From: Candidatus Bathyarchaeota archaeon
GTDB lineage: Archaea; Thermoproteota; Bathyarchaeia; Bathyarchaeales; Bathycorpusculaceae
Length of the DNA stretch: 64,000 bases
Direction of reading: 5' to 3'
Assembly: GCA_963833575.1 (NCBI GenBank)
Contig: CAWHXY010000006.1
Coordinates: forward strand, 288,861 to 352,860
Shown here: positions 1-64,000 of the stretch, one piece after another
Layout: each line of letters begins with the position of its first letter
How positions within the stretch are numbered: the first letter of the stretch is position 1
Notes under the pieces: generated by a model
What the model saw: only the letters and a program-made list of their open reading frames with translations
What the model was told of the DNA's origin: nothing
The model's database searches: none
Translations under genes and position numbers: made by a program

Positions 1-316
1 AAATCGGGTCATGACCTGGAAAAATCTTTACTCCGAATATTTTGTTTTCTCGGAGAAGGACATCTAACTCTTCCAGCTGGGTTTTCATTTTTCTTTGAAT
101 ATCAACTGTACCCATAACGAATAGTTGGTGGCAGCCCTTAGCCACCTCTAAGACCTGCGTCAAGTTTCCAATAGTGGAAACAGGTTTGTTATCTGGAATC
201 AAAATGGCGTAGTCAATACAATTTTTTGTGAGTTCTTGAAGGAGTATCTCCCTGGAATGCTCAAAGGTTCTTCCATTTTGAAGGCGAGGCAAATGTTGGT
301 GACAGTCAATTATCAT
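1..316 (-). CDS. Amidohydrolase-family (TIM-barrel metal-dependent hydrolase), runs off window start
   Basis: Manual translation from ATG at 316: MIIDCHQHLP...IDYAILIPD...IFGVKIFPGHDP. The N-terminal DxHxH and GxKxxP motifs match amidohydro_2. Not in the ORF track because it is partial. Confidence 0.75.
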   Translation of the reverse strand, partial: MIIDCHQHLPRLQNGRTFEHSREILLQELTKNCIDYAILIPDNKPVSTIGNLTQVLEVAKGCHQLFVMGTVDIQRKMKTQLEELDVLLRENKIFGVKIFPGHDPI

Positions 317-726
317 TAAACCTTATTTGCAGATGACGTGCTTTTAAGTACTTCTTTAAAAACCGTTGAAAGCCAATTAAAGGCTTTGAACCCCATAGGA
401 TCCTAAGATCAAGTCAAAAATTGTACTGGGGGTGTGCATTAAAATCTAGTCCCAATCCAAACTAAAAGTAATTAAACAGAACGTTTTATTGTCTATTCAT
501 AGAGGTCATTTCCTCGATGTGATGGTATAAACTCGTTATTTATTGGTCTAAACGAGATTACATTGAATTTAGCCTCTTTATTTGGGTATTAATCTTTTGC
601 ATTTTAGGTGTGTTGAGCATGGTTCAGGGCAAGCCTCTAGAACTACCTTTTATGGCAGTTTTATCGTTTGTGATGATTCCAGTTGAACTTCTAATTATAG
701 TCATATTTCAGAAGTACAGTTCTCAC

Positions 727-1080
727 GTGAATGAAATACTGGAATATCCCTCTCTTCAACCTGCAGACTTCGATAATGAACAACCTCTTAAAAGCGGCAA
801 AATTCTGGTTTTTTTCTATGCCGAGTGGTGTCCTTTCTGCCGCAGTTCTTTTCATCAAATAGCTTCTCTTGACCCCATTTCCTACAAGGTCTTCAGAGTA
901 GACCTCTCAAACGAAGAGAACCCAATATGGAATTCCCTGAAGATCAGGAGAATTCCAACGCTAATCGCATTCTATAGTGGAAAAGAGTTCTGGAGAAGAG
1001 AGGCAACGTATATGATAGGCTTAAGAAAAGCCGATTTCAACGAAGCAGATTCGACTATAACGGCTAAAGTAGCAGAATAA
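727..1080 (+). CDS. Thioredoxin-family protein
   Basis: FYAEWCPFC (WCxxC) and IPTL motifs. The in-frame GTG at 727 is a more plausible start than 610. Confidence 0.8.
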   Translation: MNEILEYPSLQPADFDNEQPLKSGKILVFFYAEWCPFCRSSFHQIASLDPISYKVFRVDLSNEENPIWNSLKIRRIPTLIAFYSGKEFWRREATYMIGLRKADFNEADSTITAKVAE

Positions 1081-1421
1081 TGGTTTGAATGAATTGAGAT
1101 TTAATTCAAAAACAAATTCAATAAAATGCCCAAATGGTTATTTGAATCGAATGAAAAGAATAAACTGAGATTTTTCCCCAATCGTTTATTTACTAATCAA
1201 AGCATTCGCTTAGAAACTGAGCAAGGGAAAATGTATGAAGTGTGAACGATGCGGCAAGGTGTTTGCTGGGATGCCAATTGAAAGGGGAAAGCATTGGTGT
1301 CATAGTTGCACAGAATGTTCTATGTGCGGTAACAGCTGTCAATCTGCTTAGCTTATTTTTTTTTCATTTCTTTGAATCAAAAAACATATTAGTCTTTGAA
1401 ACTCTTTTTGCGTTTCATAGT

Positions 1422-2417
1422 ATGCTAGAACTTATCCTGTTGTTGCTGCTGAGCATTTTGATCGTTTTCATATCTGCATTGCTTTTCGTTAATGCTATAG
1501 AATTTCTCGGGAGCCAATACAAAATAGGTGGCCCTTTTGTTGGGAGTATCTTGTCTCCGCTTTTCACTTCGCTTCCTGAACTCATTGTGTTGATTGTCGC
1601 AGTATTTGGTCTTGGAGGAGTAAGCGGTGAAGCAATAGGCGTGGGGACAATATTTGGTGAGCCGCTTATGGCTTCAAGCCTATCTTATGGGTTAGTAGGC
1701 ATATTTGCACTTGTTGGCTACTTGCTGAAAAGGCGCGAACACAAATCGCTGCAAGTCAGCACTACTTTAGCTGTACCCTTCATTTTTGTTACTATACTAT
1801 TTCCTTTAACCTTAGTACCAGCCTTCATCGCCAACAGCAGCATTAGAATAGTCTTTGGTGTGGGCTTCTTGGCTGCGTATTTCGGGTATCTAATCTTAAT
1901 GTATCGCAGAAAAGGCATTGAACAGATCGAAAATGCAAAAGCGCCATACATATGCAAAATTATTCCTTCACAACCAGTTGGAGCCACCGTACAGTTAGTT
2001 ATTTCCGCAGTAATTTTGTATTTTGCAGCTCGCGAAATGGTTGGCTTAGTGAATCAAATTGCATTGGGACTTGGACTTAGTTTGATGGGGCTCGCAATAA
2101 TTGTTGTCCCAGCTGCTACGGCAATACCTGAGACTGCTAGCGCTTTAATTTGGGGTTTTAGAGGCAAAGACACCTTAAGTATTGCCTCACTTGTTGGCGA
2201 GAAGGTACTTTATACCACATTGTTCCCTGCAATTGGCTTGTTAGTTACAACATGGGTATTGGACATTCATGCGTATCTTAGTGTTCTCGGGACGACGGTA
2301 ATATCTTTAATAATGCTGTTCTTCATCTCAAGAAAGAAAATTCCATGGTGGGGTTTGACTTTAGGACTTTTCTTCTTTGTAGCTTATGCCATAATGATAT
2401 TCTGGTTAAGAATCTAG
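1422..2417 (+). CDS. Sodium/calcium exchanger (CaCA, YrbG-like) membrane protein
   Basis: Alpha repeats TSLPE and TAIPE, about 10 hydrophobic segments. ATG at 1422 is in frame with the ORF from 1242. Confidence 0.8.
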   Translation: MLELILLLLLSILIVFISALLFVNAIEFLGSQYKIGGPFVGSILSPLFTSLPELIVLIVAVFGLGGVSGEAIGVGTIFGEPLMASSLSYGLVGIFALVGYLLKRREHKSLQVSTTLAVPFIFVTILFPLTLVPAFIANSSIRIVFGVGFLAAYFGYLILMYRRKGIEQIENAKAPYICKIIPSQPVGATVQLVISAVILYFAAREMVGLVNQIALGLGLSLMGLAIIVVPAATAIPETASALIWGFRGKDTLSIASLVGEKVLYTTLFPAIGLLVTTWVLDIHAYLSVLGTTVISLIMLFFISRKKIPWWGLTLGLFFFVAYAIMIFWLRI

Positions 2418-2500
2418 AAGGAATCTTTCTTCCAACGCAAACACGGAATTGCCTAAACGACGTCAAAACGTTTAACTAATTCTTGTTTTTACCGTAAAGC

Positions 2501-2728
2501 ATGACGAACAAAATCGTTGCAGCTATAGCAAACAAAAAGTTCCTTGTTGATGCAATCGCGATGGCTATATTCTGGACCATAGCTTATACACCCGTCTACC
2601 TTTACACATCGAAGTCGCTCGATGCTGCCCTAATAGGTCTTGCAGCTTCTGCCCTTCTGGAAATCGGGCTTGGTGGAGTCTACGGTAAATTCTCCGATTG
2701 GCTGAGACACAAGTTAAAGGTCTCTTAG
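2501..2728 (+). CDS. Small membrane protein, AlaE (L-alanine exporter)-like
   Basis: Pattern VDAIAM...GGVYGKFSDWLR resembles the AlaE repeat unit; 2 TM segments. Confidence 0.45.
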   Translation: MTNKIVAAIANKKFLVDAIAMAIFWTIAYTPVYLYTSKSLDAALIGLAASALLEIGLGGVYGKFSDWLRHKLKVS

Positions 2729-2866
2729 GAATTTTAGTTTTCACGGGTCAGAAGGGATCAAACGTAGGTTTCTAATTCGTTTGAATTCATTTTCAAATAT
2801 ACTTGCTAAATAGAGAATAATTAAAATAGAAAGATCGCTGAAACTTGAACATCATAAAGGGAAAGT

Positions 2867-3736
2867 TTGAGTATGCTAGAAATGCTAGATGAAAGTGAGA
2901 ATTCGCCTTTCTTAAAAGCCACCCAGCATACTTTCGCCATTTCGGATTCGATTTCTCTGAAAGTCTATTCTAGTACTAATCCAGAAAACATGAAAATCGC
3001 CGGTTTACAGAAGGGCTTGGTTCTTCTTTGTGATGGAACTGAGGTTATCGGGGAAGGGACAGGTTTTGGGGTCCCGATTGCTAAATACTCTGATGAAACA
3101 GTCTTTTCAGGTTCATCATCGCTTTATATCCGCAGGCGGGGAAACAGTGTCGAAATTCGAAAAGAGTTTCTCATGGATCTGGTAACCAGAGATAGATTCC
3201 GAAAGATCAAACTTAAAATTCCCTGAGTACGAACGTTATCTGATTTTTTTTGCTTGCAATATCAGAGGCATAAGCATCTTGTTCGACCAGTCTTAAATGT
3301 GAGAAGTTTATTCCTAAAGTTTGGAATAAAGTCAAGCTTTGAAAAAAGACCCCACAAAGGCACAATAATAGTTACTTATGTTATGAAGAAAAATCGAATT
3401 CAGGTGAAACTGAACTTTAGCAACCTTGAACAAACTGATCTTGGAAAAGTTTTTATTTTGAACGAACAGGGAGCACATTTCTTTAGGACTTACTCTGATT
3501 CAGAAGGCTTGAGGCTTGTTGATGAGGATATCGGGGCTTGGGACAGCGTAACTGCGCAATCAGCGAAAATAGCAAATGAACAAAACAAAATAGGGTTCAG
3601 TCTCAAGAGCTTAGAAGGGAGCATGTTAAAGCGAGGAAGGGAACTGATGGAAGGTTCTTTGAACTGGATTGGTCTAGATTATGAACTTGAACCGGAAAAC
3701 TGCCATTTTGAGTATGAAATTGAACTTTTTGGTTGA
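2867..3736 (+). pseudogene. Hypothetical protein interrupted by one in-frame TGA (3224-3226)
   Basis: ORFs 2867..3226 and 3254..3736 are in the same frame and the intervening codons are open (..KIP*VRTLSDFFCLQYQRH..). Confidence 0.65.
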
Positions 3737-3943
3737 CATCAAGTGGACTATAGATTTCTCCTCGCAAAGCAAACACAAAACGTGAAACAAAGTTTTTTGA
3801 GCAAAAGATGAACCTATTTTAAACAAAAAATAGTAAGAATGCAACTCAGATTCATTGCGAAATCGCCATTTTCTTGGGCAGTGGAATCGATGAAAAACCT
3901 TATTAGCTGAACAGGACAAACTCCACTTTGGAGAAGGAATTAG

Positions 3944-4282
3944 ATGGTTTATTGTCCAAAATGCGGTACGATGAACGATGATTCCGCGGAGTTCTGCGTT
4001 AAATGCGGCGCTTCTTTACGCACTGGCACATATGAATCACGACGCTATGAGCGAAGAAGAGCCCAAAATGAATGCTTTGGTCTTCCCCATGGTGGCGCAA
4101 TTTTTGGACTTGTTATCGGAATAATAGTAATAATATATGGTGTTCTTTTGCTCGCGCAGCAGATGAATTGGATCAGTGCATCGGCTAACTACCTTTGGAT
4201 TGTGATAGTAATCGTAATAGGAGTACTCTTGATTGCTGGCGCACTCTACCGGATGAATCGACCAAGGCCAAGCCAAACTTAG
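3944..4282 (+). CDS. Zinc-ribbon domain membrane protein
   Basis: CPKCG...CVKCG at the N-terminus plus two TM helices. Confidence 0.8.
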   Translation: MVYCPKCGTMNDDSAEFCVKCGASLRTGTYESRRYERRRAQNECFGLPHGGAIFGLVIGIIVIIYGVLLLAQQMNWISASANYLWIVIVIVIGVLLIAGALYRMNRPRPSQT

Positions 4283-5010
4283 GATGAGTTTATACTGCAG
4301 GCTTTTAAGGTGCATTCAGTGCATATTCTGCGATGATCCCATCGAGAGAGAGCCGTATCTGTTACAAGCCAAAGTGTACTCAACAAAACAAAGAACAGAT
4401 CGATCGAAGTATTTTGCAGTGAGCTGTCTACGCTTGCGATTATAAGGAAAGCCCCCAAAGCAAAAACCGTGCTTGCAGCGAAGCGGGAAAAACCGATTTT
4501 GAAACCTGGCAGAATTGAGTGCAATAGACCTATTGTTACTCCGAAGGCACCTAATGTTAGGGGTATGAAGGGCGCCATTGCGAAGCTAAGGGGACCGAAG
4601 AAAAACAATACGACACCGATTAAAGCAATGACTGCGCCAGTGGAAAAGCCTGTGCATGTTGCACAGAGAATCTTGCCCCAGACTTTCAAAACATGTGCAG
4701 AATAGTTTCCGCATGAAGGATGATGGCCGAGGATGGTTGGACGGCGCAGTCTTTGCGAATCATTTTCATGGTTTGTCACTTTTTCGTAATCCAACACTCT
4801 CAAACAGTTGTCGGGATAAATCGAGGCGAATGTTCCTATTACGCAGAGGAGACCAAAAATCGAGCCTATGAGGGGTTTTCGCAATTCAAAGTCATCAGGA
4901 GTTTTTCCTGAAAGAAAAACAAGTACGAAGGAAAGAGCAAGCCCAAAGAATGATATACAGAGTAGGAACATCAGACTTGAATCGATAGGTAAATTTATTT
5001 TTTTAGACAT
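4279..5010 (-). CDS. Cys/His-motif membrane protein (DUF2085-like)
   Basis: GHHPSC...H...LCATCTG and a C-terminal CxxC..C; about 6 TM segments. Confidence 0.55.
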   Translation of the reverse strand: MSKKINLPIDSSLMFLLCISFFGLALSFVLVFLSGKTPDDFELRKPLIGSIFGLLCVIGTFASIYPDNCLRVLDYEKVTNHENDSQRLRRPTILGHHPSCGNYSAHVLKVWGKILCATCTGFSTGAVIALIGVVLFFFGPLSFAMAPFIPLTLGAFGVTIGLLHSILPGFKIGFSRFAASTVFALGAFLIIASVDSSLQNTSIDLFFVLLSTLWLVTDTALSRWDHRRICTECTLKACSINSS

Positions 5011-5022
5011 GAAATCAGCAGA

Positions 5023-6450
5023 CTAGACTATGCTCTCAAGTTGTCTTATAACACCTTGACGAGCCATGTAGCGGTATACCCTTCTTTTCACTTTATTCTT
5101 TGCAAAAACGCCCTTCAACAATCTACTCCCTGAACCATAGAACGATCTGTAACAATCAGTAAGTTCACGCTGGACCCGCTCTCTCGTCAAAGTATTAGTT
5201 GGCATGGTGGCGTGTACCATATCATAATTAGCCCAGTTAAAATCTTCAATCCAGCCATTGCTCTTAGCTTCCTCGTAAAGGTCAGTTCCAGGAAAAGGAG
5301 TCAGAACCATGAAGATAGCTATGTCAGGATCAATATCATGAATGAAAAACCTTAACTCCTTTATCGATTCAGCCGTATCATGACGGTTTCCCACAATGCA
5401 TGTTGCCTGCGAGAATATTCCATTTTGCTTTAGAAGTTTTACAGCTGTAGAAGCGTCTTCCGGCTTGGTGCCTTTGTGAAAACTATCAAGGGTTGTTTTG
5501 CTTTGGCTTTCCACTCCAAGTAGGAACCAAGTGAATCCAGCTTTACTCAATTTTTCTACTATTCTCGGGTTTTTTGCAGCATCGTCACATCGTACTTGCA
5601 TAAAGCAGGTTATGTCTTTGGAGAATTCTCGTTTGATAAGTTCGTCACAGAGGTCTTCGGTTCGTTTGTTCAAACCAAAGTTGTCATCTGTTAACCATTG
5701 GAATTTGCTACCATAGTTGTTATAGAGATATTCCATTTCGTCAGCTACGCGTTTCACAGATTTGTGACGCAAAGTGCCTTGCCAATGTTTCCATTGAGAA
5801 CAGAAGCTGCAGTGATTAGGGCATCCTCGGGAGGCTTCTACAATGCCATATTTAGCTTTGGATCCAGCCATCATCGTGAAGTGGTAGCGATCAGCGAAGC
5901 CCTTCACGAATCGGTATCCTGGAAAAGGTAACTGATCGAGGTTTTCAATCAGTGGACGTGGACGGTTGTGGAAGATTTGTTTTCCATGCCTATAAGATAG
6001 ACCTTTGATGGCTGAGTAGTTTGATTTTTCTTTCACTGCTTTAACCAATTCCAGAAATGTTTCTTCGCCTTCACCACGTATTATAACATCGATTTCCGGG
6101 TAGGCTTCCAGACTTTCCTGAGCTAAAGCAGTGAAGTGTTGTCCACCTGTTACTGTAACGATATTGGGCTTGAGTTTCTTCGCGAGTTCTAGGGTTCGAG
6201 CTGTGATGTAAACGTTGCAGGTTGCTAGCCCACTCGCAGCCACTATGTCTGGATCAAACGTTTTCATGTGTTTTTCCAGTCCAGACCAATCCAAAGACAT
6301 CGCTTGGCAATCTAAAACTTCAATGTCCACATCTTCCATCTTTTCAGCTATATAGGCGGCGAGCTGAAGAATTCCATAAGGCGGAGGAAGATACTCACCC
6401 ATAACAAACCAGTAATCCTTAGGTGGCTCAACAAACTGAACCCTTACCAA
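5023..6450 (-). CDS. Cobalamin-binding radical SAM protein (class B methylase/BchE-like)
   Basis: N-terminal B12-binding domain (PPYG, GGQH, GEGE), SRGCPNHCSFC CxxxCxxC motif, GVES, TPFPGT. Confidence 0.9.
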   Translation of the reverse strand: MVRVQFVEPPKDYWFVMGEYLPPPYGILQLAAYIAEKMEDVDIEVLDCQAMSLDWSGLEKHMKTFDPDIVAASGLATCNVYITARTLELAKKLKPNIVTVTGGQHFTALAQESLEAYPEIDVIIRGEGEETFLELVKAVKEKSNYSAIKGLSYRHGKQIFHNRPRPLIENLDQLPFPGYRFVKGFADRYHFTMMAGSKAKYGIVEASRGCPNHCSFCSQWKHWQGTLRHKSVKRVADEMEYLYNNYGSKFQWLTDDNFGLNKRTEDLCDELIKREFSKDITCFMQVRCDDAAKNPRIVEKLSKAGFTWFLLGVESQSKTTLDSFHKGTKPEDASTAVKLLKQNGIFSQATCIVGNRHDTAESIKELRFFIHDIDPDIAIFMVLTPFPGTDLYEEAKSNGWIEDFNWANYDMVHATMPTNTLTRERVQRELTDCYRSFYGSGSRLLKGVFAKNKVKRRVYRYMARQGVIRQLESIV

Positions 6451-6635
6451 ATCAATACTCCCAAATATTCACTGCATGATTGTTTTGTTGAACTGATATT
6501 TATTTGAAAGTCTAATTATGCTTTGCCGAAGCACACGTTTGGCCAAAGCCATCTGAAACAATACCAAAAACCTTTCATATACCCTTTTTCCAAATTACCA
6601 ATACTTTATTCCTCTTCGTTAACAGGTGATATGAC

Positions 6636-7517
6636 ATGAAAATAGCCCGCTACAAATACAATGACAAAGAATACTACGGCATAATGCAACCTGAAAGATT
6701 GCTTTGCATACAAGAACTTGCAAAGCGCTTCAAAACGGACCTGCCAAACAATATAGAGGCTTTCATTGCAGATCAAACAGCTCAGAAAACAGCAGAAGCT
6801 TTGCTTACGAAAGCAAAAAAAAGTGACATTGACGAAATCTCTACTCCCTTGAGCGAAACAAGACTTTTGGCGCCAATAGTTTCACCGCCCAAAATTCTTT
6901 GTTTAGGCTTAAACTTTGCAACGCACGTGACTGAAACCAAAGAAAAGCGACCCAAAGAACCCGTGATCTTTATGAAGCCACACAGTGCCATAGCGGGACC
7001 AAACGACAAAATCATCAAACGGCCCTTTGTAAAGGAACTTGACTACGAAGGTGAGCTAGCAATAATCATAGGCAAAAAAGCCAAAGATATCCCTGTTTCA
7101 GAGGCGCTTAACTACGTTTTCGGTTACACCATACTAAACGATGTCTCAGCTCGGGACTTCCAGTTCAAAGGCAGCCAGTGGACTCCGGGCAAAAGCTTCG
7201 ACACCTTCGCACCTACGGGACCGTGCATCACAATGGCAACACAATTGCCTGACCCCAGTAACCTAAGCATCAAAACATGGATAAATGACGAACTCCGACA
7301 AAACGGTAACACATGTGACATGATTTTCAGTGTAGCTCAAGTAATCTACCACCTCAGCAGGGTCATGACACTCGAACCATGTGACATAATCGCAACAGGT
7401 ACCCCATCAGGAGTGGCAATGGCCATGAAACCCCAAAAATGGCTAACCGCCGGCGACGTGGTTCGAATAGAAATCCAAGGAATTGGCACAATAGAAAACA
7501 CTGTTGAAGAAAGATAA
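6636..7517 (+). CDS. Fumarylacetoacetate hydrolase family protein
   Basis: KILCLGLN, LDYEGEL, NDVSARD, GKSFDTF, TGTPSG motifs. Confidence 0.92.
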   Translation: MKIARYKYNDKEYYGIMQPERLLCIQELAKRFKTDLPNNIEAFIADQTAQKTAEALLTKAKKSDIDEISTPLSETRLLAPIVSPPKILCLGLNFATHVTETKEKRPKEPVIFMKPHSAIAGPNDKIIKRPFVKELDYEGELAIIIGKKAKDIPVSEALNYVFGYTILNDVSARDFQFKGSQWTPGKSFDTFAPTGPCITMATQLPDPSNLSIKTWINDELRQNGNTCDMIFSVAQVIYHLSRVMTLEPCDIIATGTPSGVAMAMKPQKWLTAGDVVRIEIQGIGTIENTVEER

Positions 7518-7665
7518 CCATGCTTCCACAATTGAAGTATCTTTGATCATTATGCTAAACACTTTTTGAGTAAAAAAATATAATAACACCAAAAATACAA
7601 AAACGTAAACCATCCTTGCCTGTTTGCTTCCAGATCGAAAGCTAACAAGCTGAAGAAAATTCGGA

Positions 7666-8913
7666 TTGGACCTAACATTGTTTAGCAGCTATCAAGGCTT
7701 ACAAAGGGACGCAAAATACTTAATTATCCAGTCGATACTACCGGCTGTCGCATATGGACTGTTTTACACCGACATATCCTATTTTCTTACAACCATCCAA
7801 GGCTTGTCATATAGTTTAATGGGTCTAGTAATTACCACCATGGGCGTATCTACATTCATATCAAGCGTACCCCTAGGAATACTAGCTGACAAATATGGAC
7901 GGAAAAAAACACTTATTTTAGGAAACATGATCGCTGGTATAATAATCGCTGTTTTCGCATTCACAATAAACCCAGCAGCACTTCTAATTGCAGCGGTTTT
8001 TGAGGGAATCTCTGAAGCAGCATTCTCCGCCTCCAGCGGCGCATTGCTTGCAGAACACGCGGACTCCGAAAACAGAAACAGCGTCTTTTCACTTAATGGC
8101 TTCGCGAATAGCATGGCCTTCGGCATCGGAAGCTTAGCAATATCGGCGACAGTAATCTTTCAACTTCTAGGATTCTCTAACAAGTTAAGCCATGGTTTGC
8201 TTTACGTAACTTTTGCTTCACTTAGTCTAGCTTCAACCTTTATCTTGCTAAAGGTCAAAGAATCTGACAGAAGCAAAAAAACAAAAAAAGTAGAAGCTTC
8301 AAATGAAGCTAAAGCTTCACATAAAAGGTCAACAAACGTTTTAGCAAAATACGTTCTGACAAGCGCAATAATTGCCTTCGGCGCAGGTATGGTAGTACCT
8401 TTAATGACAGCCTGGCTCAGGCTTCAATACGGCATTCCAGACATTGTCAGTGGTCCCATACTTGGCATAGTAAGCATTGTCATCGGAGTTGCAACCCTTG
8501 CAGGTCCGCCGCTCGCAAAGAAGTTAGGTTTAGTGAAAGCTATTGTTGTCACTCAGGCAGCATCAACTATTTTCATGTTTGCAACGCCTTTGTCGGGGAG
8601 TTACATAATTGCTAGTTCCGTTTACTGTGTCCGAGCTTTTCTAATGAACATGGCAAGTCCTCTGTCGCAGTCATTGATTATGGGTTTGGTTGATGAAGAT
8701 GAACGTGGAATGGCTTCAGGAGTCAACGCTGCCCTTTGGAGGCTTCCTAACGCTTTAAGCACTTTCATAGGCGCTTACTTAATGTCCATAGGATTGCTAG
8801 CGCTTCCTTTCTTTTTGGCGACCGCTCTCTATTCAGCATCAATAGCGCTTTTCTGGTGGTATTTTAGGAAAACTAAAATGCCTGAAGAAAAAGCAAAGTT
8901 AATTTCTGTTTAA
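7666..8913 (+). CDS. MFS transporter
   Basis: Motif A GILADKYGRK; 12 TM segments. Confidence 0.9.
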   Translation: MDLTLFSSYQGLQRDAKYLIIQSILPAVAYGLFYTDISYFLTTIQGLSYSLMGLVITTMGVSTFISSVPLGILADKYGRKKTLILGNMIAGIIIAVFAFTINPAALLIAAVFEGISEAAFSASSGALLAEHADSENRNSVFSLNGFANSMAFGIGSLAISATVIFQLLGFSNKLSHGLLYVTFASLSLASTFILLKVKESDRSKKTKKVEASNEAKASHKRSTNVLAKYVLTSAIIAFGAGMVVPLMTAWLRLQYGIPDIVSGPILGIVSIVIGVATLAGPPLAKKLGLVKAIVVTQAASTIFMFATPLSGSYIIASSVYCVRAFLMNMASPLSQSLIMGLVDEDERGMASGVNAALWRLPNALSTFIGAYLMSIGLLALPFFLATALYSASIALFWWYFRKTKMPEEKAKLISV

Positions 8914-9942
8914 AATTCTCTCGATTGCGTCTATAGTTGTTTCTATATGTTCTTTTTCTATTCCTCGATGAGTTACTATTCTAACTCTGTTTTTTGCTTG
9001 AGCTAGAGCTAAAATGCCTTCTTGTTTGAGATCTAAAAGGAACTTGGCGCAGTCGATTGATGAATCAAGATCGAATGTGACCATGTTTGTTTGGACGTTT
9101 TTTAAGTTAATGTTGACTCCTTTGATGTTACCTATTTTTTCAGCCAGCAAGCGGGCGTTTTCGTGGTCTGTTTTTAACCTGCTGATCAGTTTTTCCAATG
9201 CTAATATACCTGGTGCAGCGATTATTCCGGCTTGGCGCATTCCACCGCCCAATAGTTTTCTTGTTTTCCTTGCCTTTTGGATAAAATCCTGAGAGCCAAC
9301 GATTAAAGAGCCTACGGGGCAGCTTAATCCTTTAGATAAGCAGAACATCAAATTATCAACATGTTTTGTAAACTCTTTTACATCAACGTTCAAAGCGACT
9401 GCAGCGTTGAATATTCTTGCGCCATCCATGTAGACTTTCAATGAGTGCTTTTTTGCTACTTCACTGATCGCTTCCAACTGCTTTGGGGCAATGATTAATC
9501 CGCCATAACGGTTATGAGTATTTTCCACACAAACCAAAGAAGGCACAGGATAATGAATATTCTCTGGTCGCAACGAGGCTTCTATTTGTTCTGGTTCAAA
9601 CGCTCCAGTGCCTGTTTTTATGGTCCATGGAAGCAAACCAGCGATTGCAGCTACCCCGCCAACCTCATACCAGTAAATGTGTGATTCAGCTTCAAGCAGC
9701 ACAAGTTCACCTCTATTGCAGTTGCTCATAAGCGATGTTAGGTTGGCTTGAGTTCCGCTTGGAACAAGAAGAGCTGCTTCTTTGCCCATTTTTTCCGCTG
9801 CCATCTCTTGAATCCTATTCACAGTAGGGTCTTCACCGTAGACGTCGTCGCCGAGCTTAGCTTGTTTAATAGCTTCAAGCATTTCTTCTGTAGGCAACGT
9901 TACTGTATCACTTCTCAAGTCAATAATTTCATTGATAGGCAT
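8899..9942 (-). CDS. ltaE: Low-specificity L-threonine aldolase (PLP)
   Basis: DLRSDTVT, GDDVYGEDPT, SGTQAN, DGARIFN, CLSKGL (PLP lysine), GGGMRQ. Confidence 0.93.
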   Translation of the reverse strand: MPINEIIDLRSDTVTLPTEEMLEAIKQAKLGDDVYGEDPTVNRIQEMAAEKMGKEAALLVPSGTQANLTSLMSNCNRGELVLLEAESHIYWYEVGGVAAIAGLLPWTIKTGTGAFEPEQIEASLRPENIHYPVPSLVCVENTHNRYGGLIIAPKQLEAISEVAKKHSLKVYMDGARIFNAAVALNVDVKEFTKHVDNLMFCLSKGLSCPVGSLIVGSQDFIQKARKTRKLLGGGMRQAGIIAAPGILALEKLISRLKTDHENARLLAEKIGNIKGVNINLKNVQTNMVTFDLDSSIDCAKFLLDLKQEGILALAQAKNRVRIVTHRGIEKEHIETTIDAIERILNRN

Positions 9943-10089
9943 TTTGTTTCCCTTAATAGTGCCTTAGTTTAGCGATGCTAATTAATTTTTCATGCATTTA
10001 CTTTCTCGAAGCCTGCAGAAAGTTGGCATTCGGAAGTTTTTTGCCTATATCAGAAATACTTTAATTTAGTTTAATTCTTATTCAAAAAG

Positions 10090-10302
10090 ATGGAAGGCAC
10101 CAGAAAGCGCTCTGTTATCAAATCAATAGTTTGGAGAATTATTTGCATAGTTGTAAGTATCTTAACAACTTTCTTGCTTACTGATAGATGGGATCTTGCA
10201 GTGTCTATCGGGACATTATATAACGCAATAACTATGGTTCTGTATTATTTTCATGAAAGAATTTGGAATAGAATTAAATGGGGTATGAGGAAGTCAGACT
10301 AA
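10090..10302 (+). CDS. DUF2061 small membrane protein
   Basis: RSVIKSIVWR...LYYFHERIWNRIKWG signature. Confidence 0.85.
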   Translation: MEGTRKRSVIKSIVWRIICIVVSILTTFLLTDRWDLAVSIGTLYNAITMVLYYFHERIWNRIKWGMRKSD

Positions 10303-10402
10303 AGTTCTCTTTGGTGCTTGCAGAGAAAATAAATTATTAATTGGATCGAAAATCAAATAAGCAAAGTGGGCTCGATATATATAAGAAGCTTGAAGATCGG
10401 TC

Positions 10403-10804
10403 TTGAGTTTTATGACGAAACGTTTTTCCGGGTGGATGAAGCTTCTGCTCATTGCGGCGGGTTTTTGGGCAGTTTTGATACTTCTGGACGTACTTGTCGT
10501 CTACCTCTATGGACCGCAGATTTGGAATTATGCAGGCTATTTCTTTGGGGATAACTTGAAGATCACTGTTGGTGTAATAATGTTTATTGAAGGCACAATT
10601 TTACTATCTCTAGGTTCTATATGGGCTTCTGGAGCAATGGAGACTGTTTTTCAAGGAGGCAACCTTAAAACTAACCCATATTATCGTAAGGACGACTGGA
10701 AACAGCGCAAAGAAGAAACGGAGAAGCAAAATGTTGCGGGCAAAATCATATTGTTAGTTGGTGGTCCCATCTTGGTAGTGTCTTTTTTTGTAGTTCTGTT
10801 GTGA
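10403..10804 (+). CDS. Hypothetical membrane protein (3 TM)
   Basis: ORF with three hydrophobic segments; layout similar to 18329..18688. Confidence 0.6.
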   Translation: MSFMTKRFSGWMKLLLIAAGFWAVLILLDVLVVYLYGPQIWNYAGYFFGDNLKITVGVIMFIEGTILLSLGSIWASGAMETVFQGGNLKTNPYYRKDDWKQRKEETEKQNVAGKIILLVGGPILVVSFFVVLL

Positions 10805-10839
10805 AAAGAGGAGTCTTGAGGCAAAGTTTGAAACATAAT

Positions 10840-11844
10840 TTAAGTTTCTAAACTTTGTTTTTGCTGCATGCATGAAACGAAATGTCCTTTTCTAACTTCA
10901 TTTAGTTCTGGTTTCTTTTCTCTGCACTCCTTGGTTGCAAGTGGGCATCTGGGGTTGAAGCGGCATCCTGCTGGAGGAGTGATAGGGCTTGGAACTTCGC
11001 CTCGCAAACGAGCTTTGGTGTTTTTTGCCTTTGGGTCGGGTATAGGTACGGCTTCAATTAACGCTTGAGTGTAGGGATGAAGAGGATTGTCAAATAACTC
11101 GTCGGTGTCAGCTAATTCAACAATTTCGCCCAAGTACATAACTGCGACGCGCTGACTGATTTGCCTTACAGAGCTTAAATCATGAGATATGTACAAGAAT
11201 GAGAGACCCATAGTTTTTTGTAAATTTCCTAGTAGATTGAGAATTTGCGCTCTGATTGATACATCTAACGATGAAACGGGTTCATCAGCAACTATAAACT
11301 CTGGATCAACAGCTAAAGCACGAGCTATGCAGATCCGCTGTCTTTGACCACCGCTAAACTCATGAGGATACCTTTCAGCATGGTACTCTTCTAAACCCAC
11401 CAAGTTTAGAAGTTCATAGACTCGTTCGCTGCGTTTTTCCTTTGTAACGTGACCATGTATAACAAACGGTTCAGAGATAATGTCGGATACTGTCATTCTA
11501 GGATCAAGAGAACCGTAAGGATTTTGGAAAATCATTTGCATTTTTCGTCTAATTTTCAGTTTCTCGGGTTTATTTGACGAGCGGAATTTCTCAAAAATAT
11601 TTTCGCCATCAACTATTACTTCACCTGATGTGGGTTCTATGAGGTTCAAGATTACCCTAGCAGTTGTTGTCTTTCCACATCCGCTTTCTCCTACTAATGC
11701 AAAGGTTTCTTGCTTTTTAATATCAAATGAGACGTCATCAACTGCATGAACCTGTCCCACTTGCTTTTTCGTTAATACTCCTGTTGAGTAAACGGGGAAG
11801 TACTTGAATAGGTTTTTGACTTGAATGAAGCTTGCATCAGTCAT
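10840..11844 (-). CDS. oppF: Oligopeptide/dipeptide ABC transporter ATP-binding subunit
   Basis: GESGCGKT, FSGGQRQR, DEPVSSLD, HPYT and the C-terminal GCRFNPRC Fe-S motif. Confidence 0.92.
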   Translation of the reverse strand: MTDASFIQVKNLFKYFPVYSTGVLTKKQVGQVHAVDDVSFDIKKQETFALVGESGCGKTTTARVILNLIEPTSGEVIVDGENIFEKFRSSNKPEKLKIRRKMQMIFQNPYGSLDPRMTVSDIISEPFVIHGHVTKEKRSERVYELLNLVGLEEYHAERYPHEFSGGQRQRICIARALAVDPEFIVADEPVSSLDVSIRAQILNLLGNLQKTMGLSFLYISHDLSSVRQISQRVAVMYLGEIVELADTDELFDNPLHPYTQALIEAVPIPDPKAKNTKARLRGEVPSPITPPAGCRFNPRCPLATKECREKKPELNEVRKGHFVSCMQQKQSLET

Positions 11845-12854
11845 TGTTTGGTGCTCTCTCCGTTAAGATTAAGGTTTTTCCATTGATAACAAGCTACAAA
11901 ATGGTCTGGCTCAACTTCTTCCAGGGTTGGAGGAGATTCTTCACATTTAGCATCTGCGTATTTGCATCTTGGATGAAATCGGCAACCTGAAGGTGGTTCT
12001 ATCAAGTTGGGTATGTTTCCAGGAATTATGCTTAATGTTTTCTTTCTGTCCAGGCGAGGTACTGCTGACAGCAACAGAGCTGTATATGGATGTCGTGGGT
12101 GCTCATATAGATCTCCAGTTTTTGCAATCTCACAAACGTTTCCCGCATACAAAACAACTACTCGGGTTGTCATCTTTGCGATTATTCCCATGTCATGAGT
12201 GATCATAACAAGAGACATCCCTAGCTTTTGTTTCAAATCTTCAAGAAGATCTAGAACCTGAGCTTGAATAGTTACATCAAGTGCTGTGGTTGGCTCGTCG
12301 GCAAAAAGAAGCGTTGGTTGAAGTGCCAGAGCTCTCGCGATTGCTACACGTTGTTTCATACCTCCACTAAATTGATGTGGGAACTCTTTCATTCTGATTT
12401 CTGGATCTGGGATGCCAACTAAGGTCAAGAGTTCAACTATTCTTTTGTGGGCTTCTTCTTTGGACATTGATTGGTGAGCCAGCAGGACATCTTTAAGTTG
12501 AGTTTCTACTTTGTAGAGTGGATTTAAGGAGGATGAGGGATCTTGAAAGATCATTGCTATCTCACTTCCTCGGATCGGTTGCATTTCTTTTTCGCTTTTT
12601 GCCACGAGGTTTTGGCCTTTGAATTCTATTTTTCCGTCTACAATTCGTCCAGGTTTGGGAATGAGTTTGAGCACTGAAAGAGCTGTAACGGTTTTTCCTG
12701 ATCCTGATTCGCCTACTAAACCTAGAGATTCACCTTTTCTTAGTTCAAAGCTGACATCATCTACAGCTTTTACTATTCCAGCTTCAGTGAAAAAGTATGT
12801 TTTTAATCTTTCAATCTTCAGTATTGCTTCCGTCATTTCGTGTTGCTCCGTCAA
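11841..12854 (-). CDS. oppD: Oligopeptide/dipeptide ABC transporter ATP-binding subunit
   Basis: GESGSGKT, FSGGMKQR, DEPTTALDVT, GCRFHPRC. Confidence 0.92.
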   Translation of the reverse strand: MTEQHEMTEAILKIERLKTYFFTEAGIVKAVDDVSFELRKGESLGLVGESGSGKTVTALSVLKLIPKPGRIVDGKIEFKGQNLVAKSEKEMQPIRGSEIAMIFQDPSSSLNPLYKVETQLKDVLLAHQSMSKEEAHKRIVELLTLVGIPDPEIRMKEFPHQFSGGMKQRVAIARALALQPTLLFADEPTTALDVTIQAQVLDLLEDLKQKLGMSLVMITHDMGIIAKMTTRVVVLYAGNVCEIAKTGDLYEHPRHPYTALLLSAVPRLDRKKTLSIIPGNIPNLIEPPSGCRFHPRCKYADAKCEESPPTLEEVEPDHFVACYQWKNLNLNGESTKQ

Positions 12855-13807
12855 TCCCTTAGTCGTGGGTTCAAAGCGTCTGATAGCCCATCTCCCAGGA
12901 GGTTAAAGGCGAAAACCGTTATGAGGATAGCGAGACCTGGGAACAGTTCAGCCCACCAAACTACTCGCATGCTTGCAAAGTTGTTTTCAAGAATTTGCCC
13001 CCACGTCATTGTGTTGACGTCCCCAAAGCCTAAGAAGCTTACACCTGCTTCTAGCAGAATTGCGTATGCGATTGTGAGGCTTGCAACAACAATAATTGAT
13101 GACAAAATGTTTGGTAATATGTGTCTAAAAATTATTCTTTTGTTGCTTGCGCCGAGGGCCTTTTCTGCTTCGACAAATTCAAGTTCTCGGACTCGCATAA
13201 ATTCGCCTCTGATCATTCTGGCGTCTCCTGGCCAGTTAAAAACAGCCAAAACAAGGATCACTATGGTTAAGCCTATCGGTATGTTTATTCCAAGAAAATT
13301 AATGGCCGTCCCTACTCCAGCACCTAATGTTAACACTCTTACGAAAATTAGAATGAACAATAATGATGGAAAAACTAGAAAAACTTCTGTAATTCTCATA
13401 AGAACATTGTCAACTGCTCCGCCGAAATATCCTGCAATAGCGCCTACAGCGATGGCTATGGCCATAGTTATTAGAGTTACAACTACACCGACATAAAGCG
13501 CATATTTTGTTCCGTGAAGAATATCGCTTAAAACATCAGTTCCCAGAACATCTGTACCTAGAAGATAATGTGAATTGGGCGGTGTTCGGACGTCACCGTT
13601 ATAGAATGGAGTCAATGCTTGAGGATTAGGAAAAGCTGGATAGGGTGCTAGAAAATCCCCGAAGATTCCGATGAATACTACAACGAGAACAATGATTAAT
13701 CCAAAAACGCCAGCCTTATTTCTTCTGAATCTTCGCCATGCGACCGCCCATTGGCTAGCTGATCTTCGTTTGACTACTGAATTAGATTTATTGTTTTCGG
13801 CATTCAT
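12851..13807 (-). CDS. oppC: Oligopeptide ABC transporter permease
   Basis: LGTDVLG, EAA loop FVEAEKALGAS, RHILPN, EAGVSFLG. Confidence 0.9.
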   Translation of the reverse strand: MNAENNKSNSVVKRRSASQWAVAWRRFRRNKAGVFGLIIVLVVVFIGIFGDFLAPYPAFPNPQALTPFYNGDVRTPPNSHYLLGTDVLGTDVLSDILHGTKYALYVGVVVTLITMAIAIAVGAIAGYFGGAVDNVLMRITEVFLVFPSLLFILIFVRVLTLGAGVGTAINFLGINIPIGLTIVILVLAVFNWPGDARMIRGEFMRVRELEFVEAEKALGASNKRIIFRHILPNILSSIIVVASLTIAYAILLEAGVSFLGFGDVNTMTWGQILENNFASMRVVWWAELFPGLAILITVFAFNLLGDGLSDALNPRLRD

Positions 13808-13812
13808 ATGAT

Positions 13813-14814
13813 CTACCTAATCCTCACTCTGGGATCTATGTAAACGTAAAGAATATCCATTATGAGATTGGCTAGTAGTGTCATAATTGTGATCAACATT
13901 GTAATTGCCATAATTGTTGGAAAGTCTAATCCAAGGGTCGACGATACATATTGACGCCCTAGGCCTGGCCAACTGAACACATACTCCGTCATGGGAGCAC
14001 CTGCCAACATACTTCCTAACGCTAAAGCAAGGAATGTAACAGCAGGCGTTATTGCGTTTCTAAGCGCATACCTATAGACAACTTTCCTATCGCTAATGCC
14101 ACTTGCCCTTGCTGCAAGAATATAGTCAGACCTCAAAACTTCTAACATGTTTGCTCTAATCAGACGTATGTTTTGAGCTAGTGAAACATAAACGAGAACT
14201 ATCACAGGTAAAATGAAATGTGCAATTACATCAAGCGCCGGGTTGCCCCACCATAAAAATCCGGCTGCACCTTTGGCCCCTGCAGAAGGTAGCCAGCCTA
14301 GGCTGAATGAAAATACAATTATTAGTATGAGTCCAAACCAGAAGGTTGGCATTGAAACTCCGAATAAAGAGAAGGATGTTACAGTTAGATCTTGTTTAGA
14401 ATACGGTTTTCTTGCTGAATGCACTGCAATTGGTATTGAAATTGCAAATGCGATTATTAGTGAAATAACCTGAAGTTCTATGGTTGGCCAAATCTCTGGC
14501 CCAATTAAGGAATTAACAGATCCTCCACCATAAAGTGATTTACCGAAATTTAATTGCACGATGTTTGTCAGCCACTTCAAATATTGAATAGGGATTGGCT
14601 TATCCAATCCATAATATGCTTTAAGGGCGTTGAGTGTTGTTTGATCGATGTTTGGCTTTCCCATTTTAATAAGTGAAATTGGGTCTCCCGCAGCGTACAT
14701 CGTTATGAAAGCTATTATTGAAATTCCCAGCACAACGGGAATCATGTAAAGCAGTCTTCTAACTATGTACCTAAACATTGAACTCTGAGCAAGTGTTCTT
14801 AGCCTTCTTAGCAT
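13813..14814 (-). CDS. oppB: Oligopeptide ABC transporter permease
   Basis: YGLDKP..QY, PTFW, YILAARASG, FSWPGLG, DPR. The true start may be the internal ATG (MFRYIVRR). Confidence 0.9.
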   Translation of the reverse strand: MLRRLRTLAQSSMFRYIVRRLLYMIPVVLGISIIAFITMYAAGDPISLIKMGKPNIDQTTLNALKAYYGLDKPIPIQYLKWLTNIVQLNFGKSLYGGGSVNSLIGPEIWPTIELQVISLIIAFAISIPIAVHSARKPYSKQDLTVTSFSLFGVSMPTFWFGLILIIVFSFSLGWLPSAGAKGAAGFLWWGNPALDVIAHFILPVIVLVYVSLAQNIRLIRANMLEVLRSDYILAARASGISDRKVVYRYALRNAITPAVTFLALALGSMLAGAPMTEYVFSWPGLGRQYVSSTLGLDFPTIMAITMLITIMTLLANLIMDILYVYIDPRVRIR

Positions 14815-14994
14815 CCGAAGCCTCGCTTTACTTACACTATCGGTGTTGTTTGTACTTAAAACTTTTTTGAATGATACCCCTGCTGGAAGAATTTATTAAC
14901 CCAGCAAGGTATGGATCATTTTTTAGGACTATAGCAAATTTAATATACACATTAATATCAAAAAGAAGAGCACCGATATAGGGGTATATAGCAT

Positions 14995-17232
14995 ATGGGC
15001 ATAAACAAAAAAACCATAACAATGCTTCTAATATTCGTTTTGACGGCTTCTATGATGGCACCTCTTTTAGAAGTAAAAGCTCAACACACAAGCTTGTTTA
15101 ACGTGACTATAATTGCACCTGGCAATGCTAATCTTCTAAGGCGTCAATGGTCTCAAGTCTTCGCAAGCAACCTGCAACAATTGGGCATTAACGCTCAAGT
15201 TGTTTATCTTGACTGGACAAGTGTATATGACCGCGCATTAACACCAAGTTCTGACATGGTAGGCAAAACCTATGACCAAGGAGGATATGACATCTTAGCA
15301 CTCGGATGGACACCTGGATTAATTCCTGACCCCCGCCCACTTTACTATGGAGGCGACCCAGCATTCTTTGCTCCAACTGGACAAAACTATTATCTCTGGA
15401 ACAATTCTCAATCCAACACCCTTCTGGACCAATTTATCACTTCGACAAGCGATAGTGACCGATCAAGCGCTCTCACCCAATGGCAACAACTCTTTTACAA
15501 CCAAGTGCCTGCATCATCAATAGTATATCAACAAGCACCTGTAGTTGTCAATCCTGCAATAGACAACTTGGGTACGCCTGCAACCGGAGGAGGGGAAGGA
15601 TGGCTTTACTTTAATGTGGGGCCTTATCCGCAATTGCTAACTCGCAGCGACGGCAAGACTCAGATTACCTACTGTTCCACAGGATCAATTGACGCTATCA
15701 ACCCACCCGAATCTGACAGCTGGTATGATGTAATCGTTTACTACTCAATGTTTGATGGTTTAGCAGGAGCTTGGCCAACATTAAACGGGCTTAGCGACCT
15801 TGAAACACCAGGATTGCTAACTTCTTGGAGTCACAGTGCAGATGGCTTCACTTGGACATTCAACTGCAGACAAAATGTTACATGGCAGGATGGCGCACCT
15901 TTCACAGCTGATGACGTTCTGTTTACACTTTGGGCTTACATGAATCCAGATGCGGGCAGTCAATTCGTAGGTTTCTATCAAAGCGCTTTTGGAGACAACG
16001 TTAAATTCACATATTCCAACGGCACATCCGTTACAGAAGGCAGCGGCACCAGAATGGGCACCATAACCGCAACCGATAAATACACAGTTGTAGCGACGCT
16101 ACCAGTCTTGACTAACGGAAAACCCTACGGATACATGGAACCCGAAATAATAACCGGACCCGCAGTCATACCAATGCACATCTTCGAAAACATTGCTCCA
16201 GCAGACTGGTCAACTTCACCATTTAACACGGGCACAGGATCAATGACCATAAACGGCATAACATATACTGGCCCAGTTGGCACAGGACCATACAAATGGG
16301 TGAGCTATGACCCAGTAGCTCAAGTTGTCCATCTTCAGAAATATGACAACTACTGGAACGCCACTGGTTTGGAAAGCATGGGTCGTTTTCAGATCAAAGA
16401 CTACTACATTAGGTTCATTGCTGACGGAACATCAGCTTTAGCTGCTTTGAAGAATGGCGAAGTTGATATGCTCGACTATAACTATCAGATGCAGACAGAC
16501 GTAAGTTCAGTACAGTCATCTTGGGGCAAAGTAATCAATTTGAATGGTGTGGGTAGGCAAGAATTCGGATATAACATGCAGAGTCCAATCTTTGGCACAG
16601 GCGTTGATACTCCACTTGGCCAATCTAATCCATCTCAAGCAGCTCAAGCAGCCACAGATATTCGTATAGCTTTTGATTACGCAATTCCACGCCAGTTGAT
16701 CATTAACAATCTTCTCTCAGGCTACGGGACTGCTGGTGCAACTCCAATGTTGCCTACACAGCCTTACTATGACAATTCGATAAAAGCAAGACCATATGAT
16801 CTCTCGCAAGCTAGGCATTACTTACAATTAGCAGGCTACTCTCCACCTACAATCAATAGTGCTGGCGTAGTAAACGTGCAAGGTATCTTCAACGACACAA
16901 GTGGAAGCCCAGTAGCAAATGCCACTGTCACTTTAATGCAATCAACAACCAAATCTACGAGCTCACTAACTGCAGTATCGCACACAACAACAGATGCTAA
17001 CGGATTCTTCAGCTTCTCTGTGAGTCCAACTTCTTCAGGGACATACTATTATTATCTGATGGATAACTCAACAGGCACACCAGCATACACCTACCTTCAG
17101 AGCGCCAATGTTACTGCTTCGTCTTCCACTCTCAGCAACCAGACAATACTAATCGTGATAGCAGTCGTCGTGATACTTGTCGTTATAATCGTTATAGTGT
17201 TAGCTCTTAGAAGACGCAAACCTAAAAAATAA
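14995..17232 (+). CDS. oppA: ABC transporter substrate-binding protein (family 5) with C-terminal Ig-like domain and membrane anchor
   Basis: Signal peptide, WQDGAPFTADDV, PVGTGPYK, C-terminal TM followed by RRRKPKK; divergent from oppBCDF. Confidence 0.85.
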   Translation: MGINKKTITMLLIFVLTASMMAPLLEVKAQHTSLFNVTIIAPGNANLLRRQWSQVFASNLQQLGINAQVVYLDWTSVYDRALTPSSDMVGKTYDQGGYDILALGWTPGLIPDPRPLYYGGDPAFFAPTGQNYYLWNNSQSNTLLDQFITSTSDSDRSSALTQWQQLFYNQVPASSIVYQQAPVVVNPAIDNLGTPATGGGEGWLYFNVGPYPQLLTRSDGKTQITYCSTGSIDAINPPESDSWYDVIVYYSMFDGLAGAWPTLNGLSDLETPGLLTSWSHSADGFTWTFNCRQNVTWQDGAPFTADDVLFTLWAYMNPDAGSQFVGFYQSAFGDNVKFTYSNGTSVTEGSGTRMGTITATDKYTVVATLPVLTNGKPYGYMEPEIITGPAVIPMHIFENIAPADWSTSPFNTGTGSMTINGITYTGPVGTGPYKWVSYDPVAQVVHLQKYDNYWNATGLESMGRFQIKDYYIRFIADGTSALAALKNGEVDMLDYNYQMQTDVSSVQSSWGKVINLNGVGRQEFGYNMQSPIFGTGVDTPLGQSNPSQAAQAATDIRIAFDYAIPRQLIINNLLSGYGTAGATPMLPTQPYYDNSIKARPYDLSQARHYLQLAGYSPPTINSAGVVNVQGIFNDTSGSPVANATVTLMQSTTKSTSSLTAVSHTTTDANGFFSFSVSPTSSGTYYYYLMDNSTGTPAYTYLQSANVTASSSTLSNQTILIVIAVVVILVVIIVIVLALRRRKPKK

Positions 17233-17336
17233 ATAGAAAAATTTCCTTCTTTCTTTTTTTGTTCTTTAGCACTCTGTTATCTTTTTTTACAGAGCTTTCC
17301 TTAATCTGAAATGATCTTCGTTTATGCACGAACTAA

Positions 17337-18269
17337 TTATTTGACGACAAGCACGGTTACGGTCGCGTGACGCAAGACATGATCGCTTACGCTTCCAAGA
17401 AGGTGACTAAGCCTTCCATGGCCGCCCCTACTCAAAATGACAAGATCAACGTTAGCTTGTTTGGCCAAATCAATTATCGAAGTAGCTGGATCACCGAACA
17501 TCAATTTCTGATCAACCTCAATCTCAGGGAGCATACTGGCTGCACGTTTGAGAATCTGAAGACCAAAATCGCTAATCTTAGGTCCAAATTTTGAGAAAGA
17601 TTTCTCTTGAACATTTAGAAGAACCACTTTCGATTTAGCCGCTTTAGCTAAAACATATGTTTGTTCAATCGTTTTTTCATCTTTTTCAGTTCCATCAATT
17701 GCAAGTAAGATGCCTCTCAATTCAGCTTTCTTTCTCGTTACCATAATATTAGTTAAATTGCTTGCCGATACTCTTGCTGCCACACTTCCAAGATGCAGAT
17801 CAGATTCGTCTTCCTCGTTGCCACTATTTCCCATAATAACACAGTCATAATTCCCACTTACTGTTTCCTCAATTATTGTATCAGCTGTATCGTTTTGTTT
17901 TTCAAGTTTTTGTTCTGCCGTTATCCCTTCCTTCGCAAACAACTCTGCAGTCTCAGAAAGTAGATTTTCGCCACTTTCCACATAGCTAGCGGTCGCTTCA
18001 TTGACCACTTCCTCAGGAATCAAATAATCCCGAGTTTCCGAAACAATTAAAGTCCTTGGAAACTGTCCAGTTGCAGTGCTTATCGGAGCATAACTATCTC
18101 TTGAAACATAAACCCGGCTTGGAAGAGTCAGAATTTGGTTTGGAACAACATGCATTATTGTTACTTTTGAACTAAAAAGTTTTGATATTGTGAGAGCAAT
18201 CTCGATTGCGACTTCAGACTGTAAAGACGCATCTACCGGTAATAAAATACGGCTAAAAATATGCTGCAA
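17337..18269 (-). CDS. Universal stress protein (tandem USP domains)
   Basis: ILLPVDAS, HVV, MG..LGSVA and LLGSVSDHVLRHA..VLVVK. Confidence 0.9.
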   Translation of the reverse strand: MQHIFSRILLPVDASLQSEVAIEIALTISKLFSSKVTIMHVVPNQILTLPSRVYVSRDSYAPISTATGQFPRTLIVSETRDYLIPEEVVNEATASYVESGENLLSETAELFAKEGITAEQKLEKQNDTADTIIEETVSGNYDCVIMGNSGNEEDESDLHLGSVAARVSASNLTNIMVTRKKAELRGILLAIDGTEKDEKTIEQTYVLAKAAKSKVVLLNVQEKSFSKFGPKISDFGLQILKRAASMLPEIEVDQKLMFGDPATSIIDLAKQANVDLVILSRGGHGRLSHLLGSVSDHVLRHATVTVLVVK

Positions 18270-18328
18270 TTTGTTACCCCAGTTTTTATTTTATCTTGCT
18301 TGCTAATTAACTGTTCGCTATTTGTCGT

Positions 18329-18688
18329 TTAGTATCCAAAAAATGAGATTATTATAGATTGTATAAAGAGGATTATTGCCAGTAGCAAGTACTTGTTTGC
18401 TCTCTTTTCGGCAATCCTTAATGTGTCGATTGACCAGTGTTCTTCTGATTTTGAAATGTATTCCCTTGCTTTGCTAGGCAAAACAGAACTTGAAAAAGTA
18501 AGTACGCCACCAACTAAGAAAGTAATACCTGTTTCAAGAAATGAGGCTTTGGTGAAAAATGCCTGCAATAACATAGCATTATGATCCACCAAAGTTAATA
18601 TAACGAATATCAAGCAGTTAGCTACCCAAACTATAACGTTTAGTTTTATCATCCACTTTAGAAGAGAATGCCCTGCAAATCGTGACAT
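18329..18688 (-). CDS. Hypothetical membrane protein (3 TM)
   Basis: ORF with three hydrophobic segments. Confidence 0.6.
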   Translation of the reverse strand: MSRFAGHSLLKWMIKLNVIVWVANCLIFVILTLVDHNAMLLQAFFTKASFLETGITFLVGGVLTFSSSVLPSKAREYISKSEEHWSIDTLRIAEKRANKYLLLAIILFIQSIIISFFGY

Positions 18689-18738
18689 AACAATTTACTT
18701 ATCTGCAAAGGTGGCTTTATGCTTTATCTGATTTGCGT

Positions 18739-19863
18739 TTATTTGTATTTCAAAATGAATAGTGAAAGGAAACAGTACACTCCAAAGAATATGCCTGTAG
18801 CCAGAAACACTGGTGCATAACCTAAATATTGAACAAGAAATCCTGCAGATAGGATTGAGGAAAATTCAGCAATCCTCATAGGTACATGCAGCAAACCTAT
18901 GTCAACAGAAACGTTTTTGCTGTCTTTTGCTACTTTGAGGACAGCGTGTTCAAAGAAGCCAACTCCATATCCTCGAACGAACGCTAGTAATAGAAGACAT
19001 GCGATGAAAAATGTTGACCAGCCTAAAAAGAAAGAGGCTGTAATGCTGATTCCCGTTAAGATTGCGGCGCGTGCGAAATTTAAGGAGTATTTCACAGTAA
19101 GATACGTTGCTATTGCCGAAATCGCGTTATAAAACATGAAAATAACTCCTATTGCTATGTAACTGTATGCTAATTGTTGATTCATGAAGGCGGGCAGTAG
19201 CAGTGTAGTTAGGGGATAAATTGCTAACGTGTTAAACATTATTGCAACTGAAACTAACCAAAATGTTCTAGACCTTCCTTTTGGGTTAAGAGGAGCTAAA
19301 ATGTGTGAGTCCTTTGTGATGGGAATTCTGGAGCTATTTTTCCACAACATGAAAGCTGGAATACCAATTGTTGTTGAGATCAATGCTAAAACTGCAATTG
19401 TGGAGCTGAATCCTAAAAATGCAATGCCCAACCCAGCCACACCACCCCCAAACGCGGTCGCTATCCATATGGTTGCGTTATTTTTTGTTGCTTCCTTCCC
19501 TGCTTTTTTTGGCGATAAGTGGTAAATTGCTGTTCGGCTTACCGCCCAGTATGATGATTCTCTTAGGCTTTCAACTAATTTGCCTAAGGCAAATACGGGT
19601 AGTGATGAGGCGAAATAATAGATGCTGCAACATAAAAATGTTGATGGCCAGTTGATTAACAAGAAAACATGTGACCAACCGACATAGTCTGCGACGGCGG
19701 AGAAGAAAAGACGGGATATCAAAAAAACCAAAGGCAAAATTGAAAGAACTATACCGATATCCGCGACGCTGACGTTATGCGCTAATAGTAACAGAGGAAT
19801 TATTAGTGTAAGTGATCCTGAGACAAAGTAGTTTAGGAAGGTTATTGCGTTAACTCGCTTCAA
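18739..19863 (-). CDS. MFS transporter
   Basis: About 12 TM segments, degenerate motif A (SAVADYVG). Confidence 0.75.
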   Translation of the reverse strand: MKRVNAITFLNYFVSGSLTLIIPLLLLAHNVSVADIGIVLSILPLVFLISRLFFSAVADYVGWSHVFLLINWPSTFLCCSIYYFASSLPVFALGKLVESLRESSYWAVSRTAIYHLSPKKAGKEATKNNATIWIATAFGGGVAGLGIAFLGFSSTIAVLALISTTIGIPAFMLWKNSSRIPITKDSHILAPLNPKGRSRTFWLVSVAIMFNTLAIYPLTTLLLPAFMNQQLAYSYIAIGVIFMFYNAISAIATYLTVKYSLNFARAAILTGISITASFFLGWSTFFIACLLLLAFVRGYGVGFFEHAVLKVAKDSKNVSVDIGLLHVPMRIAEFSSILSAGFLVQYLGYAPVFLATGIFFGVYCFLSLFILKYK

Positions 19864-20183
19864 CTGCGGTCCTCTATTTGAAACGTAAATTGTTCAGCTG
19901 AATAGTTTGAGTTTTAGTCTTACAACAATTTACCTTTTGCTATTAGGAAAACCCTTCCATGAACATAGGCATCAATGTTTTCTTCTTTCTTTCTTGTTTT
20001 AAAAGACATTATTGAAGGCCCTCTTATTTTGACCCCTGGTCAACTTTAATTTCGATTTACAGTGAATCAAAATATTGGTAGTGTGTAATGCAGACAGCTT
20101 GACGCGCGATTTCTTCGCCCAATCTAATTTCATTTTTGCAAGCTAATTGATAATTTGTTAATTTGGGATTTGCTTTTGGCACG

Positions 20184-21092
20184 TCAACTTTTTCTCGTAA
20201 CTATGAAGACCCCAATAAAAATCAGCATTCCGCCCGCAATAACAGAAGGGTATAACACTTCATTAACAAAAGTAACAGCGAAAATTGAGGTGATTAAGGG
20301 TTCGGCGAAGAGGAAGGTGCTTGCAGTTGATCCTGCCTTTTTTAGAACGTAGAACCAGATGTAGTATCCGAGCACTGAACATGTAAATGACAGATATAAA
20401 ATGCCTAGCCACTGGTTTGTGCTAAGCGTAGTTATTTGTAAAAGTGACTTGTCAGCTATCGAGAACGGAATTAGACAGAGTCCGCCCAATAGACTGACAT
20501 AGGACACGACAAGGAAGGCATCATATTTCTGCATTATTTTTTGTCCCCAGAGGCTATAAATTGCCCACATAGCAGGCGTTGATAATAAAATTAAAGTGCC
20601 AACTAAGAACTGCATGTTTCCCCTAAGGTTGAGAATATCCGCTGAAACTACTAGCAGGGTACCCGTTACAGCCACAATTATGCCGATGACTTGCCACTTC
20701 TTCAAGTGTTCACCAAATAGCCGAGCAGAAAAAACAGTAATCAGTATTGGTGAAAGCAGACATACAAGAATGGCGGCAATTGACGCTCCAGCCAATTGAA
20801 TCCCTGTGTATTGAACAGTGAAAAAGAAGGTTACTCCAGTTAAGGCCAGTGCAAGCAAAATCAGAAGGTCCTTTCTTCTAACTCCAAGATTGTAGTCGGG
20901 AGTCAAGCGCTTCTTAATAAAAAGAGCAAAAAGGAAAAGTGCTCCAGCGATTAAGAACCTATAAGTAGCAACGGCAATTGGAGAAAGACCTTCACCTAAA
21001 AGTTCCTTAACTACAACGAAAGAACTGCCCCAAAAAATAATCAGAACTATCATTAGAAGAACTTGGAAACGACTAATGGAGTGGGAAGCCAT
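20184..21092 (-). CDS. EamA/DMT family transporter
   Basis: FWGSSF, YRF, two EamA repeats, EP motif; 10 TM. Confidence 0.9.
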   Translation of the reverse strand: MASHSISRFQVLLMIVLIIFWGSSFVVVKELLGEGLSPIAVATYRFLIAGALFLFALFIKKRLTPDYNLGVRRKDLLILLALALTGVTFFFTVQYTGIQLAGASIAAILVCLLSPILITVFSARLFGEHLKKWQVIGIIVAVTGTLLVVSADILNLRGNMQFLVGTLILLSTPAMWAIYSLWGQKIMQKYDAFLVVSYVSLLGGLCLIPFSIADKSLLQITTLSTNQWLGILYLSFTCSVLGYYIWFYVLKKAGSTASTFLFAEPLITSIFAVTFVNEVLYPSVIAGGMLIFIGVFIVTRKS

Positions 21093-21327
21093 GCCTCAAC
21101 ATATCACGATTTTTCCTTTTAAGCATTCAACTTATCCCTACTTTTAGTTACCGACAAAAACAGGATTCCTTTACTATTCATCACCAAAAAACAGCTTCTT
21201 TTCTGGTTGCGGTATTTGGCTAAGTACCCGGATGGTACTAGAACATGATATTAGAGATTCTTCGCTATTCAGGTGAGCAGCGTCAGTCTATTTTTTTCCA
21301 TCACTTTTTACTTATCTCTATTTTTCA

Positions 21328-22128
21328 CTATACACCCAAGAGAGCTAAAGCGATCAGGATAACACCTATAGATAAGCTGTAAACGGCGAAGTAATGGAAC
21401 CTCTTGTTTAAAACCAGTTTCTTTACTAGCACGATGGCTAAGTAGCCTGCAACCACCGTAAACACTAAACCCACCAATAAGTCCAAAGAGCTAACGCCTA
21501 TACCCTGGGAAAAAGTTCCTCTCTGAAGGTAAGCTTCAACTCCTAAATCGCCTATTACAGCAGGTATTGAAAGTAAGAATGAAAATTTGAACACCATTTC
21601 CCTCTTAACGCCTTGAATTAACCCACTTGATATTGTTGCGCCGCTTCGCGAGAGGCCTGGAAAACTTGCAGCTCCCTGCGCAGCGCCCATTACAAGTGCC
21701 TTTCGGTATGAGATTTGGGTTTGGTTTTCTTTGCCGAATTTTGAGAAAAACAGCAGGGCGGCACCGAATAGAAAAGTGATGCCCATAATTAGGAATGTTT
21801 GGTAATTGTCGGCTAGGAATTTGTCGTAGAGTAAGCCTATTATTCCTGTAGGTATGGTTGCAACAATGATTAGGGGGATGAATCGGCCATATTCGCTATG
21901 GAAATCCCTATGCACCAACGCGGTAAGTATGATTTTAATGTCGTGTCTAAAGTAGAATATTACAACTCCAAGTGTGCCAATGTGGAGGAACACATTGAAC
22001 AGCGGTGTTGCAGAGAATCCCAGAAAATGCTCGGCAATTCGCAGATGCGCAGTACTGGAGATCGGCAGCCACTCAGCTAAACCCTGAATTAAACCAAGGA
22101 TTATTGTTATCAGCAGTTGGTCAAGCAA
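21328..22128 (-). CDS. uppP: Undecaprenyl-diphosphate phosphatase (BacA/UppP family)
   Basis: QGLAEWLPISSTAH, PGLSRSGATI, FSFLLSIP. Confidence 0.92.
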   Translation of the reverse strand: MLDQLLITIILGLIQGLAEWLPISSTAHLRIAEHFLGFSATPLFNVFLHIGTLGVVIFYFRHDIKIILTALVHRDFHSEYGRFIPLIIVATIPTGIIGLLYDKFLADNYQTFLIMGITFLFGAALLFFSKFGKENQTQISYRKALVMGAAQGAASFPGLSRSGATISSGLIQGVKREMVFKFSFLLSIPAVIGDLGVEAYLQRGTFSQGIGVSSLDLLVGLVFTVVAGYLAIVLVKKLVLNKRFHYFAVYSLSIGVILIALALLGV

Positions 22129-22200
22129 ACACTGAGCACCAAGCTTACCTTAACTATGTTTTCTAAAAGTGGGAATTGAGCAGAAAGGCTTTTCCTTTTC

Positions 22201-22704
22201 TTACTGCCCGCTTTCTTTTGGTTCTTGGAAGAGCTTTCTAATTGCGCTGATTCTTGCTTTCTGCGCTAGCGCGTCGCTTGTAACGACTGTTAGGGCTTCT
22301 TCGGGGCACCATTTGACGCATTGTGGTCCGTCGGGTTTTTCTTTGCATAGGTCGCAGACGTAGACTACTTTGGTTTCTGGATGCAGCATTATGGCTCCGT
22401 AGTCGCAGGCTTCGATGCACCAGCCGCAGCCGTTGCATTTGTCTTTGTCTAGAACAATGTTTCCTGTGTCTTTTGACTGTGAAAGAGCGTCTCGTGGACA
22501 AGCTGCAACGCATGCTGGGTCCTCGCAGAGTCTACATGTGACTGCCATGTTGGCTAACTGGTTAACTCGAACAACACGGATGCGTGATTTGAGCGGGTTA
22601 AAGGCTTTCTCTTTTGTGTAGGAGCAAGCGTATTCGCAGGTTTGGCAACCCACACATTTTTCCGGGTCAACGGAAACAAATTTTCTTTCGTTTTCCTTAA
22701 CCAT
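22201..22704 (-). CDS. 4Fe-4S dicluster ferredoxin-like subunit of AOR
   Basis: Four Cys clusters (CVGCQTC, CRLCEDPAC, CNGCGWC, CDLC); ATG at 22704 directly after the AOR stop. Confidence 0.9.
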   Translation of the reverse strand: MVKENERKFVSVDPEKCVGCQTCEYACSYTKEKAFNPLKSRIRVVRVNQLANMAVTCRLCEDPACVAACPRDALSQSKDTGNIVLDKDKCNGCGWCIEACDYGAIMLHPETKVVYVCDLCKEKPDGPQCVKWCPEEALTVVTSDALAQKARISAIRKLFQEPKESGQ

Positions 22705-22705
22705 T

Positions 22706-24577
22706 TTAATCCTCTTTCCCTTTGACAATGTCTGATAAATCTTCTAAGCTGAGTTTTTTGAGCAAAAACTTCATTGGTACCCCATCGACTGTCCAACCAC
22801 GTGCTTGGTAGTAATCATCGAGTAACAGGTCAAGTTCTTCTTGAGTCACTACGGCACCTTTTGAGGGTCCATCATCAGGGATTGGCTTGTTCATGACTTT
22901 CCATGGCAACGTATCATCTTTGCGGCTAAAACCTTCTCGAATGTTAATTAGCCGAGCAAGATTGTTTATTCTTTCACCTGCAATGCCGAATTCTTCAGCC
23001 GTCGTCTCGATCCCAGTTACTAATGTGTAGAGTTTTGCCATGTCAGCTAGTTCCTTATAGAGAGTTCCTTTAGCATTCTTGCAGATGATAAGCGAATCAA
23101 TTAATGCGAAAACATCTTCTGAATCTTTAACGAGTTTTCCGCGTCCTTTTTCAGCTTTAAACCGATCTACTTTACCTGAAAGATCTAATGCGTAAGCGCC
23201 GCTTCGGTTGTGGTCTGCGCCTCGAAAAGAAACTGCAAAACTCAACGCTGCTGTTTTGAGGCAGCGTAAATCGTAGCCTGTAACTTCTAAGCCCTTAATA
23301 TTTTGAGCAAGCTTATCTGAGCCTTTGCCAATTTTTTCTGCGGCTGCTTTGACTCCATCAGCGAGAACATCGCCGATTCCTTCTCGTCTTCCTATCTTTT
23401 CTATGAGTTGTATCATGGCTTCTGAGTTTCCAAAGTGAGCGTCAATTCCATCAAGTTCGTCATGTGTAAGGATGCCGTTTTCATGGCAGTCCATAACGAA
23501 ACTAACTGTTACGCCCGTGCTTGTTGCGTCTAAGCCGTAGTAGTTGCAGAGTTCAGCTGCTTTTATTATGGCATCGAGTTTATCTACGCCACAGTTAGGT
23601 CCCAGTGCCCAGATATTGTCGTATTCCATCCGTGCCATGGTTCCTTTGTAGGGACCTTCGCGAACTACCGCTTCATGTTCACATCGCATTGCGCATGAGT
23701 TGCAAGCAATTATTTTTGCAACATACCTTTCGTTTAATTCTTCACCGCTTACCTTTTCAGCATTTTCAAAATAAGAGTTATTGTAATTGCGTGTGGGCAT
23801 GCATTTCAATGCGTTTTGAATCATGATGTTTTCTGAAGTTCCTAAAGTTCGGTATTTCTGGGCTGCTGGTCCTTTCATTCGCTCATGAAATTCTTTAACC
23901 ATTTCCATGAACTCATCTGGTTTAGCCACCACAATGTCATTAGTTCCTCGGACAGCGATAGCTTTCAGGTTCTTAGAGCCCATAACTGCGCCTAAACCTG
24001 TTCGTCCTGCAGCTCGAGTTTTCTCATTTATTATTCCGGCGATTTTTGATAGTTTTTCCCCGGCTAAGCCGATTGATGCTACCCGAACATAGTAGTCGCC
24101 AATTTCATCTTTGATTGCATCTTCTGTTTCGCCAGGTGATTTGCCCCAAATATTTTCTGCGTCAAGCAGTTGTGCTGAATCATCATCGATCCATAAATAA
24201 ACAGGCTTTTCCGCTTTTCCAGTTAAAATAACAGCGTCATATCCGGCTCTTTTCATTTCTGCTCCAAAAGTGCCGTGACTTACTGCTTCACCAACGCCGT
24301 TGGTTTCTGGTGATTTTGATATGAACGCATGTCCGTTTCCGCCCGTGGGAAACATTGTTGCAGAAACCGGCCCAACTGCTAAAACTAGTGGGTTTTCAGG
24401 GTTGAATGCGTCAACGCCTGCTTTTGAGTTATCTAGCCAAAGTTTCATACCTAAGCCCATTCCGCCAACATATTTTTTGGCGGTTTCCAAATCAAGCTTT
24501 TCAACATTAATTTTGCCTGTAGTTAAGTTAATGCGTAGAATTCTTCCTGCGTAACCGAACAAACCTTGTTCCTCCAA
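22706..24577 (-). CDS. aor: Tungsten aldehyde:ferredoxin oxidoreductase family protein
   Basis: GYAGRILRINL, GRTGLGAVMGSKNLKAI, CxxCxxxC, YGLD, YYQARGW. Confidence 0.93.
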   Translation of the reverse strand: MEEQGLFGYAGRILRINLTTGKINVEKLDLETAKKYVGGMGLGMKLWLDNSKAGVDAFNPENPLVLAVGPVSATMFPTGGNGHAFISKSPETNGVGEAVSHGTFGAEMKRAGYDAVILTGKAEKPVYLWIDDDSAQLLDAENIWGKSPGETEDAIKDEIGDYYVRVASIGLAGEKLSKIAGIINEKTRAAGRTGLGAVMGSKNLKAIAVRGTNDIVVAKPDEFMEMVKEFHERMKGPAAQKYRTLGTSENIMIQNALKCMPTRNYNNSYFENAEKVSGEELNERYVAKIIACNSCAMRCEHEAVVREGPYKGTMARMEYDNIWALGPNCGVDKLDAIIKAAELCNYYGLDATSTGVTVSFVMDCHENGILTHDELDGIDAHFGNSEAMIQLIEKIGRREGIGDVLADGVKAAAEKIGKGSDKLAQNIKGLEVTGYDLRCLKTAALSFAVSFRGADHNRSGAYALDLSGKVDRFKAEKGRGKLVKDSEDVFALIDSLIICKNAKGTLYKELADMAKLYTLVTGIETTAEEFGIAGERINNLARLINIREGFSRKDDTLPWKVMNKPIPDDGPSKGAVVTQEELDLLLDDYYQARGWTVDGVPMKFLLKKLSLEDLSDIVKGKED

Positions 24578-24791
24578 GCTAATTTAGAGTTATTAGGCAG
24601 TTAAAAAGTATATTAACTTAATGGGTTTTAATTTTGGAAATCATGGCTTAAATGGAGCTTACCGGTGCCTCGTCATGTACCAATTATCACATCGTTTTTT
24701 GTGTTGCCGCAGGGATAAAATTTAGTTTTTCGGTGAAAAAAGATATGAGAAGCTTTACTTTATATCAATCCTGAGAATTCGCGAGTAGGGT

Positions 24792-25085
24792 TTGAAATTG
24801 AAAATAAAGGTTCATTACATCAGCTTGGTAAAAACATTTACAAAAACAAGCCAGGACGAATTCGACCTTAAAGATGATGCCTTACTGTCAGACGTTTTGG
24901 ATAAAGTCTCTGAGAAACATGGCAAGTTATTCACTAAAGAGGTCTATGACTCGGAACAAAAACAGATGAAAGCAAACTTTGTGGCAATGGTTAACGGAGT
25001 ATTAATGGATCAATTAAAAGGTGTTAATACGCCACTGAAAGATGGTGACAGCATAATTCTGATGTCACTTGTAACAGGCGGATAG
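24792..25085 (+). CDS. MoaD/ThiS/SAMP ubiquitin-like sulfur carrier
   Basis: VNG...LKDGD and C-terminal GG. Confidence 0.88.
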   Translation: MKLKIKVHYISLVKTFTKTSQDEFDLKDDALLSDVLDKVSEKHGKLFTKEVYDSEQKQMKANFVAMVNGVLMDQLKGVNTPLKDGDSIILMSLVTGG

Positions 25086-25090
25086 AAAAG

Positions 25091-25720
25091 CTGGCTAAAA
25101 AAGAAACTCCCAAGACCGTTTACTGGCTAGAAAACAAGCTTTATCTAAACATAACTAACAAATGCTCAAGCTGCTGTTTTTTCTGCCTCAGAAATTTTAA
25201 AAGCGGAGTCGGCGGCTTCAACCTTAAACTCTCTGAGGAGCCAAGCCTTTCTCAGATTACAGGTGAACTTAGCGAAGTTTTTAACATGCGAAATTGGGTT
25301 GAAGTGGTTTTTTGCGGTTTTGGCGAACCGACCGAGAGATTGGATGTATTGTTGGAGCTTACAAGGTGGGTAAGGCAGCATTATGGCGAACCAATTACAA
25401 TTCGCGTGAACACAAATGGACATGGCTACGTTCTTAACCAGGGCAGGAATGTAGCTGCTGAATTGAAAGTAGCTGGCGTTGACAAAGTAAGCGTAAGCCT
25501 AAATGCTGCGGAAAAAGAAACTTACGCGGAGATTTGCAAGCCAACTTTCGATGGCGCTTATGAAGCTGTCACTGATTTTATGAGAAAAGCTAAGCTTGTG
25601 CTTGAAGTTGAGGCTAGTGCGGTTCGGATGCCGGAGGTAGATATAGCAAAGGTGCAGGCTGTTGCTGATGGGTTAGGGGTCAAGTTTAGAGTTAGAGAGT
25701 ACATCCCTTGCTTTTACTGA
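25091..25720 (+). CDS. TatD-associated radical SAM protein (CTG start)
   Basis: The frame of ORF 25286..25720 stays open upstream to CTG at 25091: LAKKETPKTVYWLENKLYLNITNKCSSCCFFCLR (CxxxCxxC); also VFCGFGEP and RVNTNG. Confidence 0.85.
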   Translation: MAKKETPKTVYWLENKLYLNITNKCSSCCFFCLRNFKSGVGGFNLKLSEEPSLSQITGELSEVFNMRNWVEVVFCGFGEPTERLDVLLELTRWVRQHYGEPITIRVNTNGHGYVLNQGRNVAAELKVAGVDKVSVSLNAAEKETYAEICKPTFDGAYEAVTDFMRKAKLVLEVEASAVRMPEVDIAKVQAVADGLGVKFRVREYIPCFY

Positions 25721-25768
25721 CCTGAACAACTTAATATTTGGCAATGTTTTTGTTTTATTTAGGTTACA

Positions 25769-27733
25769 ATGACTTCTGATGAGGATAAATTCTGCGTAGA
25801 AAAGCCAGAGGAAAAAGAGCCAAAAGAAAATGAAAATAAACGTGTAATGATTTTCTTCGCAGTTTTACTTGGCATAACAGTTCTGATAGGCGGGTTACTA
25901 GATTACCTATTTGCGGGAGTCACTCTTGGCTTTAACTTGCCACTCATCAATGTTCAAGCGACGTTAAGCGACTTATTGTATTATGTTTCTGTTCTTTTTG
26001 TAGCTGGCTACATTGGCATAGTAGGTCTTAAGCAACTAGTAGTTGAAAGAAGATTTTCTGTAGAGTTTTTGATGGCTGTCGCAGCGCTTGGAGCTCTCTA
26101 TCTAAATGCACGGTTTGAAGCGGTAACGGTTCTGTTTCTTTATTCCATCGCTGAGTACTTTGAAGGCTACATTGAAGATAGAGCAAGACGAACTGTTGAG
26201 AAGCTCTCGAAATTCATGCCAGACAAAGCAAGAATCACAGTCGAGGGGGTAGAAAAAATTGTTAATGTTAATAAAGTTGAGCCCAACATGTTTTTACTTG
26301 TCCGCGCAGGCGAACGGATACCTTTAGACGGCAACGTTGTCGAAGGTTTCTCACATGTTGATCAAGCCATTGTCACCGGTGAATCCGTGCCAGTCACCAA
26401 AAAAGAAAACGACTGCGTTTACGCCGGTACATTAAACATGGATGGCCCACTAAAGATAATAGTCACAAAAAAAGCAAGCGAAACTCTCGTCTCACGAATA
26501 ATGGTTCTTGTAGCACAATCAGGCAAACGAAAAGCCACCATAGAAAAACTCGTAGATCGATTCTCAAAAATTTATGTACCAATAGTTATTGCATTAGCAA
26601 TTTTAACAACAACAGTGCCAACATTGCTCTTTAGCATGCCTTTCCACACATGGCTCTATCGTTCACTCATTCTCCTCGTGGTTTCATGTCCAAGCGCCTT
26701 CATCATATCCGTACCCGCAACAGTCCTCGTCGCCATAACAATTGCTGCCAGAAGAGGCGTAATAATCAAAGGCGGAATTTTCGTAGAAAAACTAGCCAAG
26801 GTAAAAAGGGTAGTTTTTGATAAGACAGGCACATTAACGTTGGGTAGACCATCAGTTCATGAAATAAGGCTTGTAAATAGAACTGAAGATGAAGCAGTGG
26901 CTTACGCCGCAGCACTGGATCAGTTTTCAAATCACCCCGTAGCTCAAGCCGTCGTTAGACGGGCCACAGAAAGAGGCATTGACTTAAGCAAATACAAAGT
27001 TACCGATGTCGTCGAGGTTTCCGGTAAAGGCATTGTTGGCAATGTCAACGGTGAATTTGTGGCAGTTGGAAACTTGGAGTTAATGAAGGAATTTGACTGC
27101 AACTGCACAGAAGCATTTTCCATCGACCAAAAGGATACGCACACCTCGATTTGCGTTTCTGTTGCAAAAGAAGGATTAGCAGCAGTTTGCGTTGTAGATC
27201 AAGTTAGACTGGATGCGCTCAAAGCGGTAAGTGACTTAAAGAAAAACGGCATAAAAACCGCCATGTTAACTGGTGACAGAGCCTCAATTGCGAAGGAAAC
27301 TGGAGATATCTTAAAGATTGATGAGGTTTACGCGGAACTGTTTCCTGAGGACAAACTGAAATGCATAGAAGAGATGAAGGGCAAAGACGGGCTTGTCGCA
27401 ATGGTTGGGGACGGCGTTAATGACGCGCCTGCACTTGCAGCGTCAGACGTCGGAATTGCCATGGGTGCAGCGGGAGTTGACGTTGCAATGGAATCTGCAG
27501 ACATCATTTTGGTCAAAGATGAGCTGGCACAAATACCCTACCTGATAAAATTAAGCGATAAAACCATGAAAATTGCCAAACAAAACATTGCCGCATCACT
27601 GGTCATAAAACTAATTCTAGGCGCACTAGGCGTTATTGGCGTAACAGGTTTGCTCGCTACTGTGATCGCGGGAGACGATGGAGTTACGATGCTACTTTTA
27701 CTGAATTCTCTGCGGTTGGAAAGAATAAAATAA
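25769..27733 (+). CDS. Heavy-metal P1B-type ATPase (ZntA/CadA-like)
   Basis: TGES, SCPSA, DKTGTLT, HP, GDGVNDAP. Confidence 0.92.
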   Translation: MTSDEDKFCVEKPEEKEPKENENKRVMIFFAVLLGITVLIGGLLDYLFAGVTLGFNLPLINVQATLSDLLYYVSVLFVAGYIGIVGLKQLVVERRFSVEFLMAVAALGALYLNARFEAVTVLFLYSIAEYFEGYIEDRARRTVEKLSKFMPDKARITVEGVEKIVNVNKVEPNMFLLVRAGERIPLDGNVVEGFSHVDQAIVTGESVPVTKKENDCVYAGTLNMDGPLKIIVTKKASETLVSRIMVLVAQSGKRKATIEKLVDRFSKIYVPIVIALAILTTTVPTLLFSMPFHTWLYRSLILLVVSCPSAFIISVPATVLVAITIAARRGVIIKGGIFVEKLAKVKRVVFDKTGTLTLGRPSVHEIRLVNRTEDEAVAYAAALDQFSNHPVAQAVVRRATERGIDLSKYKVTDVVEVSGKGIVGNVNGEFVAVGNLELMKEFDCNCTEAFSIDQKDTHTSICVSVAKEGLAAVCVVDQVRLDALKAVSDLKKNGIKTAMLTGDRASIAKETGDILKIDEVYAELFPEDKLKCIEEMKGKDGLVAMVGDGVNDAPALAASDVGIAMGAAGVDVAMESADIILVKDELAQIPYLIKLSDKTMKIAKQNIAASLVIKLILGALGVIGVTGLLATVIAGDDGVTMLLLLNSLRLERIK

Positions 27734-27845
27734 TTTTTTAAAGTAAATTGCTTGTGTGGCTGTTTAAAGGTCTTAACGGTTTTGATTAGCCAATGAGGTA
27801 TAATGTTATGAAATATTAATTAACACTAAAATATGACTTAACTTC

Positions 27846-28343
27846 ATGCCGAAGACACCCAAGACTCAGCCAAAAAAACAGCTGAAGACAAAGGCGAAAC
27901 AAAAGTTTCAGCCTAAACCTGCCAGTATTACGTCACGGAAATCTTACTGGATAGCGTTGACGTTAACAATGGTTGTTTTCAGTATATTTAGCGGATATAC
28001 AAACAAGATGGCGGTGGGGGCAATAGGGCTTTTAATAGGCAGCGTTCTAGCGCTGATAGGCTTTGCATTCTACCTCAATTTCTATCCATCCACCTTGAAG
28101 GCCACTCAAAGAGCACTATACCTATTTGTCGGCGCATCCATCATCGGCTTCAGCATCTGGGCAGTCATTGTGCTTCTATTAAACGCGACCTCGCTTATGC
28201 CGCACATAGTAACTGATGTAGGTAACAGCTTTTTTGCTATAACAAGCCTAATAATTTGCTTGATTGTAGGAGCATTCATCGGCGACTTGATAGGCAAAAA
28301 CAAAGAAAGGCTGTTTTCGTTTACTAATAAATTCAGAAGCTAA
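27846..28343 (+). CDS. Hypothetical membrane protein (4 TM)
   Basis: Basic N-terminus followed by four hydrophobic helices. Confidence 0.65.
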   Translation: MPKTPKTQPKKQLKTKAKQKFQPKPASITSRKSYWIALTLTMVVFSIFSGYTNKMAVGAIGLLIGSVLALIGFAFYLNFYPSTLKATQRALYLFVGASIIGFSIWAVIVLLLNATSLMPHIVTDVGNSFFAITSLIICLIVGAFIGDLIGKNKERLFSFTNKFRS

Positions 28344-28461
28344 CAACCTTAATTTGGGAATACGACAATGACAAAGCCGTAATTTTTCCACTTCCCCCAG
28401 AAACTTTAAGAGCACAATCAATAAGCATCTTCAATACACATTAAGCAAGGACAGATCTGCA

Positions 28462-29340
28462 TTGAAATTTGGAATAATGACGCGTAACATGGAAGCTTGG
28501 AGCAGCACTCAAGTTCGGGAAGCCCTAACTAAACGAAGTATTCAATACGAATGTTTCACTTTTCCAAAAATCGTCGCACGACTTGCATACAAACCCTACT
28601 TCAAAGTTAACGGCACCAGCATCCTAGACGACTTAGACGCACTAATTATCCGACCAATTGGACGCGGTTCGCTTGAAGAATTGGTTTTCCGAATGGATAT
28701 GCTCTACAAGCTTGAACGTCAAGGTTTCTACATGGTGAATCCGCCAACGGCGATTGAGCATTGTGTTGACAAATATGATATTTTGGCGCTGCTTGAGGAT
28801 GTGGGTGTTCCTGTACCACGAACACTAGCCACAGAAAGCGTAAATGAAGCGCTCAAAGCGTTTTCTGAACTTGGCGGAGATGTGGTTGTTAAACCGATTT
28901 TTGGATCCAGAGGTCAAGGAGCAACACGCGTAGTTGATGCAGACATAGCTGATACAGTGTTTAAGGCCATAACTTTCCATCATGGCGTAATCTACATGCA
29001 GGAATTTGTACCTCATGGAAACTCAGACATACGCGCCTTCGTTATTGGAGATCGAGTGGTAGCATCTATGCGTCGTGTCGCGGATGGCTGGAAAACTAAC
29101 TACAGCAGAGGAGCAAGACCTGCGCCAACAGAAATCAGCAAAGAATTTGAAGAATTAGCGGTTAAAGCTGCTAAGGCTGTCGGCTGCAAAGTTGCAGGAG
29201 TAGACATTCTTGAAGGACCAAATGGACCACGCATCGTTGACGTAAATAGTCAGCCAGGCTGGAAAGGCCTGCAGGTAGTAGCCAAAGTCAACATTGCTGA
29301 AGAAATAGTGAACTTTGTGCTCTCTGAAATCAAAAAATAA
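28462..29340 (+). CDS. RimK-family ATP-grasp alpha-L-glutamate ligase (MptN-like)
   Basis: VVKPIFGSRG, YMQEFV, DIRAFVIG, WKTN, GVDI, VNSQPGW. Confidence 0.88.
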   Translation: MKFGIMTRNMEAWSSTQVREALTKRSIQYECFTFPKIVARLAYKPYFKVNGTSILDDLDALIIRPIGRGSLEELVFRMDMLYKLERQGFYMVNPPTAIEHCVDKYDILALLEDVGVPVPRTLATESVNEALKAFSELGGDVVVKPIFGSRGQGATRVVDADIADTVFKAITFHHGVIYMQEFVPHGNSDIRAFVIGDRVVASMRRVADGWKTNYSRGARPAPTEISKEFEELAVKAAKAVGCKVAGVDILEGPNGPRIVDVNSQPGWKGLQVVAKVNIAEEIVNFVLSEIKK

Positions 29341-29343
29341 ACA

Positions 29344-30342
29344 TTATTTGCCAGAAAGAATCCTATCGTAAGGGTCGTCCGAAGTCACTGGAAAAGCCCC
29401 TTTTTTACCATTTCTAATTAATAAGTGATCTTTATTTTCGCTAAATTCGCCTATGAAGCTGGGCGAGAGCCCATTTTGACTTAGTGCCTCTGTGATTTTT
29501 TCTTTATTTTGAGGGTCAATTGCTGCGATAATTGTTCCAGTTGATGATGTAGCCAGTAGTTGCTCATCAGTTAACTTAAAATGACTTTGTAAGGCCAACA
29601 ATTCTTTACATATAGGTATGTTTTCCCAATTTATCTTAAAACCAAGTTTTGAGGCTTCAGCCAATTCATTTAAGGCTGCTACAAATCCGCCTTCAGTAGC
29701 GTCGTGCATGGCGTGAACGACGCCGGTTTTCGCAAGGGCCTGTGCTTCTCGAACGCAGCTTTGCATGTAAACTTGCTTAGAAAAGTTTTCTTGTTGCTCA
29801 ACCCCAAAAATTTTTTTTGCTAATTCTTTGTTGGCTATTGAGAAATTCGTGATTGTTTCCATGCCTAGCGGTTTAGTGCATAAGATCAAGTCGCCTGGCT
29901 TAGCGTTTGTTGGCGTAATTAGTTTTTCCAGTTGAATCGCCCCGTAAATTGTGGCGACACCAAGCAAGCCCGAAATGCTGCTATACGTGCCTGTATGCCC
30001 TCGAACGATGGCTATGTCCAATTCATCTGCTGCCTTGCAAATTTGATTCATAATTTTTTGGAAGATTTCTGGTTTAGTTGATTTTGGTCCTAGCAGGTTG
30101 ATAGTGCAGAATTCAGGTTTGGCTCCTGAAAGAGCGATATCTGAGGCTGCGTAATTGATTAATAGCCATCCAAACCATGCTTCAGGAACGCCAGTACACG
30201 GGTCAGTGGCAACTACTATGTATTTGCCGTCAAAGAGGTGAACACCTGAATCGTAACCAACCATGGGTGGAACTATGACGCGTGAATCTTTCTTTACGCA
30301 ACTTAACAGAGATTTGAGTTCTTCAGGTAGCAGTTTTCCCAT
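29344..30342 (-). CDS. AIR synthase-related (PurM/HypE/ThiL superfamily) protein
   Basis: GYDSGV, TDP, DIALSGA, GHT, AKPGD, MHDATEGG. Confidence 0.85.
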   Translation of the reverse strand: MGKLLPEELKSLLSCVKKDSRVIVPPMVGYDSGVHLFDGKYIVVATDPCTGVPEAWFGWLLINYAASDIALSGAKPEFCTINLLGPKSTKPEIFQKIMNQICKAADELDIAIVRGHTGTYSSISGLLGVATIYGAIQLEKLITPTNAKPGDLILCTKPLGMETITNFSIANKELAKKIFGVEQQENFSKQVYMQSCVREAQALAKTGVVHAMHDATEGGFVAALNELAEASKLGFKINWENIPICKELLALQSHFKLTDEQLLATSSTGTIIAAIDPQNKEKITEALSQNGLSPSFIGEFSENKDHLLIRNGKKGAFPVTSDDPYDRILSGK

Positions 30343-30354
30343 GCTTATTCAACT

Positions 30355-30912
30355 TTAAAGGTAAATGTTAAGTGTCTTGCTTCTCTGCAGCAATGCAATC
30401 ACGATTGCACAAATTATGATGCTTGGCACCATATAGGTTGCGTTGTATATTGCTGAGTAAAGGACTGGGCTCATGCCGGCTGGTGCATATTGGGGAAAAT
30501 AGATGACTCCTGAAACGAAATGAGATAGGAAACGGCCTGTCCCTCCAACAACGACGCCGACAATTGAGCCAACGGCGCCAAGGCTTCTGAAGAATCCAGC
30601 AAGTCCAACGCAGGCAAATGCCAGGGGGTAATCAAGGATGAATTGAGCAGGATTAACAACGAAAGGCTCGATTGCAAGGTCAACTACGCCAAGCACGATT
30701 CCTGCAAATATACCGATTTTAGGTCCCCGCCTTAACGCAAGCCAAAAGATAGGCACCATTCCAAGGTTAATGGATCCACCTTGTGGAAGACCAAAGAAGG
30801 AGTGACTAATTAGAGCCAATGCCCCTGCCATAGCGACAAATATTATTATTTCTGCTAGTATCTTGGTTGGAAAAATATTATTGTTTTCAGTTTCTATATT
30901 AGGTTGTTTCAC
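30355..30912 (-). CDS. thiT: Energy-coupled thiamine transporter S component ThiT
   Basis: PQGGSI, LRRG, QFILDY, HFVSGVIYF, YSAIYN. True start is GTG at 30912; the ORF-track ATG at 30951 lies inside the riboswitch. Confidence 0.9.
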   Translation of the reverse strand: MKQPNIETENNNIFPTKILAEIIIFVAMAGALALISHSFFGLPQGGSINLGMVPIFWLALRRGPKIGIFAGIVLGVVDLAIEPFVVNPAQFILDYPLAFACVGLAGFFRSLGAVGSIVGVVVGGTGRFLSHFVSGVIYFPQYAPAGMSPVLYSAIYNATYMVPSIIICAIVIALLQRSKTLNIYL

Positions 30913-30915
30913 GTT

Positions 30916-31007
30916 TTTTCCCTCCGCCAGTATTACCTGGTTCAGGTTCATTGGGTCGACAGCACTTAGCTGTCCTCTCAGCCGGGTCTTTCCCAGCTCC
31001 CCGAATT
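30916..31007 (-). ncRNA. TPP (THI-box) riboswitch
   Basis: Minus strand reads TTCGGGGAGCTGGGAAAGACCCGGCTGAGAGGACAGCTAAGTGCTGTCGACCCAATGAACCTGAACCAGGTAATACTGGCGGAGGGAAA. It contains the TPP hallmarks GGGG..GCUGAGA..ACCC..GAACCUGA..GGUAAUAC..GCGGAGGGAA and lies directly upstream of thiT. Confidence 0.93.
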
Positions 31008-31260
31008 ACCTTAATAAAATACAACGTGGAAGTTGTTTTATTTTAGGGTTGCGAAAGACTTGCACTTAGCAAGGTTCGTTAGTTAGGTTTGTAGAAGTTA
31101 AAATTTTTTGTTAAGAGAAGAAGAAACTCAAAGGAAGCAATCTTCCTACGCCTGCCAAGCTGTGCCCACATAAACCAAATGGTCAGAGCTTAATGAGGAT
31201 TAAATTTTGATCTTTCTCTCTCTAAAAAGTCTAATTAAACCGACTATTTTTGCTCCTATA

Positions 31261-31340
31261 CTCCTGTACCCTCTCAACACATCCACAACAACAAACACAA
31301 CAACACGACACCAACCATTCCATACGACACAACACATTGC
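31261..31340 (+). repeat. C/A-rich low-complexity tract
   Basis: caacacatccacaacaacaaacacaacaacacgacaccaacc...cgacacaacaca. Confidence 0.5.
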
Positions 31341-31436
31341 TAAAAAGTCTTAAGTCTGGAATGCACGAATTAGCCTAATGACAGCCATAAGAGCATACAG
31401 GTCTAACGTTGATAGAACTGAAAAGGAGAAATCAAA

Positions 31437-31706
31437 TTGAAACTATTTGATAAAGAGAAAAAACCTGAGCCAAAACCAACTGTCAAAGTTGATTCTGAAC
31501 ATGCCTTTTGTCCTAATTGTCATACTCAATTTGAATCGGTAGGTCACATCAAAGATTATCAACCTTTGATGTATGTAGCAGAAGCAGAATACTACATACT
31601 TCAATGTCCTAATTGTAAAACTGTACGATTCTGTGGAGAACTTGATGGTGTAATGAAATACGGAATAGTCAGAAAACTTGAGATTATCCAATCAGATAAC
31701 CCTTAA
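31437..31706 (+). CDS. Small zinc-finger protein
   Basis: CPNCH...CPNCK; GGAG SD upstream of the TTG start. Confidence 0.65.
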   Translation: MKLFDKEKKPEPKPTVKVDSEHAFCPNCHTQFESVGHIKDYQPLMYVAEAEYYILQCPNCKTVRFCGELDGVMKYGIVRKLEIIQSDNP

Positions 31707-31953
31707 AAAGAGCGAAAAAGGGTTGAAGCTGTAAGTTAAAAGTGGCTTTTTACCGAAAGCCTCGAATAGGTGCAAATTCTTAAAACTGCATGGATACAAC
31801 TTAAGGCTTTAAAGAGGGCAATTTATCATAAGTAGTAATTGTTTATACCTGCAGAAAGGTCTCTTAAACAGCCCTCTCGACAGAATACCTTGACTTTCGA
31901 CCTCTACATTCTGGAGCGGTCTTAGCACAAAGGATTACGTAAAAGGTGGAAAA

Positions 31954-32796
31954 ATGTCGTTTAAAACAAACGCTAAAAAAGAAACAAAGGGCCCCTACAT
32001 TAAAGATTTTTCTGACATAGCAAAAGATTATGAAAAAATATCCCTTGTACAGAAATCAGCTGCAGAAATTCTATTTGCTATAATCAATATTAACAAAAAC
32101 GAAGACGTTTTAGACCTGGGGTGTGGAACAGGAAATTTAACTAAAAGAATAAGGGATATAACTTCTGGAAAGATAGAAGGAATCGACTCCGCAGAAAACA
32201 TGATTGCTCAGGCTAAAGACAATTATGAAAAATTCAAAATACAATTTAAAGTGTTGAAAGCCAAGGATATTAATTATGCTCGTGAATTCGATGTGATATT
32301 TTGCAATTCAGCTTTTCAATGGGTAACTGATCCGGAAAAAGTTATCAAGAATTGCTATAGGACATTAAGAAAAGGCGGAAGGATAGGAATTCAGGCTCCT
32401 GCAACAAATGAGTATAGCCCAACATTTATCCAGGCGGTGGAAAGTGTCAAACAAAATCCCGCAACAAAAGAAACATTTTTGCATTTTAAATCGCCCTGGT
32501 TTTTTATGGAGACTGCTTCTGAATATAAGAAATTATTCGAGAAGGCTGGTTTTACTGTAGCGTTATCTGAAATTAATACTCTCAAATCAAAACATACACC
32601 AGAAGAAGCATTCAAGATATTTAGTTCTGGAGCAGCAGTTGGCTATCTTAATGAAGATTGTTATTCAGTAGATTTAGATGAACGCTATGTTTCAAGTTTT
32701 AATAAACTGGTGAAAAAATATTTCGCATCGCAGATAGATGAAGATGGTCTTGTTGAAGTAATATTTAACAGGATTTTTCTAATTGCTATAAAATAA
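31954..32796 (+). CDS. Class I SAM-dependent methyltransferase (Tam/BioC-like)
   Basis: VLDLGCGTG, GIDSAENM, FDVIFCNSAFQW, LRKGG. Confidence 0.9.
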   Translation: MSFKTNAKKETKGPYIKDFSDIAKDYEKISLVQKSAAEILFAIININKNEDVLDLGCGTGNLTKRIRDITSGKIEGIDSAENMIAQAKDNYEKFKIQFKVLKAKDINYAREFDVIFCNSAFQWVTDPEKVIKNCYRTLRKGGRIGIQAPATNEYSPTFIQAVESVKQNPATKETFLHFKSPWFFMETASEYKKLFEKAGFTVALSEINTLKSKHTPEEAFKIFSSGAAVGYLNEDCYSVDLDERYVSSFNKLVKKYFASQIDEDGLVEVIFNRIFLIAIK

Positions 32797-32808
32797 AGAT
32801 GGTTTAAG

Positions 32809-32821
32809 ATTAAATTTTAAT
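32809..32821 (+). repeat. Left target-site duplication ATTAAATTTTAAT
   Basis: The same 13-mer occurs at 42836-42848 in direct orientation; each copy abuts a TIR. Confidence 0.8.
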
Positions 32822-33095
32822 GCACACACACACACACTTGTTCTACGATTAGTGGATTAAGGAAAGAGGCAGTAACCAGATTAATTAGCGGTCAAACCTA
32901 AAGAGAGCACGCTCAGTAGTCTAATACCACGTAGAGAAAGGGTACAAGGGGTTTTTTTATGCTGAAAATAGCCTTCAGAGGGGCTAAGCGTAGTATAATT
33001 ATCATATATACGAGGGGTACTTTTTTACTATTTTTTTACCCCTCGTTGGGCTATTAGGGGTAAAAAATTAAGAGAAAAATTTACCCCTCGCAAAG
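32822..33095 (+). repeat. Left terminal inverted repeat (274 bp)
   Basis: GCACACACACACACACTTGTTCTACG...TTACCCCTCGCAAAG is the reverse complement of 42562-42835; no mismatch found by eye. Confidence 0.95.
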
Positions 33096-33119
33096 CCAAA
33101 ATATACTTTTTTCTTTTAT

Positions 33120-33608
33120 TCACGTCTTAACTGGAACTAACCCAAGACGATTTGCTGATTCTTCTACTGCCTTGCATCTCCTTTCTTGAATCTCAGCATC
33201 GGCAGGTTTTAGATAAGGTTTTATAAAAGACACGATTTCTTCCACAGTCTTTGAATGAACTTCATCATGTTTACAAGTTCCAAATTTATCGTAAGTATAA
33301 CAATGAGCAAGCTCGTGTACGATTTCAATAATTAATGGGAATTCGAGAAGATGCACCTCTCTCTTTTTCAAGTCATAAGTTCCAACGGTCTCAGCATATT
33401 CAAGAGGTTGCTCCAATGTTCCATGACCATACCCAACTGTAAAATTGATTCCAAATTTTATTTTAATTAATTTTACTAAATCATGTCCTTCACGCCAATT
33501 AACTGCATAACAAAGTTCTGGAAATTTATTATGTTCTAATCTGTAATATCCAGATTCTAATGCTTTTTGATTCTCATATTCAATCTCATTATTTTCCATT
33601 TTACTCAC
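33120..33608 (-). CDS. Zincin-like HExxH metallopeptidase domain protein (SprT-like), element cargo
   Basis: IVHELAH motif followed by a third His (KHDEVH). Confidence 0.6.
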   Translation of the reverse strand: MSKMENNEIEYENQKALESGYYRLEHNKFPELCYAVNWREGHDLVKLIKIKFGINFTVGYGHGTLEQPLEYAETVGTYDLKKREVHLLEFPLIIEIVHELAHCYTYDKFGTCKHDEVHSKTVEEIVSFIKPYLKPADAEIQERRCKAVEESANRLGLVPVKT

Positions 33609-33742
33609 TTTCTATTGAAGCTACATTAATTTGCAATTTGCTTGTCTGTTATTATTTCTTAGTCATTAGTCAGTTGTCTTGGTTAATTAAATTTTGACTC
33701 ATACAATAACTCTTCGTTTTTGTGGCTAAAGGATTACAAAGT

Positions 33743-33801
33743 GGTCAAACCTAAAAGAGAATACGATCGGCAGTTACATATCTGGTAAGAGAAAAGGGTA
33801 C
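33743..33801 (+). repeat. Degenerate internal copy of TIR segment 32890-32945
   Basis: GGTCAAACCTAAAAGAGA...AGAGAAAAGGGTAC versus TIR GGTCAAACCTAAAGAGAG...AGAGAAAGGGTAC. Confidence 0.75.
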
Positions 33802-33818
33802 GGATGTTCAATTCTTAC

Positions 33819-34862
33819 TTAAATTTCTTTGATAAATTCCTTTTCGTCCAAGGCAAAGTTGGCAACAAGTTTTCGCCTTATCAAACGAACCCAATTATAA
33901 TACTTGTCTCTTCTCCAATTAAAGAGAAGCCATCGTGAAAACTTTGCTTGAAAGGTTATCTCAAAATCAGATGTAAAGAAATTTTCCTTATTATAATTAT
34001 TGTTTTCTTTAGTAAATATTCCATATGGCAAACCCATGTTAACGCCATGTTTTTGAATCGAGATAACTAACTTAAAGTAGGTATGATGAAAGTGGGTTTC
34101 TCTTGAGAATTTCTTTTGCAACGTTGAAATTTGTGTTCCTTTTGGGGTAACAATAACCCATCTATCAGGTTTGTATAAATAAAATAAAGTAGTTTTTCCA
34201 AGAAAATGCTCAATAATATCGTTATTTTTCAATATAGGTTTCAAGTTTTTGCATTCAAGATTTTTTAAACTAAATAAATCTATGAACTCTTTATCATCTT
34301 TTTGAAAGCGAAAAATAGTTGGGTCGTAACTGTAAATATTGTTTTCTACACCAAGACGGTCTGGATTTGTTGTGTATCCAAAATACTCATCTTTATTCGA
34401 AGCCCAAAAAAATTCATATCCTGAAAGAGTATTAAACAAAACATATTCCGCAAAATCGAACTCAATTTTATCATACGTAAAATCATGGAGCCTTGAAAGA
34501 ATTTGTTGAGAGTAACTCGATTTATCTGTAGATAACGCTTCCCAAAAAAGCGACGCATATTGAACCGCAAACGGGGAAAATTTTGAAAGGTGCAATCGGT
34601 TCTTAGTTTTATCAACCAAAATGTTCGTGTAGATTATAGTCTTAATTTTTTCTTCAGGATATACAATTATGTAGATAGAAACAAACGTAAGAATAATTAA
34701 TGGTATTATTAGTAAAAAACCAATTGAAAAACCGTAAAAATAGAAATTTGCTAAATAAGAAGCAACTATGTTAGAAATTAATCCTATTAAGATAACAACA
34801 ACAATTAACTGCATTATCTCTTTTTGTTTTATCGAAATTGTTGGTTCCAATTCTAAGTTCAA
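33819..34862 (-). CDS. Hypothetical protein with two N-terminal TM helices, element cargo
   Basis: 347-aa AT-rich ORF; no motif recognised. Confidence 0.7.
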   Translation of the reverse strand: MNLELEPTISIKQKEIMQLIVVVILIGLISNIVASYLANFYFYGFSIGFLLIIPLIILTFVSIYIIVYPEEKIKTIIYTNILVDKTKNRLHLSKFSPFAVQYASLFWEALSTDKSSYSQQILSRLHDFTYDKIEFDFAEYVLFNTLSGYEFFWASNKDEYFGYTTNPDRLGVENNIYSYDPTIFRFQKDDKEFIDLFSLKNLECKNLKPILKNNDIIEHFLGKTTLFYLYKPDRWVIVTPKGTQISTLQKKFSRETHFHHTYFKLVISIQKHGVNMGLPYGIFTKENNNYNKENFFTSDFEITFQAKFSRWLLFNWRRDKYYNWVRLIRRKLVANFALDEKEFIKEI

Positions 34863-34969
34863 CTTTCAGTACTTATTAGACCTGAGTAGTTTTTAAATCT
34901 GTGCAACATAGAAATCCTTAACATAGAAGACCTAAAAAGTTAGTTGTGTCCTATTTACATGAGTAGAAA

Positions 34970-35512
34970 ATGAATAAAAAAACTACTGCACAAGTTCTGA
35001 TTTGTTTAGCTATTATAATTCTTTTGTCAATTAGTCTCCTTGTCTTTATTTTTCCTAAATCAATAGGGATATCACAACAAGTGTTATCGCCCTCATCAAC
35101 TCCGTCATCAACTCCCTCATCAACACCTTCACCGACAACCGTGCCAATTAATGTATTTCCAAACCAAACCCAAAACATAGAGGTAAACTGCTTTAAAGTA
35201 CAAAATACCGCTGGTTATTATAACATAAATGTCACCGACCTAAGCGTGTGGCAATTAAATGTGGGAGATGTGCAACTGAGTGAATCAATTATTGATGCTG
35301 GTATTATACCTGGTCTGAATAGTCCACCGACCACTAATTTAGTTCCTCAAAGTTGTTTTACACTTAAACCAAATGAAACGGTTACACTTCTTTTCTCAAT
35401 CGACAAACTTACAACAACAATAACGAATCCTGTATCAGTAATTGTTCATTATTGGGTTGTTGATGGTGCTAATAGTTGTTATCAAGACTATGCGAGAGCA
35501 TTTAATCTATAA
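34970..35512 (+). CDS. Membrane-anchored secreted protein with SSTP linker repeats
   Basis: N-terminal TM/signal peptide, PSSTPSSTPSSTPSPT linker, beta-rich C-terminal domain. Confidence 0.7.
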   Translation: MNKKTTAQVLICLAIIILLSISLLVFIFPKSIGISQQVLSPSSTPSSTPSSTPSPTTVPINVFPNQTQNIEVNCFKVQNTAGYYNINVTDLSVWQLNVGDVQLSESIIDAGIIPGLNSPPTTNLVPQSCFTLKPNETVTLLFSIDKLTTTITNPVSVIVHYWVVDGANSCYQDYARAFNL

Positions 35513-35560
35513 CTTGTAACTTTGATAAGAAACTTATTTAGCATCCGAATCTAAAAAAAT

Positions 35561-36586
35561 TTATAGAGTAACTATTCGAGGATTCCACGCTTTTGATTCT
35601 CCCCTCAAATATTTAGCGAGTAGAAGAGCCTCTTCATTAATCAGTGTCTCTATCTCTTGCTGACTCCCTACCTTCATTCTCGGTATGCTAACTTTCGAGA
35701 GGAAATAATCGTTTAACTTGTTTGTAAACTCGTTAGATAAATCATCCTTCAGATATTGCCTTTTAGCTTTTTTGTTAGACCGCTTCTCAGTCTTGTAAGC
35801 GAAATCTCTTTTGTTAAGGTCTTTACAATATCCGATTATGAAGTCGTCAATCAAGTATCGGTACAATTCTTGGAAGTCACACGCCAAAGAAGGCTTACCG
35901 AACTGTAAGCTGTGCAGAAAGCCTAAGAATGGCTCTAACTTTGCCCTTAATAGGGCTATGTGGACTTTCCATCTTAGAATCTCGTAAGCTAAATTAAACG
36001 TATTATTCAAACCATCATAGGCTAAGAATGTCTTTCTACCTTGTGGTCTGATTTCGTTATCGAACATACCAAATATTTGGGAGAAATACTTTCGAGAATA
36101 TTTTGCCTCGTAGCACGTTAACATTCTTCTAAGAGTCTTTTCATCATCGGAATGAATAGCGTTAACTTCATCCCTAACGAACCCAATGGGCATTAATCCG
36201 TATTTCCTTAGAACTTTATCGTAGCCTTCAGCTTTAGCTATTACAAACTTCTTTGCAACCTCTTCGCCTATTCCATTCTTTAACGCTTCATACTGCATTA
36301 TCCTTGTTTTTACATGAGAATCATCATCGAGAGACTTCAAAATTGCTACTGGGTTCCCTTTCTGCGTAAGAATCAACACATCTATTCCAAAGTAACCGCA
36401 AGTCGCTAACGCTCCGCTACTTAGCATGTTCCCTGATGTTATCTTTATTTCCCCTATTTCTTTCTCGAAGAGGGGAAACAACGTTTCCTTCTTCTCTCTA
36501 TCTCTTAGCAATAAACTTCCGTGTTTAATTCCCAAGTAGTTTCCGTAACCACTCAGGTCGATTTTTAGTACTTTCGCTCCTTTCGT
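35561..36586 (-). CDS. cas1: Standalone Cas1 endonuclease (casposase)
   Basis: Catalytic E (YEAKYSRKYF), N..LNLAY, H (GFLH) and SLACDFQE. The frame extends upstream of TTG 36535 through the Cas1 N-terminal strand (KVLKIDLSGYGNYLG) to an ACG at 36586 preceded by GGGAG. Confidence 0.93.
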   Translation of the reverse strand, partial: TKGAKVLKIDLSGYGNYLGIKHGSLLLRDREKKETLFPLFEKEIGEIKITSGNMLSSGALATCGYFGIDVLILTQKGNPVAILKSLDDDSHVKTRIMQYEALKNGIGEEVAKKFVIAKAEGYDKVLRKYGLMPIGFVRDEVNAIHSDDEKTLRRMLTCYEAKYSRKYFSQIFGMFDNEIRPQGRKTFLAYDGLNNTFNLAYEILRWKVHIALLRAKLEPFLGFLHSLQFGKPSLACDFQELYRYLIDDFIIGYCKDLNKRDFAYKTEKRSNKKAKRQYLKDDLSNEFTNKLNDYFLSKVSIPRMKVGSQQEIETLINEEALLLAKYLRGESKAWNPRIVTL

Positions 36587-36741
36587 ATTTAGCTCCCTTC
36601 TACCTATATAGAAGGCGAAACGCTCTAAAAAGGCTTATTACGTAAAAAGGGGCAGTAATAAAGCTTTATTTTACTACGGAAACCTTTCTGCCAGCCTTTA
36701 GCTTTATCCGCTTGGATACTTTCCTTAGAAAGTAAAGATAA

Positions 36742-37056
36742 TTAGATATTTCGGTAGTGCCATCCGCCAGCTTGACCTCTGTTCCTTAGCGTAGTATGCT
36801 TCCATTTTAAATCTAAGGTGCTTCGGAACTTTCTAAATCTGCATTGAGTAGGATTAGAGAGCAGATTAGGGCATTTTACTTCTTCACAGAATTTTACCTT
36901 AATGAACTCGCCATCTAACATTTTATTACAGCACGGATGCCCCTTTCTATGCAGAGGGACACGTATCTGCATGTTCTCTCTCATTTTCTTCCTAATCTCT
37001 ATCGGAACATCGTTGAATGGATCGTTCAAGTCTATATTGTCACTTTCACTTGACAA
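36742..37056 (-). CDS. Cys-rich hypothetical protein (element)
   Basis: TTG start with GGTGA SD; HPCC...C..C..C. Confidence 0.55.
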   Translation of the reverse strand: MSSESDNIDLNDPFNDVPIEIRKKMRENMQIRVPLHRKGHPCCNKMLDGEFIKVKFCEEVKCPNLLSNPTQCRFRKFRSTLDLKWKHTTLRNRGQAGGWHYRNI

Positions 37057-37068
37057 ACAATCACCTTC

Positions 37069-37263
37069 CTATTTTATCTCTTCGAGAACCTTGTTTGAAA
37101 TTTTAGTTTTAGATAATCTCGTGGCTTTCTTTTTACAGAGAATACACTTTCTTCTTTTGTCAAGATTGGCTACGTTTCTATATCCTTTGACAGGATTATG
37201 GATAACGTAGAAAGCTAATTTCTCGAAATGCTCAGCACATAAACCAATTTTTATTTTGTTCAA
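37069..37263 (-). CDS. Small zinc-finger protein (element)
   Basis: LCAEH...CILC; GAGG SD upstream. Confidence 0.55.
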   Translation of the reverse strand: MNKIKIGLCAEHFEKLAFYVIHNPVKGYRNVANLDKRRKCILCKKKATRLSKTKISNKVLEEIK

Positions 37264-37575
37264 TTTATTCTTCCTCTTGTGTCACGCACTAACAGGCAGA
37301 ACTACATCTGCAAGGTGATGTAGCTGTATCAGAAACCCTCTCTACTTACCTGGCTAATGATTCGTGCAAATTATTTTAGAATATAAAAAAAGGGAAAATT
37401 GGTATGCTGTTCGCTACGACTGAAGCCTTTCTAAAACTTTCTTAGCTTTCGTTGTCAGAGTTTCTTCTTAGGATGGAATGCAGTCCACGATTTTGGGATA
37501 GGCGTTTGAGGAGAAGCGTTTTGTCCAAGAGACGTTTTTTCTCTACTCTTTCCCATTTTGTTAATCACTTCCTCT

Positions 37576-37839
37576 TTAGGCATTGTTACTTGTGATATCA
37601 AGTAACCGTCTGTTGCTTTGGATAGCTCCGAAACGTTTCTCTATTCTTCCGCAGTTTGTTTCTTCTACTCTGCTAAAATCGATTTTCTGTAGCACTACGA
37701 TGTAGACTTTTCCGAATTTATCTTGCGTAGCTTTCACTCTTGCTCCATAAACTGTGATTTCAGAAATCTTGTCATTACGTTCACTGAACTTGATGACCTC
37801 TTCGTGTGCTTTGTTTTGTACAAAAACTTTTCTAATCAG
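37576..37839 (-). CDS. Hypothetical 87-aa protein, CTG start overlapping the upstream stop (CTGA)
   Basis: Manual translation LIRKVFVQNKAHEEVIKF...DITSNNA*; open for 88 codons; GGAG SD; missed by the ORF track. Confidence 0.55.
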   Translation of the reverse strand: MIRKVFVQNKAHEEVIKFSERNDKISEITVYGARVKATQDKFGKVYIVVLQKIDFSRVEETNCGRIEKRFGAIQSNRRLLDITSNNA

Positions 37840-38237
37840 TCGCTCTCTCCTTTTTTAGGCTTTGTCGTAATCCTGATTTTGATTCTATCGAATAGTGACG
37901 GTTTCTGATTCTGAGGTACTGGAAACGAATCGTTTGGCAAAGTACCTTCAAGGCTCCCTTCGTATGGTGCGTTAATATTAGTATCCTTGTCTTTTTCGAG
38001 TTGTTCAAGTTGTTCCTTAGAAAGTTTGTAAGCTCCGATGTCTAATCCGTATAATCCTTGCTCTCTTTCGGATTCAATATCTTCGATGTTGTCAAGCATA
38101 CGATTCTTTTCTGCTTCGGTATTTAATGGAGAAATTCTTGGTAGATTATTCTTTAGAGCCTGATGGGAATGTGTAGGAATAAAGAAATGTTGCCCTTTTT
38201 GATTTCTCGAACCTTTCTTTCTTGTTCTCCATGGCAT
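37836..38237 (-). CDS. Hypothetical protein (element)
   Basis: ATG with GGAGTGA SD; basic N-terminus MPWRTRKKG. Confidence 0.7.
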   Translation of the reverse strand: MPWRTRKKGSRNQKGQHFFIPTHSHQALKNNLPRISPLNTEAEKNRMLDNIEDIESEREQGLYGLDIGAYKLSKEQLEQLEKDKDTNINAPYEGSLEGTLPNDSFPVPQNQKPSLFDRIKIRITTKPKKGESD

Positions 38238-38254
38238 GAATTATCACTCCTTTT

Positions 38255-38437
38255 TTAGGTTAAAATATCAACTATTCTGACTTCACCGACTGTCTGTAGA
38301 GCTTCGGTTGCGGTACGTTTCCATCGTAGCTTAAACATTTCAAAATCATTTACTAATTCTACTGGACTTTGAACCTTAATTTTAGCTACAACAAAAATGT
38401 GCCTTGTTTCTGTCAGTTCTTTATTTTGTTTCTCCAT
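38255..38437 (-). CDS. Hypothetical protein (element)
   Basis: ATG with GGAAGGTGA SD, in a tightly packed operon. Confidence 0.6.
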   Translation of the reverse strand: MEKQNKELTETRHIFVVAKIKVQSPVELVNDFEMFKLRWKRTATEALQTVGEVRIVDILT

Positions 38438-38477
38438 GCGTAATCACCTTCCTGTTTAGTAATCCAAAATTCTATTC

Positions 38478-38603
38478 TCAAATTACAGTAACTTTTCCAC
38501 AATCCCTGCAAACAAAAGAATTGTATCGGCGTGCTTCAAAATCGTAATAGTTCTCCTTGAGTTCTAACGTATTTTTAGAATTACAAAATTTGCAGTCAAC
38601 CAT
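38478..38603 (-). CDS. 41-aa zinc-ribbon protein (element)
   Basis: Manual translation MVDCKFCNSK...FVCRDCGKVTVI*; below the ORF-track cutoff. Confidence 0.6.
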   Translation of the reverse strand: MVDCKFCNSKNTLELKENYYDFEARRYNSFVCRDCGKVTVI

Positions 38604-38604
38604 T

Positions 38605-38820
38605 CTACTCTTCACCTTCCTCACTTTCATCTTCGTCATCTTCGTTTCGTTGCACTTTCTTCTTAGAGTAGGTTATGAGCACTTGACCTTTAATATTCAA
38701 AGATTCAATGCTTAGAATGTAGTGCTTGTCTAACTTCTTGAGAACTTCATTTAGTTCGTCTTCATCTGGATTGTTCAGTACCTTCGCTCTAACAATCGTT
38801 TTATCTCCCATTAAAATCAC
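38605..38820 (-). CDS. Hypothetical protein with acidic tail (element)
   Basis: GAGGTGA SD upstream of the internal ATG; C-terminal EDDEDESEEGEE. Confidence 0.6.
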   Translation of the reverse strand: MILMGDKTIVRAKVLNNPDEDELNEVLKKLDKHYILSIESLNIKGQVLITYSKKKVQRNEDDEDESEEGEE

Positions 38821-38832
38821 CTCACTCTTTTG

Positions 38833-39438
38833 TTAGTTACTTTCTTGTAACCAAGATTCGCCTAAGCCTTCGCAGGTATTTTTATGTTTAATGTAGGCGA
38901 CAATTCCCGTCATGTCTCCGTTGTTATAAAACCGAATTATTTCTGGTGGCGGAATTTTTTCGTTCTTAGAGTTAACTCGGATTGTTATTGTGCCGAAATC
39001 CCTTAACTTCGCAAAACTTCTGTTTATTATGCCTAATTTTTTTGTTTCGTTTATGTGCCACTGAATTTCTTTCCAAGTTAAAGGCTTACCAAATATTATG
39101 CAATAGTTCCCTAACCTATTCCCGAAAAGGTCAGTCTTTGTACTTTCGGAAGTCCTTAATACCATTAGGCTTCCTAACTTGTAGAACTCTGCGTATTCTT
39201 TAGCGAAGTCTAAAACGTAATATTCTATGAGGTCGTCAACGTCTAACATTAAGAAATTGCTTGAAGTAAATCCTAAGACTACGTTTCCTTCTGGCGTTGT
39301 ATCTTCGATAGCCTTGTTTCCAGTAAAATCTGCTTGATACCCTTTAGGTTCGCTACAGAAAAACTCTTGTTCCTTTCGTTTTTTCAGCTTAGCCTTATCG
39401 CCTAAGAGATTTAATTGTACGTCTTGGCTAACGCTCAT
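38833..39438 (-). CDS. Putative AEP/primpol-like protein (element)
   Basis: FLMLDVDD (hhhDhD), LRTS...GNYCIIF (motif II-like, His replaced by Cys), ITIRV...K. Similarity judged by eye only. Confidence 0.4.
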   Translation of the reverse strand: MSVSQDVQLNLLGDKAKLKKRKEQEFFCSEPKGYQADFTGNKAIEDTTPEGNVVLGFTSSNFLMLDVDDLIEYYVLDFAKEYAEFYKLGSLMVLRTSESTKTDLFGNRLGNYCIIFGKPLTWKEIQWHINETKKLGIINRSFAKLRDFGTITIRVNSKNEKIPPPEIIRFYNNGDMTGIVAYIKHKNTCEGLGESWLQESN

Positions 39439-39769
39439 ATACCATCCCTGGTTTGTAGAATTTAATTCGCTTAACCTTTATCCAAGGAGTACGCTGATGA
39501 AGCTCTCCAAAAGTGACTTCTTCACCGTTTTTAAGTAGCGGTATCATTTTGAAGTCTTTAATTCTGTTGCAGGTGAATCTAATCATCTTGTAATTCATTT
39601 TACCGCTTACACTGTTTGGGATTTTTACATGAAAGCTCTGACGCTTGCTGATTCCATTCTTCGTTTCGTAATTAACGTAGAACCTTGCGTACTGTTTCGG
39701 TCTGCCAATATGCCTTCGTAGATGAATAGGCAGCGGTCTAAGCTTTGGAACTTTTCTTCCTTCGCTCAT
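39428..39769 (-). CDS. Basic hypothetical protein (element)
   Basis: K/R-rich 113-aa ORF overlapping its neighbours; GAGGTG SD. Confidence 0.65.
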   Translation of the reverse strand: MSEGRKVPKLRPLPIHLRRHIGRPKQYARFYVNYETKNGISKRQSFHVKIPNSVSGKMNYKMIRFTCNRIKDFKMIPLLKNGEEVTFGELHQRTPWIKVKRIKFYKPGMVYER

Positions 39770-39941
39770 GTCTATGCACCTCTCTTTTTAGGTTAGATTC
39801 TTTTTTTGGCATAGTCCCTATAGGAACTAAATCGCCATCTTCTAAGGAAACATCCGAAGTGTCAAAAGGTGGCTTAGTCCTAATCTCGTTAGGCTTAGCG
39901 TATCTTCTGTTTCCGTCTTTGTCAATTATAATCCAACGCAT
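39738..39941 (-). CDS. Hypothetical protein (element)
   Basis: ATG with GGAG upstream, in operon. Confidence 0.55.
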   Translation of the reverse strand: MRWIIIDKDGNRRYAKPNEIRTKPPFDTSDVSLEDGDLVPIGTMPKKESNLKREVHRHERRKKSSKA

Positions 39942-40029
39942 AGCTTTCGCTAATCTCCTAATCGTTTTGTTTTCTAAAAAAACTCAGTTTGTTCTAATTT
40001 TTCTTTTTTGGGACTAAAGCGGTAAGTTC

Positions 40030-40974
40030 TCAGGCTTTCTTACCACATGAATCTCTCCACTTGTAGAACTGGTACGAATTTTGTAATGGATTCATTTTTA
40101 AATTGACCCAATTAGAAAGAAATCTCATCAATTCAATGTCTTCATCGTTAACGCTATCTCTGCCATCACGCAAAGCACTACACTTTGTCATTGTTCTAAT
40201 AATCTTAAACAGCCGTATCCCTTTAATTTCAAAATTCCTTAGTCTTTCGTTATACCCTCGCTTAATGTCCTGCGTAATTAAATATAGCTCTCTACCATAC
40301 TTCTCTGAAATTTTTATATCATAACGTTTTTTGAACTCATGAATTTTTATGTTTTTAACGAAATCTTTGGTATCTTTTTGCAAAATAAGAGAATCAAACA
40401 CTGAAGCGAGTACAGATTCAGGGACATCAAAACTAAAGACTAAAGGTCTTGAAAAGAATCCACCACGATACAGTTTAGCTTTGACCATTTTCTTTCCAAC
40501 AGTAAACATTCCAAGCGTGTTTATTGCGGCAATTATTCCCCCTCTTGCTCCTTTGTACTTTTTCATTTCATCAGGGAATATTGCGTAAGTACTTTCATTA
40601 GAAAGCCCTTCCTCTGTCAACGCATTTATGAACTCTATAGTTGACTCAATAGTATTCTCTTTGAATGAGAACATTGAATTGAAATCATAAACTATCGTTG
40701 TCGGAAGAATTTTAGGATTCTCGAATAGAAGCTTTATTTTCCCAGATATCAAATCCCGTTGGTAGCCATGAGCGGTGAATCTTCGCATAACTTGAATACT
40801 TTTACTATTGCAAGCGAACTTTTTTAGAGCCTCTGTCCTTCCAGATTCGGCTTCACTCAATAATAATAAGCTGACAGGTTTTTCGTTCTTTACGTAAACT
40901 GATAATGCCGCAAGTTCTATTGCGTCAAATACAGGTTCTAATCCAATTAATTCGGTTTTTTTCAAGTGTTTCAC
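40030..40974 (-). CDS. MCM-like AAA+ ATPase (putative helicase) of the element
   Basis: LLLLSEAESGRT (degenerate Walker A), IVYDF (Walker B), ALTEEG, IIAAIN (sensor 1), FFSRP (Arg finger), GIRLFKIIR..CSALRDGRDSVNDEDI (sensor-2 helix of the MCM/MoxR/chelatase clade). Confidence 0.65.
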   Translation of the reverse strand: MKHLKKTELIGLEPVFDAIELAALSVYVKNEKPVSLLLLSEAESGRTEALKKFACNSKSIQVMRRFTAHGYQRDLISGKIKLLFENPKILPTTIVYDFNSMFSFKENTIESTIEFINALTEEGLSNESTYAIFPDEMKKYKGARGGIIAAINTLGMFTVGKKMVKAKLYRGGFFSRPLVFSFDVPESVLASVFDSLILQKDTKDFVKNIKIHEFKKRYDIKISEKYGRELYLITQDIKRGYNERLRNFEIKGIRLFKIIRTMTKCSALRDGRDSVNDEDIELMRFLSNWVNLKMNPLQNSYQFYKWRDSCGKKA

Positions 40975-41036
40975 CTACTTTTAAGTTTTTTAAGAAATGG
41001 ATAATCCTGAGTTTTCGGGTTCTTCCGAATATCAAT

Positions 41037-41238
41037 TCAGCAGTTGTTCTTTAGAATCTGGCGTACTACTTTCGCTGGCACTATCACGTTATGGGTACAA
41101 GTTGGGCACTTGAACATTTTATCGCCTTTATTTTTATGATTACGCCACAGCCTTGGGTCTGGTGCCCACCTATAGCCACACTTTTCACTTCTGCACCTAA
41201 CATATACCTTTTTTTTCGTTTCTCTCGTTTTTCAGCAT
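41037..41238 (-). pseudogene. Zinc-ribbon gene frameshifted in an A8 tract
   Basis: GAGGAG SD and ATG at 41238. Removing one A from the A8 run (T8 at 41209-41216) fuses it to VYVRCRSEKCGYRW...FKCPTC...*. Confidence 0.55.
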
Positions 41239-41513
41239 CTCCTCTGTTTTTTATTTTATTTGTTTTTTCAAAACCCTCTCTGACTGTATTTTTTAGATTT
41301 AGTTAAAATTTGCTTGAGCCTCGCAAAGCTCCGAGAGCTACTTTCTCGTTCTCTTCTACCTTTACCATAGGCTTGCGGTTATTTAAACCTTTTCCCAAGG
41401 CGGAAATCGGAAATCCGCTAAGTTTTCTGCTTCTTTTCACCATTAAATCCTGAATAGTGACACAAATATTCTACACAAAAGCTAATGCACACTGACTCTA
41501 AGTAAAAATAGCG

Positions 41514-41987
41514 TTATACTGAGCTGACAACATTAGGAACTATGACAGTTATTCTTGCTTTGTGACCTATCAAATGTTTATCTACTGTTAGCTGAATTCT
41601 TCCGCAATGATAGAGCTTACCTTTAGATTTGACCTTGTGTTTTTTTATCCGTACTTCGTAAGAGTGAATCGTAAACTTTCCTTTCTGCTCTATATCGTGT
41701 TCTACTGTTTCTTTTAGCATTATTTCTTCTTTTGGTGATTCCCAAATAAATTGTGAATAATTCCTTTTCATGATTTCAAGGTTGTCTCGGTAAGTCCCTA
41801 AGTTGTCGAGTAAGTCTAACTCTATATACTCTTCAAACTCTAACTCTGGATTAAGTTTTCTGAAAAGCTTCTCAATCATGTGAATCTGCAATCCCCATGG
41901 CATTATTCTGTAATTCTTCTTGCTGTGTCTTCGCATAATTAAAGTAAATGTAAAAAGAAGTGTAAAAGTTTTACTAAAACTATTCAC
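41514..41987 (-). CDS. Hypothetical protein with C-terminal AbrB/DUF2080-like swapped-hairpin motif (element)
   Basis: GRIQLTVDKHLIGHKARITV; the likely start is the internal MRRHSKK. Confidence 0.5.
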   Translation of the reverse strand: MNSFSKTFTLLFTFTLIMRRHSKKNYRIMPWGLQIHMIEKLFRKLNPELEFEEYIELDLLDNLGTYRDNLEIMKRNYSQFIWESPKEEIMLKETVEHDIEQKGKFTIHSYEVRIKKHKVKSKGKLYHCGRIQLTVDKHLIGHKARITVIVPNVVSSV

Positions 41988-42050
41988 ACTAATTTAGAGT
42001 CTTACGCCTTAATTAAGCAAAGAACGTATTAGATTTATTGAGAAAGAAAG

Positions 42051-42518
42051 ATGTTCGATTTTGCATTTGCTGTTGCCGTTGCATTAATCGCTCCATTACT
42101 TGCAACACATTACTATTTTAAAGACAAAATTAAAAAAGAATTTGAAAAAAGGAAAAGCAAATATTCTGAGACTATGGCGAAAAATCAAGTTGACGGGTTC
42201 AAAGCTCTTATACAGAAGTATGGGACTTCTGAAATTCCGCCCTACGATAAGTTTGAAGAATATTACTGTGACCTTTACAAGAAACAATTTGAAGGATTAG
42301 ACGATATTACCGAAGCTCTAAGACTTGAGAATTTCCTAAATAATACCCTGTTCTTTTTCTTTAGTGCTATAGCTTTATTCTTGCTTGCAGGGATTTTCCC
42401 TTATGTTGCTACGTCGGATTTTACTCTTGCAGGTTTTTCCGTTCCTTCCATGATTGGCGGAGTAATAGCAACGATAATGGCATGTTTTAGAATCTACCAA
42501 ATTGAGAAGATATTATAG
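42051..42518 (+). CDS. Hypothetical membrane protein (3 TM), element cargo
   Basis: One N-terminal and two C-terminal hydrophobic helices. Confidence 0.7.
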   Translation: MFDFAFAVAVALIAPLLATHYYFKDKIKKEFEKRKSKYSETMAKNQVDGFKALIQKYGTSEIPPYDKFEEYYCDLYKKQFEGLDDITEALRLENFLNNTLFFFFSAIALFLLAGIFPYVATSDFTLAGFSVPSMIGGVIATIMACFRIYQIEKIL

Positions 42519-42561
42519 AACATGCCGTTTGGATTAGTTTCGGATAAAAGTGAAATTAGTC

Positions 42562-42835
42562 CTTTGCGAGGGGTAAATTTTTCTCTTAATTTTTTACCCC
42601 TAATAGCCCAACGAGGGGTAAAAAAATAGTAAAAAAGTACCCCTCGTATATATGATAATTATACTACGCTTAGCCCCTCTGAAGGCTATTTTCAGCATAA
42701 AAAAACCCCTTGTACCCTTTCTCTACGTGGTATTAGACTACTGAGCGTGCTCTCTTTAGGTTTGACCGCTAATTAATCTGGTTACTGCCTCTTTCCTTAA
42801 TCCACTAATCGTAGAACAAGTGTGTGTGTGTGTGC
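42562..42835 (-). repeat. Right terminal inverted repeat (274 bp)
   Basis: Reverse complement of 32822-33095. Confidence 0.95.
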
Positions 42836-42848
42836 ATTAAATTTTAAT
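42836..42848 (+). repeat. Right target-site duplication ATTAAATTTTAAT (shared with second element)
   Basis: Identical to 32809-32821. Confidence 0.8.
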
Positions 42849-42976
42849 GCACACACACATTTTCCAACGGTCAGTAGCTCAAGGAATTTCAGCGGCAAAA
42901 CGTAAACGCATAAAAGAATACTCACGCTCAATAGGAAAATAATGTACGTATAAACGCTAAGAGTACATTTCAATGT

Positions 42977-43013
42977 GTTCCAAAGTGGGAACGGTATGTT
43001 CCACGAATAGAAC
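42977..43013. promoter_or_regulatory. Two GTTC-N8-GAAC palindromes 21 bp apart (putative operator)
   Basis: GTTCCAAAGTGGGAAC (42977-42992) and GTTCCACGAATAGAAC (42998-43013), upstream of 43071. Confidence 0.4.
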
Positions 43014-43070
43014 TAAATATTCTGTTAACCAAGAAATTTGTCAAGGCAAATAAGAGCATAGGCGGAATTA

Positions 43071-44279
43071 TTGGCTGTGTCACATGAGGCTAAACAGCAA
43101 GTATTGAAGAAAAGTGAAGCGGTCAAATCAGGAACCTTTGTATTAGTCTTAACCCTTTTCTCTATTCTCTTAGCCGCCAATTCAGTTCATGCTATTGAAG
43201 TTACCGCCACAGTACCCGTAGGTTCAGCCCCAAATGCGGCAGTGTATGACTCTGGAAGGGGGGAAGTATTTGTTGCCAATGCTGGATCAAATAGTGTCTC
43301 TGTCATCTCCGATGCCAACAACTCTTTGATTGCAACTATTGCTTTGCCGTCTGATTCTCCGAGCCCAAGCGATATAGCCTATGATTCTATCACCGGAGAA
43401 ATATTCGTGGTGAATAATCCCGTCGACAATTTTTTTGCTAGCAGCACCATCTCGGTAATAACTGACACAACTAACAGCATTGTTACCACCATAAACTTGG
43501 GATTCAATAATGTTGTTGGAATTTGCTACGACTTGAACATGAGAGACATAGTTGTAGCCAGCCAAAACCCAGGCGGTCCAGTAGGTCCTGTAACTTTCAT
43601 TTCCGACAGCAGCTATAGCGTAGCGTCGACAGTCAATGTTGGAGGTCATCCTCAAGGGATAGTTTACGACTCAGACAAGAGAGAAATCTTCGTATCCACT
43701 GAAGGAGACACAAACTCTTGGGTCTCTGTAATTCCAGACTATTCAAACACTGTTATTGCAAATGTAACTGTTCAAAATGTTCCCATCGGGTTAGCTTATG
43801 ATTCTGGCAAAGGGGAAATATTTTTAGCAAGCGTAGGGACACCCGAACTTGTCAATCCTGAGTCGGGGGTTACTGTTATTTCAGACCAGACCAACACTGT
43901 GGTAGCATCTATTCCTATGTCTGAAGGTACGGTAAACTTGGCTTATGACAGTAAGCAAGGATTGATATTCGTCTGCCATGCTGGTGAAAACAATGTTGTT
44001 TCGGTAATATTGGACAGCAACAACTCTGTGATTGCGAATGTAACTGTAGAAAACTCTACACTGTGGGGTCTATGTTATGACTCTGCAAAAAGCGAAATAT
44101 TCGCAACGAATCCTTACAACGCGACAATTACGGTAATTTCTGACCAGTTGGCGACTACTGCCCCGACAACAACGCCATCTTCAACTCCTACCGTTCCAGA
44201 GTTTCCAACTTTGATAATTCTGCCATTTTTTGCTATTGTAATACTACTATCACTTGTTTCTAAGAAAATTAGAGATTAA
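43071..44279 (+). CDS. YVTN/YncE beta-propeller surface protein with PEF-CTERM sorting signal
   Basis: Seven YDS..GEIFV.N...VSVISD..N.V repeats, Thr/Pro linker, VPEFPT followed by TM and a basic tail. Confidence 0.88.
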   Translation: MAVSHEAKQQVLKKSEAVKSGTFVLVLTLFSILLAANSVHAIEVTATVPVGSAPNAAVYDSGRGEVFVANAGSNSVSVISDANNSLIATIALPSDSPSPSDIAYDSITGEIFVVNNPVDNFFASSTISVITDTTNSIVTTINLGFNNVVGICYDLNMRDIVVASQNPGGPVGPVTFISDSSYSVASTVNVGGHPQGIVYDSDKREIFVSTEGDTNSWVSVIPDYSNTVIANVTVQNVPIGLAYDSGKGEIFLASVGTPELVNPESGVTVISDQTNTVVASIPMSEGTVNLAYDSKQGLIFVCHAGENNVVSVILDSNNSVIANVTVENSTLWGLCYDSAKSEIFATNPYNATITVISDQLATTAPTTTPSSTPTVPEFPTLIILPFFAIVILLSLVSKKIRD

Positions 44280-44523
44280 CGATTCGGGGATTCCAAGTTT
44301 TTGTTTCTCCTCTAAAATATTAGCGAGCAATAGACCCTCTTCATTAATCAGCGTTTCTATCTCTTGCTGATTTCCTACCTTCATTCTCGGTAATCTAACT
44401 TTCGAGAGGAAATAATTGTACAGCTTATTTGTAAACTCGTTAGCCAAATAATGTTTCATATATTGTCGTTTAGCTTTTTTGTTAGACCGTTTCTGAGTCT
44501 TGTAAGCGAAATCCCTTTTTCAA
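44269..44523 (-). pseudogene. cas1: cas1 3'-terminal relic
   Basis: KRDFAYKTQKRSNKKAKRQYMKHYLANEFTNKLYNYFLSKVRLPRMKVGNQQEIETLINEE closely matches the C-terminus of the 35561 Cas1; 1-nt frameshift before YFRGETKTWNPRIVNL*. Confidence 0.9.
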
Positions 44524-44656
44524 AGGTGTATGTTTTCTTTCGCCTGTTTGGTTAGGAAAATTCCCAAAGCAGAAAGAGGGGTTTACTTCATTTGAGTGCG
44601 TAAGACTTAAACAGTTATTAGTCTTTAACCAAAACAAGTTTACGGAGTCACTAATC

Positions 44657-47125
44657 ATGCAACCTATGCCTAAGGAATACAATTTCACAGAGATTGAGCG
44701 TAAGTGGCAGCAAAAATGGGAAGAAATGGGCATTTATCATTATGATTGGAACGACAAAAAGCGCATTCCTTTCAGCATAGATACCCCACCGCCTTATCCC
44801 TCGGGCGAATTGCACATGGGCAACGTTTTGAATTGGACCTACTTTGACATGGTTGCCAGATTCAAACGCATGCAAGGCTTCAACGTGCTTTTCCCCCAGG
44901 GCTGGGACTGCCACGGTTTAGGCATAGAAATTCAAGTTGAAAAAGCAAGAAATATCCGGAAACGCGATGTACCTCCAGACCAGTTCCGTGAATGGTGTAT
45001 TGAAACGGTAGAAAAATACATCTCTATGATGAAGGAAGGCATACTGAAAATGGGTGCAAGCATAGACTGGACCACCGAATACAAAACGATGGATCCGGAC
45101 TATTGGCGTAGAACCCAACTAAGTTTTATTTTACTTTACAAAAAAGATTACATGTACCGAGGCACTCATCCAGTAAATTGGTGTCCAAGAGATGAAACAG
45201 CCATCGCAGATGCAGAAGTCGACCATATTAAAAAGGAAGGCACCCTTCATTACATACGCTTCCAACTGGAAGGCAGCAATGAATATTTGCTAATCGCGAC
45301 TTCACGTCCCGAATTCATACCCGCATGCGTCGCTGTGGAAGTTAACCCAAAAGATGAACGCTACAACAAATACATAGGCAGAAAAATCGCTGTTCCCCTC
45401 GTGAACCGCGAAGTAACCATCATTAGCGAAGAATCGGTAGATCCATGCTTTGGCACGGGCGTTGTTCAAATTTGCACTTACGGCGACAAAGAAGACGTAA
45501 AAACAGTCATAAAACATAAACTGCCAGTTATCCGCCTATTAACCGAAAGCGGCAAAATCAGCGAGGCAGGCTGCAAATACGCTGGCTTATACGTTAACCA
45601 AGCACGCGCAGCCATCGTTGCAGACTTAACTGCAGCGGGCTTACTTGAGAAGAGTGAGAAGATTCAGCAGGAAGTTGGCGTCTGCGATCGATGCAAAGCG
45701 CAAGTCGAGATTTTAGAGGTTAAACAATGGTTCATGAAAACCCTTCCATTATCTGAAGCAGTAGAGAAGAACGCCAACGAGATTCCATGGTATCCAGATT
45801 ACATGAAAAACCGCTTAATAGACTGGACAAGGGCGCTGGATTGGGATTGGGTTGTTAGCCGCCAAAGATTATTTGCTACGCCAATTCCAGTTTGGTACTG
45901 CAAGAGTTGTGGTGAAGTCATCGTTGCAAAGGAAAGCTGGGTGCCAATTGACCCAAGAATGGAAAAACCTAGAATTGACAAATGCCCTAAATGTGGTGGA
46001 ACCGAATTCAATGGTGAAGCTGATGTGTTGGATACTTGGATGGATTCCTCAATTACCTGTGCTGTCCATGCTGGCTGGCCCGACCGAGCTGATTGGAAAC
46101 ACTTGTTCCCTGCAAGCATGCACCCATCAGGCACAGACATCATCCGAACCTGGGCATACTACCTCATGGTACGCCACTTAGCCTTATTCGATGAACGCCC
46201 ATTCAACAGCGTCCTCATAAACGGCATGGTGCTGGGCGCAGACGGCAGAAAAATGAGCAAATCGCTCAAAAACTATGCTGCTGCACCCGAAGTGCTAAAC
46301 AAAAACGGAGCTGACGCCACAAGACAATGGGCAGCTGGCGGAGGAGCAACAGGCTCAGACATTCCCTACCGCGCCCAAGATATTGAGTACGGCAGACGCT
46401 TCTTAGTGAAACTGTGGAATGCTTCAGGTTTCACAAGCAACCTTCTAGCAGACTACAAGCCTGATCCAAAAGCAGATTTGGACCTTCAGCCCCTCGACAA
46501 ATGGATACTCAGCAAAGCCGAAAACGTGACAAAGAAGGTTACTGAGGCGTTTGAAAAATGCCAATTTAACATTGCCGTTGAAGACGTACGGAATTTCACA
46601 TGGCATGTTTTCTGTGATTATTATGTTGAAGCCGTTAAGGACAGGCTCTATAATCCGAATCCTGATTTGGATGGACAAGCTAAAAAGTTGGCCGCTCAAT
46701 TTACACTCTACGAAGTTCTTTACCGCATGCTGCAACTGCTAGCACCCGTTACCCCCCACATTACTGAAGAAATATACCAACACATGTTTGCTGAAAACAA
46801 GGGTTTCGAAAGCTTGCAGATTTCACAATGGCCGAAGTTCAACGCTCAACTTGTTAATGAACAAGCAGAAAAGAACGGCAACTTACTTATTGCCATCATC
46901 GGAGAAGTGCGTCATGACAAAGCAGAGAAAAAACTTCCACTAAACGTACCAATAAAAAACCTAATTGTTTATGCGGGCAATGACGAAAACGCGAAAGTAA
47001 TCACGTCAGCCAAAGGAGACATCTCTGGAACCTTGAAGCTATCAAACATTCAAGTTCTGGCCGAAAAAAGTGGTGAAGGACGTCAAGTTGGCTCTACCGA
47101 TGTTCGTGTCAAAGTTGAATATTGA
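44657..47125 (+). CDS. valS: Valine--tRNA ligase (archaeal type)
   Basis: DTPPPYPSGELHMGN, GWDCHG, WVVSRQR, DTWMDSS, KMSKS. Confidence 0.96.
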   Translation: MQPMPKEYNFTEIERKWQQKWEEMGIYHYDWNDKKRIPFSIDTPPPYPSGELHMGNVLNWTYFDMVARFKRMQGFNVLFPQGWDCHGLGIEIQVEKARNIRKRDVPPDQFREWCIETVEKYISMMKEGILKMGASIDWTTEYKTMDPDYWRRTQLSFILLYKKDYMYRGTHPVNWCPRDETAIADAEVDHIKKEGTLHYIRFQLEGSNEYLLIATSRPEFIPACVAVEVNPKDERYNKYIGRKIAVPLVNREVTIISEESVDPCFGTGVVQICTYGDKEDVKTVIKHKLPVIRLLTESGKISEAGCKYAGLYVNQARAAIVADLTAAGLLEKSEKIQQEVGVCDRCKAQVEILEVKQWFMKTLPLSEAVEKNANEIPWYPDYMKNRLIDWTRALDWDWVVSRQRLFATPIPVWYCKSCGEVIVAKESWVPIDPRMEKPRIDKCPKCGGTEFNGEADVLDTWMDSSITCAVHAGWPDRADWKHLFPASMHPSGTDIIRTWAYYLMVRHLALFDERPFNSVLINGMVLGADGRKMSKSLKNYAAAPEVLNKNGADATRQWAAGGGATGSDIPYRAQDIEYGRRFLVKLWNASGFTSNLLADYKPDPKADLDLQPLDKWILSKAENVTKKVTEAFEKCQFNIAVEDVRNFTWHVFCDYYVEAVKDRLYNPNPDLDGQAKKLAAQFTLYEVLYRMLQLLAPVTPHITEEIYQHMFAENKGFESLQISQWPKFNAQLVNEQAEKNGNLLIAIIGEVRHDKAEKKLPLNVPIKNLIVYAGNDENAKVITSAKGDISGTLKLSNIQVLAEKSGEGRQVGSTDVRVKVEY

Positions 47126-47134
47126 GGTTATTGA

Positions 47135-47878
47135 GTGATTAGCAAAGTCAAAGTTGGTTTGATAGGATGCGGCGCAATTGGCACTGTGCTAGCAGAAGCC
47201 ATTGAGCGGAAACTTGTTGTCTGCGACGAACTGGTTGTTTATGACTTTGAAGCCTTAAAAGCCCAGAAACTTAAAACCGCAATCAAATTCCCCGTAACAA
47301 TTGTTGAAAATATTGATGAATTGATTGCGTGGAAGCCAAAAGTCATTGTGGAGGCGGCGTCTCAGCAGGCAGCAAAAGATTATGTGCCAAAAATTGTTTC
47401 TGCAAAAATCGAGTTAATTGTGATGAGCACAGGTGCATTACTAGATTTAGATGTTGATATGACCAAGGTTCATGTCCCTTCAGGCGCTATCGGCGGCTTG
47501 GATGCTCTTTCCAGCGCAACTTTAGCGGGGATAGACGAGGTTGTGTTGACTTCACGCAAAAACCCCAAAGCTTTAGGAGCTGAAAATAAAGAGGCAAAAA
47601 TCGTTTACGAAGGCTACGCCGAAGAAGCAGCCAAACGTTTCCCACGAGAAATGAACGTTGCCGCAACCTTAGCATTAACTGTTAAACCAGCCAAAGTAAA
47701 AGTCCATGTGGTTTCTGACCCATCAGTTACACGAAACACACATGAAATTCAGGTTAAATGGAAGTTCGGCGAAATGTTTCTGCGGTTTGCCAACGACCCA
47801 CACCCAGACAACCCACACACCAGCGCATTAGCAGCATGGGCAGCCATAAAACTGCTACAGACCCTTTTGAAAACCTAA
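47135..47878 (+). CDS. nadX: L-aspartate dehydrogenase
   Basis: GCGAIG, VEAAS, PSGAIGGLD, FPREMNVA, NTHEI, NPHTS. Confidence 0.9.
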   Translation: MISKVKVGLIGCGAIGTVLAEAIERKLVVCDELVVYDFEALKAQKLKTAIKFPVTIVENIDELIAWKPKVIVEAASQQAAKDYVPKIVSAKIELIVMSTGALLDLDVDMTKVHVPSGAIGGLDALSSATLAGIDEVVLTSRKNPKALGAENKEAKIVYEGYAEEAAKRFPREMNVAATLALTVKPAKVKVHVVSDPSVTRNTHEIQVKWKFGEMFLRFANDPHPDNPHTSALAAWAAIKLLQTLLKT

Positions 47879-48107
47879 TCATCCGACTTTTTTGTACGTT
47901 TTCCTTCTTTTTCCTTCTTTTCTGTACTTTTCCCTACTTTTCTAGCCTTTTCTGTACTCAACCTGCAACCACAGCAAGCCCCAAATCAAAAAAGCAACTT
48001 AAAACACAAAGAAAAAATTGCACGTGCGAAACTCAATCGGACTAAGTTAAATTATTGAAGATTAGCCAAAACAAAACTAAAAAAGAAAAAGAAATTAAGA
48101 AATACGA

Positions 48108-49841
48108 TTACTCATTTTTTTGTTCATTGGAGTCTTCTGTTTCGGTGGCGGTTGCGGTTTCTTCGCTGCTTTGTACCATTTCCGGTTGCGCCACGTGTGG
48201 CGCTTCCAAAGGGTGGGCGGGGATAATAGCCTCCTCGACTATGCAGGGATCAACAATCGTTTCTATTGCTGGCTCCATTACTTTCTCAAGGGTAGTTTCA
48301 ATCTGGACTGGTTCTGTGACTTCAAAATCTTGCAGGGGAGCTTCAACTTCTGGCTGTTCTGGAGTGGGCTCTATTGTTACTTCTGCTGGGGTTACGTTCG
48401 CTGTTTCGGCTTCTACTACGGGTTGCTCAATTACTGGTTGTTCGATTACCGGTGCTGATTCGACCGGGGCTGCTTCCACGGTTATGATTGGTTCCTGTGG
48501 CGCTGGCTCGGTTATTGCTGGTTCTTGAGGAGCAATTTCAGGTGTTACTTCAGTTGTTACTTGGACTTCAGGTTCTGGAGCTGCAATTGGAGCTTCTTCA
48601 ATTGGAATGACTTCTACTGGAGCGGGCTCGATAACTGGAGCAGTTTCAACTGGAACGACCTCAACTGGAGCAACTTCTTCTGGAGCTGGTTCAACGATTG
48701 GGGCGGCTTCAACTGGAGCTACTTCGATAATTGGAGTTGCTTCCTCTGGAGCGACCTCAACTATTGGGGTTTCAACAGGAGTTGCTTCGACTACTGGAGT
48801 TTCAACTGGGGCAGCTTCAACAATGGGGGCTGTTTCAATTGGAGCAGTTTCAACTGGAGCAGCTTCTTCTGGAGCTGGTTCAACGATTGGAGCGGCCTCA
48901 ACTGGAACGACCTCAATGATTGGAGTTTCAACGGTGGTTTCAATTGGCTTAACTTCAATTGGAGCTGCTTCTATTGGAGCGACTTCGATTGTTGGAGTTT
49001 CTACTGGGGCAGCTTCAACAACGGGGGTTGTCTCCGCTGGAGCTACTGGAGTGGCTTCGACTGTAACTATCTCTATTACAGGAGTTTCAATTGTTGCGAC
49101 TTCAACTGGAGCTGCAATAACTGGAGCGACTTCTATTGGCGCTGTTTCAACTGGGGCAGTTTCGATTGGGGCTTGAACAGTTTCTACTGGCGCTGGTTCT
49201 ACGGGCGCTGTCTCTATTGGAGCGCTTTCCGCTGGAGCCGCTTCGGCTTTTACAGTTTCAACTGAAATCTCAGCTGGAGCAGTTTCAATTGGAGCTTCTG
49301 GCATTGGACACGTTTCGATTACAGGTTCAACTGGAACGGTTTCAACTGTTGTCTCGATCGGGGTTGTTTCTATTGGCGCTGCTTGTGCAATTTCAGCTTC
49401 GACAATTGGAGCTGCTGGTTCTGGAGCTGCGGGCGCTTGGATTGTTGGGGCTGCTGGAGAAAGTTGAGTTGTAACTTGCTTTATCACGTTTAGCTCGTTT
49501 TTGGTTGTTTCCAATCCTGTTGTGAGCAGACTTATCTCTTTTTGATAAATTTCCTCGTCAATTTCGCCTACAACGTGCTGAATCTCATAGTTAGCAAGAA
49601 GGGTTTCTAACATTTTTATCTGGTTTTCTAATTCCTGTGTTTTTCCAGCCATGCTATCAATTAGTTCTTTTTGTTGTTTCTCAATTGTGGCTATTGCTGC
49701 GGTGATTTCGCCGTCAAAAGAGTCCCGTGTTGACTGAGAAATTTTGCCGGTAGCAAAAAGGTTGTCTAAAGCTTGCTTTTTTCGTTTAGCAATATCGTAT
49801 TCTTCATTTAATCGTTTAAATGTATATTTCCATGAAATCAA
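48108..49841 (-). CDS. CdvA-like coiled-coil protein with very long Pro/Glu/Ala/Val/Thr repeat tail
   Basis: N-terminal ~125 aa coiled coil (ISWKYTFKRLNEEY..GKISQST..QHVVGEIDEE) followed by ~450 aa of APIET/APVEV pentapeptide repeats; TTG at 49841 is the likely start. Confidence 0.7.
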   Translation of the reverse strand: MISWKYTFKRLNEEYDIAKRKKQALDNLFATGKISQSTRDSFDGEITAAIATIEKQQKELIDSMAGKTQELENQIKMLETLLANYEIQHVVGEIDEEIYQKEISLLTTGLETTKNELNVIKQVTTQLSPAAPTIQAPAAPEPAAPIVEAEIAQAAPIETTPIETTVETVPVEPVIETCPMPEAPIETAPAEISVETVKAEAAPAESAPIETAPVEPAPVETVQAPIETAPVETAPIEVAPVIAAPVEVATIETPVIEIVTVEATPVAPAETTPVVEAAPVETPTIEVAPIEAAPIEVKPIETTVETPIIEVVPVEAAPIVEPAPEEAAPVETAPIETAPIVEAAPVETPVVEATPVETPIVEVAPEEATPIIEVAPVEAAPIVEPAPEEVAPVEVVPVETAPVIEPAPVEVIPIEEAPIAAPEPEVQVTTEVTPEIAPQEPAITEPAPQEPIITVEAAPVESAPVIEQPVIEQPVVEAETANVTPAEVTIEPTPEQPEVEAPLQDFEVTEPVQIETTLEKVMEPAIETIVDPCIVEEAIIPAHPLEAPHVAQPEMVQSSEETATATETEDSNEQKNE

Positions 49842-50235
49842 TTTAAAGGCACCGCTACACCCTTCAGTGGAAACAAGAGATAACATTTCTTAACATGCAC
49901 GTATATCGGTAGCTATTAAAAACAATATGGCGAACGTCGAAAAGGAATTTTTGCGTTAAAATTCTTTGAGCTGCCTATGCGAGTATGTATACGAAAAATG
50001 AAAATTGTTTAATGTTTAATTGAGCGCTATGACATTTTTATGTAAAATTCCCCCTATCGCATGGAGCACTATGGCACAATATATGAAGAAGAAAAGGCAT
50101 TTCTCGCCATGGGTTTTGCCGACTTCAAATTTCATTTTGTTTATACATATTTGTTCTTGTTATAATATCTTATTCTAAATCTGAATAAATCTTATATATC
50201 TAAACAAGAATAAACAATAGTGAGCGTGTAAAATT

Positions 50236-50607
50236 ATGGTAGCTTTAACAATAACAGTCAACGGAGAAAAATCAGAAGCAAGAGTAATTAAAAAAATGCA
50301 TGAAAGAGTAATCAAAACTTTCATGGACACAATAATAATGGGAGAATTACAAAACGGTCCGATAAGCGGATACGATGTGATATCATACATCCATAGCAAG
50401 TTCGGGTTCTTAGCCAGTTCTGGTACAGTATACTCACTACTATATTCGCTTGAGAGAAATGGCTTAGTCGAAGGCTTATGGATCGAGCGAAAAAGATTCT
50501 ACAAACTAACCGAAAAAGGCGGCCAAACTATCCAAACCATACTCAACTCACAAGACAAAATCAAAGGCTTCATGACAACAGTCCTAAAGGCCCAAACACT
50601 CCATTAA
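50236..50607 (+). CDS. PadR-family transcriptional regulator
   Basis: SGYDVI...SSGTVYSLLYSLERNGLV...RFYKLTEKG. Confidence 0.9.
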   Translation: MVALTITVNGEKSEARVIKKMHERVIKTFMDTIIMGELQNGPISGYDVISYIHSKFGFLASSGTVYSLLYSLERNGLVEGLWIERKRFYKLTEKGGQTIQTILNSQDKIKGFMTTVLKAQTLH

Positions 50608-50686
50608 CCTATTTCTTTTTAGCATTCTTTAATAGAAACGCTAAAAAACCCCTTCTTGTTTTCCTATAGCCGCAACAAATCAAAGC

Positions 50687-50761
50687 GGGTCCGTAGCTCA
50701 GTCAGGCTAGAGCACCGGACTTTTAATCCGGGGGTCGCGGGTTCAATTCCCGTCGGACCCG
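50687..50761 (+). tRNA. tRNA-Lys(UUU)
   Basis: GGGTCCG/CGGACCC acceptor stem, D arm, CCGGA-CT TTT AA-TCCGG anticodon arm, GGTTCAATTCC T loop; no intron. Confidence 0.96.
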
Positions 50762-50928
50762 CCTTCCCACGTACACTTTTATACTGAAAACAATACTCTC
50801 CCTTTTTCTTTTTTGGGAATTTCAGTTGTTTTGTCGCAGGTTTGGCAGGATACCTACGAAACACCATCGCCCAATTGAGAGCGACTCCTCATAACGATTT
50901 TAAAAACTCAAATTATTAACCTCCTCTT

Positions 50929-51168
50929 ATGCGAAAACAATCAAACCACCGAAAAGGGAACATTGAGGTCAAGCATGACAACACAGTTACGCCTTTAGCT
51001 TCAAAAACAGTCAACATTGCAAAACTGAAGGATTTTGTTGTGAGAAACTTTCCACCTGGATCGCCTCTTCAAGTAATTTTCGTTGACGAAGATGACGAGT
51101 TAAGTGCCGAGGATTTCTTAGCTAAACTTCCCATTTGGCTTAAGCTTAGCAAATTTACAAGATGCTAA
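50929..51168 (+). CDS. Hypothetical protein
   Basis: 79-aa ORF (LKDFV..FPPGSPL....DDEL.AEDFLAKL.IWLKL) immediately after the tRNA. Confidence 0.6.
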   Translation: MRKQSNHRKGNIEVKHDNTVTPLASKTVNIAKLKDFVVRNFPPGSPLQVIFVDEDDELSAEDFLAKLPIWLKLSKFTRC

Positions 51169-51740
51169 GACCGCAATCCAGCCAATTGGAAAAACACTGC
51201 GGGCAGACCCCCGCTCCGGAACTGAATAAGTATTAGTTTCTCAAACATTCTCTTTTTTGTAATTTGCTTGGGACCGATTCTGAACCAAACCCTGAAACAG
51301 CCATAGTTAAAGAACCCAAAAAAATCCCCAAATGGTGTACAAGAGCATATGCAGTGGTAGCCCGGGAGAGACCTATGCATATGCTCACATATACCATTTT
51401 TTTGACCAGCTAGTTCGCCCATAACTGTTCGCTCCTTGCGGCGGAACGGCTTTCAGAAAAACGTAATGATGACGGTTTTCGGCGTGCACTAAAAAAGAGG
51501 TCGGCATTGGGTAAGGAGAAGTCGGGTTTACTATGCTTGCTTACAACATGCGGAGAGCCATCAATATTGTCGGTGTTTGAAATGCTAATAGCTCTGGTGA
51601 CAGCGTAAGAAAAGACAAAACAAGCAGAACCCAAGTGCTAGAATAGAGTTGAGTTCAATTGTATTTCGTTTCTAATTCCAAGTTTTTACACGGTCTGATT
51701 TCGGTTCAAATCCCCATAGTTCACTTATTGAGAAGAAGGC

Positions 51741-54287
51741 TTAGAATTTTACATGTTTGTAAAAGATTCTTTTCACCACTTCACCTGAAATTAGATAGAG
51801 AACTACGATTGCGACCATTGCAATAACTATTGGAAGAGAGATTGATTCAAATCCGAAAAGCCGTCCAAGCAAAGTGAATGGCAAAATAACTGTTGCGCCA
51901 ACAATCAACAATGTAGTTAACAGAAGATATTTTCCGGGAACACTCTTAAAGAAAGGCCCTCTGCTACGAATAACGAGCACAATTAGACTTGCTGAAATAA
52001 CCGATTCTATGAACCAACCGGTTCTAAACAGGGTCATCGGGGTTTTAAAAACAAGTAGAAGCACTCCAAAGGTAACATAATCAAACACCGAACTCAGGAT
52101 GCCGAAAACTATCATAAAATTGCGAATGAAGCCAACATCCCAGCGTCGGGGATGTTCAACCATTTCACTATCAACATTGTCCGTGCTAATTGTTGTTTCT
52201 GGGAAATCTGTCATCAGATTAGTAAGCAAAATCTGACCAGGAAGCAGAGGAAGAAATGACAGAAAGAGGGATGCACCTGCCATGCTGAACATGTTTCCGA
52301 AATTTGCACTTGTGGCCATGAACACATATTTTAGAGTGTTGGCAAAGGTTTTCCTTCCCTCTTTCACGCCATTTGCAAGCACACCTAGATCCTGTTCAAG
52401 CAATACAATATCAGCGGCTTCTTTAGCAACATCTACCGCGCTTTCAACCGAGATACCAACATCTGCTGCATGAAGAGCGGAGGCATCGTTGATTCCATCG
52501 CCCATGTACCCCACCACATTCCCGGCTTTCTTAAGCGCGAGAATGATCCGTTCTTTCTGGTTCGGTTCAACCTCTGCGAAAACGTCAACCTCATTCACTT
52601 GCTTTAGCAATGCTTCATCACTCAGCGCATGAAGATCTGAACCCGCCAGTACTCTTGGATTGGGAAACCCAACCTGCTGGCTAATGCTAGCCGCTACAAG
52701 ACGATTGTCTCCAGTCACAATTTTTAGCGAAATCCCAAGACGTTTTAACTCGCCAATAGTCTCGGCAATTTTAGGCTTACCAGGATCGAAAAGGACTAGA
52801 AAACCCAAGAAAGTCATTCCTACTTCACTATCTTTCGAGATGACTTTTTCAGATCCAAGGTCTTTGTAAGCAATCCCCAAAACGCGAAAACCCTTACTGC
52901 TGAGTTCTTCAAAGCGTTGCTGGATCTGCTGTTGCACACCGCTGATTGGAACCGAAGTCCCTTCCGAAGTTTCAACTTTATCGCAGACATCAAGCACGTT
53001 TTGCAACGCGCCTTTGGTAACCATCAGATTCTTATTGTCCTTGGATACCAGGACGCTGAGGCGTTTACGAATAAAATCGTACGGCACCTCGTCCAGTTTT
53101 TGGTAACCCGACAAATCAAGTTTGTTTGCCCGAATCGCTTCATCAATCGGATTTGTGAATCCTGTCTGATAAGAAGCGTTGAGGTAAGCATAAAGCAGGG
53201 CTTTTCCACTTTGGTTACCGTTAAAATCAACGACGGACTGTATTTTTATTACGCCTTCAGTGAGAGTACCGGTTTTGTCAGAGCACAAAACGTTCATGCT
53301 GCCGAAGTTCTCAATAGATGCCAGCCGTTTAACGACCACTTTTTGGGTTGCCATCATTTTGGCTCCCTGAGCGAGGTTAATGCTGATAATAGCCGGCAGC
53401 AGTTGTGGGGTCAGCCCAACGGCGAGCGCCAAAGAGAAAAGAAGGGATTCCAAGACTGAACGCGCGAAATACACGTTAATGGCAAAAGTGACTACAACCA
53501 GCACCAGTGTTACCTCCATAAGGAGATATCCGAAATGCCGGACGCCATGTTCAAACTCTGTTTCAGGGGGTCTAAGTTTTAGTCGTTCCGAGACTTTGCC
53601 GAACTCCGTTTTTGAGCCTGTTCCTACAACTACAGCCTGTGCACTGCCGCTGACCACGTTAGTTCCCATGAAAAGACTGTTTGTCCGCTTGCTAAGCGAT
53701 GTTGCTTGGGGAAGAATGCCAGCAGTTTTCTCTGCCGGATATGTTTCTCCTGTCAAGGATGCTTCGTTTACGAAGAGATCTTTTGATTCTAGAATTATGG
53801 AATCTCCAGGGATTAGGTCTCCAGCGTTGAGGATCACGACATCTCCTGGAACAATCATTTCAACTGGAATGTCCTTTTGATTTCCGTCTCGAAGTACGGT
53901 CGCTTTGGTCTGCACTATAGCAAGTAGCTTTTGGACGGCGTTGGCTGCTCCTCTTTCTTGCCAGAATCCGAGAAGGCTGCTTATCAGTATGATCGTTACG
54001 ATAATTATTGCATTCGTGGGCAGAGCACCCTGTGAAACATCGAGGTAGAGTGACAAGCCAGCTGCAAAGATGAGAATAATGATGAGTGGACTCTTGAACT
54101 GAGTTAACAGGAGCGTAAGTGTGTCTGATCTTTTCTTGGGCGCAAGAAGATTGGAGCCATATTTTGTGAGTCTTTTTTCAGCTTCTTCGCCAGTCAAGCC
54201 TTTCGGTGTCGTCTGTAGTTGCTGAAGAACGCCAGAAGTTGGAATACTCCAGAATGACTGATTGTCTTGGATATTTTGATTATTCAA
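51741..54287 (-). CDS. mgtA: Magnesium-translocating P-type ATPase
   Basis: TGET, AVGLTPQLLP, DKTGTLT, PYDFIRKR, GDGINDA, SANFGNMFS, FRTGWFIES. Confidence 0.9.
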   Translation of the reverse strand: MNNQNIQDNQSFWSIPTSGVLQQLQTTPKGLTGEEAEKRLTKYGSNLLAPKKRSDTLTLLLTQFKSPLIIILIFAAGLSLYLDVSQGALPTNAIIIVTIILISSLLGFWQERGAANAVQKLLAIVQTKATVLRDGNQKDIPVEMIVPGDVVILNAGDLIPGDSIILESKDLFVNEASLTGETYPAEKTAGILPQATSLSKRTNSLFMGTNVVSGSAQAVVVGTGSKTEFGKVSERLKLRPPETEFEHGVRHFGYLLMEVTLVLVVVTFAINVYFARSVLESLLFSLALAVGLTPQLLPAIISINLAQGAKMMATQKVVVKRLASIENFGSMNVLCSDKTGTLTEGVIKIQSVVDFNGNQSGKALLYAYLNASYQTGFTNPIDEAIRANKLDLSGYQKLDEVPYDFIRKRLSVLVSKDNKNLMVTKGALQNVLDVCDKVETSEGTSVPISGVQQQIQQRFEELSSKGFRVLGIAYKDLGSEKVISKDSEVGMTFLGFLVLFDPGKPKIAETIGELKRLGISLKIVTGDNRLVAASISQQVGFPNPRVLAGSDLHALSDEALLKQVNEVDVFAEVEPNQKERIILALKKAGNVVGYMGDGINDASALHAADVGISVESAVDVAKEAADIVLLEQDLGVLANGVKEGRKTFANTLKYVFMATSANFGNMFSMAGASLFLSFLPLLPGQILLTNLMTDFPETTISTDNVDSEMVEHPRRWDVGFIRNFMIVFGILSSVFDYVTFGVLLLVFKTPMTLFRTGWFIESVISASLIVLVIRSRGPFFKSVPGKYLLLTTLLIVGATVILPFTLLGRLFGFESISLPIVIAMVAIVVLYLISGEVVKRIFYKHVKF

Positions 54288-54429
54288 AAGAAATCGTCCG
54301 AAAATAGATTGATTTCCTAAGATAATTAATTGAAGAGAGAACTATAAACAGTTTTGTTGATGCTTAAGTTCAAAATGGAGATTGATTTGCAGAATAACAA
54401 ATAGTAGAACAACTTCATAGCGCACGCTA

Positions 54430-54714
54430 CGTACGAGACGATCAAACCTAGAAATGTACACAGACATCCTTAACGTGTTGATCAATAGAGAACCTTTGAA
54501 AACGGCACACATAATGCATAAGATTAACGTCAACTCCAAAAAATTCAAAGAATACCTCGCGTTTCTAATCAAACAGGGTCTAGTTGAAGAGAGGTCTGTA
54601 AAGGAAGGAAAAATTGTCTACGAGATTACTCCCTGAGGCGTGTTAGTACTCAAGGGACTCAAAGAACTGGAAAAAGTGTTTATCCCATCGGACACAGAAT
54701 TGGCGCACCACTAA
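54430..54714 (+). pseudogene. Winged-helix regulator (HTH_45/DUF4364-like) with in-frame TGA
   Basis: RRSNLEMYTDIL..THIMHKINVN..YLAFLIKQGLVE..YEITP*GVLVLKGLKEL; stop at 54634-54636; start codon unclear. Confidence 0.7.
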
Positions 54715-55048
54715 CCAAGAAATTTAAATATAAAATTCTGCTTAGAGATATTTGAGGCTGAGAATGTCCAACGACGAAAACACTGACCTACTCTTGGGTT
54801 TGGGTTTGAGCCTTAATGGGCTTAAATTGGAGCCTACTCAGGAGAAATTAGTATGGAGATAGGAAGATAGAGTTTATTATTGATGATTTCCTGATTGGGA
54901 AAATGTGTCCTTATAACAATTTTGAAAAAAATAACAAACAAACTGTATCCATAAGACATGCGTCATTATGGTGAGAAGTTACTGTTGAACCATGTTGACA
55001 AAAAAGTTGGAGAATCAACAACTTAAATAAATTAGGGCGTTTTGAGTT

Positions 55049-55288
55049 TTACATTTTCTTCTTTGGGGTTTGATGCTCGGTTTCCAAGTGCATGGTTAAT
55101 TCTTCTTTAGTTTTGAAAACTTTACCACATATTTGGCAAGTAATCTTGTTTGGCGTTGGATTACCAATTGGAGGAAGTGAAGGTTGCTGATCTGGGGATT
55201 CAAAAGAGCCATTTGGTGGGGATGGTGCAATCAAATCATTGAATGATTCATTTGGCTTCTTTTCGTAGGGAAAATCAGGTTCAGTCAA
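55049..55288 (-). CDS. Small C2H2 zinc-finger protein
   Basis: CQICGKVFKTKEELTMHLETEH. Confidence 0.75.
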   Translation of the reverse strand: MTEPDFPYEKKPNESFNDLIAPSPPNGSFESPDQQPSLPPIGNPTPNKITCQICGKVFKTKEELTMHLETEHQTPKKKM

Positions 55289-55873
55289 AATCTTACCTAT
55301 ACTACAAGGGGTTTATGCTTTTCTTAAGCATTTGTGACTGTCTAACGACAATAACGCAAAAGTAGGTCACAGGTAAGCAAACAGTTTACGCATTTCTTTC
55401 TCTTATTTTTTTCGAGAGTTTTCTTACAATGTAAGTTGAGCCTTTCTTCTCTCTGTCGTGCTCACTACTGCGTACGCTCAGGCATGCACGCGCGTCCACG
55501 CACGCCTCCGTGAATCGTGTTTGTCTCACTGTCAGTCACTCTTTCAGTCTCGCAGTCGCACGCGCAACAAAACAAAAACAAACGGATAGGGTAAGCTAAG
55601 ATTCGGTTGAATCTTTCTTTCAGCTTGCCTTATATTAAGTGAAAAAGAAACCTCACAACAACGATAAGAACTATTATTAATACTACTACTACAATTGCAG
55701 ACCAGAGCCAACTACCTAAACCACCTTTGTTATTATGCAAAAACCTCATTTATCCAATCACCTCTTGTATAACTGACTCATTGTCTTTTCAAGTCTACTT
55801 AACGATTTGTGACTGTAGAACCACAACTACAAGCGCTCTGCTTTGTCCTGAAATCCTCGGATTTTCCCTGTTT

Positions 55874-56083
55874 CTATTTTGTATAAGGTTCGGCATAGTT
55901 TTTCTCTGTTTTCTCCTTTGTGTGGTCATTTATGTAGTGGTCGTCGTAGTCTTGTCTTGTTGAGAAACCTTGGTTGCAAACTGAACAGCGGTATGTTCCA
56001 TCTGGCTCTATTTTTGGCTCTGGGATAGGTACATCTCTTTTGTCGTAGTCACCGCCGCTTATTCCTCCGGGCCATTCAGACAT
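55874..56083 (-). CDS. Small C2H2 zinc-finger protein
   Basis: CSVCNQGFSTRQDYDDHYINDH; GGAGGTGA SD. Confidence 0.75.
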   Translation of the reverse strand: MSEWPGGISGGDYDKRDVPIPEPKIEPDGTYRCSVCNQGFSTRQDYDDHYINDHTKEKTEKNYAEPYTK

Positions 56084-56438
56084 TGAAAAGTCACCTCCGC
56101 AAGCACTAAAAAGTTATGAAGAGGGAATAACCTGATAAATGTGTGTGGTTGGCAAGCGTGGACAACACGGCACAGCTTACACCGCACGCCGCTTCCGAAG
56201 CTATCGGGATTCTAGCTCCTCTGATACCTTATCTTTTCGTGGGAAGAAGTATTCTCACTGGAACTGAAACCTCAGTGATCCTTAGCGGAGGGGTCCTTTT
56301 CCTTATTTGAGTCTATGAAGCGAAGACCACCGGGATCTTTGTGGAAGAGTAGCTTGCAGATGGCGATCCGGGATTCTTAACGGGCCTCCAAGTATTGAGT
56401 GTGTTTAAAAAAACAAAATTCACAATCGACTTCACTAT

Positions 56439-56711
56439 TTATAATTGAGCTGATAATTCTTGAGCTGAAACTGCTTTTATTACTATAAAACCGTTTGATT
56501 CTTTCAGGAAAAGTTTATGTTTTTTCAGAATTGGCTCGATAGACTGCCTTGAAATGTTGTCGAGAACACAGTTTATTTTTATCTCATAGCCTTTTGATGT
56601 AGAAGAAATCATGGAGCTATCTAAAGAGATGCGGCTCATCAGTATAGATTCTTTCCAGGCTTCTAAGATTCCGTGGAGTACAGCGAGTGCTTCCGCTCGA
56701 TCCATAGCCAT
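56439..56711 (-). CDS. Hypothetical protein
   Basis: 90-aa ORF, MDRAEALAVL...GYEIKI. Confidence 0.6.
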   Translation of the reverse strand: MAMDRAEALAVLHGILEAWKESILMSRISLDSSMISSTSKGYEIKINCVLDNISRQSIEPILKKHKLFLKESNGFIVIKAVSAQELSAQL

Positions 56712-56985
56712 CCAGTTCCCCGATTAACTATCGGTGCAGTTCGCATTTAGGACTTGTTGCACTTTGGTGTAATCGATAGTTTTTTAAAGTTGAGGCTGTA
56801 TCTTCTGCGTCAGATATTTGGGCGAGCGCTAACTCAAGCCTCTTTTCAATCTTAGTCCCATTCACCCAAAAACACCCCAAAAGGGAGGCAAGCTATATGC
56901 TTAACAATTGACAGTATTTTTCCGATTTCTTGAAAATCTTATTTCGGCTGATCATTGAAGCTTGAATAGTTGGTTTTAAGCTTTG

Positions 56986-57150
56986 TTAGGCTTTTCTTTT
57001 GGCCTTGCCTACTTCTTCTTGGATTTTTCCTTTGACTTGTTCCACTTTGCCTTTAATTTGTTCACTTTCGTCGCCAGTTATTTTGCCTAGACCTTCGCGG
57101 ATTTTGCCTTTTCCCTGAATAATTTTACCTTCAGTTTCGTCTTCGCTCAT
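56986..57150 (-). CDS. CsbD-family general stress protein (54 aa)
   Basis: Manual translation MSEDETEGKIIQGKGKIREGLGKITGDESEQIKGKVEQVKGKIQEEVGKAKRKA*; below the ORF-track cutoff. Confidence 0.85.
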   Translation of the reverse strand: MSEDETEGKIIQGKGKIREGLGKITGDESEQIKGKVEQVKGKIQEEVGKAKRKA

Positions 57151-57439
57151 AAAATTTCACAATAAGAGAGTATCTTGCGATTTTATTAAGCGTGTGTGAC
57201 TGTTATCTCGCACCAACAATGAACTCGTTGCTTTAAAGAGAGTCTATATTGTTTTTTGAGTTGATTTCTTATACTTAGGAACCTCATTAACATTTAAGCC
57301 CGTGACTGGATTATTCCCTTGGACGAAGGAGTAAGAATTAATGCCCATACCATCGCGCTAAATGTAAAAAAGTTGGATTTAACAATCTAACATATCAGAA
57401 AAGCTAAAAATCGCTCATTTCAACCAAGTCTGCAGATAA

Positions 57440-58627
57440 GTGTTTGTAGACCGATCAACAAACAAGATAATATTAATTATTCAAGCCTATCCGTTTTGGG
57501 TGTTTAACACGAAAAACGTTGAAGCGACATTTTTTAAGGACCATACAGCAAACTTGCTGCCATATCGGCCAGGCAGATTTTGCGACTGGTACAATGAATG
57601 CATTTTCGAATTCGAAGGAAGAAAATACCTGTTTCTTGTATCAGTGGTTCAGGGACGAAAATCTAAAGTTAACGTACAATTTCTCGAGGGCCCCTTACTA
57701 TTGGAGGATAAAGTCAATGAAAGAAACATGAAGCTGTGGCACGGCGAACATCCATTAGGTAACTACCAAGAAATCAAAGAATCAAACATAGACCTTTTGT
57801 TCAACGATTATCATGAACCAACAGACCTTAAAGAAGAAGACAGAGGCTCGGATGGCTTTATCATTAGTCTTAACGGAGCAAAATTCACATACAACAATGA
57901 CGGATCGTCACATCATGTATTAAAACATCATAAAATAAAATGTGACTTAACCTGGACACCAGTTGGTCCAATTTTCTGGAAAGGCGAAAAACCCATGGGC
58001 TCTCTTCATCTTGGGAAAGATTTTGATTCATCTGGAACTGAAGAATATTGTAATGTAGCAGGCACAATCACTTATGAAGGCAAGGAATACGAAGTTAAAA
58101 CCATTTATGGTTTGCGTGAACATGCTTGGATGCCAAATATTGCCCTATTAGATTACAAAACTAGTAATTGGACCTGGTGGAAATCAAGTCAAGGTTACGG
58201 CTTGTTTTATGAAGCAGCTATGAACGATGAAACCAAACAAGCCCAGAGAGTGATTTTTGGTTGCATGTACTTATTCCAAGATAATAAATCAGTAGTAGCC
58301 TACTTGAGGTCTTGTAACTATAAAAACACTAAACTTGCTTGGCACCCTGAGCACATGAGAATGCTGCCAATCGAACAGGAAGTAGTTGCAACAACTGATG
58401 ATGGCGCTACAATAAACTTGAAGCTCAAGGCAGTAACAAAGCCTCAAATGAGACTTGGCGTCTACGACCCAAATAAGATGCGTGATGATATTCAAGGCTG
58501 GTATTTCATTTTTTGGTCACTACCTATGGCGGTAACTGGAACATACACATACAAAGATGGGCGCGTTGTTCAAATAACTGATGGGTTGGGCATTAACGAA
58601 CCAATGATTAACACCCCAATCACTTAA
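57440..58627 (+). CDS. Hypothetical beta-rich protein (lipocalin/AttH/tocopherol-cyclase-like)
   Basis: DWY, GTITYEGKEY, G.REHAW, NWTWW patterns; the start may be a later GTG near 57500. Confidence 0.5.
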   Translation: MFVDRSTNKIILIIQAYPFWVFNTKNVEATFFKDHTANLLPYRPGRFCDWYNECIFEFEGRKYLFLVSVVQGRKSKVNVQFLEGPLLLEDKVNERNMKLWHGEHPLGNYQEIKESNIDLLFNDYHEPTDLKEEDRGSDGFIISLNGAKFTYNNDGSSHHVLKHHKIKCDLTWTPVGPIFWKGEKPMGSLHLGKDFDSSGTEEYCNVAGTITYEGKEYEVKTIYGLREHAWMPNIALLDYKTSNWTWWKSSQGYGLFYEAAMNDETKQAQRVIFGCMYLFQDNKSVVAYLRSCNYKNTKLAWHPEHMRMLPIEQEVVATTDDGATINLKLKAVTKPQMRLGVYDPNKMRDDIQGWYFIFWSLPMAVTGTYTYKDGRVVQITDGLGINEPMINTPIT

Positions 58628-58680
58628 TTTTTTTTTAAAAAAAAGAAAAACCGAAAAATTAAAAAAGAGAAGGGAAAAAT

Positions 58681-59030
58681 ATGTTACAAAATATTGAAAC
58701 ACCAAATAAAATCTCTAACCCAAAAAAATTCCACTTCTGATATTGTCAACATTCTTTATAGTGGGTAGCATGTATATTGTTCCACCCTACTTGCCTTTGT
58801 ATGCAGTACAGATGGGAATCCAATTTCCATTGCAACCTCGCTTGCAACAATTTTGAATCTTGTTCCGCTATTATCAGCAATCGTTATTGGTATCTATTCA
58901 GATAGAGAGGTCGAAAAAAGAGCCTAATTCTCATTTGGTGATCTGGTCCTTATTGCCGTTGGCATGGGATATTTGTTCTTAAATTCCTGGCAAGCCGCAT
59001 TAGCGTGCGCGCTTTGGTCATGCTGTTCCT
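58681..59030 (+). pseudogene. MFS transporter relic
   Basis: Frameshifted pieces PPYLPLYAVQMG / SIATSLATILNLVPLLSAIVIGIYSDR / GRKK (motif A). Confidence 0.6.
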
Positions 59031-59681
59031 AACATTTGGCCTTCTGTATTTTAACGCTTGCCAACCGAGCACGCATGCTTCGTTTAAGATGATTTACTAT
59101 AACTTCACCGAGAATAGTTAAACGAAAAAATTCTAATGAACAGGAAACGAATTGAAATTGATAGGCTATCTTTCTGTTTTAGCTTCTTTCTTTACGAGTT
59201 AAAGGACAGCCTTTTCAACCTCTACGGAGATTATTTACCGTGAGTTTTTCCCATATTTTGCAACTATGCATTGCATGAACTTCTTCCAAACCTCTTAGCC
59301 AACGTTCTAACATTCAATCGGCGTTCACTCAATTAGATTATGAGGTATTTTAATGCCTGCAATTCGACAGGTTGGAGGTACTGCTTTAATGGCTTCTGTT
59401 ATCAATAAAATTGAAAAGGCGGATCAGCTCTTTATGGAGTCTGCTATCCTGATATCACCAAGATGAGATAGTAATAAGTTAACCACTTTCTTAAGATTCA
59501 TGCCAACGCTTCTGTATCACTATCGATGTCAATACAAAACGGCTTTGGATAGCAGCGAAAGTTAACTACAAATGCGTCAGTAATCCCACTATACCCAATC
59601 TTTAGCCAGATGCCATTGATTGATCGAAATTATGCCGCTGGATTTTGACTAAACCAAGTATAATATAGTAATCGGTTCACC

Positions 59682-60092
59682 CTAAATTCTCAGAACAGTG
59701 GTTGTTGCGATAATTTGTCGTCCAATATCGTGTACATCCCGTTCTATGGTTCCCGAGATCACTCTGTCCAAGTTTGATGCTTTAGCAGCGTTTTTTACAA
59801 GCGCAGGCTTGAGTACATTCATAGCAGCGGTTAAGCACTCGCCGATCATAATAAGATCGGAGAGCATAATCGGATTTTCATCTTCTGTGGTTTTGGTTTT
59901 TTCGTCAAAGATTGTTGCGGAATAGTCTCTTTTTGTAATCTCTTTAACCCATTCTAAGAGATTTTTCTAAGATCTCCATCCGATCGGATCAATTCCCGCG
60001 TCGAGAGCTCTTTGAGTAATTGCAGCACATTTTTCTTGATTCTGTTCATAGAATGCCCTCTTCAATTCTGTTATTACAGATTCATTAGACAT
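59682..60092 (-). pseudogene. Truncated, frameshifted corrinoid protein paralog
   Basis: MSNESVITELKRAFYE.. then, after a frameshift, LLEWVKEI..LSDLIMIGECLTAA..GTIERDVHDIGRQII; parallels 61911..62651. Confidence 0.8.
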
Positions 60093-60105
60093 CAATTACA
60101 CCTGC

Positions 60106-60570
60106 TTAGAAACCGGTACCCTTCATGCTTGGATCGAAGTCTAATTCTTCCTTAGCTTTGTCTGCCTCTTTTGTGTACCATTCAACGGCAGGTTGACCAA
60201 ACAGGAGTTTCTTTAAATCTTCTTCTAAATTAGAAGGCTTTATTATGGCTAGCCACCCCTCTCCGTAAGGGTCATTCATAAACCCTTCAGCGCCATATTT
60301 TCTAACTTCATCATTGGTTTTAATTATGGTACCGTTAACGGGGCAAACGATAGGACCGGTATATTTTCTTGATTCAATAAGCCCTATCTTACCTTTGTAT
60401 TTAACTACGGTTCCAACGTCTGAAAGTTTAAGGGCAAAGATATCATGCGAACCCTTCGCAACAACATCATCAAAACCGACACGCACGTTGCCATCCGGCT
60501 CGACTTTAGCCCAAATATTTTCATTGTAGTATAGCTCAGGTCTAAATTCAAAGCCTAATATTTTAGTCAT
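60106..60570 (-). CDS. Glycine cleavage H-protein-like lipoyl carrier
   Basis: LYY..NIWAK..VRVGF, IESRK (lipoyl Lys position), CPVNG, NDPYGEGWL. Confidence 0.85.
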   Translation of the reverse strand: MTKILGFEFRPELYYNENIWAKVEPDGNVRVGFDDVVAKGSHDIFALKLSDVGTVVKYKGKIGLIESRKYTGPIVCPVNGTIIKTNDEVRKYGAEGFMNDPYGEGWLAIIKPSNLEEDLKKLLFGQPAVEWYTKEADKAKEELDFDPSMKGTGF

Positions 60571-60645
60571 GAGTAATTTTTCACCCGTGTATATTTTCCC
60601 TGACTATTAAGTTATTCTTGACTAAATTTTTGAAAAAAAAAGGAT

Positions 60646-61911
60646 TTAATATTTGAGTGGCAGTTGAATACACTCTTGGTTCACTTTGATAGACATCTCG
60701 AATTGGCTGACTGATGTCAAAGCGTCGTATGATGTCCAGTAGGTTGATCGTTGGCCTCCAGTCATCTTATTGTAGGTTCGCATGACACGTTCGACATCTG
60801 CACGGTATTCTGCTTCTGTGCCTTTCAGCACTCTTCGGGTTGAGTTGGCAGTAATGTAGAACATCTTTTCGTATTTTCGAATAATCTCTGATTTCTCCTC
60901 AAAACCAGGTTGTTCTAAGATGTTAAGAAGTCCGCCGCCCAACAGGTCATTTAAGTACTTGAAGGTGAATTCAAAGCCTTCTTCAACGCCACCGCCAGCT
61001 ACGTATGATCGGTAACCCATTCCAGCTAAATGATCAAAGATGGCTTTATAGTGATGATCAAATGTCTCTATGTATTCTTTACCTTTAAGATAGCCTGCTC
61101 CGCCGTCGCAGAACCATATAATGTTCCCTTTACCATCTTCAGTTAATTGGGGACCAACAATCGGGGCTATAGCTGTTGCTCTTTTCATGCAGAGTTTTGA
61201 AACACCATCTAATGCCAAAGTAGCCATTTCGCGGTCATTACGCATAGCTAGCACGAATTCTTTTATGCCCATAAGGAAGCCAGCGCTTGCAAGAGGACCA
61301 GGACAAATGTTTCCCCAAATCACCATCAAATCCGACAGATATTTCATTCGCATCTTTGTAACCCACAAGTTAAGTGGAAATAAGCCTTGCTTCGCCGGGT
61401 CAGGACAGTTATCGAAAAAGAATTGAAGTTCCTCTTTATTTTTGGCAAAAGGTTCAACCATCAGTGGCGGTCCGTAGTCGATGAACTTGAATGTTCTGCT
61501 CAATATTTCTTCGCCAAAGGTAACTGGAGTTGTTTTAGTGTAGTCTCCTGGGGTCCTTGTATACCACATCATTTCAGCAAGCCAGTTCAAGTTAGGATGG
61601 TTTAGAACGTCTTTTTGGCTAATAACAGGTGTTGGTTCAAGAAAGCTATCAAGCACTCTTGGCGAGAAGTTATGCGTATATACATAACATGATGGCAAAC
61701 GATCCACCATCTCTGCGGTAAACTCATTTTTTGCACATCTCTCTCTTGGTGTATACTTATCCTTCTTTTGTCTATCAGCTATCTTTTTTTTGCAGCTTTC
61801 GAAGATTAATTCTTCAGTTTCGGTAAAAGCGCAGCTATATCCTGCGGCATTCCAATTTTTTGGATATTCTCCATTTTTTTCCTGTGAATCCCAAACTAGT
61901 CTACCATTCAT
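60646..61911 (-). CDS. UroD/MtaA-fold corrinoid-dependent methyltransferase-like protein
   Basis: TPRER..DRLP, GPLASAGFLMG..EFVLAM, GTEAE helix; adjacent to the corrinoid protein. Confidence 0.6.
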   Translation of the reverse strand: MNGRLVWDSQEKNGEYPKNWNAAGYSCAFTETEELIFESCKKKIADRQKKDKYTPRERCAKNEFTAEMVDRLPSCYVYTHNFSPRVLDSFLEPTPVISQKDVLNHPNLNWLAEMMWYTRTPGDYTKTTPVTFGEEILSRTFKFIDYGPPLMVEPFAKNKEELQFFFDNCPDPAKQGLFPLNLWVTKMRMKYLSDLMVIWGNICPGPLASAGFLMGIKEFVLAMRNDREMATLALDGVSKLCMKRATAIAPIVGPQLTEDGKGNIIWFCDGGAGYLKGKEYIETFDHHYKAIFDHLAGMGYRSYVAGGGVEEGFEFTFKYLNDLLGGGLLNILEQPGFEEKSEIIRKYEKMFYITANSTRRVLKGTEAEYRADVERVMRTYNKMTGGQRSTYWTSYDALTSVSQFEMSIKVNQECIQLPLKY

Positions 61912-62651
61912 TATTGTTTTCCTCCTTTTGCTCTTTGTTCTTTGAGAATGCGCATCAGCTCAAAGGCTTTCGTTAGAGCTTCTTCTGATTGCGCCGCAAA
62001 ACCGTCAATATTGCAGGTTGCTGGATCATCAGGGGTAGCAGCTTGCCCTCCATCAATAACTTTAACGTTGTCTCGTATACCCATTTTTTTTAACTGTTCG
62101 ACAACTTTAGGGATATTTGAGCGGCACATAGCCATCGAGCAACTAATGCCGAGAATATCAGCTTTTTTCAGCTTCGCTTGTAAAGCAAACCTTTGAGCGG
62201 GCACATCTGCTCCTAAATCTGTAACATCATAACCTGCAGCAGTGAACATTGTGCCGATAATTTGTCTACCAATGTCATGGACATCGCCTTCAATTGTGCC
62301 TAACAGAACTTGACCAGACATAGTTTCTTTGCCTTTAGCTTCATTTATCAGGTAAGGTTTAAGAATCGCAACTGCAGCAGTTAAACATTCAGCAATAACA
62401 ATTAAATCAGATAAATACACTGCGTTTTCAGGCATTTTTTCTTGTGCTAACTTAGCATCGTCATGAATGGCAGCGGTATCATCTCTGGAACAAATTTCTT
62501 TAGTCCATGCAAGCAGATATTTATCAAGTAGTTCTATAGCACTGCCTCCTGAATTCATTACTTCTTGTGTGAATTTTGTAACAGCTTCGACGTTTTCATC
62601 ATAAAATGATTTTTTCAGCTCTCCGATAATATTCTCTATGCTTTGCGGCAA
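61911..62651 (-). CDS. Methyltransferase corrinoid (B12-binding) protein, MtaC/MttC-like
   Basis: GTIEGDVHDIG (DxHxxG), DLGADVP, GISCSM, VIDGG. Confidence 0.9.
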   Translation of the reverse strand: MPQSIENIIGELKKSFYDENVEAVTKFTQEVMNSGGSAIELLDKYLLAWTKEICSRDDTAAIHDDAKLAQEKMPENAVYLSDLIVIAECLTAAVAILKPYLINEAKGKETMSGQVLLGTIEGDVHDIGRQIIGTMFTAAGYDVTDLGADVPAQRFALQAKLKKADILGISCSMAMCRSNIPKVVEQLKKMGIRDNVKVIDGGQAATPDDPATCNIDGFAAQSEEALTKAFELMRILKEQRAKGGKQ

Positions 62652-62955
62652 TTTCGCACATCCTGATATTGTCTTTCTTTATCTATCTTATAGAAAATTG
62701 GTAGTCATCGAGTAAACAAACACAATAGAAATTTCATAATGCAAGCGTTCATTGAAGTGCCATGAAAAACCTTTTTGCTCAAGCTAACTCTAGTCTTGGA
62801 GCGCTGGAATAAACACCGTCTTTTTTGGCTTTTTAGACCTCGACATAGAAAATGGTTTGCGCTCCTTCTGGCGGATAGATGGATGAGCTTTATCTCGCAT
62901 ACAAAAATGCTGTCAGAGCTTAAAGGAGCATCTTCCAGCATTCCACACTATAGAT

Positions 62956-64000
62956 GTGAAGGAAATGGTTGAAAAGTTTTTCGGTGTAGACGTACACCAA
63001 GACCTACTCGTCGCAACCATCCTAATTGACCAAACCAAAGAAACAATACACTTCACAAATGACTCAGACGACATAGACAAGCTCAAAGAATGGCTCAAAA
63101 TCAATGAGTGTAAAAGAGCAGTGATGGAGTCAACTAGTATCTATTGGGATCCATTATACTTAGCCCTAGAAGAATCAGGTTTTGAAGTAGTGCTGGCCAA
63201 CGTTAATCACATGAAGGGTATTCCTGGACGCAAAACTGACCAGTTTGATTCTGAATAGCTTGCACATCTCCTAAGAGGAGGACAGAAAAAACCCAGCTAT
63301 GTCTCAGACAAACACCTAAGAGAACTACGTGACCTAACTCGAATGAGGATAAAATACGTTCAGAACAGAACCCAGTTTAAGAATCGCTGCCAAAAAGTAC
63401 TCAGCAGAGTAAACATCAGATTGCGTTCTAAGCTAAGCGATGTCTTTGGGAAGGCTGGGATGGAAATTCTAAGCGGTTTAAGCTCGGGTAAAAGTATGGA
63501 GGCTATCTTGGAGCACACAGAAAATAAGCAGCTTAAAAGCAGATGCGAAGAGATTAAGGCTTATTCGAAATGTTCACTGAGTGAAAATGACATTTTTGAA
63601 CTCAAAATTGACTCAGACGATTAACATTTGGACGAGCAAATTAGAGATGTGGAGGCTAGAGTAGAGGTCTTGCCAATGAGCGTGACATTGAAACAGTTTC
63701 TTCTGTGCCGGGTGTGGGAAAGCGTTCTGCTGCTGCTATTTTGGCTGAGATTGGCGACACTAAACGTTTTTCTAACGGAAAGCAAATCGCAGCTTGGACT
63801 GGGCTTGCTCCTTCTCTTCATCAGTCAGCTGGTGTATGCGTTTTGGGGTCGATTATTAGGCGGGGTTCTAAGTGGTTGAGATGAACATGGTTGAGGTTGC
63901 TCATGCCGCTGTAAGAGTTAGGGATTCAAAGTTTAGGGCTTTGTTTTTGCGTGTGAAGACAAGGAAGGGAAGTAAAACTGCTTATGTTGCTGTTGATAAG
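62956..64000 (+). mobile_element. IS110-family transposase pseudogene (runs off window)
   Basis: FGVDVHQD, MESTSIYW, KTDQFDSE* (TAG at 63256), SVPGVG, AEIGDTKRF...TGLAPSLHQS, GSKWLR*; several stops and frameshifts. Confidence 0.9.

Follow-up and report, generated by a model that had tools for sequence, protein, structure and literature searches.

We analysed a window of 64,000 nucleotides of DNA from a Bathyarchaeia archaeon, in which a TPP riboswitch aptamer lies directly in front of thiT, the gene for the thiamine-specific S component of an ECF transporter. The features of the locus, all on the minus strand, are given below with the basis of each assignment.

29344..30342, minus strand: AIR-synthase-family (PurM/ThiL/HypE-like) gene (PF00586, PF02769)
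30355..30912, minus strand: thiT, ECF S component for thiamine, 185 aa from the GTG at 30912, stop codon included (PF09515, TIGR02357)
30912..30910, minus strand: GTG start of thiT (sequence)
30913..30919, minus strand: 7-nt spacer AAAAAAC, containing the P1 3' strand 30918..30914 (sequence, alignment)
30920..30925, minus strand: GGAGGG, comprising the Shine-Dalgarno (SD) core GGAGG 30925..30921, the P4 3' strand GAGG 30924..30921 and the first J4/1 base (sequence, alignment)
30902..31013, minus strand: TPP riboswitch aptamer (RF00059 match; its span was earlier given as 30900..31007)
30940..30937 paired with 30930..30927, minus strand: P5 (read from the sequence)
30943..30946, minus strand: P4 5' strand CCUG, partner of the SD (covariance-model alignment)
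30949..30951, minus strand: in-frame ATG used by the public 198-aa call, in the P2-P4 junction of the aptamer; judged not to be the real start
30976..30981, minus strand: CUGAGA core motif (read from the sequence; invariant in 58/58 aligned aptamers)
31004..31008, minus strand: P1 5' strand UAAUU (Rfam alignment; three of its five pairs with 30918..30914 are standard)
31039..31046, minus strand: TATA-like box CTAAAATA, with a BRE-like CGCAACC in front of it; candidate archaeal promoter for transcription of the riboswitch and thiT

An earlier sequence-only reading of this DNA had recognized a full THI-box on the minus strand and proposed Infernal with the Rfam model RF00059 as the means to confirm it. 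Analysis by cmscan revealed a single match to RF00059 (TPP riboswitch) in the 64-kb window, at 31013..30902 on the minus strand, with model positions 1-105 of 105 aligned and a significant score of 62.3 bits against the gathering score of 54.3 (E 8e-10). This copy was also the sole TPP match in a search of the whole 2.75-Mb genome (E 8.3e-12). The covariance-model alignment demonstrated that all of the upper-case consensus positions of the model are matched in the window (GGGG..GC, CUGAGA, ACCUGA, UAAU and GCG.AGGGA). The CUGAGA at 30976..30981 presumably makes the contact to the pyrimidine moiety of TPP that is known from solved aptamer structures. As judged by its sequence, the element is a bona fide TPP riboswitch in a Bathyarchaeia archaeon, with TPP as its presumed ligand.

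Conservation and covariation were determined using a sample of 58 aligned Bathyarchaeia aptamers. Forty-one alignment columns were invariant, and the motifs GGGGAGC, GCUGAGA and ACCUGA, as well as the CG and AGG of the 3' GGCGNAGG motif, were found in 58/58 aptamers. Compensatory changes back helices P2, P3 and P5. P3 was paired at 96.6%, with both-side changes in five of its six pairs; the upper stem of P2 was paired at 98%, with double changes in three pairs; and the P5 pair 87-96 was AU in 40 aptamers and GC in 17. The covariation score was 0.248, compared to 0.153 when shuffled, and 0/500 shuffles reached the observed value. The invariant core motifs, taken together with the compensatory changes in P2, P3 and P5, indicate that the aptamer fold is under purifying selection. 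The P4 pairs C30946-G30921, C30945-G30922 and U30944-A30923 were invariant in 58/58 aptamers and are for this reason uninformative for covariation, and the fourth P4 pair (G30943.G30924) is a mismatch flagged as non-standard by Infernal. The canonical P1 is weak in the window, two of its five pairs being flagged as non-standard by Infernal. Over the 58 aptamers, P1 was paired in register in 54% of cells, with double changes at all five pairs. When the aptamer core was enforced in ViennaRNA, the structure was closed by a helix other than the canonical UAAUU/AAAAA P1.

The identity of ThiT was determined by profile search, which gave 162 bits for PF09515 (E 1.8e-47) and 151 bits for the equivalog model TIGR02357, the cut-off of which is 108.45. 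A search for the ECF module that covered EcfT found one EcfT/CbiQ gene in the genome (G000:C4:1091502-1092116, 117.5 bits). The nearest thiT loci were mostly from Candidatus Bathyarchaeia / Bathyarchaeota MAGs. The public protein set contains a ThiT of 198 aa initiated from the ATG at 30951. Because this call begins within the aptamer, the correction of the gene start made in the sequence-only reading is justified. The GTG start is also backed by a 185-aa NCBI call in a cluster member of at least 90% identity. In addition, only 10 of the 42 compact loci have an in-frame upstream start, and an ATG 39 nt upstream of the GTG was found among these only in the window and in genome G009. For annotation, this means that longest-ORF gene callers place the thiT start inside the aptamer, and that running the riboswitch model first corrects the start. 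The AIR-synthase-family gene lies 12 nt past thiT and is probably co-transcribed with it. The thiL model scored only 94 bits on this gene versus a cut-off of 184, and a true ThiL is encoded elsewhere in the genome (259 bits). The gene that the riboswitch precedes is followed by a homologue of the AIR-synthase-family gene in 22 of the 29 order-level loci.

The geometry of the ribosome-binding site agrees with what had been read from the letters, namely that GGAGGG ends 7 nt ahead of the thiT GTG and that the switch lacks a separate expression platform. GGAGGG occupies 30925..30920 and is followed by the spacer at 30919..30913 and by the GTG at 30912. The P1 3' strand as defined by Rfam (30918..30914) stops two bases before the GTG, so that a separate expression platform would not fit in the remaining space. 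The organism's own 16S rRNA has a 3' end of ...GGAUCACCUCCU, the CCUCC of which is complementary to GGAGG. Genome-wide, SD-like 5-mers peak at -16..-9 relative to the first start codon in long ORFs (317 occurrences, 2162 ORFs), compared to 0-7 per position at -60 to -20 in the same ORFs, and the GGAGG of the window starts at -13 from the start codon, inside this peak. The spacing and the 16S complementarity suggest that the ribosome-binding site inside the aptamer is functional. The computed energy of the SD:anti-SD duplex is -10.6 kcal/mol versus -3.6 kcal/mol for the P4 strands alone, so that in the absence of ligand the ribosome should win over P4. Note that only A30923, G30922 and G30921 of the five SD bases are paired in P4, with G30925 and G30924 predicted by folding to be unpaired. 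Since these three bases are already in P4 in the ligand-free folding model (unpaired probability 0.05-0.19), an 'open' state is not predicted from folding alone. We also considered whether the change from consensus U to G that makes the GGAGG had been selected to create an SD, and rejected this possibility because the G is also found in long-leader aptamers. It is present at this position in 42 of the 58 aptamers, including those with leaders of 73-157 nt before thiC, thiDN and permease genes; being shared with these, GGAGG is not evidently selected as an SD.

Archaeal TATA boxes have a usual spacing to the transcription start, and from the TATA-like box and this spacing we predict a start near 31015..31010. 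Alignment of 57 upstream regions by their invariant GGGGAGC revealed an AT-rich block, with an AT fraction of approximately 0.6-0.8, 43-32 nt upstream of the GGGG. A genome-wide TATA peak was sought upstream of 1497 SD-less long ORFs as a calibration of the TATA-start distance and gave faint bumps only, so that it is the conserved AT-rich block that supports placing the start near 31015..31010. RNA-library contigs from three wetland studies span the aptamer and thiT (30765-30991 in X2, 30886-31036 in X3 and 30840-30942 in X1), lending weak support to the switch reading set out below. The four public RNA runs, analysed as contigs, are uninformative as to starts, ends and strand. Run X4 gave no coverage, 31121..31827 was uncovered in all four, and such gaps do not count as evidence. 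RNA-library contigs reach upstream to 31036 and 31056, past the start predicted from the TATA-like box, and may reflect DNA carry-over or read-through. Two X1 records ending at 30913 were set aside as evidence of a transcript end, because strains begin to diverge at the same point.

A survey of thiT leaders across Bathyarchaeia, which the sequence-only reading had suggested, showed that the compact arrangement of SD and start is general at the order level. A start codon was present 5-10 nt after GGAGGG in 28 of 29 order-level loci (13 ATG, 12 GTG and 3 TTG). All 28 starts open an ORF for ThiT or a related ECF S component, and the ORF of the 29th locus is broken. Among the best 30 class-level matches, 14 were equally compact. 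A TPP riboswitch match was found in 93 of 151 Bathyarchaeia genomes sampled, representing 48 of 79 genera, and the element was kept in 22 of the 24 other genomes of the window's genus. Within Bathyarchaeia the element is thus not rare, which qualifies the sequence-only reading. Outside the class, a match was found in 20 of 131 sampled genomes, with four other families of Thermoproteota represented. Class-wide, the genes behind the riboswitch encode ThiT, ThiW, ThiC, ThiD-ThiN and a permease of the cytosine/purine/thiamine family, and six kinds of thiamine genes are found behind it in Bathyarchaeia. In the Thermoproteota surveys the element precedes genes for ThiC and ThiD-ThiN and also genes for importers, namely ThiT, ThiW and ABC binding proteins. 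Surveys of this riboswitch should help to predict vitamin B1 auxotrophy and exchange among archaea of peat and sediment.

The best reading of the locus, and one that we consider likely to be correct, is a translational OFF switch in which the ribosome-binding site is buried in the aptamer. The aptamer would constitute essentially the whole 5' leader of the thiT mRNA (probably thiT together with the PurM-like gene), with the P4 3' strand held in the SD core GGAGG, the P1 3' strand held in the spacer between SD and start, and the GTG two bases further on. At low TPP, P4 with its three base pairs and the weak P1, which is rich in A and U, would open easily, and the CCUCC of the 30S subunit would pair with GGAGG, such that the importer is translated. 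When TPP is abundant, the ligand-locked fold would keep closed P4, P1 and the loop adjacent to P4, which we take to be the binder of the TPP pyrophosphate. The ribosome would then be denied both the SD and the spacer, and synthesis of ThiT would be turned off.

A potential concern with this reading is whether a real aptamer might mainly occlude the start codon and first codons rather than the SD. The closing helix would in that case form between 5' AGGU..UUC (31011..31003) and GAA..ACCU in codons 1-4 (30910..30901), and the ligand would trap the GUG and spacer within a three-way junction. This helix closes the junction in the core-enforced ViennaRNA fold (-37.2 versus -37.9 kcal/mol for the unconstrained minimum), and folding predicts long-range helices into the coding region at the compact loci L131 and L138. 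By eye, AGG/CCU and UUC/GAA can be paired in a similar way in genome G020 (locus L015), the coding sequence of which is different; the aptamer sequence of G009, however, is identical to that of the window and so provides no independent support. Core-constrained folds of the 42 compact leaders gave closing helices that were heterogeneous and often absent, and no common second state could be defined when a general alternative P1 or anti-sequestor was sought in them. Similarly, extension columns 3-6 were paired with columns 112-115 in only 35% of cells. Occlusion chiefly of the first codons is therefore unlikely, and it would be a variant of the main reading that still represents translational control.

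Control at the level of the transcript would involve either TPP-promoted premature termination at the U5 tract 30875..30871, located 37-41 nt into the thiT ORF, or decay of the mRNA once ribosomes are excluded. For archaeal RNA polymerase an oligo-T tract is sufficient for termination, no hairpin being needed, and translational repression commonly brings coupled mRNA decay. The closest relatives, G009, G019 and G013 (loci L009, L006 and L022), have a T5 or T6 run at the corresponding position. The T run nevertheless encodes a conserved Ile-Phe, is shorter or absent in compact-leader relatives such as L017, L012 and L028, and has no structural link to the aptamer. The strict 5-10-nt spacing between SD and start in 28 of 29 loci is needed by a translational device but not by a terminator, and we regard control of the transcript as quite improbable. 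We attach very little probability to the aptamer being an inert or decaying relic, for example one that arrived with a bacterial-type ECF thiT, leaving a structured leader that merely contains the SD. In favour of a relic, ThiT and ECF transporters are characteristic of Firmicutes-like bacteria, the closest non-archaeal homologues of this ThiT are from Synergistaceae and Brevibacillus (43-46% identity), and, measured against the Rfam consensus, P1 and one pair of P4 are degraded. A relic would not be expected to show core motifs invariant in 58/58 aptamers and compensatory changes in three helices, nor to be retained across the genus and in most class genomes sampled in front of six kinds of thiamine genes.

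The translational OFF switch can be extended to a broader proposal, which is tentative and on balance somewhat doubtful. According to this proposal, the compact TPP switch of Bathyarchaeia would act on translation as a minimal and self-contained archaeal riboswitch, in which transcription starts at the foot of P1, the whole leader of approximately 100 nt is aptamer, and control amounts to nothing more than the TPP-locked P4/P1 competing with the anti-SD of the 30S subunit. This would be the standard layout class-wide for genes of ECF S components (ThiT, ThiW and related proteins), with the biosynthesis genes of the same organisms keeping long leaders. In the lineage of the window, base pairing with the first codons may have taken the place of P1. 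If the proposal is true, the switch would offer the simplest natural system for demonstrating that SD-dependent initiation in Archaea can be under riboswitch control. Since such a mechanism is already textbook knowledge in bacteria, the conceptual gain is small.

To our knowledge, accounts of TPP riboswitches in archaea are usually confined to Thermoplasmatales, a picture that is altered by the finding that the class is widespread in Bathyarchaeia and also present in other Thermoproteota. As described in the available portion of a preprint (bioRxiv 10.1101/538918), TPP aptamers of Thermoplasma, Ferroplasma and the AMD 'plasmas' precede multi-pass membrane proteins or putative transporters and are expressed in metatranscriptomes. 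By that published description, they resemble the element of the window in being archaeal and upstream of transporter-like genes, and belong to another phylum. The fluoride riboswitch of Thermococcus kodakarensis, given in the accessible text of PMC8241225 as the only natural archaeal riboswitch experimentally determined and as presumably translational, differs from the element of the window in ligand, fold and lineage. No description of TPP riboswitches in Bathyarchaeia was found in the open-access literature, although the subscription literature may contain one, and in PMC9723716, which mentions Bathyarchaeia, the word 'riboswitch' occurs only in the reference list. Open-access searches for a THI element in Thermoplasma and for ThiR, thiamine, archaea and riboswitch jointly were also negative, and a looser search that included Thermoplasmatales gave, among the matches listed, no paper on archaeal TPP riboswitches.

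The placement of a ribosome-binding site within the aptamer is a known design with precedent in the comparative analysis of Barrick and Breaker (2007, Genome Biol 8:R239, PMC2258182). In the part of that paper available to us, riboswitches are classed as directly controlling translation if the start codon is at most 15 nt from the aptamer, this being commonest for TPP, preQ1 and SAM-I, and a purine-rich 3' region of TPP aptamers is said, citing an earlier comparative study of TPP riboswitches, to stand in for the ribosome-binding site. The GTG of the window lies 2 nt past the P1 3' strand, a distance from the aptamer core well below the 15-nt limit, and the GGAGG that overlaps the P4 3' strand fits the organism's own 16S CCUCC. 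The element thus resembles direct translation attenuation as set out there (PMC2258182), in the position of the start, in the use of ..AGGGA.. as ribosome-binding site, in having neither a terminator nor an anti-SD hairpin, and in the OFF logic expected. On the available text it is not a new kind of switch, and it is the host lineage that is under-described. Unlike the cases of Barrick and Breaker, the host is an archaeon of the Bathyarchaeia and the element is preceded by an archaeal-type promoter-like element. It also departs from the TPP consensus uAGGGA in having GGAGGG, at the cost of one P4 pair, and in its unusually weak P1.

The THI-element / yuaJ (thiT) regulon of Firmicutes has both the gene family and the riboswitch class in common with the window. 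Firmicute thiT leaders are described as transcription-terminator switches, and an RF00059 match was present upstream of 4 of the 12 bacterial thiT loci that we examined. The thiM TPP riboswitch of E. coli shares the aptamer family and the presumed block by TPP of ribosome access to the SD. In thiM a separate downstream SD is hidden through an added helix, whereas the window lacks sequence for a separate anti-SD platform. A thiM-like layout was observed in other Thermoproteota, where four loci (L140, L142, L143 and L146) have GCUCCUUC.. followed by AAAGGAGGUG and then an ATG, before genes for ABC solute-binding proteins.

The RNA element directly before thiT is a TPP riboswitch. A cmscan of all 64 kb of the window against Rfam returned two matches above the gathering score: RF00059 at 31013..30902 (-), covering the full model (62.3 bits, gathering score 54.3, E 8e-10), and one tRNA (RF00005, 72.6 bits, at 50687-50761 (+)). 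The TPP match is single in the whole 2.75-Mb genome. The features of the leader, taken from the window sequence except where the Infernal alignment is named, are as follows:

30981..30976 (-), CUGAGA in RNA sense
30946..30943 (-), 5' strand of aptamer helix P4, CCUG
30940..30937 with 30930..30927 (-), P5
30925..30920 (-), GGAGGG
30924..30921 (-), 3' strand of P4, GAGG (Infernal alignment)
30920 and 30919 (-), junction G and A (Infernal alignment)
30919..30913 (-), AAAAAAC
30918..30914 (-), 3' strand of P1 (Infernal alignment)
30912..30910 (-), GTG start codon
30912 to stop 30357..30355 (-), thiT, 185 codons (PF09515, TIGR02357)

The sequence-only reading, which had placed a THI-box on the minus strand with GGAGGG 7 nt ahead of GTG and no separate expression platform, was correct: the Infernal match is significant, the 7-nt distance is exact, and only two bases separate the aptamer end (the P1 3' strand) from the start codon, leaving no room for a platform.

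Conservation of the aptamer was analyzed in an alignment of 58 distinct sequences (the window, 27 order-level and 30 class-level), from which locus L009 was left out because its aptamer is identical to that of the window. Invariant columns number 41; among them are GGGGAGC, GCUGAGA, ACCUGA, and, within the 3' GGCGNAGG motif, CG and AGG. Under the Rfam structure 80.6% of the pairs are standard, slid controls giving 54% at most, and its covariation score of 0.248, compared to 0.153 in shuffles, was reached by 0 of 500 shuffles. The P2 upper stem is 98% paired, P3 is 96.6% paired with both sides changed in 5 of 6 pairs, and P5 is well supported. Three P4 pairs do not vary and so carry no information; at the fourth, 9 sequences have G.U and the other 49 have no pair (G.G or G.A). 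For P1, in-register pairing is limited to 54% of cells, and 3 of 5 pairs are standard in the window's own P1 by the Infernal alignment.

The product of thiT is ThiT (PF09515, E 1.8e-47; TIGR02357, 151 bits, cut-off 108). The frame is open upstream as far as ATG 30951, which lies within the aptamer between P2 and P4, and an exact look-up found that the public call on this contig is the 198-aa version from this ATG; for a cluster member at at least 90% identity NCBI annotates 185 aa. A start codon 5-10 nt past GGAGGG opens the transporter ORF in 28 of 29 order-level loci (13 ATG, 12 GTG, 3 TTG), the ORF being interrupted in the remaining one, L008 of genome G015. No in-frame start codon occurs further upstream in 32 of the 42 compact loci, those in which the start codon abuts the aptamer, and among these 42 the ATG 39 nt upstream is present only in the window and its close relative G009. 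The next downstream start, ATG 30831, would truncate the N-terminal part of the Pfam domain, which extends from residue 19 onward. The comparative evidence thus favors GTG 30912 and justifies the earlier correction of the gene start, the public call beginning inside the aptamer. In L008 and in L121 (genome G092) the aptamer and start codon are intact but a stop interrupts the thiT frame, which could reflect a pseudogene or an assembly error. A 68-aa ORF at 30863-31069 (+), antisense to the aptamer and thiT start, is regarded as spurious on account of its overlap with the conserved RNA.

The GGAGG within the aptamer is competent as an SD. The 16S rRNA 3' end of this genome is ...GGAUCACCUCCU. 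In 2162 long ORFs, SD-like 5-mers (GGAGG, GAGGT, AGGTG, GGTGA), positioned relative to the first candidate start, begin at -16..-9 in 317 occurrences, against only 0-7 at any one position between -60 and -20; the GGAGG of the window, with its first base at -13, falls within the peak. By RNAduplex, the mRNA segment pairs with the 16S tail at -10.6 kcal/mol and the two P4 strands alone at -3.6 kcal/mol. The G that makes GGAGG is found in 42 of 58 aptamers, and because these include long-leader ones the motif lacks evident adaptation as an SD; it is a lineage trait of the aptamer, used as SD where the start codon abuts.

The survey of leaders across Bathyarchaeia that had been proposed found the compact layout in 28 of 29 order-level loci and, with compact defined as a start no more than 16 nt past AGGG/AGGA, in 14 of the 30 best class-level matches (ten ThiT, four ThiW). 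L121 is a further, broken ThiT locus, and the other 15 have leaders of 31-157 nt, preceding ThiW (5), ThiC (3), ThiD-ThiN fusions (2), ThiT (1), cytosine/purine/thiamine-family permeases (2), and ORFs without a Pfam match (2). A CUCC-type anti-SD and GGAG-type SD are obvious in some long leaders (e.g. L114, L133). Unlike the leader in the window, which is platform-less, four loci of another Thermoproteota family (L140, L142, L143, L146), with ABC solute-binding proteins downstream, have a classical platform, in which an anti-SD (GCUCCUUC..) is followed by an SD (AAAGGAGGUG) and then ATG. Platform-less and thiM-like layouts thus both exist in these archaea, and the compact layout also occurs outside Bathyarchaeia, ahead of ThiW (L144, L145). 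The Bathyarchaeia TPP regulon includes ThiW, ThiC, ThiD-ThiN fusions, and cytosine/purine/thiamine-family permeases (L109-L138), as well as S components matching only the ECF riboflavin-type model (L004, L020, L024, L027, L029); many genomes have 2-4 aptamers.

An AT-rich, TATA-like block lies 43-32 nt upstream of the GGGGAGC anchor in common to 57 upstream regions, that of the window being CTAAAATA at 31046..31039 (-). Placed by the usual archaeal spacing from TATA to transcription start, transcription would begin near 31015..31010, so that the entire leader would be aptamer; a genome-wide calibration of promoter spacing produced only faint peaks, and two of the RNA-library contigs extend past the predicted start. 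These contigs, from three wetland studies (90-99% identity; X2 30765-30991, X3 30886-31036, X1 30840-30942 and 30913-31056), link the aptamer with the 5' end of thiT and are compatible with co-transcription, with the qualification that the libraries may contain DNA and the contigs reveal neither strand nor transcript ends.

The best-supported reading, which we consider probable, is a translational OFF switch with the ribosome-binding site as part of the aptamer. We infer that TPP would bind and occlude the SD, and the switch would have to depend on stabilization of a marginal P4/P1 by the ligand. The unconstrained minimum of 31013..30880 (-37.9 kcal/mol) has the P2 upper stem, P3, a 3-bp P4, and P5, and a fold forced to form the lower stem of P2 together with P4 and P5 lies 0.7 kcal/mol higher. 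Ensemble probabilities leave G30925 and G30924 single-stranded (0.94-0.97) and have A30923, G30922, and G30921 mostly paired (unpaired probability 0.05-0.19). Thermodynamic folding thus yields no prediction of a distinct 'open' state and is also not at odds with the model. The junction of the forced fold is closed by AGGU..UUC with GAA..ACCU of codons 1-4, not by canonical P1, and constrained folds of the 42 compact leaders revealed no common closing helix; that the start codon is what is mainly occluded, through pairing with the first codons, seems unlikely. Control at the transcript level, such as at the U5 tract 30875..30871, is a little less likely still, and an inert relic would be very surprising given the invariant core and the compensatory changes.

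Barrick and Breaker 2007 (PMC2258182) set the criterion for direct translational control as a start codon no more than 15 nt from the aptamer, describe such control as commonest for TPP, preQ1, and SAM-I, and note that in TPP riboswitches the purine-rich conserved 3' region stands in for the RBS. The window's GTG lies within that distance, so by this account the mechanism is already of a known kind; it is the lineage that is under-documented. bioRxiv 10.1101/538918 reports TPP riboswitches of Thermoplasma and Ferroplasma that precede multi-pass membrane proteins, and expression of such riboswitches in acid-mine Thermoplasmatales, and PMC8241225 names the fluoride riboswitch as the one natural riboswitch of Archaea determined by experiment. 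In the open-access literature we found no mention of TPP riboswitches in Bathyarchaeia. The practical value lies in gene annotation and the inference of vitamin B1 ecology.

Besides the window's own genome, 22 of 24 members of the genus have an RF00059 match. Matches also occur in 6 of 16 genomes from other families of the order, in 93 of 151 genomes (48 of 79 genera) in the class sample with the window's own genome counted, and, beyond the class, in 20 of 131 genomes sampled across the phylum, all of them within four families. The element is therefore common in Bathyarchaeia, and the rarity assumed for archaea by the sequence-only reading does not hold there. Among species-representative genomes, most of the closest thiT loci come from records named Candidatus Bathyarchaeia or Bathyarchaeota MAGs; a few near ones (68-96% identity), labelled bacterial or Methanocella, are regarded as binning errors. 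L030, L044, and L048 (ThiT identity to the window 96%, 78%, and 68%), deposited as Acidoferrum, Limnocylindrales, and Methanocella MAGs, are probably mis-binned Bathyarchaeia contigs; L048 has the same compact riboswitch as the window.

An AIR-synthase-family (PurM/ThiL/SelD/HypE-like) gene at 29344-30342 (-) begins 12 nt past the thiT stop. It scores only 94 bits with the thiL model (cut-off 184), a true ThiL being encoded elsewhere in the genome (G000:C4:965359-966315, 259 bits). In 22 of 29 order-level and 5 of 30 class-level loci a homologue is located after the transporter under riboswitch control, and a thiamine-related enzyme is the probable product. A RimK-family ATP-grasp ligase gene at 28462-29340 (+) runs convergently to the thiT operon; its best match is MptN (tetrahydromethanopterin:alpha-L-glutamate ligase) at 269 bits, under the cut-off of 350.

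Follow-up and report, generated by a model that had tools for sequence, protein, structure and literature searches.

The segment at 32809–42848 of the window (the 64-kb stretch of DNA analysed here) is most probably, at roughly 80%, an integrated transposon of the casposon type, one of a family spread across Bathyarchaeia, which moves by the mechanism proposed below. The features of the element and its flanks are the following (TSD, target duplication).

31199–31222: ATTAAATTTTGAT, a 13-mer resembling the target, and then a (CT)n tip; together the left terminus of a separate, decayed element on the left side of the focal element
32809–32821: left TSD copy ATTAAATTTTAAT, 13 bp (repeat search and sequence)
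32822–33095, plus strand: left TIR, 274 nt, with the tip G(CA)7C (repeat search)
33120–33608, minus: 162-aa ORF with a HELAH (HExxH) motif, probably a passenger gene; sole match SprT-like and very weak (E 0.17)
33819–34862, minus: 347-aa ORF with a hydrophobic N-terminal part; no family match in Pfam, PHROGs or NCBIfam
34970–35512, plus: 180-aa ORF, N-terminally hydrophobic, containing a Ser/Thr/Pro repeat (tandem 12-mer at 35090–35124); no family match
35561–36586, minus: Cas1-family casposase, conserved frame of 341 codons (PF01867, NCBIfam, alignment)
36742–37263, minus: two small Cys-rich ORFs of 104 and 64 aa, common to related locus L012 (62% and 88% identity)
37836–38820, minus: four small ORFs of 133, 60, 53 and 71 aa (Pfam, locus comparison); the 53-aa ORF is zinc-ribbon-like (weak Pfam match) and the 71-aa ORF is common to L013
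38833–39438, minus: tentatively AEP-like protein of a small family, 201 aa (alignment, structure model)
39428–39941, minus: two ORFs of 113 and 67 aa that separate the AEP-like gene from the MCM-like one, in an order kept in L013, L025 and L023 (gene-order comparison)
40030–40974, minus: MCM-type AAA+ ATPase core, 314 aa, without the MCM N-terminal domain (structure model, alignment)
41514–42518: 157-aa ORF (minus) and hydrophobic 155-aa ORF (plus); no family matches
42562–42835, minus: right TIR, 274 nt, exact reverse complement of the left TIR
42836–42848: right TSD copy, 13 bp (repeat search and sequence)
42849–43020, plus: remnant of an older (CA)n-type terminus, GCACACACACA then TIR-like CAGCGGCAAAACGTAAAC (sequence comparison)
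44259–44519, minus: cas1 3'-end fragment, debris of an older copy (85.6% DNA identity to 35550–35812)

A repeat search returned inverted arms of 287 nt (32809–33095 / 42562–42848), scored by the repeat finder as 100% complementary. The outer 13 nt of both arms are the near-palindrome ATTAAATTTTAAT, and because its central base is identical on either side, the two copies form a direct rather than an inverted repeat. An inverted repeat of 287 nt with a single central mismatch cannot have arisen by chance. The TIR proper (32822–33095 / 42562–42835) spans 274 nt with no mismatch, which bears out the perfect TIRs of the original prediction, as the copies of ATTAAATTTTAAT at 32809–32821 and 42836–42848 bear out its 13-bp direct TSD. 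This direct repeat extends to 24 nt (32809–32832 = 42836–42859), since an older copy has left its tip, GCACACACACA, at the start of the right flank. Four iteron-like 9-mers (TACCCCTCG/CGAGGGGTA, in both orientations) lie in the inner TIR, at TIR positions of about 190–270. No transposition, excision or empty site of the focal copy was seen.

The Cas1 gene read from its first canonical start (TTG at 36535) runs from 35561 to 36535 on the minus strand and encodes 324 aa, matching PF01867 (E 6.7e-36, Pfam) and TIGR00287 (135 bits, NCBIfam). Its catalytic residues E143, H208, D220 and E223 (324-aa numbering) align with those of solved Cas1 structures and of the Methanosarcina mazei casposase 6opm, consistent with the catalytically equipped, standalone Cas1 that had been predicted. 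Searches of 16 element ORFs against Pfam, PHROGs and NCBIfam gave no Cas2, Cas4 or PolB match, and no CRISPR-like array was found within the 64-kb window, so that the claimed lack of cas2 and of an array holds. The source genome, 2.75 Mb in 8 contigs, contains a single intact Cas1. At the position where homologues start with ATG or GTG, the focal gene has ACG (36586–36584). This codon, together with an arginine in place of the Walker A lysine of the MCM-like protein, suggests that the focal copy may be impaired and no longer autonomous, and the ACG weakens the claim of recent activity, which does not stand as originally worded.

In a Cas1 tree, 18 CRISPR-linked sequences are separated at 100/100 from a group of 25 family rows and a single pPolB-linked casposase, and the split recurs in a tree with 53 family rows; both trees are unrooted, with long branches, and omit casposase families 2–4 and CRISPR types beyond I-A/I-B. 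Thus, the focal Cas1 does not nest among the sampled CRISPR-linked Cas1, which had been named as a check on the prediction. The nearest outgroup of the family is the Cas1 of locus L081, which has a protein-primed PolB at a distance of 2.5 kb. Among weakly similar Bathyarchaeia Cas1 genes, 18 of 19 are neighboured by Csa1, Cas2 and/or Cas4 or else by Cas6b, and CRISPR-like arrays occur at 5 of these 19 loci versus 0 of 48 family loci.

Database searches with the focal Cas1 returned 2037 homologues at E ≤ 0.001, the best 120 of the 2037 having 57–92% identity. A near full-length copy, defined as a match of at least 250 bits, is present in 30 of 401 sampled Bathyarchaeia genomes; some hold three or more copies, and many hold C-terminal fragments. 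Bathyarchaeia or Bathyarchaeota stand in the record titles of 17 of 19 related genome_contigs loci, in agreement with the host group first suggested for this Cas1-mobilised TIR/TSD element. The termini were surveyed in 19 non-redundant related loci and the window, each with an inverted repeat spanning Cas1. Complementary tips are flanked by a direct repeat of 12–15 nt (mode 13) in 16 of these 20 elements (13 nt in nine, 12 in two, 14 in one and 15 in four). The tips are simple repeats, and the flanking repeat is usually an AT-rich near-palindrome; these flanking sequences differ between elements (e.g., ATTAATGCGTAAT and ATATAGGTTGAAT), showing that they are target duplications rather than parts of the element. 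The elements are between 4 and 13 kb long and differ in cargo, and tandem insertions were seen in L013, L104, L107 and L121. The cargo of L013 and L021 includes TIR-domain defence genes.

The locus itself is an insertion hot spot. A stretch of 13.6 kb (31014–44656) separates a TPP riboswitch (30902–31013) from valS (44657); the same spacer measures 72–84 bp in five congeners (G002, G003, G010, G013 and G022) and 0.2–13 kb in others. The 13-mer is absent from the congeners' short spacers, and the original target at the locus is therefore not recovered. In the own genome, five exact copies of the 13-mer occur, all abutting simple-repeat tips, and one pair flanks a gene-poor 1-kb insert. Right of the focal element, 42920–43017 is 89% identical to C4:326916–327016, which adjoins another array. 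The whole stretch would represent an array in which the intact focal element, with its (CA)n tips, lies between a decayed element with a (CT)n tip and the debris of a presumably older (CA)n element, the cas1 tail among it.

No family B polymerase was found in the element by profile searches of its ORFs or by tblastn, in agreement with the original prediction, and its largest ORF is indeed the 347-aa one (33819–34862). The three PolB genes of the source genome all lie outside the 64-kb window, and none is element-borne. Using four PolB queries against 659 kb, tblastn placed a PolB beside Cas1 in one of 39 related loci, namely L102, where a 634-aa PF00136 PolB begins 26 nt after cas1; Pfam searches of 121 ORFs from seven related loci revealed no PolB. 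Because PolB adjoins Cas1 in just one of the 39 loci, close relatives do not all carry it and the focal element is not a simple one-off deletion derivative. The accompanying statement that described casposon families pair the casposase with PolB is out of date, since Salgado et al. 2022 (PMC9755687), in its available text, proposed an archaeal casposase 'family 5', most members of which lack a DNA polymerase.

The description 'polymerase-free lineage' stands as regards family B polymerases but is too strong, as it overlooked an MCM-type ATPase and a conserved DxD/AEP-like protein. The MCM-like model (pLDDT 94.3) superposes with Z 19.8 and an rmsd of 3.4–3.6 Å across 268–273 residues, and the top 50 structure entries are all MCM. 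The 314-aa protein has no Pfam MCM match, and individual family members give weak TniB and AAA-lid matches. Its Walker A motif reads GRT in the focal copy; at this position, 44 of 50 aligned family members have K and 6 have R. For the 201-aa protein, a weak AEP assignment is suggested by the structure model, whose core exceeds pLDDT 90 and whose fold resembles AEP primase-polymerases at Z 5–6, where the structure tool itself advises caution under 8. Foldseek ranks ASFV PrimPol and RepB' highest (E 0.013–0.2), and AEP enzymes make up the majority of the top rows in VIA. In the 45-sequence family alignment, D66 and D68 (the DxD motif) are each present in 44 and S97 and R154 are invariant, but neither a third acidic residue nor a histidine was found to be conserved; one of the 45 members has a Pfam AEP-like match (E 0.0072). 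By HMM search, the AEP-like gene is the most frequent Cas1 partner (18 of 39 related loci), and the MCM-like gene occurs in 11 of 39; the 4-kb elements L019 and L026 lack the latter. Both genes accompany Cas1 across the family tree, including the earliest branches (L122, L123 and L109). Such a module has not yet been described for casposons in the literature that could be searched.

We propose that the Cas1 casposase would act on an AT-rich near-palindrome (consensus about ATTAAATTTTAAT) and link the 3' ends of both TIRs to the target strands at points separated by 13 bp, and that the 13 bp would be duplicated by gap repair after joining. Each insertion would regenerate the target on both sides, so that later copies would land next to earlier ones and arrays would form. 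In place of the PolB of families 1–4, the MCM-type AAA+ helicase core and the small DxD AEP-like protein would open and prime element DNA, with bulk synthesis by a host polymerase. As casposons lacking a polymerase had been put forward in 2022, the focal element extends a known kind.

MCM-type helicases and primase-polymerases are a typical replication module of archaeal plasmids and proviruses. This pairing, the iteron-like 9-mers inside the TIR, and the range of sizes and cargo, defence genes included, would also suit what is mainly an integrating plasmid or virus-like replicon, which would multiply as an episome through its MCM-like and AEP-like proteins, with Cas1 serving only for integration, the role that tyrosine recombinases fill in other archaeal elements, rather than as a cut-or-copy transposase. 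We consider this unlikely, although both readings could hold at once: Pfam, PHROGs and NCBIfam revealed no gene for a capsid, for packaging or for conjugation, a Cas1 query found no relative in IMG/VR (an exact-pattern search of low sensitivity), and several features are those of a transposon, namely more than one copy in a genome, tandem arrays, and gene-poor derivatives that have the same ends.

Somewhat more doubtful still is a derivation from a PolB-carrying casposon that recently lost its polymerase and now depends on complete relatives for mobilisation or replication in trans. The PolB-linked L102 nests next to the window's clade (SH-aLRT 98 for the clade holding both Cas1), the outgroup L081 has its protein-primed PolB nearby, and DNA pol B occurs on one of six 'family 5' contigs in the available text of Salgado et al. 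(PMC9755687). However, 38 of 39 related loci lack PolB within the DNA searched, the own genome offers neither a second Cas1 nor an element-borne PolB, and L102 itself lacks the AEP-like and MCM-like genes that accompany Cas1 family-wide down to the earliest branches; replication-module exchange fits this distribution better than repeated recent deletions. It is very improbable that there is no mobile element at all, i.e., that Cas1 is an orphan remnant of CRISPR adaptation or the inverted repeat an assembly artefact. The NCBIfam match is to a generic CRISPR Cas1 model, and none of the public sequencing runs searched contains the element junction (best share 0.10), but no cas2, cas4 or array was found near the family copies examined, the trees separate the family from CRISPR-linked Cas1, and the layout of TIRs and 13-bp TSD recurs in independent assemblies, e.g., the perfect 271-nt inverted repeat of L109.

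Preferring the casposon-type transposon, we compare it with the closest known systems. Compared with MCM helicases (archaea, eukaryotes) and with the MCM-like genes of archaeal plasmids and proviruses, the 314-aa protein superposes on the MCM AAA+ domain but lacks the N-terminal OB/zinc domain and shows 13–17% sequence identity. The CRISPR adaptation modules of Bathyarchaeia (I-A-like Csa1-Cas1-Cas2-Cas4 and Cas6b-linked I-B) share the Cas1 fold, its catalytic residues and an integration chemistry that duplicates a short repeat, whereas their Cas1 is 26–33% identical to the focal one and lies on the opposite side of the 100/100 branch.

According to the available text and supplement of PMC9755687, 'family 5' resembles the focal element in a stand-alone Cas1 from archaea (Thermoproteota) that keeps its catalytic residues and has no C-terminal HTH, its general lack of a DNA polymerase, its hypothetical neighbours and, in some members, TIRs. 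Supplement sequences Cas1_938, _1200, _1219 and _1269 resemble the window's Cas1, with membership judged by eye only, from the common motifs PSL(A/V)CDF.ELYRYLIDDF and E(T/S)LINEEA.LLAKYLR. That text reports no TSD, target motif, simple-repeat tips, helicase or primase-like genes for 'family 5', and in it the family is a neighbour of subtype I-A Cas1, whereas in our unrooted trees the focal family falls on the side of a pPolB-linked casposase and apart from the 18 I-A/I-B Cas1 included.

Family 2 (AciBoo-C1 and the M. mazei casposons) has a Cas1 integrase, TIRs, TSD and tandem arrays in common with the focal element, and among solved structures 6opm is one of the two that match the focal Cas1 best in sequence (E 2.8e-10). 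It differs, in the available texts of PMC8464041 and PMC4046053, in its RNA-primed-type PolB, its HNH nuclease and HTH proteins, the HTH at the C-terminus of its Cas1, a TSD of roughly 14 bp and tRNA genes as targets. Family 1 of Nitrososphaeria (NitAR1-C1 and relatives), as far as the same two sources describe it, comes from the same host group at GTDB phylum level and likewise has a short Cas1 without an HTH domain. Both TSDs are 13 bp, with A first, T last and A at position 11; A1, A11 and T13 are the key positions given for the Ca. N. koreensis casposase in the available text of PMC8464041. Site-specific target reuse and tandem insertions are also common to both (PMC6563490). In contrast to family 1, which in those accounts has a protein-primed PolB, conserved upstream genes and the 3' end of ef-2 as its target, the focal element combines the lack of a PolB with an intergenic AT-rich near-palindromic target and with MCM-like and AEP-like genes.

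The focal element has the ends of a transposon. The repeat finder returned inverted arms of 287 nt (32809–33095 and 42562–42848), and the outer 13 nt of each arm is ATTAAATTTTAAT, a near-palindrome whose odd central base is the same on the left and on the right, showing that these 13 nt are a direct duplication. [quoted passage not shown] The right flank restarts with GCACACACACA, identical to the TIR tip, which extends the direct repeat to 24 nt. Sixteen ORFs of at least 50 aa inside the element were treated as genes, the longest being of 347 aa as predicted. No match to Cas2, Cas4 or any DNA polymerase family was found among the element ORFs using Pfam, PHROGs and NCBIfam, and Tandem Repeats Finder detected no CRISPR-like array within the 64-kb window, upholding the claimed absence of both cas2 and an array. 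The element thus combines three defining features of a casposon in the sense of Krupovic et al. (2014), i.e., a Cas1-family integrase with four catalytic residues, TIRs with a flanking TSD, and freedom from cas2, other cas genes and CRISPR arrays (in the window and in its relatives), and we regard it as a casposon-type transposon with a probability of about 0.8. A further feature, the element-encoded family B DNA polymerase (PolB) of a 'self-synthesizing' casposon, is missing. One intact Cas1 and three PolB genes are encoded in the source genome (2.75 Mb, 8 contigs, 94% complete), with no PolB within the window.

Features of the insertion region and its left border
30902–31013, minus strand: TPP riboswitch (RF00059, Rfam 62.3 bits), upstream of a 198-aa gene (30355–30951); left conserved border of the hot spot
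31199, start of layer 1: a 13-mer-like site, then a (CT)n tip
32809–42848: focal element, layer 2
33011–33092 in the left TIR, mirrored in the right TIR, both orientations: inner TIR repeats, four copies of TACCCCTCG/CGAGGGGTA
35561–36586, minus strand: Cas1 ORF
38833–39438, minus strand: 201-aa ORF
40030–40974, minus strand: 314-aa ORF
From 42849, right of the focal element: decayed terminus of layer 3, with (CA)n and the TIR-like CAGCGGCAAAACGTAAAC
44259–44519: cas1 tail of layer 3, 261 nt, 85.6% identical to the focal cas1

The surroundings of the element were examined using both flanks as queries against 40 relatives. Conserved sequence on the left ends at about 31004, and on the right it restarts at about 44548–44656, just ahead of valS. 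The flanks are 72–80 bp apart in the congeners G003, G013, G002 and G022 and 84 bp apart in G010; in other congeners the spacing is 0.2 to 13 kb. These short spacers, together with the conserved borders, indicate that all of the 13.6 kb between 31014 and 44656 was inserted; this DNA comprises at least three layers, the focal element being the second. The ATTAAATTTTAAT 13-mer is absent from the congeners' short spacers, where the closest sequence is the TATA-like GTTATATTTTAGT (10/13), and the original target at the hot spot is therefore unrecovered; a search of the congeners' spacers for an empty site of the focal copy also found none. The decayed (CT)n-tipped element (31199–32808) appears to contain a 280-aa SAM methyltransferase gene (31954–32796), which may be cargo, not a host gene, since five congeners lack it in their short spacers. 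A 402-aa repeat protein (43071–44279, plus strand), with one weak NHL repeat match and hydrophobic stretches near both ends, also lies within inserted DNA, because it is located between the tip of the older element and its cas1 tail. Outside this region, a long imperfect 15/30/63-nt tandem repeat (48600–49220) occupies part of a large minus-strand ORF (48108–49886).

No public sequencing run was found to hold the left junction, the best share of words being 0.10 in peat and permafrost metagenomes. Contigs from four runs over 31000–45000 are short pieces only, on the methyltransferase gene, the right flank and valS, and one 151-nt run contig, whose match ends exactly at 32821|32822, is too short for use. 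The TACCCCTCG/CGAGGGGTA copies of the inner TIRs, an arrangement akin to which also occurs at 331117–331190 of contig C4, may bind protein or serve as an origin.

The Cas1 of the element matches PF01867 (E 6.7e-36) and TIGR00287 (135 bits, cut-off 71.7), and its catalytic E143, H208, D220 and E223 align with those of both solved Cas1 and solved casposase. At 341 aa, with PF01867 covering ORF residues 3–262 and TIGR00287 extending to residue 315, the protein is too short for an extra domain or a C-terminal HTH. Homologues start with MKG(S/T)KVL and the frame in the window reads TKGAKVL; an ACG (36586–36584) occupies the start position, and the nearest ATG/GTG/TTG lies 17 codons downstream. In the MCM-like 314-aa protein, the Walker-A lysine is replaced by arginine (GRT), the position being K in 44 and R in 6 of 50 aligned members, the window's own copy included. 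Judging from its perfect TIRs the insertion is young, in line with the recent activity that had been predicted; however, the ACG at the start and the Walker-A arginine temper that claim, and the focal copy may not be fully autonomous.

A casposon-type reading has to be set against an orphan CRISPR Cas1, or an artefact. The best two sequence matches among solved structures are nearly tied, at E 1.8e-10 for a CRISPR Cas1 (7cr6) and E 2.8e-10 for the M. mazei casposase (6opm). For comparison, 19 Bathyarchaeia loci were used whose Cas1 is just 26–35% identical to that of the window. In 18 of them, Cas1 adjoins Csa1, Cas2 and/or Cas4, or Cas6b plus a Cas8b-type gene, and repeat arrays are present at 5 of the 19 loci vs. 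none of 48 family loci. The 19th (L081:419–5133, on the 5.2-kb contig C92 of relative G124) combines a Cas1 that stands alone with a protein-primed PolB (PF03175, E 1.5e-11) at a distance of 2.5 kb, and is thus a classical Bathyarchaeia casposon. In a maximum-likelihood tree of 44 rows (LG+C20+F+G4), the 18 CRISPR-linked Cas1 are split from 25 family rows plus L081 with support of 100/100; family monophyly is supported at 89/98, with L081 outside the family as its nearest outgroup, and a bigger quick tree with 53 family rows left the picture unchanged. Both trees are unrooted with long branches, and their sampling covers CRISPR types I-A and I-B and no family 2–4 casposases, so what they indicate is solely that the Cas1 of the window falls outside the CRISPR Cas1 of its own class. 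It neither adjoins cas2, cas4 or csa1 nor nests among the 18 CRISPR-linked I-A/I-B Cas1. That the Cas1 is a CRISPR orphan, or the element an artefact, appears extremely improbable.

The casposon-type element belongs to a sizeable family. Database searches gave 2037 Cas1 homologues at E ≤ 0.001, the best 120 of which are 57–92% identical and mostly ~342 aa long. Among 19 loci from species-representative genomes, 17 are titled Bathyarchaeia or Bathyarchaeota, one Aenigmatarchaeota and one uncultured archaeon only; viral contigs queried with Cas1 in a search of low sensitivity yielded zero relatives. A Cas1 match at E ≤ 1e-5 occurs in 149 of 401 sampled Bathyarchaeia genomes, distant CRISPR Cas1 counted in, and near full-length copies (at least 250 bits) in 30 of the 401, the window's own among them and several with at least three, making this polymerase-lacking lineage common in Bathyarchaeia. 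C-terminal cas1 fragments are numerous across the same genomes, with two in that of the window. From 39 non-redundant loci with up to ~10 kb per side (L119 and L124 were dropped as equal to L021 and L026), a Cas1-spanning inverted repeat was obtained in 19, giving with the window 20 elements of ~2.8 to 13 kb by repeat span. A direct repeat surrounds the complementary tips in 16 of the 20, being of 13 nt in nine, 12 nt in two, 14 nt in one and 15 nt in four, where the surplus bases are assignable to TSD or TIR alike; none was found in L026, L107, L120 and L126. The majority of the duplications are similar to ATTAAATTTTAAT or its complement and others are ATTAATGCGTAAT, ATATAGGTTGAAT and ACTAAACTTTCGC, these differences showing that the duplication derives from the target, not the element.

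Simple repeats form the tips of the TIRs and vary from element to element, being (CA)n, (CCCAAA)n, (CCCAA)n, (CT)n, poly-A or CCTCC. Tandem neighbours with one common 13-mer are present at four loci (L013, L104, L107 and L121). In the window's genome, all five exact copies of the 13-mer adjoin a simple-repeat tip, and variants with 1–2 mismatches plus tips occur at a dozen more places. The 11-mer TTAAAWTTTAA occurs 9 times in the genome vs. 8.5 expected, i.e., with zero enrichment; the target signal resides in the flanks of the motif copies, not in their count. At C4:334531–335542 of this genome, two exact ATTAAATTTTAAT copies enclose a 1-kb insert with complementary pyrimidine/purine-rich tips, which resembles a non-autonomous relative; another element abuts this insert on the left with its (TG)nGC end. 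Two related elements contain TIR-domain (CAP12/Pycsar-type) genes (L013:4403–5215 and L021:2138–2794), showing that casposon-like elements carry defence cargo.

Is the lineage polymerase-free, as had been proposed? PF00136 and PF03175 are absent from all element ORFs, including at a relaxed E of 0.5 in those scanned a second time, and no polymerase was found by Pfam in 121 ORFs of seven loci or by a relaxed scan of the biggest unassigned ORFs. When the 39 loci (659 kb) and the array of the window were searched by tblastn with the genome's three PolBs and the protein-primed PolB fragment of L081, a match was obtained in L102 only (9461–12425; G232 contig C6), where cas1 is followed after a 26-nt gap by a 634-aa ORF (PF00136, E 2.5e-30). 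No TIRs were found around this pair, and a GmrSD-type gene lies upstream of it. PolB is thus missing from the focal element and from the available sequence of 38 of the 39 loci, but the family is not uniformly PolB-free: the L102 Cas1 is nested within it, in a clade (SH-aLRT 98, unrooted tree) shared with the Cas1 of the window. A recent deletion of PolB from the focal element would be the natural explanation if all close relatives had the gene; with L102 as the one case among 39 loci, we consider such a deletion very unlikely. The available sequence of L102 has neither the 201-aa nor the 314-aa family gene, which fits alternative replication modules, as a single case.

The partner genes were compared by BLASTP of the element ORFs against the relatives' ORFs and by HMMs from homologue alignments. 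The 201-aa family is found beside Cas1 in at least 18 of the 39 loci, among them those of the 4-kb elements L019 and L026, and the 314-aa family in at least 11 of 39, both counts being lower bounds because contig ends cut many loci. A 113-aa ORF sits between the two genes, and this order is kept in L013, L025 and L023. Neither protein of the window has a significant Pfam match, and a sequence-only profile search of the PDB gave nothing meaningful (best E 0.24 for the MCM-like and 0.3 for the AEP-like protein); for both putative replication proteins, the informative signal came from the predicted folds alone.

The 314-aa family possesses a Walker A motif, and single sequences match TniB and AAA-lid, both only weakly. 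The AlphaFold model of the 314-aa protein (pLDDT 94.3) matches MCM AAA+ domains in Foldseek (E 1.3e-8), and VIA-align gave Z 19.8 with an rmsd of 3.4–3.6 Å over 268–273 of 314 residues, the best 50 entries all being MCM. According to this model, the protein is predicted to adopt an MCM-type AAA+ domain fold. Residue 1 of the model aligns to MCM chain residues ~290–330 onward, i.e., the model begins at the start of the AAA+ domain, indicating a protein without the N-terminal OB/zinc domain; this DNA-binding domain and the canonical Walker A lysine, both expected of an MCM, are missing from the window's copy. A TniB/TnsC identity had been raised by weak Pfam matches (PF05621 at E ≤ 1 in 32 of 50 family members, best 2.3e-5, none for the window's protein) and was set aside, since the top structural matches are all MCM and no TnsC/TniB chain is among the Foldseek or VIA-align matches listed.

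For the 201-aa family, 72 relatives were found at E ≤ 0.001 among 1.84 billion representatives. Of 45 aligned members, 44 have D66 and 44 have D68, the two aspartates of the DxD motif, and S97 and R154 do not vary; PF24387 matches one of the 45 (E 0.0072). The model has a core pLDDT >90, and the ASFV PrimPol domain and the primase RepB' head its list of Foldseek matches (E 0.013–0.2). In a search independent of Foldseek, most of the top rows are AEP (PrimPols, RepB', LigD polymerase domain and PriS), with Z 5.0–5.7, under the trust level of the tool. Because of these Z values, and since the 45 aligned members show no conserved motif II histidine or third acidic residue, the protein is called AEP-like with moderate confidence.

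On balance we favour a role in replication for the two proteins. Cas1 would join the element ends at staggered positions 13 bp apart in an AT-rich near-palindrome, the target site would be regenerated and reused, giving rise to arrays, and the MCM-type ATPase and the AEP-like protein would replace PolB for the start of replication, which a host polymerase would complete. The same gene content might instead be that of a plasmid-like episomal replicon using Cas1 merely for integration; this reading, which is not exclusive of a transposon with the TIRs and TSD described here, appears unlikely.

The machinery of CRISPR adaptation has been proposed to descend from casposons. A broader and more tentative proposal, to which we give somewhat less than even odds, is that casposons are not defined by PolB, and that a large Bathyarchaeia branch, having swapped PolB out or lacked it from the beginning, relies on an MCM-type helicase core with a minimal AEP primase-polymerase. 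Its 13-bp stagger into an AT-rich near-palindrome, with the site regenerated, would yield repeat-insert-repeat arrays with simple-repeat tips, a natural analogue of the transposon-to-CRISPR-array step. If this proposal is right, few known AEP enzymes would be as small as the DxD protein, and the simple-repeat tips would owe their variability to the way in which the ends are primed or repaired. The focal element, with its perfect TIRs, exact TSD, flanks and near-complete genome, is a clean and complete reference copy of the polymerase-lacking lineage, to which it adds a defined target and a 13-bp stagger, and it indicates a different candidate replication module. Replication of a casposon without PolB, and the formation of repeat-insert arrays by target regeneration, are now directly testable.

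Casposons were originally defined by co-occurring cas1 and polB (PMC4046053), and a 2023 review describes them as cas1–polB islands in four families (PMC9939771), as far as the available text of both articles goes. A literature search joining casposon with Bathyarchaeota or Bathyarchaeia returned nothing but an unrelated review, and none of the 33 casposon papers listed, of 39 since 2023, treats the family in its title or abstract; their supplements, and the PDF data sheet of PMC9755687, may hold more. In the available part of that paper, Salgado et al. (2022) proposed 'family 5' from hot springs, consisting of six Cas1-solo sequences in a single clade near subtype I-A Cas1, with conserved catalytic residues, no HTH, hypothetical-protein neighbours and a DNA polymerase in one contig only; TIRs were reported in 5 of the 10 hot-spring contigs examined, and non-self-replicative transposons were suggested (PMC9755687). 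The focal Cas1 and its family share the intact active site, the general lack of a DNA polymerase, the lack of a C-terminal HTH and an archaeal host. None of three 9-residue motifs from 'family 5' sequences was found in the set of proteins scanned for them; the 'family 5' sequences of the supplement, in its accessible portion (PMC9755687), look like the Cas1 of the window, and from this comparison by eye it probably belongs to 'family 5'.

The relation to family 1 casposons is a different one, since the focal element has neither their protein-primed PolB nor their conserved upstream genes. The 13-bp TSD, however, is common to both (PMC8464041, available text), and the stagger is thereby shared with a biochemically studied enzyme. 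In Ca. N. koreensis, the family 1 casposase produces the 13-bp TSD ATTGATAAAGAGT, in which A1, A11 and T13 are critical according to the same text (PMC8464041), and the TSD of the window has the same bases at positions 1, 11 and 13.

Follow-up and report, generated by a model that had tools for sequence, protein, structure and literature searches.

A Cas1-linked MCM-fold ATPase and mini AEP-like protein in casposon-like elements of Bathyarchaeia-type archaea

The element and its termini

An element of about 10 kb lies within the window, the 64,000-nt stretch of DNA analysed here, and carries a Cas1 gene together with genes for an MCM-like ATPase and a protein resembling archaeo-eukaryotic primases (AEP), the latter two previously unannotated. 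It is bounded by terminal inverted repeats (TIRs) of 274 nt, located at 32822-33095 (left, starting GCACACAC) and 42562-42835 (right). A 13-nt direct repeat, ATTAAATTTTAAT, flanks the element on both sides (32809-32821 and 42836-42848) as its target-site duplication. The two 274-nt ends are identical, and when the flanking repeats are included (32809-33095 and 42562-42848) the single differing base falls in the flanking repeat; this near-perfect identity suggests that the element was inserted recently. GGGGTA boxes are located within the inverted ends. Among public runs, none of RNA is listed as containing this sequence; one DNA run was found to match 26% of the sampled words (contigs), and one of its contigs spans the right junction (42822-43216); over 31000-45500, where the cover of this run is fragmentary with a depth of 0-3, no joints were seen.

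The Cas1 gene (35561-36535, minus strand) is casposase-like and matches PF01867 with an E value of 6.7e-36 and TIGR00287 with 141.8 bits (cut-off 71.7), while no subtype model passes. It is the sole Cas1 found in the 2.75-Mb host genome, and neither Cas2 nor a CRISPR context is present around it. Its conserved N-terminal strand extends 5′ of the first canonical start codon, to about 36631. The element thus has a Cas1-family integrase with no CRISPR link, as well as TIRs and a target-site duplication, as casposons do. A 3′-end remnant of a second Cas1 gene at 44250-44527 on the minus strand (208 nt, 86% identical to 35613-35820) is the trace of an older neighbouring element. No family B DNA polymerase (PolB) is encoded in the element, which has no ORF longer than 347 aa, and when two PolBs of related loci were used as tblastn queries, none was found in the 64-kb window. 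Evidently, the context assumed in an earlier sequence-only reading of this DNA, namely Cas1 at 35561-36535, inverted ends and no PolB in the window, was correct, and both ORFs on which that reading rested are present on the minus strand with the motifs it named (SEAESGRT, YDF, the hhhDhD motif LMLDVD, and Cys113); conservation in both homologue families shows that these motifs are not accidental.

The MCM-like ATPase

The ATPase gene is located at 40030-40974 on the minus strand and encodes 314 aa from a GTG start. Its Walker A (SEAESGRT, residues 40-47, nt 40834-40857) and Walker B (YDF, residues 96-98, nt 40681-40689) motifs are conserved columns among 68 homologous proteins (E ≤ 0.001). A confident structure model (pLDDT 90.6, pTM 0.91) has an AAA+ fold, with MCM as the best structural match and the core and lid arranged in the MCM manner, which bears out the MCM-clade assignment made from sequence motifs. 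No match to PF00493 was obtained for the ATPase at E ≤ 1, the only match in the whole genome being the 685-aa host MCM, and hhalign comparison with the host MCM motor domains gave a probability of 6.5%. Further motif residues are Asn152, Arg176, Arg254 and Arg269. The first three are conserved in 93/117, 119/119 and 118/119 family members, respectively, and it is only in an alignment of low probability that they coincide with sensor 1, the SRF arginine finger and sensor 2 of MCM.

Unlike archaeal and eukaryotic MCMs and the MCMs of archaeal viruses and plasmids, the window ATPase has no N-terminal OB/Zn domain, with just 39 residues preceding the P-loop, and no winged helix; the host MCM is twice its size. 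Its Walker B reads Asp-aromatic in place of the DE of MCM helicases, and the catalytic Glu is found in none of 119 family members, the residue after Asp/Glu being F, Y, L, M or I. Arg46 replaces the P-loop Lys in the window copy (Lys in 104 and Arg in 13 of 117 family members). Given these substitutions, helicase activity of the window copy, as proposed in the sequence-only reading, is doubtful. No longer or fused forms were found, which is weak evidence. Searches of PHROGs and NCBIfam, and tblastn against annotated plasmids and phages, gave no useful match. The most distant relatives (locus L064) have neighbour genes that match no Pfam family and are therefore silent on function outside the Cas1 context.

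The AEP-like protein and its partner

The AEP-like gene (38833-39438, minus strand) encodes 201 aa from an ATG start, with a conserved core at about residues 51-195. In the structure model, blocks within residues 61-140 reach pLDDT 95-98, and residues 1-33 are below 50. The core, a small palm domain, shows a weak yet consistent resemblance to AEP primases and primase-polymerases. AEP motif I is present as LMLDVD (residues 63-68, nt 39235-39252) on a strand formed by residues 62-70; the motifs quoted here are conserved columns among 84 homologous proteins (E ≤ 0.001), and D66 and D68 are kept in 116 of 117 close and 51 of 51 distant relatives. The motif II His is present in 46 of 52 distant relatives, in which it aligns with the His of the syntenic A3 family, whereas it occurs in 0/121 members of the window's clade (C 74, A 21, S 8, F 7, L 4, G 2); the window copy has Cys113 (nt 39100-39102) there. 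At motif III the window has Thr150, a position occupied by D or E in 41 of 52 distant relatives; in the clade, the six commonest residues at this position are all non-acidic (S 62, Y 20, F 10, T 5, H 4, N 4; 105/121). Asp103, specific to the clade (108/121), might substitute for the lost third acidic residue.

No curated AEP profile in Pfam, PHROGs or NCBIfam matched the window protein, and it has no significant sequence match to HP0184/DUF1882 (PDB 2atz) or to PF24387 ('AEP 1D-like'), which are among its closest known counterparts. Sub-cut-off matches were obtained for its relatives, to PF24387 (5/47), RepB_primase (3/47) and Prim-Pol (1/47). No fused forms were found, all 118 relatives being at most 308 aa. 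The AEP assignment of the sequence-only reading is therefore upheld in part: the weak fold match and the DxD motif agree with it, and the His and the third acidic residue are missing. Primase activity of the window copy, which that reading had also considered, is likewise doubtful, with the His and the acidic residue at position 150 lost in its clade.

Substitutions such as Arg46 and Cys113 could also mark the module of the window copy as an inactive relic, carried as a decayed passenger. The start-codon problem of Cas1 would fit such decay, as would the decayed copies with stops that are present in other genomes. However, both ORFs are intact, the 274-nt ends point to recent insertion, and a non-His residue is common to 121/121 clade members, which share many invariant residues (S97, R154, K158 and G117). 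Such uniformity indicates a conserved state and not decay, and we regard the relic explanation as highly unlikely.

A third gene (39428-39769, minus strand, 113 aa), overlooked in the sequence-only reading, shares 11 nt with the beginning of the AEP-like gene and co-occurs with this type of AEP-like gene in 8/8 loci. Complex prediction for the two proteins scored 0.82, against 0.00 for the best control, and the 113-aa protein is thus predicted to bind the AEP-like protein as a heterodimer. Profile comparison gave no signal (0.1% probability) between it and the small ORF that belongs to the other type of module. Profile searches of the PDB with families A1, A2, A3 and A6 returned unrelated proteins, with best E values of 0.5-1.7. 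A mini-protein with the pattern 'DKD...GRHYY' in a distant clade was also compared with A3 and A6 (<1%); its sole Pfam hint is a weak one to AEP-TOTE, in 2/12 members with a best E of 0.015, and we make no AEP claim for that clade.

Linkage to Cas1 and PolB in related loci

Of the 24 related loci that have 2 kb or more on each side, the MCM-like gene adjoins Cas1 in 22, and a homologous AEP-like gene comes after the MCM-like gene in 20 of 21 close loci. The two genes accompany Cas1 in dozens of related elements, and in related elements they are also associated with inverted ends; in some loci 1.2-3.9 kb separates the module, on either strand, from Cas1. No relatives (0) were found in IMG/VR viral contigs. 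The sequence-only reading had staked its module on AAA+ and AEP folds and on co-occurrence with Cas1 or TIRs. With AAA+ and AEP-like folds and this linkage in hand, neither of these grounds gives reason to abandon it.

The same reading had suggested that the module may replace PolB. PolB is present in just 3/24 related loci: in L018 and L024, genes for the MCM-like protein, the AEP-like protein, Cas1 and a family B polymerase stand in one row, and in L028 PolB is 4.6 kb from the module. The module therefore does not simply stand in for PolB but occurs along with it, and PolB is best seen as an optional addition to a core that is more constant.

Proposed role of the module

On balance, we consider it probable that the three genes form the replication-initiation module of a casposon family that mostly lacks a polymerase. 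The MCM-fold AAA+ ATPase, the 113-aa partner and the mini AEP-derived palm protein, beside Cas1, would make up the constant core of casposon-like transposons of Bathyarchaeia-type archaea, mostly without a DNA polymerase. We infer that this core sets off replication of the element: an origin, perhaps at the GGGGTA boxes of the inverted ends, would be recognised and/or primed by the AEP-derived protein together with its partner, and opening or unwinding of the DNA would fall to the ATPase ring. Copying could then be done by the host polymerase or, in the few elements that have one, by their own PolB, after which Cas1 would insert the copied element. The remodelled AEP site and an ATPase without the Walker B Glu suggest that the module's main role may be that of an ATP-bound complex for origin binding and loading, and not that of a fast helicase with a true primase. 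What the analysis itself establishes is the AAA+ fold and the AEP-like fold match, the conservation, the association with Cas1 and inverted ends, the rarity of PolB and a predicted heterodimer of the AEP-like protein and its partner; all biochemical activities are inferred from these.

The same features can be read in terms of transposition. The AAA+ protein might regulate the Cas1 integrase or select targets, as TnsC, MuB, TniB and IstB do, with the AEP-derived protein and its partner serving as non-catalytic DNA-binding adaptors. Close linkage to Cas1 (22/24) agrees with such an accessory role, the family-wide absence of the Walker B Glu suits an ATP-bound switch better than a motor, the AEP-like clade has lost the His and an acidic residue, and one of the 68 ATPase homologues has a precomputed match to TniB (PF05621). 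We nevertheless think an accessory role rather unlikely, and prefer replication initiation.

Comparison with known systems

Casposons are seen as ancestral to the CRISPR adaptation machinery, and their definition as self-synthesizing rests on the PolB that they carry. As described for casposon families 1-4 (Krupovic et al. 2014, 2016, 2019; PMC4046053, PMC4779613, PMC6563490), Cas1 is likewise the sole recombinase, TIRs and a target-site duplication are present, and sites are re-used in tandem, as the remnant at 44250-44527 indicates here. Small Zn-finger and other small ORFs are found both there and in the window element, and accessory helicases are reported in these descriptions for some casposons. 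By the account in PMC4046053, casposons were identified through cas1 together with polB, and all those described there have PolB; polymerase-less relatives would thus be overlooked. The window element, by contrast, lacks PolB, as do most of its relatives, and its constant partners, the MCM-fold ATPase and the AEP-like protein, do not figure in those descriptions.

The family 5 casposases (Salgado et al. 2022, PMC9755687), to go by their description, likewise combine Cas1 with inverted repeats and mostly lack PolB. The family was set up from 6/10 hot-spring Cas1-solo proteins, with PolB in Cas1_1244 only; it is said to be mostly archaeal and its neighbours are hypothetical proteins. Its description terms the family non-self-replicating transposons and names no replication genes. 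We found no published description of a Cas1-linked MCM-like/AEP-like module among the accounts compared here. A widespread family in uncultured archaea, in which Cas1 is constantly accompanied by the MCM-fold ATPase and the mini AEP-like protein and only a minority has PolB, offers a function that can be tested for the hypothetical neighbours of PolB-less Cas1 transposons and raises the question of how polymerase-less Cas1 elements get copied.

Modules that likewise join an AEP-type domain to a ring ATPase on mobile DNA are found in archaeal plasmids and integrated elements, and BcMCM-type proteins are AEP-MCM fusions. The module described here differs in having separate small proteins and a third partner. 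MetMaz1FA1A3-E1, as described in PMC4779613, carries a primpol-SF3 helicase fusion.

CRISPR-associated Prim-Pols (CAPPs; Zabrady et al. 2021, PMC8211822) provide a parallel in some CRISPR systems, in which Prim-Pols work with Cas1-Cas2: an AEP-type protein, sometimes with a helicase, again lies beside Cas1. According to the account given there, CAPPs belong to CRISPR-Cas operons with Cas2, are larger, keep their catalytic residues and are proven polymerases, whereas here Cas2 and CRISPR context are absent and the AEP site is altered. On the model of a proposal for CAPPs, the AEP-like protein, aided by the ATPase, might make the second strand of an excised ssDNA intermediate or fill target-duplication gaps, with no replication of the whole element. 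In the window clade the His and an acidic residue are missing, and in some loci 1.2-3.9 kb lies between Cas1 and the module, which may be on either strand, so that integration-coupled synthesis seems quite improbable to us.

Replication initiation could be extended into a bolder and, in our estimate, unlikely scenario: that these elements form a branch of Cas1 transposons in their own right, possibly an older one, with a small primosome (an MCM-fold ring and a two-subunit mini-AEP), to which PolB was a later optional addition; that the CRISPR associations of Prim-Pol or helicase with Cas1 descend from or repeat this arrangement; and that the AEP of the window clade works without the His through a rewired metal site (D66, D68 and D103). 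For biochemistry, nature provides a series of AEP-like proteins that either have or lack the canonical His, and of AAA+ proteins without the Walker B Glu. The target-site duplication of 13 nt (14 counting G) is slightly shorter than the 15 bp reported for the A. boonei casposase (PMC9939771).

Organization of the Cas1-bearing element

Three ORFs on the minus strand make up the module: that of the ATPase (40030-40974, 314 aa), a 113-aa ORF (39428-39769) and that of the AEP-like protein (38833-39438, 201 aa), the last two overlapping by 11 nt. They lie within a stretch of reduced G + C content (0.33-0.38 versus 0.39-0.46 in the surroundings), with inverted repeats at its two borders (32809-33095 and 42562-42848, each including a flanking 13-mer). 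The inverted repeat proper is 274 nt long and, as read directly from the sequence, starts with GCACACAC; the identical 13-mer on both flanks, ATTAAATTTTAAT, is a target-site duplication. The Cas1 gene (35561-36535; PF01867, E 6.7e-36; TIGR00287, 141.8 bits) is the sole Cas1 of the 2.75-Mb host genome, and its product passes none of the CRISPR-subtype models. The longest ORF in the element is at most 347 aa, and a search of the whole window with PolB queries from related loci gave no match. Therefore, the module resides in a casposon-like element that lacks PolB.

Casposons were discovered through the co-occurrence of cas1 and polB, and, in the parts of these reports covered, the described families 1-4 all have PolB (PMC4046053, PMC4779613, PMC6563490). 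A 'family 5' of casposases was proposed from hot springs, most without PolB and with only hypothetical neighbours; in the part of that report covered, its authors read them as non-self-replicating (PMC9755687). The Cas1 clade of the window may or may not be this clade. Literature searches of partial coverage turned up no account of Cas1 transposons that carry an MCM-like together with an AEP-like gene.

A conserved N-terminal strand of Cas1 (KVLKIDLSGYGNYLG) was found at 36536-36631 (minus strand), upstream of the first in-frame ATG/GTG/TTG; counted from TTG, the protein has 324 aa versus 342-350 aa in relatives. This points to either a non-canonical start or an N-terminally cut protein. Two small Cys-rich ORFs between Cas1 and the module (36742-37056, 104 aa, with homologues in L004/L005 and L007; 37069-37263, 64 aa; both minus strand) possibly encode Zn-ribbon DNA-binding proteins. 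Inside the inverted ends, GGGGTA / TACCCC boxes form inverted pairs (33011-33090 and 42567-42646), and similar GGGGTAAAGTTTTATCC-type palindromes accompany the inverted repeats in four related loci (L002, L015, L017 and L020); both are candidate protein-binding or origin sites.

Beyond the right duplication, a short GCACACACACA matches the beginning of the inverted end, and 208 nt at 44320-44527 (86% identical) are left over from the 3' end of a second Cas1. Each of these indicates an older neighbouring copy, and the region 42849-44527 has the appearance of an earlier, tandem element that has since decayed. A secreted repeat protein of 402 aa (43071-44279) is encoded between them.

The MCM-fold ATPase

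Pfam, PHROGs and NCBIfam gave no family name for the ATPase, the sole domain match being AAA_lid_8 under the cut-off (E 0.022). It has 68 homologues, those with names being Bathyarchaeota or Bathyarchaeia. Profile comparison with host-type MCM motor domains gave a collinear alignment over 237 columns, pairing the P-loops, SR motif and lid helix at a probability of only 6.5%, and the Pfam MCM model run across the host genome found only the 685-aa host MCM. Thus the ATPase, which has no N-terminal domain, is of MCM-type fold, yet outside the MCM family by sequence.

The active site is unusual. In an alignment of 132 unique sequences, an acidic residue immediately following the Walker B Asp/Glu was found in 0/119, and the P-loop Lys was replaced by Arg in 13/117, the window copy among them. 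Near-invariant residues were Arg176 (119/119), Arg254 (118/119) and Glu121 (117/119), as well as an unusual Glu43 within the P-loop (114/117).

The AEP-like protein and its predicted partner

The AEP-like protein has 84 close homologues. A search of 1.84 billion representatives returned 118 relatives, none longer than 308 aa, so the family is always free-standing. Its model is confident in the core and poor over residues 1-33, most homologues beginning at about residue 50. Structural matches of this predicted model are weak, yet all in one direction. Foldseek gave AsfvPrimPol and RepB' at E 0.05-0.2; among viral models, proteins of filamentous archaeal viruses came first (E 5e-4 to 7e-3), followed by giant-virus primases and VirE/D5-like proteins; and the nearest named Atlas clusters were PF24387 'AEP-like' (0.92) and DUF1882 (0.87). 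In a Pfam scan of 47 members, with all matches sub-threshold, the commonest were PF24387 (5) and RepB_primase (3), Prim-Pol appearing in one member and tied with other one-member families.

The most telling evidence comes from aligned distant relatives, and points to a remodelled AEP-type site. The DxD is kept in 116/117 close and 51/51 distant relatives. At Cys113, 46 of the 52 distant relatives have His versus none of 121 in the window's clade, which bears out the sequence-only reading of a Cys at the usual His position and argues for clade-wide remodelling, not random mutation. The position of Thr150 is Asp or Glu in 41/52 distant relatives; in the window's clade its six commonest residues (105/121) are all non-acidic. 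Asp103, in an inserted hairpin, is conserved in that clade (108/121). The ATPase and AEP-like ORFs both carry the motifs first described for them.

Complex prediction supports binding of the 113-aa protein to AEP-like residues 50-201, with scores of 0.32, 0.83 and 0.82 and hence a median of 0.82, against 0.00 for the highest-scoring of three control pairings. The score mark was met by 58/80 solved complexes and 2/110 mismatched pairs, a calibration only rough here because our own alignments were supplied. At least 3% of contacts are shared between the runs, and the partner has a pLDDT of at least 78. In the predicted interface, partner strand 27-31 would be added to the N-terminal strand 53-59 of the AEP-like core.

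Conservation of the module in related loci

The comparison covered 76 related loci (3 from genomes, 73 from metagenomes and 0 from viral contigs), in 74 of which an ORF matched the ATPase profile (68 distinct proteins). Among de-duplicated loci with at least 2 kb on both sides, Cas1 was found in 22/24, the AEP-like gene in 14/24 and PolB in 3/24; with at least 5 kb, the counts were 10/10, 5/10 and 1/10. Of the 21 close-clade loci having at least 1.3 kb downstream, 20 have an AEP-like gene after the ATPase. Inverted repeats, with approximate boundaries, surround the module in seven loci (spans 6-10 kb), none with a PolB match. As a rival identity for the module, we regard a TnsC/MuB-like regulator of Cas1 as unlikely.

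Two module types were recognised. The window and seven loci have the ATPase, the 113-aa ORF and the AEP-like gene; the second type has the ATPase, a ~120-aa ORF and a ~196-aa protein (A3), often then Cas1 and a ~115-aa ORF. A3 has the motifs LDYD and GRHA, the latter's His being invariant, and more invariant Asp residues. Profile comparison of A3 with the distant AEP-like relatives gave 97.2% probability (E 4e-11), DxD and His being in register; compared directly with the window's clade alone, the match is weak (16%). The small ORFs, which show no similarity to each other, are never mixed between types (8/8 and 18/19).

ATPases 30-33% identical to the window copy form a divergent clade, which goes with a Cas1 that is likewise divergent, and longer (PF01867, E 5e-52). 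The loci of this clade (L003, L037-L055; e.g. L040:7572-11581) hold a Cas1 of 402-445 aa, the ATPase and two small ORFs. The ~125-aa ORF reads ...KIDKD...GRHYYI.ID..., with faint AEP-TOTE matches (2/12), and its profile resembles none of the other AEP-like types.

The ATPase occurs in 26 of 401 genomes sampled from the class, in several of them in copies that contain in-frame stops, and within the genus, its own genome aside, in only 1/39 and only as a fragment. For the module in the window, we consider decay very improbable.

Proposed role and relation to PolB

The module is clearly delimited and conserved and lends itself to experiment; its chemistry is putative. We favour, by a modest preference, a replication-initiation module, in which an AEP-derived heterodimer would mark or prime the origin, the MCM-fold ring would open the DNA, a host polymerase or an optional PolB would copy the element, and Cas1 would integrate the copy. 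Given the missing catalytic residues, the window's module may act more by binding ATP and DNA than by turnover. Prim-Pols adjoining Cas1-Cas2 are known in CRISPR systems (PMC8211822); CAPP-like second-strand or gap synthesis at integration seems to us rather improbable, more so than regulation of Cas1. The remaining probability falls to functions not yet thought of.

The earlier proposal of a replication module replacing PolB stands in part: the association with Cas1 and inverted repeats favours it, and replacement of PolB is not general, since module and PolB can coexist. Family B DNA polymerase genes were found in L018 (6945-8870), L024 (10847-12763) and L028 (1-2030); in L018 and L024, PolB (PF00136, E 3.6e-27) directly follows Cas1 and the ~115-aa ORF, and that of L028 is related to these.

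Just upstream of the ATPase, a ~170-210-aa ORF forming one cluster was seen in three loci (L018:2792-3313, L021:769-1365, L028:5966-6604); in the L018 protein, the sole member scanned, the first 40 residues match CcdA antitoxin (PF07362, E 1.7e-8). A catalase (L020:7863-9320), a GmrSD-type restriction enzyme (L028:2933-4720) and a type I methylase (L021:6251-7873) lie near related modules, the catalase outside the inverted repeats of its locus.

Follow-up and report, generated by a model that had tools for sequence, protein, structure and literature searches.

The interval between thiT and valS in this bathyarchaeal genome is very likely a pile-up of Cas1-mobilised elements, all of them inserted on one near-palindromic 13-bp target, in which a decayed older element (E2) was joined by a later one (element 1). 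The locus lies in a stretch of 64,000 nucleotides of Candidatus Bathyarchaeota archaeon (the window), which comes from an 8-contig assembly with 94% completeness. It offers a clean tandem case from a little-described, polymerase-less Cas1 family, with three stacked members of which the newest is central (Table 1).

Table 1. Stacked elements, target copies and host anchors of the thiT-valS interval, in window coordinates
Feature	Position	Strand	Remarks
thiT, left host anchor of the variable interval	30355-30951	-	NCBIfam TIGR02357 ECF_ThiT, E 4e-44
Third copy of the 13-mer, ATTAAATTTTGAT	31199-31211	+	one mismatch
E0, element-end relic	31212-31340	+	(CT)n tip
SAM methyltransferase gene between E0 end and element 1	31954-32796	+	Pfam Methyltransf_31, E 8e-23
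Left TSD copy of element 1	32809-32821	+	
Left TIR of element 1	32822-33095	+	inverted repeat, 274 nt, G(CA)7C tip
cas1 (casposase) of element 1	35561-36586	-	Pfam Cas_Cas1, E 6.7e-36; TIGR00287, E 2e-41
Right TIR of element 1	42562-42835	-	inverted repeat
TSD common to element 1 and the older E2	42836-42848	+	direct repeat
Decayed left terminus of E2	42849-43020	+	G(CA)5 tip; motifs CAGCGG..AAAC and CACGCTCAATAG
E2 cargo, YVTN/NHL-type beta-propeller surface protein	43071-44279	+	ORF intact
cas1 3' relic of E2	44269-44527	-	about the last 85 codons; one TGA and one frameshift
Deletion breakpoint	44528-44539		12 nt attributed to neither side
Host DNA: 3' remnant of an Acyl_transf_3 gene and valS upstream region	44540-44656	+	
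valS, right host anchor	44657-47125	+	NCBIfam valine-tRNA ligase, E 5e-290

Element 1 spans 32822-42835, and its terminal inverted repeats (TIRs) are identical over their whole length. When the 13-mers are included the pair scores 286/287, the single mismatch being the central base of the 13-mer. The definition of casposons that Krupovic et al. reportedly gave in 2014 comprises a Cas1-family integrase with no link to cas2 or a CRISPR array, TIRs with a target site duplication (TSD), and a family B polymerase (PolB) of the element's own. Element 1 displays an apparently unlinked Cas1 and the TIRs with a TSD, and it encodes no PolB: the PF00136 matches of the genome (C7:294k, C4:1113k and C6:202k) all lie outside the element, and the only PF03175 match in the genome, at C7:295k, is under the cut-off. 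The largest ORF within element 1 is 347 aa, and related elements that are intact measure just 4.6-8.5 kb. Cas2 was found neither in the ORF list nor in family searches of the 11 element ORFs of at least 100 aa (gene strands). The Cas1 protein has 341 aa and matched no HTH family in Pfam or NCBIfam. In a phmmer comparison with PDB, it is about equally far from a CRISPR Cas1 (4n06, E 2.6e-12) and from the casposase of M. mazei (6opm, E 1.6e-10). Its gene has ACG where homologues start in the N-terminal alignment; with no canonical start codon at this conserved position, element 1 may be non-autonomous now.

Both flanks of element 1 carry the 13-mer ATTAAATTTTAAT, and a single copy of it separates the right TIR from the terminus of E2. 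The exact direct repeat extends over 24 nt (32809-32832 equals 42836-42859), so that the sequence past the right TSD restarts with GCACACACACA, as had been noticed in an earlier note on this DNA. The target is palindromic except for its central base, and the junction at 42820-42859 forms a palindrome of ~35-40 bp. This same 13-mer is used across the genus by the polymerase-B-less Cas1 family, and multi-unit pile-ups have formed on it. Exact copies number 293 in 78 genus genomes, against 48 for a reversed control, and the present genome (G000) holds 5 where 0.3-1.1 are expected. The intact elements of G016 and G076 have ATTAAA(A/T)TTTAAT on either side. In G082, the non-palindromic direct repeat ACTAAACTTTCGC stands on both sides of an intact Cas1 element of 4.6 kb, and the 13-mer is thus a true direct duplication.

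E2 begins immediately after the shared duplication. Its segment 42860-42886 is identical to 32838-32864 of the TIR at 19/27 positions, and 42923-42934 to 32908-32919 at 11/12; these matches had been reported before and were reproduced here. The significance of the similarity beyond the CA tract varies with the scoring. An ungapped-leaning score is weak, being reached by 75/1000 shuffles and 74/1954 real segments of the window. A collinear gapped alignment scored 2/-2/-5/-1 is reached by 2/1000 shuffles and 1/1954 real segments, and with 5/-4/-10/-1 by 0/1000 and 0/1954. A strict local alignment of 42860-43070 to the TIR, which returned a 12-mer only and was not significant (342/1000 shuffles), is superseded by the gapped tests. 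The relationship is backed more strongly by intermediate sequences, as the E2 end is nearer to ends elsewhere in the genome and in two relatives than to the TIR of element 1. The stretch 42834-43017 matches C4:326916-327105 of the same genome with 77% identity over 194 nt (E 1.9e-27), and it is also akin to one element end in G001, at 74% over 133 nt, and to another in G002, at 84% over 96 nt. The ends in G001 and G002 each adjoin the 13-mer or a one-mismatch variant.

Behind its terminus, E2 retains a plus-strand surface-protein gene convergent with cas1, which is indeed the layout of 34970-36586 in element 1. The cargo protein of 402 aa is predicted to be secreted, with a hydrophobic anchor at the C-terminus, and a homologue (67% identical) sits in the chromosome of G016 without element parts nearby. 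The cas1 relic, recognised earlier from the letters, could be aligned from 44259 to 44527 with the 3' end of the element 1 gene (35550-35820) at 84.9% identity over 271 nt. Its protein corresponds to residues 257-336 of 341 at 74% identity, with one TGA, and the coding part has a 1-nt indel. Both members of the tandem are therefore casposon-derived, E2 by its homologous terminus and cas1 3' relic, and they share a single TSD. The cas1 homology stops at 44527, and at 44540 begins homology to the gene end of an Acyl_transf_3 gene and the valS upstream region of G012, where that gene is whole. Since E2 is cut within cas1 and adjoins the acyltransferase remnant, it lacks a right end and a right duplication; that it was once a whole element is what we infer. 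The greater age of E2 relative to element 1 rests on its decay, not on a date. The claim of the earlier note that an older, related and decayed element begins exactly at the shared duplication, a single target having been re-used, is borne out. The start at 42849 also stands, and the end has to be moved from 44523 to ~44527-44539, where the right TIR and TSD are absent.

The region from ~31065 to 44535 is absent from the thiT-valS interval in 10/10 relatives examined, all of them high in a ranking by valS identity (54 genus genomes with a match, G000 aside). On the thiT side, the match to relatives stops at window 31002-31064. The sequence 42849-43000 occurs in the interval of 0/10, and this check named in the earlier note leaves its reading of an element end standing. 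The thiT-valS spacer measures ~70 bp in three of these relatives, ~190 bp in G010 and ~1 kb in G020, holds one gene in G012, and consists of 3.8-7.9 kb of other DNA in four. Among the ten, only G044 has casposon parts between thiT and valS; the 172-aa ORF of its relic was considered as a relative of the 180-aa protein of element 1 and proved unrelated (E 5.4). No unoccupied 13-mer was present at this locus in relatives, nor at the matching position in G053, G004, G016 and G044 on inspection. The empty relatives display only GTTATATTTTAGT-like sequence, and the first insertion at the locus is therefore untraced. tRNA genes are without a role here, the sole tRNA in the window being a tRNA-Lys at 50687.

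The anatomy of the locus suggests a history in which E2 (42849 to ~44530) would be the left arm of an older related element, with a decayed TIR, a surface-protein cargo and a convergent cas1 3' end. One deletion would have taken the 5' part of its cas1, its replication genes, its right TIR and right TSD, together with most of the host acyltransferase gene. Element 1 would have inserted later into the 13-mer at the left edge of E2 and duplicated it, leaving one copy common to both. This later insertion and duplication are deduced from the anatomy and from known casposase chemistry, in which staggered attacks at both sides of a 13-15-bp target are followed by fill-in. One-armed relics probably persist in such stacks, as the host may lose the casposase and replication side without harm, or even to its benefit, and still keep the cargo side. 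An allele with E2 and without element 1 was not found, two metagenome scans (left flank plus 13-mer plus tip; 13-mer plus E2 start) giving 0 matches. The contigs of the sequencing runs are fragmentary and contained no joints, and the stretches they do not cover are uninformative. One of them, X1, has the same sequence as the window and possibly represents the source sample. The sole contig across the junction includes just 14 nt of the element 1 tip and may come from the source sample.

A reading in which there is no second element takes the CA tract for a longer duplication or a microsatellite and the remainder for chance similarity plus a stray cas1 fragment. The ungapped similarity alone, weak against shuffles in both tests, would allow this. 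The reading is nevertheless already refuted in practice, and we give it next to no credence: the similarity beyond the CA tract, on whose significance the earlier note had staked its claim, passes the shuffled and real-sequence controls when gaps are allowed; three independent homologous termini adjoin the 13-mer or a close variant; the convergent layout of cargo and cas1 is retained; and a 24-nt TSD would make the TIRs of element 1 unequal by 11 nt. We consider it unlikely that E2 is real and yet not older, being a defective one-armed or non-autonomous unit that integrated in trans, possibly after element 1, or that arrived truncated. Units without Cas1 between 13-mers are common, ~26 of some 41 Cas1 loci of the family in the genus comprise the 3' gene part only, and the casposase of N. 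koreensis integrates many non-TIR ends (PMC8464041), all of which would suit such an origin. Against it, the truncated side of E2 adjoins a truncated host gene with no 13-mer between them, which fits a deletion rather than an integration. In addition, E2-like pieces in a soil metagenome are 91-98% identical to E2 (3-13 differences per 151-199-nt contig), about as similar as the valS piece from there, which suggests, within the reach of such short contigs, that E2 is common to a relative. The 13-mer itself could be regarded as the core of a site that is part of the element ends and serves site-specific recombination or hairpin resolution, and not as a target duplication, given that it is near-palindromic, flanks every element of the family and lies within the long palindrome of the junction. 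This is very improbable, because neighbouring elements have one common copy and not two, the G082 element carries a non-palindromic direct 13-mer repeat, and Pfam and NCBIfam searches of element 1 recognised no recombinase besides Cas1. The length also agrees with that of a measured TSD: 13 bp were found for a family 1 casposase, for which sequence-specific integration has been shown (PMC8464041).

The earlier note had gone further and read the locus as a polarised, CRISPR-like array with the youngest element leftmost, in which a leader just left of 32809 would steer inserts to the leader-proximal 13-mer and age would rise rightward. A young element does stand to the left of the decayed E2, and in A. 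boonei and N. koreensis the casposase depends on leader bases beside the TSD (PMC8464041, PMC9939771). However, the place proposed for the leader has a further element end, E0, with its own 13-mer on its left (31199-31340), so that the order is relic, young element, relic. Because E2 has lost its right TSD, the left copy was the sole one to re-use; there was no choice between copies, and polarity cannot be judged from the pair. The target is near-palindromic, and a comparison by eye of the non-element flanks of array-end 13-mers in G000 and relatives revealed nothing common beyond an adjacent G or C, with a leader of at most 3 bp being possible. A sorting of these flanks by program, based on two degenerate motifs and on G content, proved too permissive and was discarded, since the majority of its 'A' calls looked spurious. 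At the C4 array, G000 and G044 differ by one 13-mer-bounded unit, and that unit is internal. The N. koreensis leader is itself just 3 bp, its bases recur in mirror image on the spacer side, and no strict order governs the attacks (PMC8464041). As neither a conserved leader nor a newest insert at a leader end was found, we deem the polarised array quite unlikely. The repetition of TSD, element, TSD and element holds as stacking and finds no support as a polar array, and the likeness to CRISPR had already been put forward (PMC4779613, PMC9939771).

The favoured reading, a pile-up on one re-used target, extends to E0. Its tip, taken together with the 13-mer, is 96% identical over 27 nt to the intact element of G076, and its interior (31267-31336) matches both TIRs of the intact G082 Cas1 element at 82% over 71 nt. 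A matching right TIR or inverted partner of E0 was not found; its right edge meets the 13-mer exactly, which random deletion does not explain. The methyltransferase gene beside it is either E0 cargo or unrelated inserted DNA. As a conserved neighbour it was rejected, occurring in 2/61 genus genomes searched (G000 included), with the other copy 49% identical and at a different locus. The presence of this one-armed relic to the left of element 1 implies insertion into the middle of an existing stack, and what target choice requires thus seems to be the 13-mer, perhaps flanked by G or C at both ends, rather than a leader on one side.

Tandem casposons have been invoked as a natural link between the insertion of transposons and the acquisition of CRISPR spacers. 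Tandems with one common duplication are already published, from Methanosarcina in 2016 and Nitrosopumilus in 2019; the less familiar part here is the family, with no polymerase B, one genus-wide 13-mer and multi-unit pile-ups. In Methanosarcina sp. 2.H.T.1A.x and 2.H.A.1B.4, tandem family 2 casposons with one inactivated copy were interpreted as a sign that a single sequence-specific target had been used repeatedly (Krupovic et al. 2016, PMC4779613). Those elements encode PolB and an HTH-bearing casposase and occupy tRNA-Leu or intergenic sites (PMC4779613), whereas here PolB is missing, just one arm is left of the older copy, the stack includes a third relic, and its target turns up at many loci. 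NitNF5-C1 and NitNF5-C2 of Ca. Nitrosopumilus adriaticus are likewise two unlike casposons in tandem in one target, ef-2, but both are family 1 elements with a protein-primed PolB, and their target is a gene 3' end (Krupovic et al. 2019, PMC6563490). The family 1 casposase of Ca. N. koreensis AR1 resembles the present one in its 13-bp TSD; it has no HTH domain, which may be a further likeness (Wang et al. 2021, PMC8464041). The bases important in its TSD, A at 1, A at 11 and T at 13, are all found in ATTAAATTTTAAT, although its target is a different one, ATTGATAAAGAGT with a TTT leader (PMC8464041).

Another group to compare is the 'Family 5' casposases, archaeal Cas1 proteins that stand alone, conserve the catalytic residues and lack an HTH, mostly without PolB and some with TIRs (Salgado et al. 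2022, PMC9755687). They form a clade next to subtype I-A Cas1 in a tree of hot-spring sequences, and the parts of that paper considered here describe no TSD, target or tandem arrangement for them. Tn7 attachment-site islands and CRISPR arrays also re-use a specific site and build stacks of repeat, insert and repeat (PMC4779613). Tn7 does so through TnsD and attTn7, and a CRISPR array has polarity, a leader and short spacers; the stacks described here contain whole or broken elements, and no polarity was seen.

The position of the newest element in the middle argues that target re-use at this locus needs the duplicated 13-mer only, and no leader. It is conceivable, and we put it forward tentatively as something short of an even chance, that this polymerase-less Cas1 family builds non-polar repeat-insert-repeat stacks in which any 13-mer copy can take the next insert. 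If so, these stacks would represent, in a living form, a stage midway between a casposon and either a CRISPR array or an integron-like site of gene capture, one that also delivers surface-protein genes. In them the 13-mer, present in as many as five copies within 3.6 kb, would stand between entire elements, one-armed relics, solo TIRs and gene cassettes that lack cas1. Should these genus-wide pile-ups be the work of the casposase, they would provide a testable system for repeat-insert arrays that precede polarity or immunity, and could show how useful surface-protein genes stay behind in the host chromosome. Many of the cas1 3' fragments are still open and might have kept a function, such as the damping of integration.

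The stump of a second element, E2 (42849 to ~44530), begins directly at the 13-mer that it shares with element 1, the Cas1 transposon (casposon) at 32822-42835. Its end is decayed and its cas1 broken, which bears out the proposal of an older element and of re-use of one target. The surface-protein cargo and the convergent cas1 3′ relic that had been claimed are both present (see table). The cargo protein displays a hydrophobic leader at its N-terminus, beta-propeller repeats, a Thr/Pro/Ser linker, and a hydrophobic tail. The relic matches the cas1 3′ end of element 1 and the spacer downstream of it; at the protein level it covers residues 257-336 of 341 (74% identity) and contains one TGA, and a 1-nt indel affects its coding part. 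Homology to cas1 ends at 44527. Starting at 44540, the window aligns with the 3′ end of a gene that is whole in a relative, G012, where it belongs to the Acyl_transf_3 family (Pfam E 1.1e-28), and then the region upstream of valS. These boundaries indicate that E2 is truncated within cas1 and fused to a truncated host gene. Neither a right terminal inverted repeat (TIR) nor a right target-site duplication (TSD) was found for E2. The host gene lies between the anchors thiT and valS; it is whole in G012 (L025 502-1617) and occurs as a 3′ stub in the window (44540-44600) and in G010, in which no casposon was found at thiT-valS, suggesting that the gene was lost more than once. The window's own genome (G000), archaeal, is assembled into 8 contigs with 94% completeness, and no independent reads were found that bridge the element 1/E2 junction with 31 nt on each side.

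Features of the window, of a related array, and of the thiT-valS interval in other genomes of the genus
Feature	Position	Strand	Description
13-mer of E0 (end relic left of element 1)	31199-31211		ATTAAATTTTGAT, then tip CTTTCTCTCTCT
13-mer flanking element 1	32809-32821 and 42836-42848		ATTAAATTTTAAT
TIRs of element 1	32822-33095 and 42562-42835		perfect inverted repeats, 274 nt
Cargo gene of E2, 402 aa	43071-44279	+	YVTN/NHL beta-propeller repeats (TIGR02276 E 2.5e-16; Pfam NHL)
cas1 3′ relic of E2	44259-44527, including downstream spacer	convergent with cargo gene	84.9% identity over 271 nt to element 1
C4 array of G000 (L041)	C4:325828-335541		seven 13-mer copies (≤1 mismatch) in 9.7 kb
C4 array unit			1.1-kb piece with E2-type end and 292-aa ORF
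C4 array unit			7 kb with 884-aa PQQ-like beta-propeller protein
C4 array unit			337-bp solo TIR
C4 array unit			985 bp, (CT)n tips at both sides
Interval in G058, G060, G066			thiT leader region ~70 bp from valS ATG
Interval in G010			~190 bp
Interval in G012			acyltransferase gene
Interval in G020			~1 kb with small ORFs
Interval in G004, G053, G016, G044			3.8-7.9 kb of other DNA

The match counts given earlier for the E2 end and the TIR of element 1 are right (19/27 for 42860-42886 against 32838-32864; 11/12 for 42923-42934 against 32908-32919). An ungapped-leaning score was unconvincing, since 75 of 1000 shuffles reached it, as did 74 of 1954 segments taken from the window itself, although collinear gapped alignment of 42860-42975 with 32838-32960 passed the same controls (2/1000 and 1/1954 under one scoring scheme, 0/1000 and 0/1954 under another). 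Better evidence for a terminus comes from intermediates. A site on contig C4 of G000 (C4:326916-327105) displayed 77% identity over 194 nt to 42834-43017, and the E2 end matched sites in G001 (74%, 133 nt) and G002 (84%, 96 nt). All of these E2-like ends start at the 13-mer or a close variant, and they have the blocks CAGCGG..AAAC and CACGCTCA(A/G)TAG in common with the TIR of element 1. Collectively, the alignments and the intermediates with their shared 13-mer and blocks identify 42849 to ~43020 as a genuine element end, belonging to a related subfamily. Upstream of the 402-aa gene, at 42976-43019, lies an inverted-repeat box (GTTCC..GGAAC, then GTTCCAC), with copies at 82-88% identity at C4:326916-327016 and in seven or more further genomes of the genus. 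E2-type element ends may carry this box as a site for a regulator.

We fetched the thiT-valS interval, with both anchors confirmed by family search, from 10 genomes that rank high in valS identity among the 54 genomes of the genus, G000 aside, that had a match. Window 42849-44539 was absent from this locus in all 10, and no element-free relative among them shared 42849-43000. Casposon parts occurred only in G044 and differed from those of the window: the cas1 3′ relic there lies on the opposite strand, the 172-aa ORF is unrelated, and the TIR has a (CT)n tip; beyond these parts come a 14-nt version of the 13-mer and a further element tip. The comparison shows that the block ~31065-44535 is inserted DNA and that the interval is a hot spot. 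No unoccupied 13-mer was found at thiT-valS; the empty relatives carry only a similar box, GTTATATTTTAGT. The closest relative of element 1 in G044 (L040, G044:C25, 1-8215) has a Cas1 81% identical, with two stops, and the same upstream 104-aa gene. It is located in an array matching the C4 array of G000, not at thiT-valS, and its tip is followed by a 13-mer and a directly repeated 12-mer.

Element 1 alone is uninformative on whether the 13-mer is a duplication or part of the element end, since it is palindromic except for its central base: with the 13-mer counted in, the inverted repeat matches at 286/287 positions, and the sole mismatch is that base. As the earlier note had observed, GCACACACACA begins again directly behind the right 13-mer, which extends the exact direct repeat from 13 to 24 nt (32809-32832 = 42836-42859). 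Other elements are more telling. An intact 4.6-kb Cas1 element in G082, with 126-nt TIRs at 97.6% identity, is flanked by a non-palindromic direct repeat, ACTAAACTTTCGC, which fits a duplication and not an inverted end. The 13-mer stands on both sides of intact elements in G016 (8.5 kb; 5.3 kb with the variant GTTAAAATTTAAT) and G076 (5.8 kb), the tips of which are different simple repeats, namely poly(A), (CCCAAA)n, and (CT)n. Likewise, the TSD measured for the family 1 casposase of N. koreensis is 13 bp long, and the positions important for that enzyme, A1, A11, and T13, are all found in the 13-mer of the window (PMC8464041). Across 78 genomes of the genus, 293 exact copies of the 13-mer were counted (at least one in each of 55), compared with 48 for a reversed control; G000 has 5, against 0.3-1.1 expected under Markov orders 0-4. 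The outermost bases after the 13-mer are simple repeats, (CA)n, (CT)n, (CCAA)n, (CCCAAA)n, poly(A), or poly(C), in G000, G016, G044, G071, G076, and G082. The inner TIR can stay closely similar where the tips differ, as with the 88% identity between element 1 and the G044 relic at thiT-valS, and the tips seem to change more quickly than the remaining TIR.

Tandem casposons have precedents: Nitrosopumilus adriaticus carries a tandem pair of family 1 casposons (PMC6563490), and a 2023 review describes head-to-tail casposons as expected from the CRISPR analogy, and found (PMC9939771). While the older element and target re-use stand, the further reading of the locus as a polarised array, with the youngest member at the left and a leader just left of 32809, does not. 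In E0 (31212-31340), the tip behind the 13-mer is identical to the tip of the intact element in G076, and 31267-31336 aligns with both TIRs of the intact element in G082 (82% identity, 71 nt), with comparable spacing from the tip. E0 is thus a third element end. It is followed by a methyltransferase gene, and no right TIR was found for it. The order is then relic, young element, relic, which puts the youngest member inside the stack wherever the leader is placed. Moreover, the right TSD of E2 is lost, so that the E1-E2 pair is unable to show a choice between two copies. Among the 26 sites in G000 that match the 13-mer with at most one mismatch, inspection by eye revealed simple-repeat tips on at least one side of ~16 and on both sides of 5-6; in the remaining flanks no shared sequence was visible except an adjoining G or C. 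Within the C4 array, two units that directly neighbour each other in G044 are separated in G000 by the 337-bp unit and a 13-mer, reflecting gain or loss at an internal position, and the 13-mers flanking this unit differ at 2/13 positions. Overall, the evidence weighs against an array that grows from one end under the direction of a leader, although a leader of at most 3 bp would be compatible with them.

PolB was absent from element 1, both among the ORFs checked and in a genome profile search. The proposed 'family 5' consists of stand-alone archaeal Cas1 genes that mostly lack PolB (PMC9755687). At the start position of five cas1 homologues of 341-342 aa (four with M, one with V), element 1 has ACG, and the first ATG/GTG/TTG is 17 codons inward (36535-36586), which could mean a silenced casposase or one with a non-standard start. 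A 56-61-nt piece within element 1 (33740-33801) matches C6:286376-286436 (85%) and C4:334063-334118 (80%), each of which adjoins 13-mers.

Database relatives of this Cas1 number more than 2100 at E ≤ 1e-10, mostly of 341-345 aa, and 30 of the 78 genomes of the genus had a match. Leaving out two weak matches (26-31% identity) that look like other Cas1 kinds, ~41 loci were counted, of which ~26 retain only the 3′ part, the last 50-140 codons (start ≥ residue 198, end ≥ 336), 8 span the full length, two of them interrupted by stops, and 7 are partial in other ways. The usual fossil of this family is therefore a one-armed relic of the E2 kind. Eighteen of the ~26 fragments are stop-free, with open frames that end just upstream of the homology, and one relic in G000 (C4:205416-205772) adjoins two genes for ~900-aa beta-propeller proteins. 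We infer that selection would retain the cargo side and tolerate losing the casposase side; the excess of 3′-only cas1 may come from such selection for neighbouring cargo, from biased deletion or integration, or from a function of the fragments themselves. Full-text searches on casposons in connection with miniature inverted-repeat or non-autonomous forms and with Bathyarchaeota yielded no description of 13-mer pile-ups of this kind. Short stacks are common in the genus, with five copies in 3.6 kb (G071:C31; G013:C56) or four in 3 kb (G071:C15), each flanked by simple-repeat tips.
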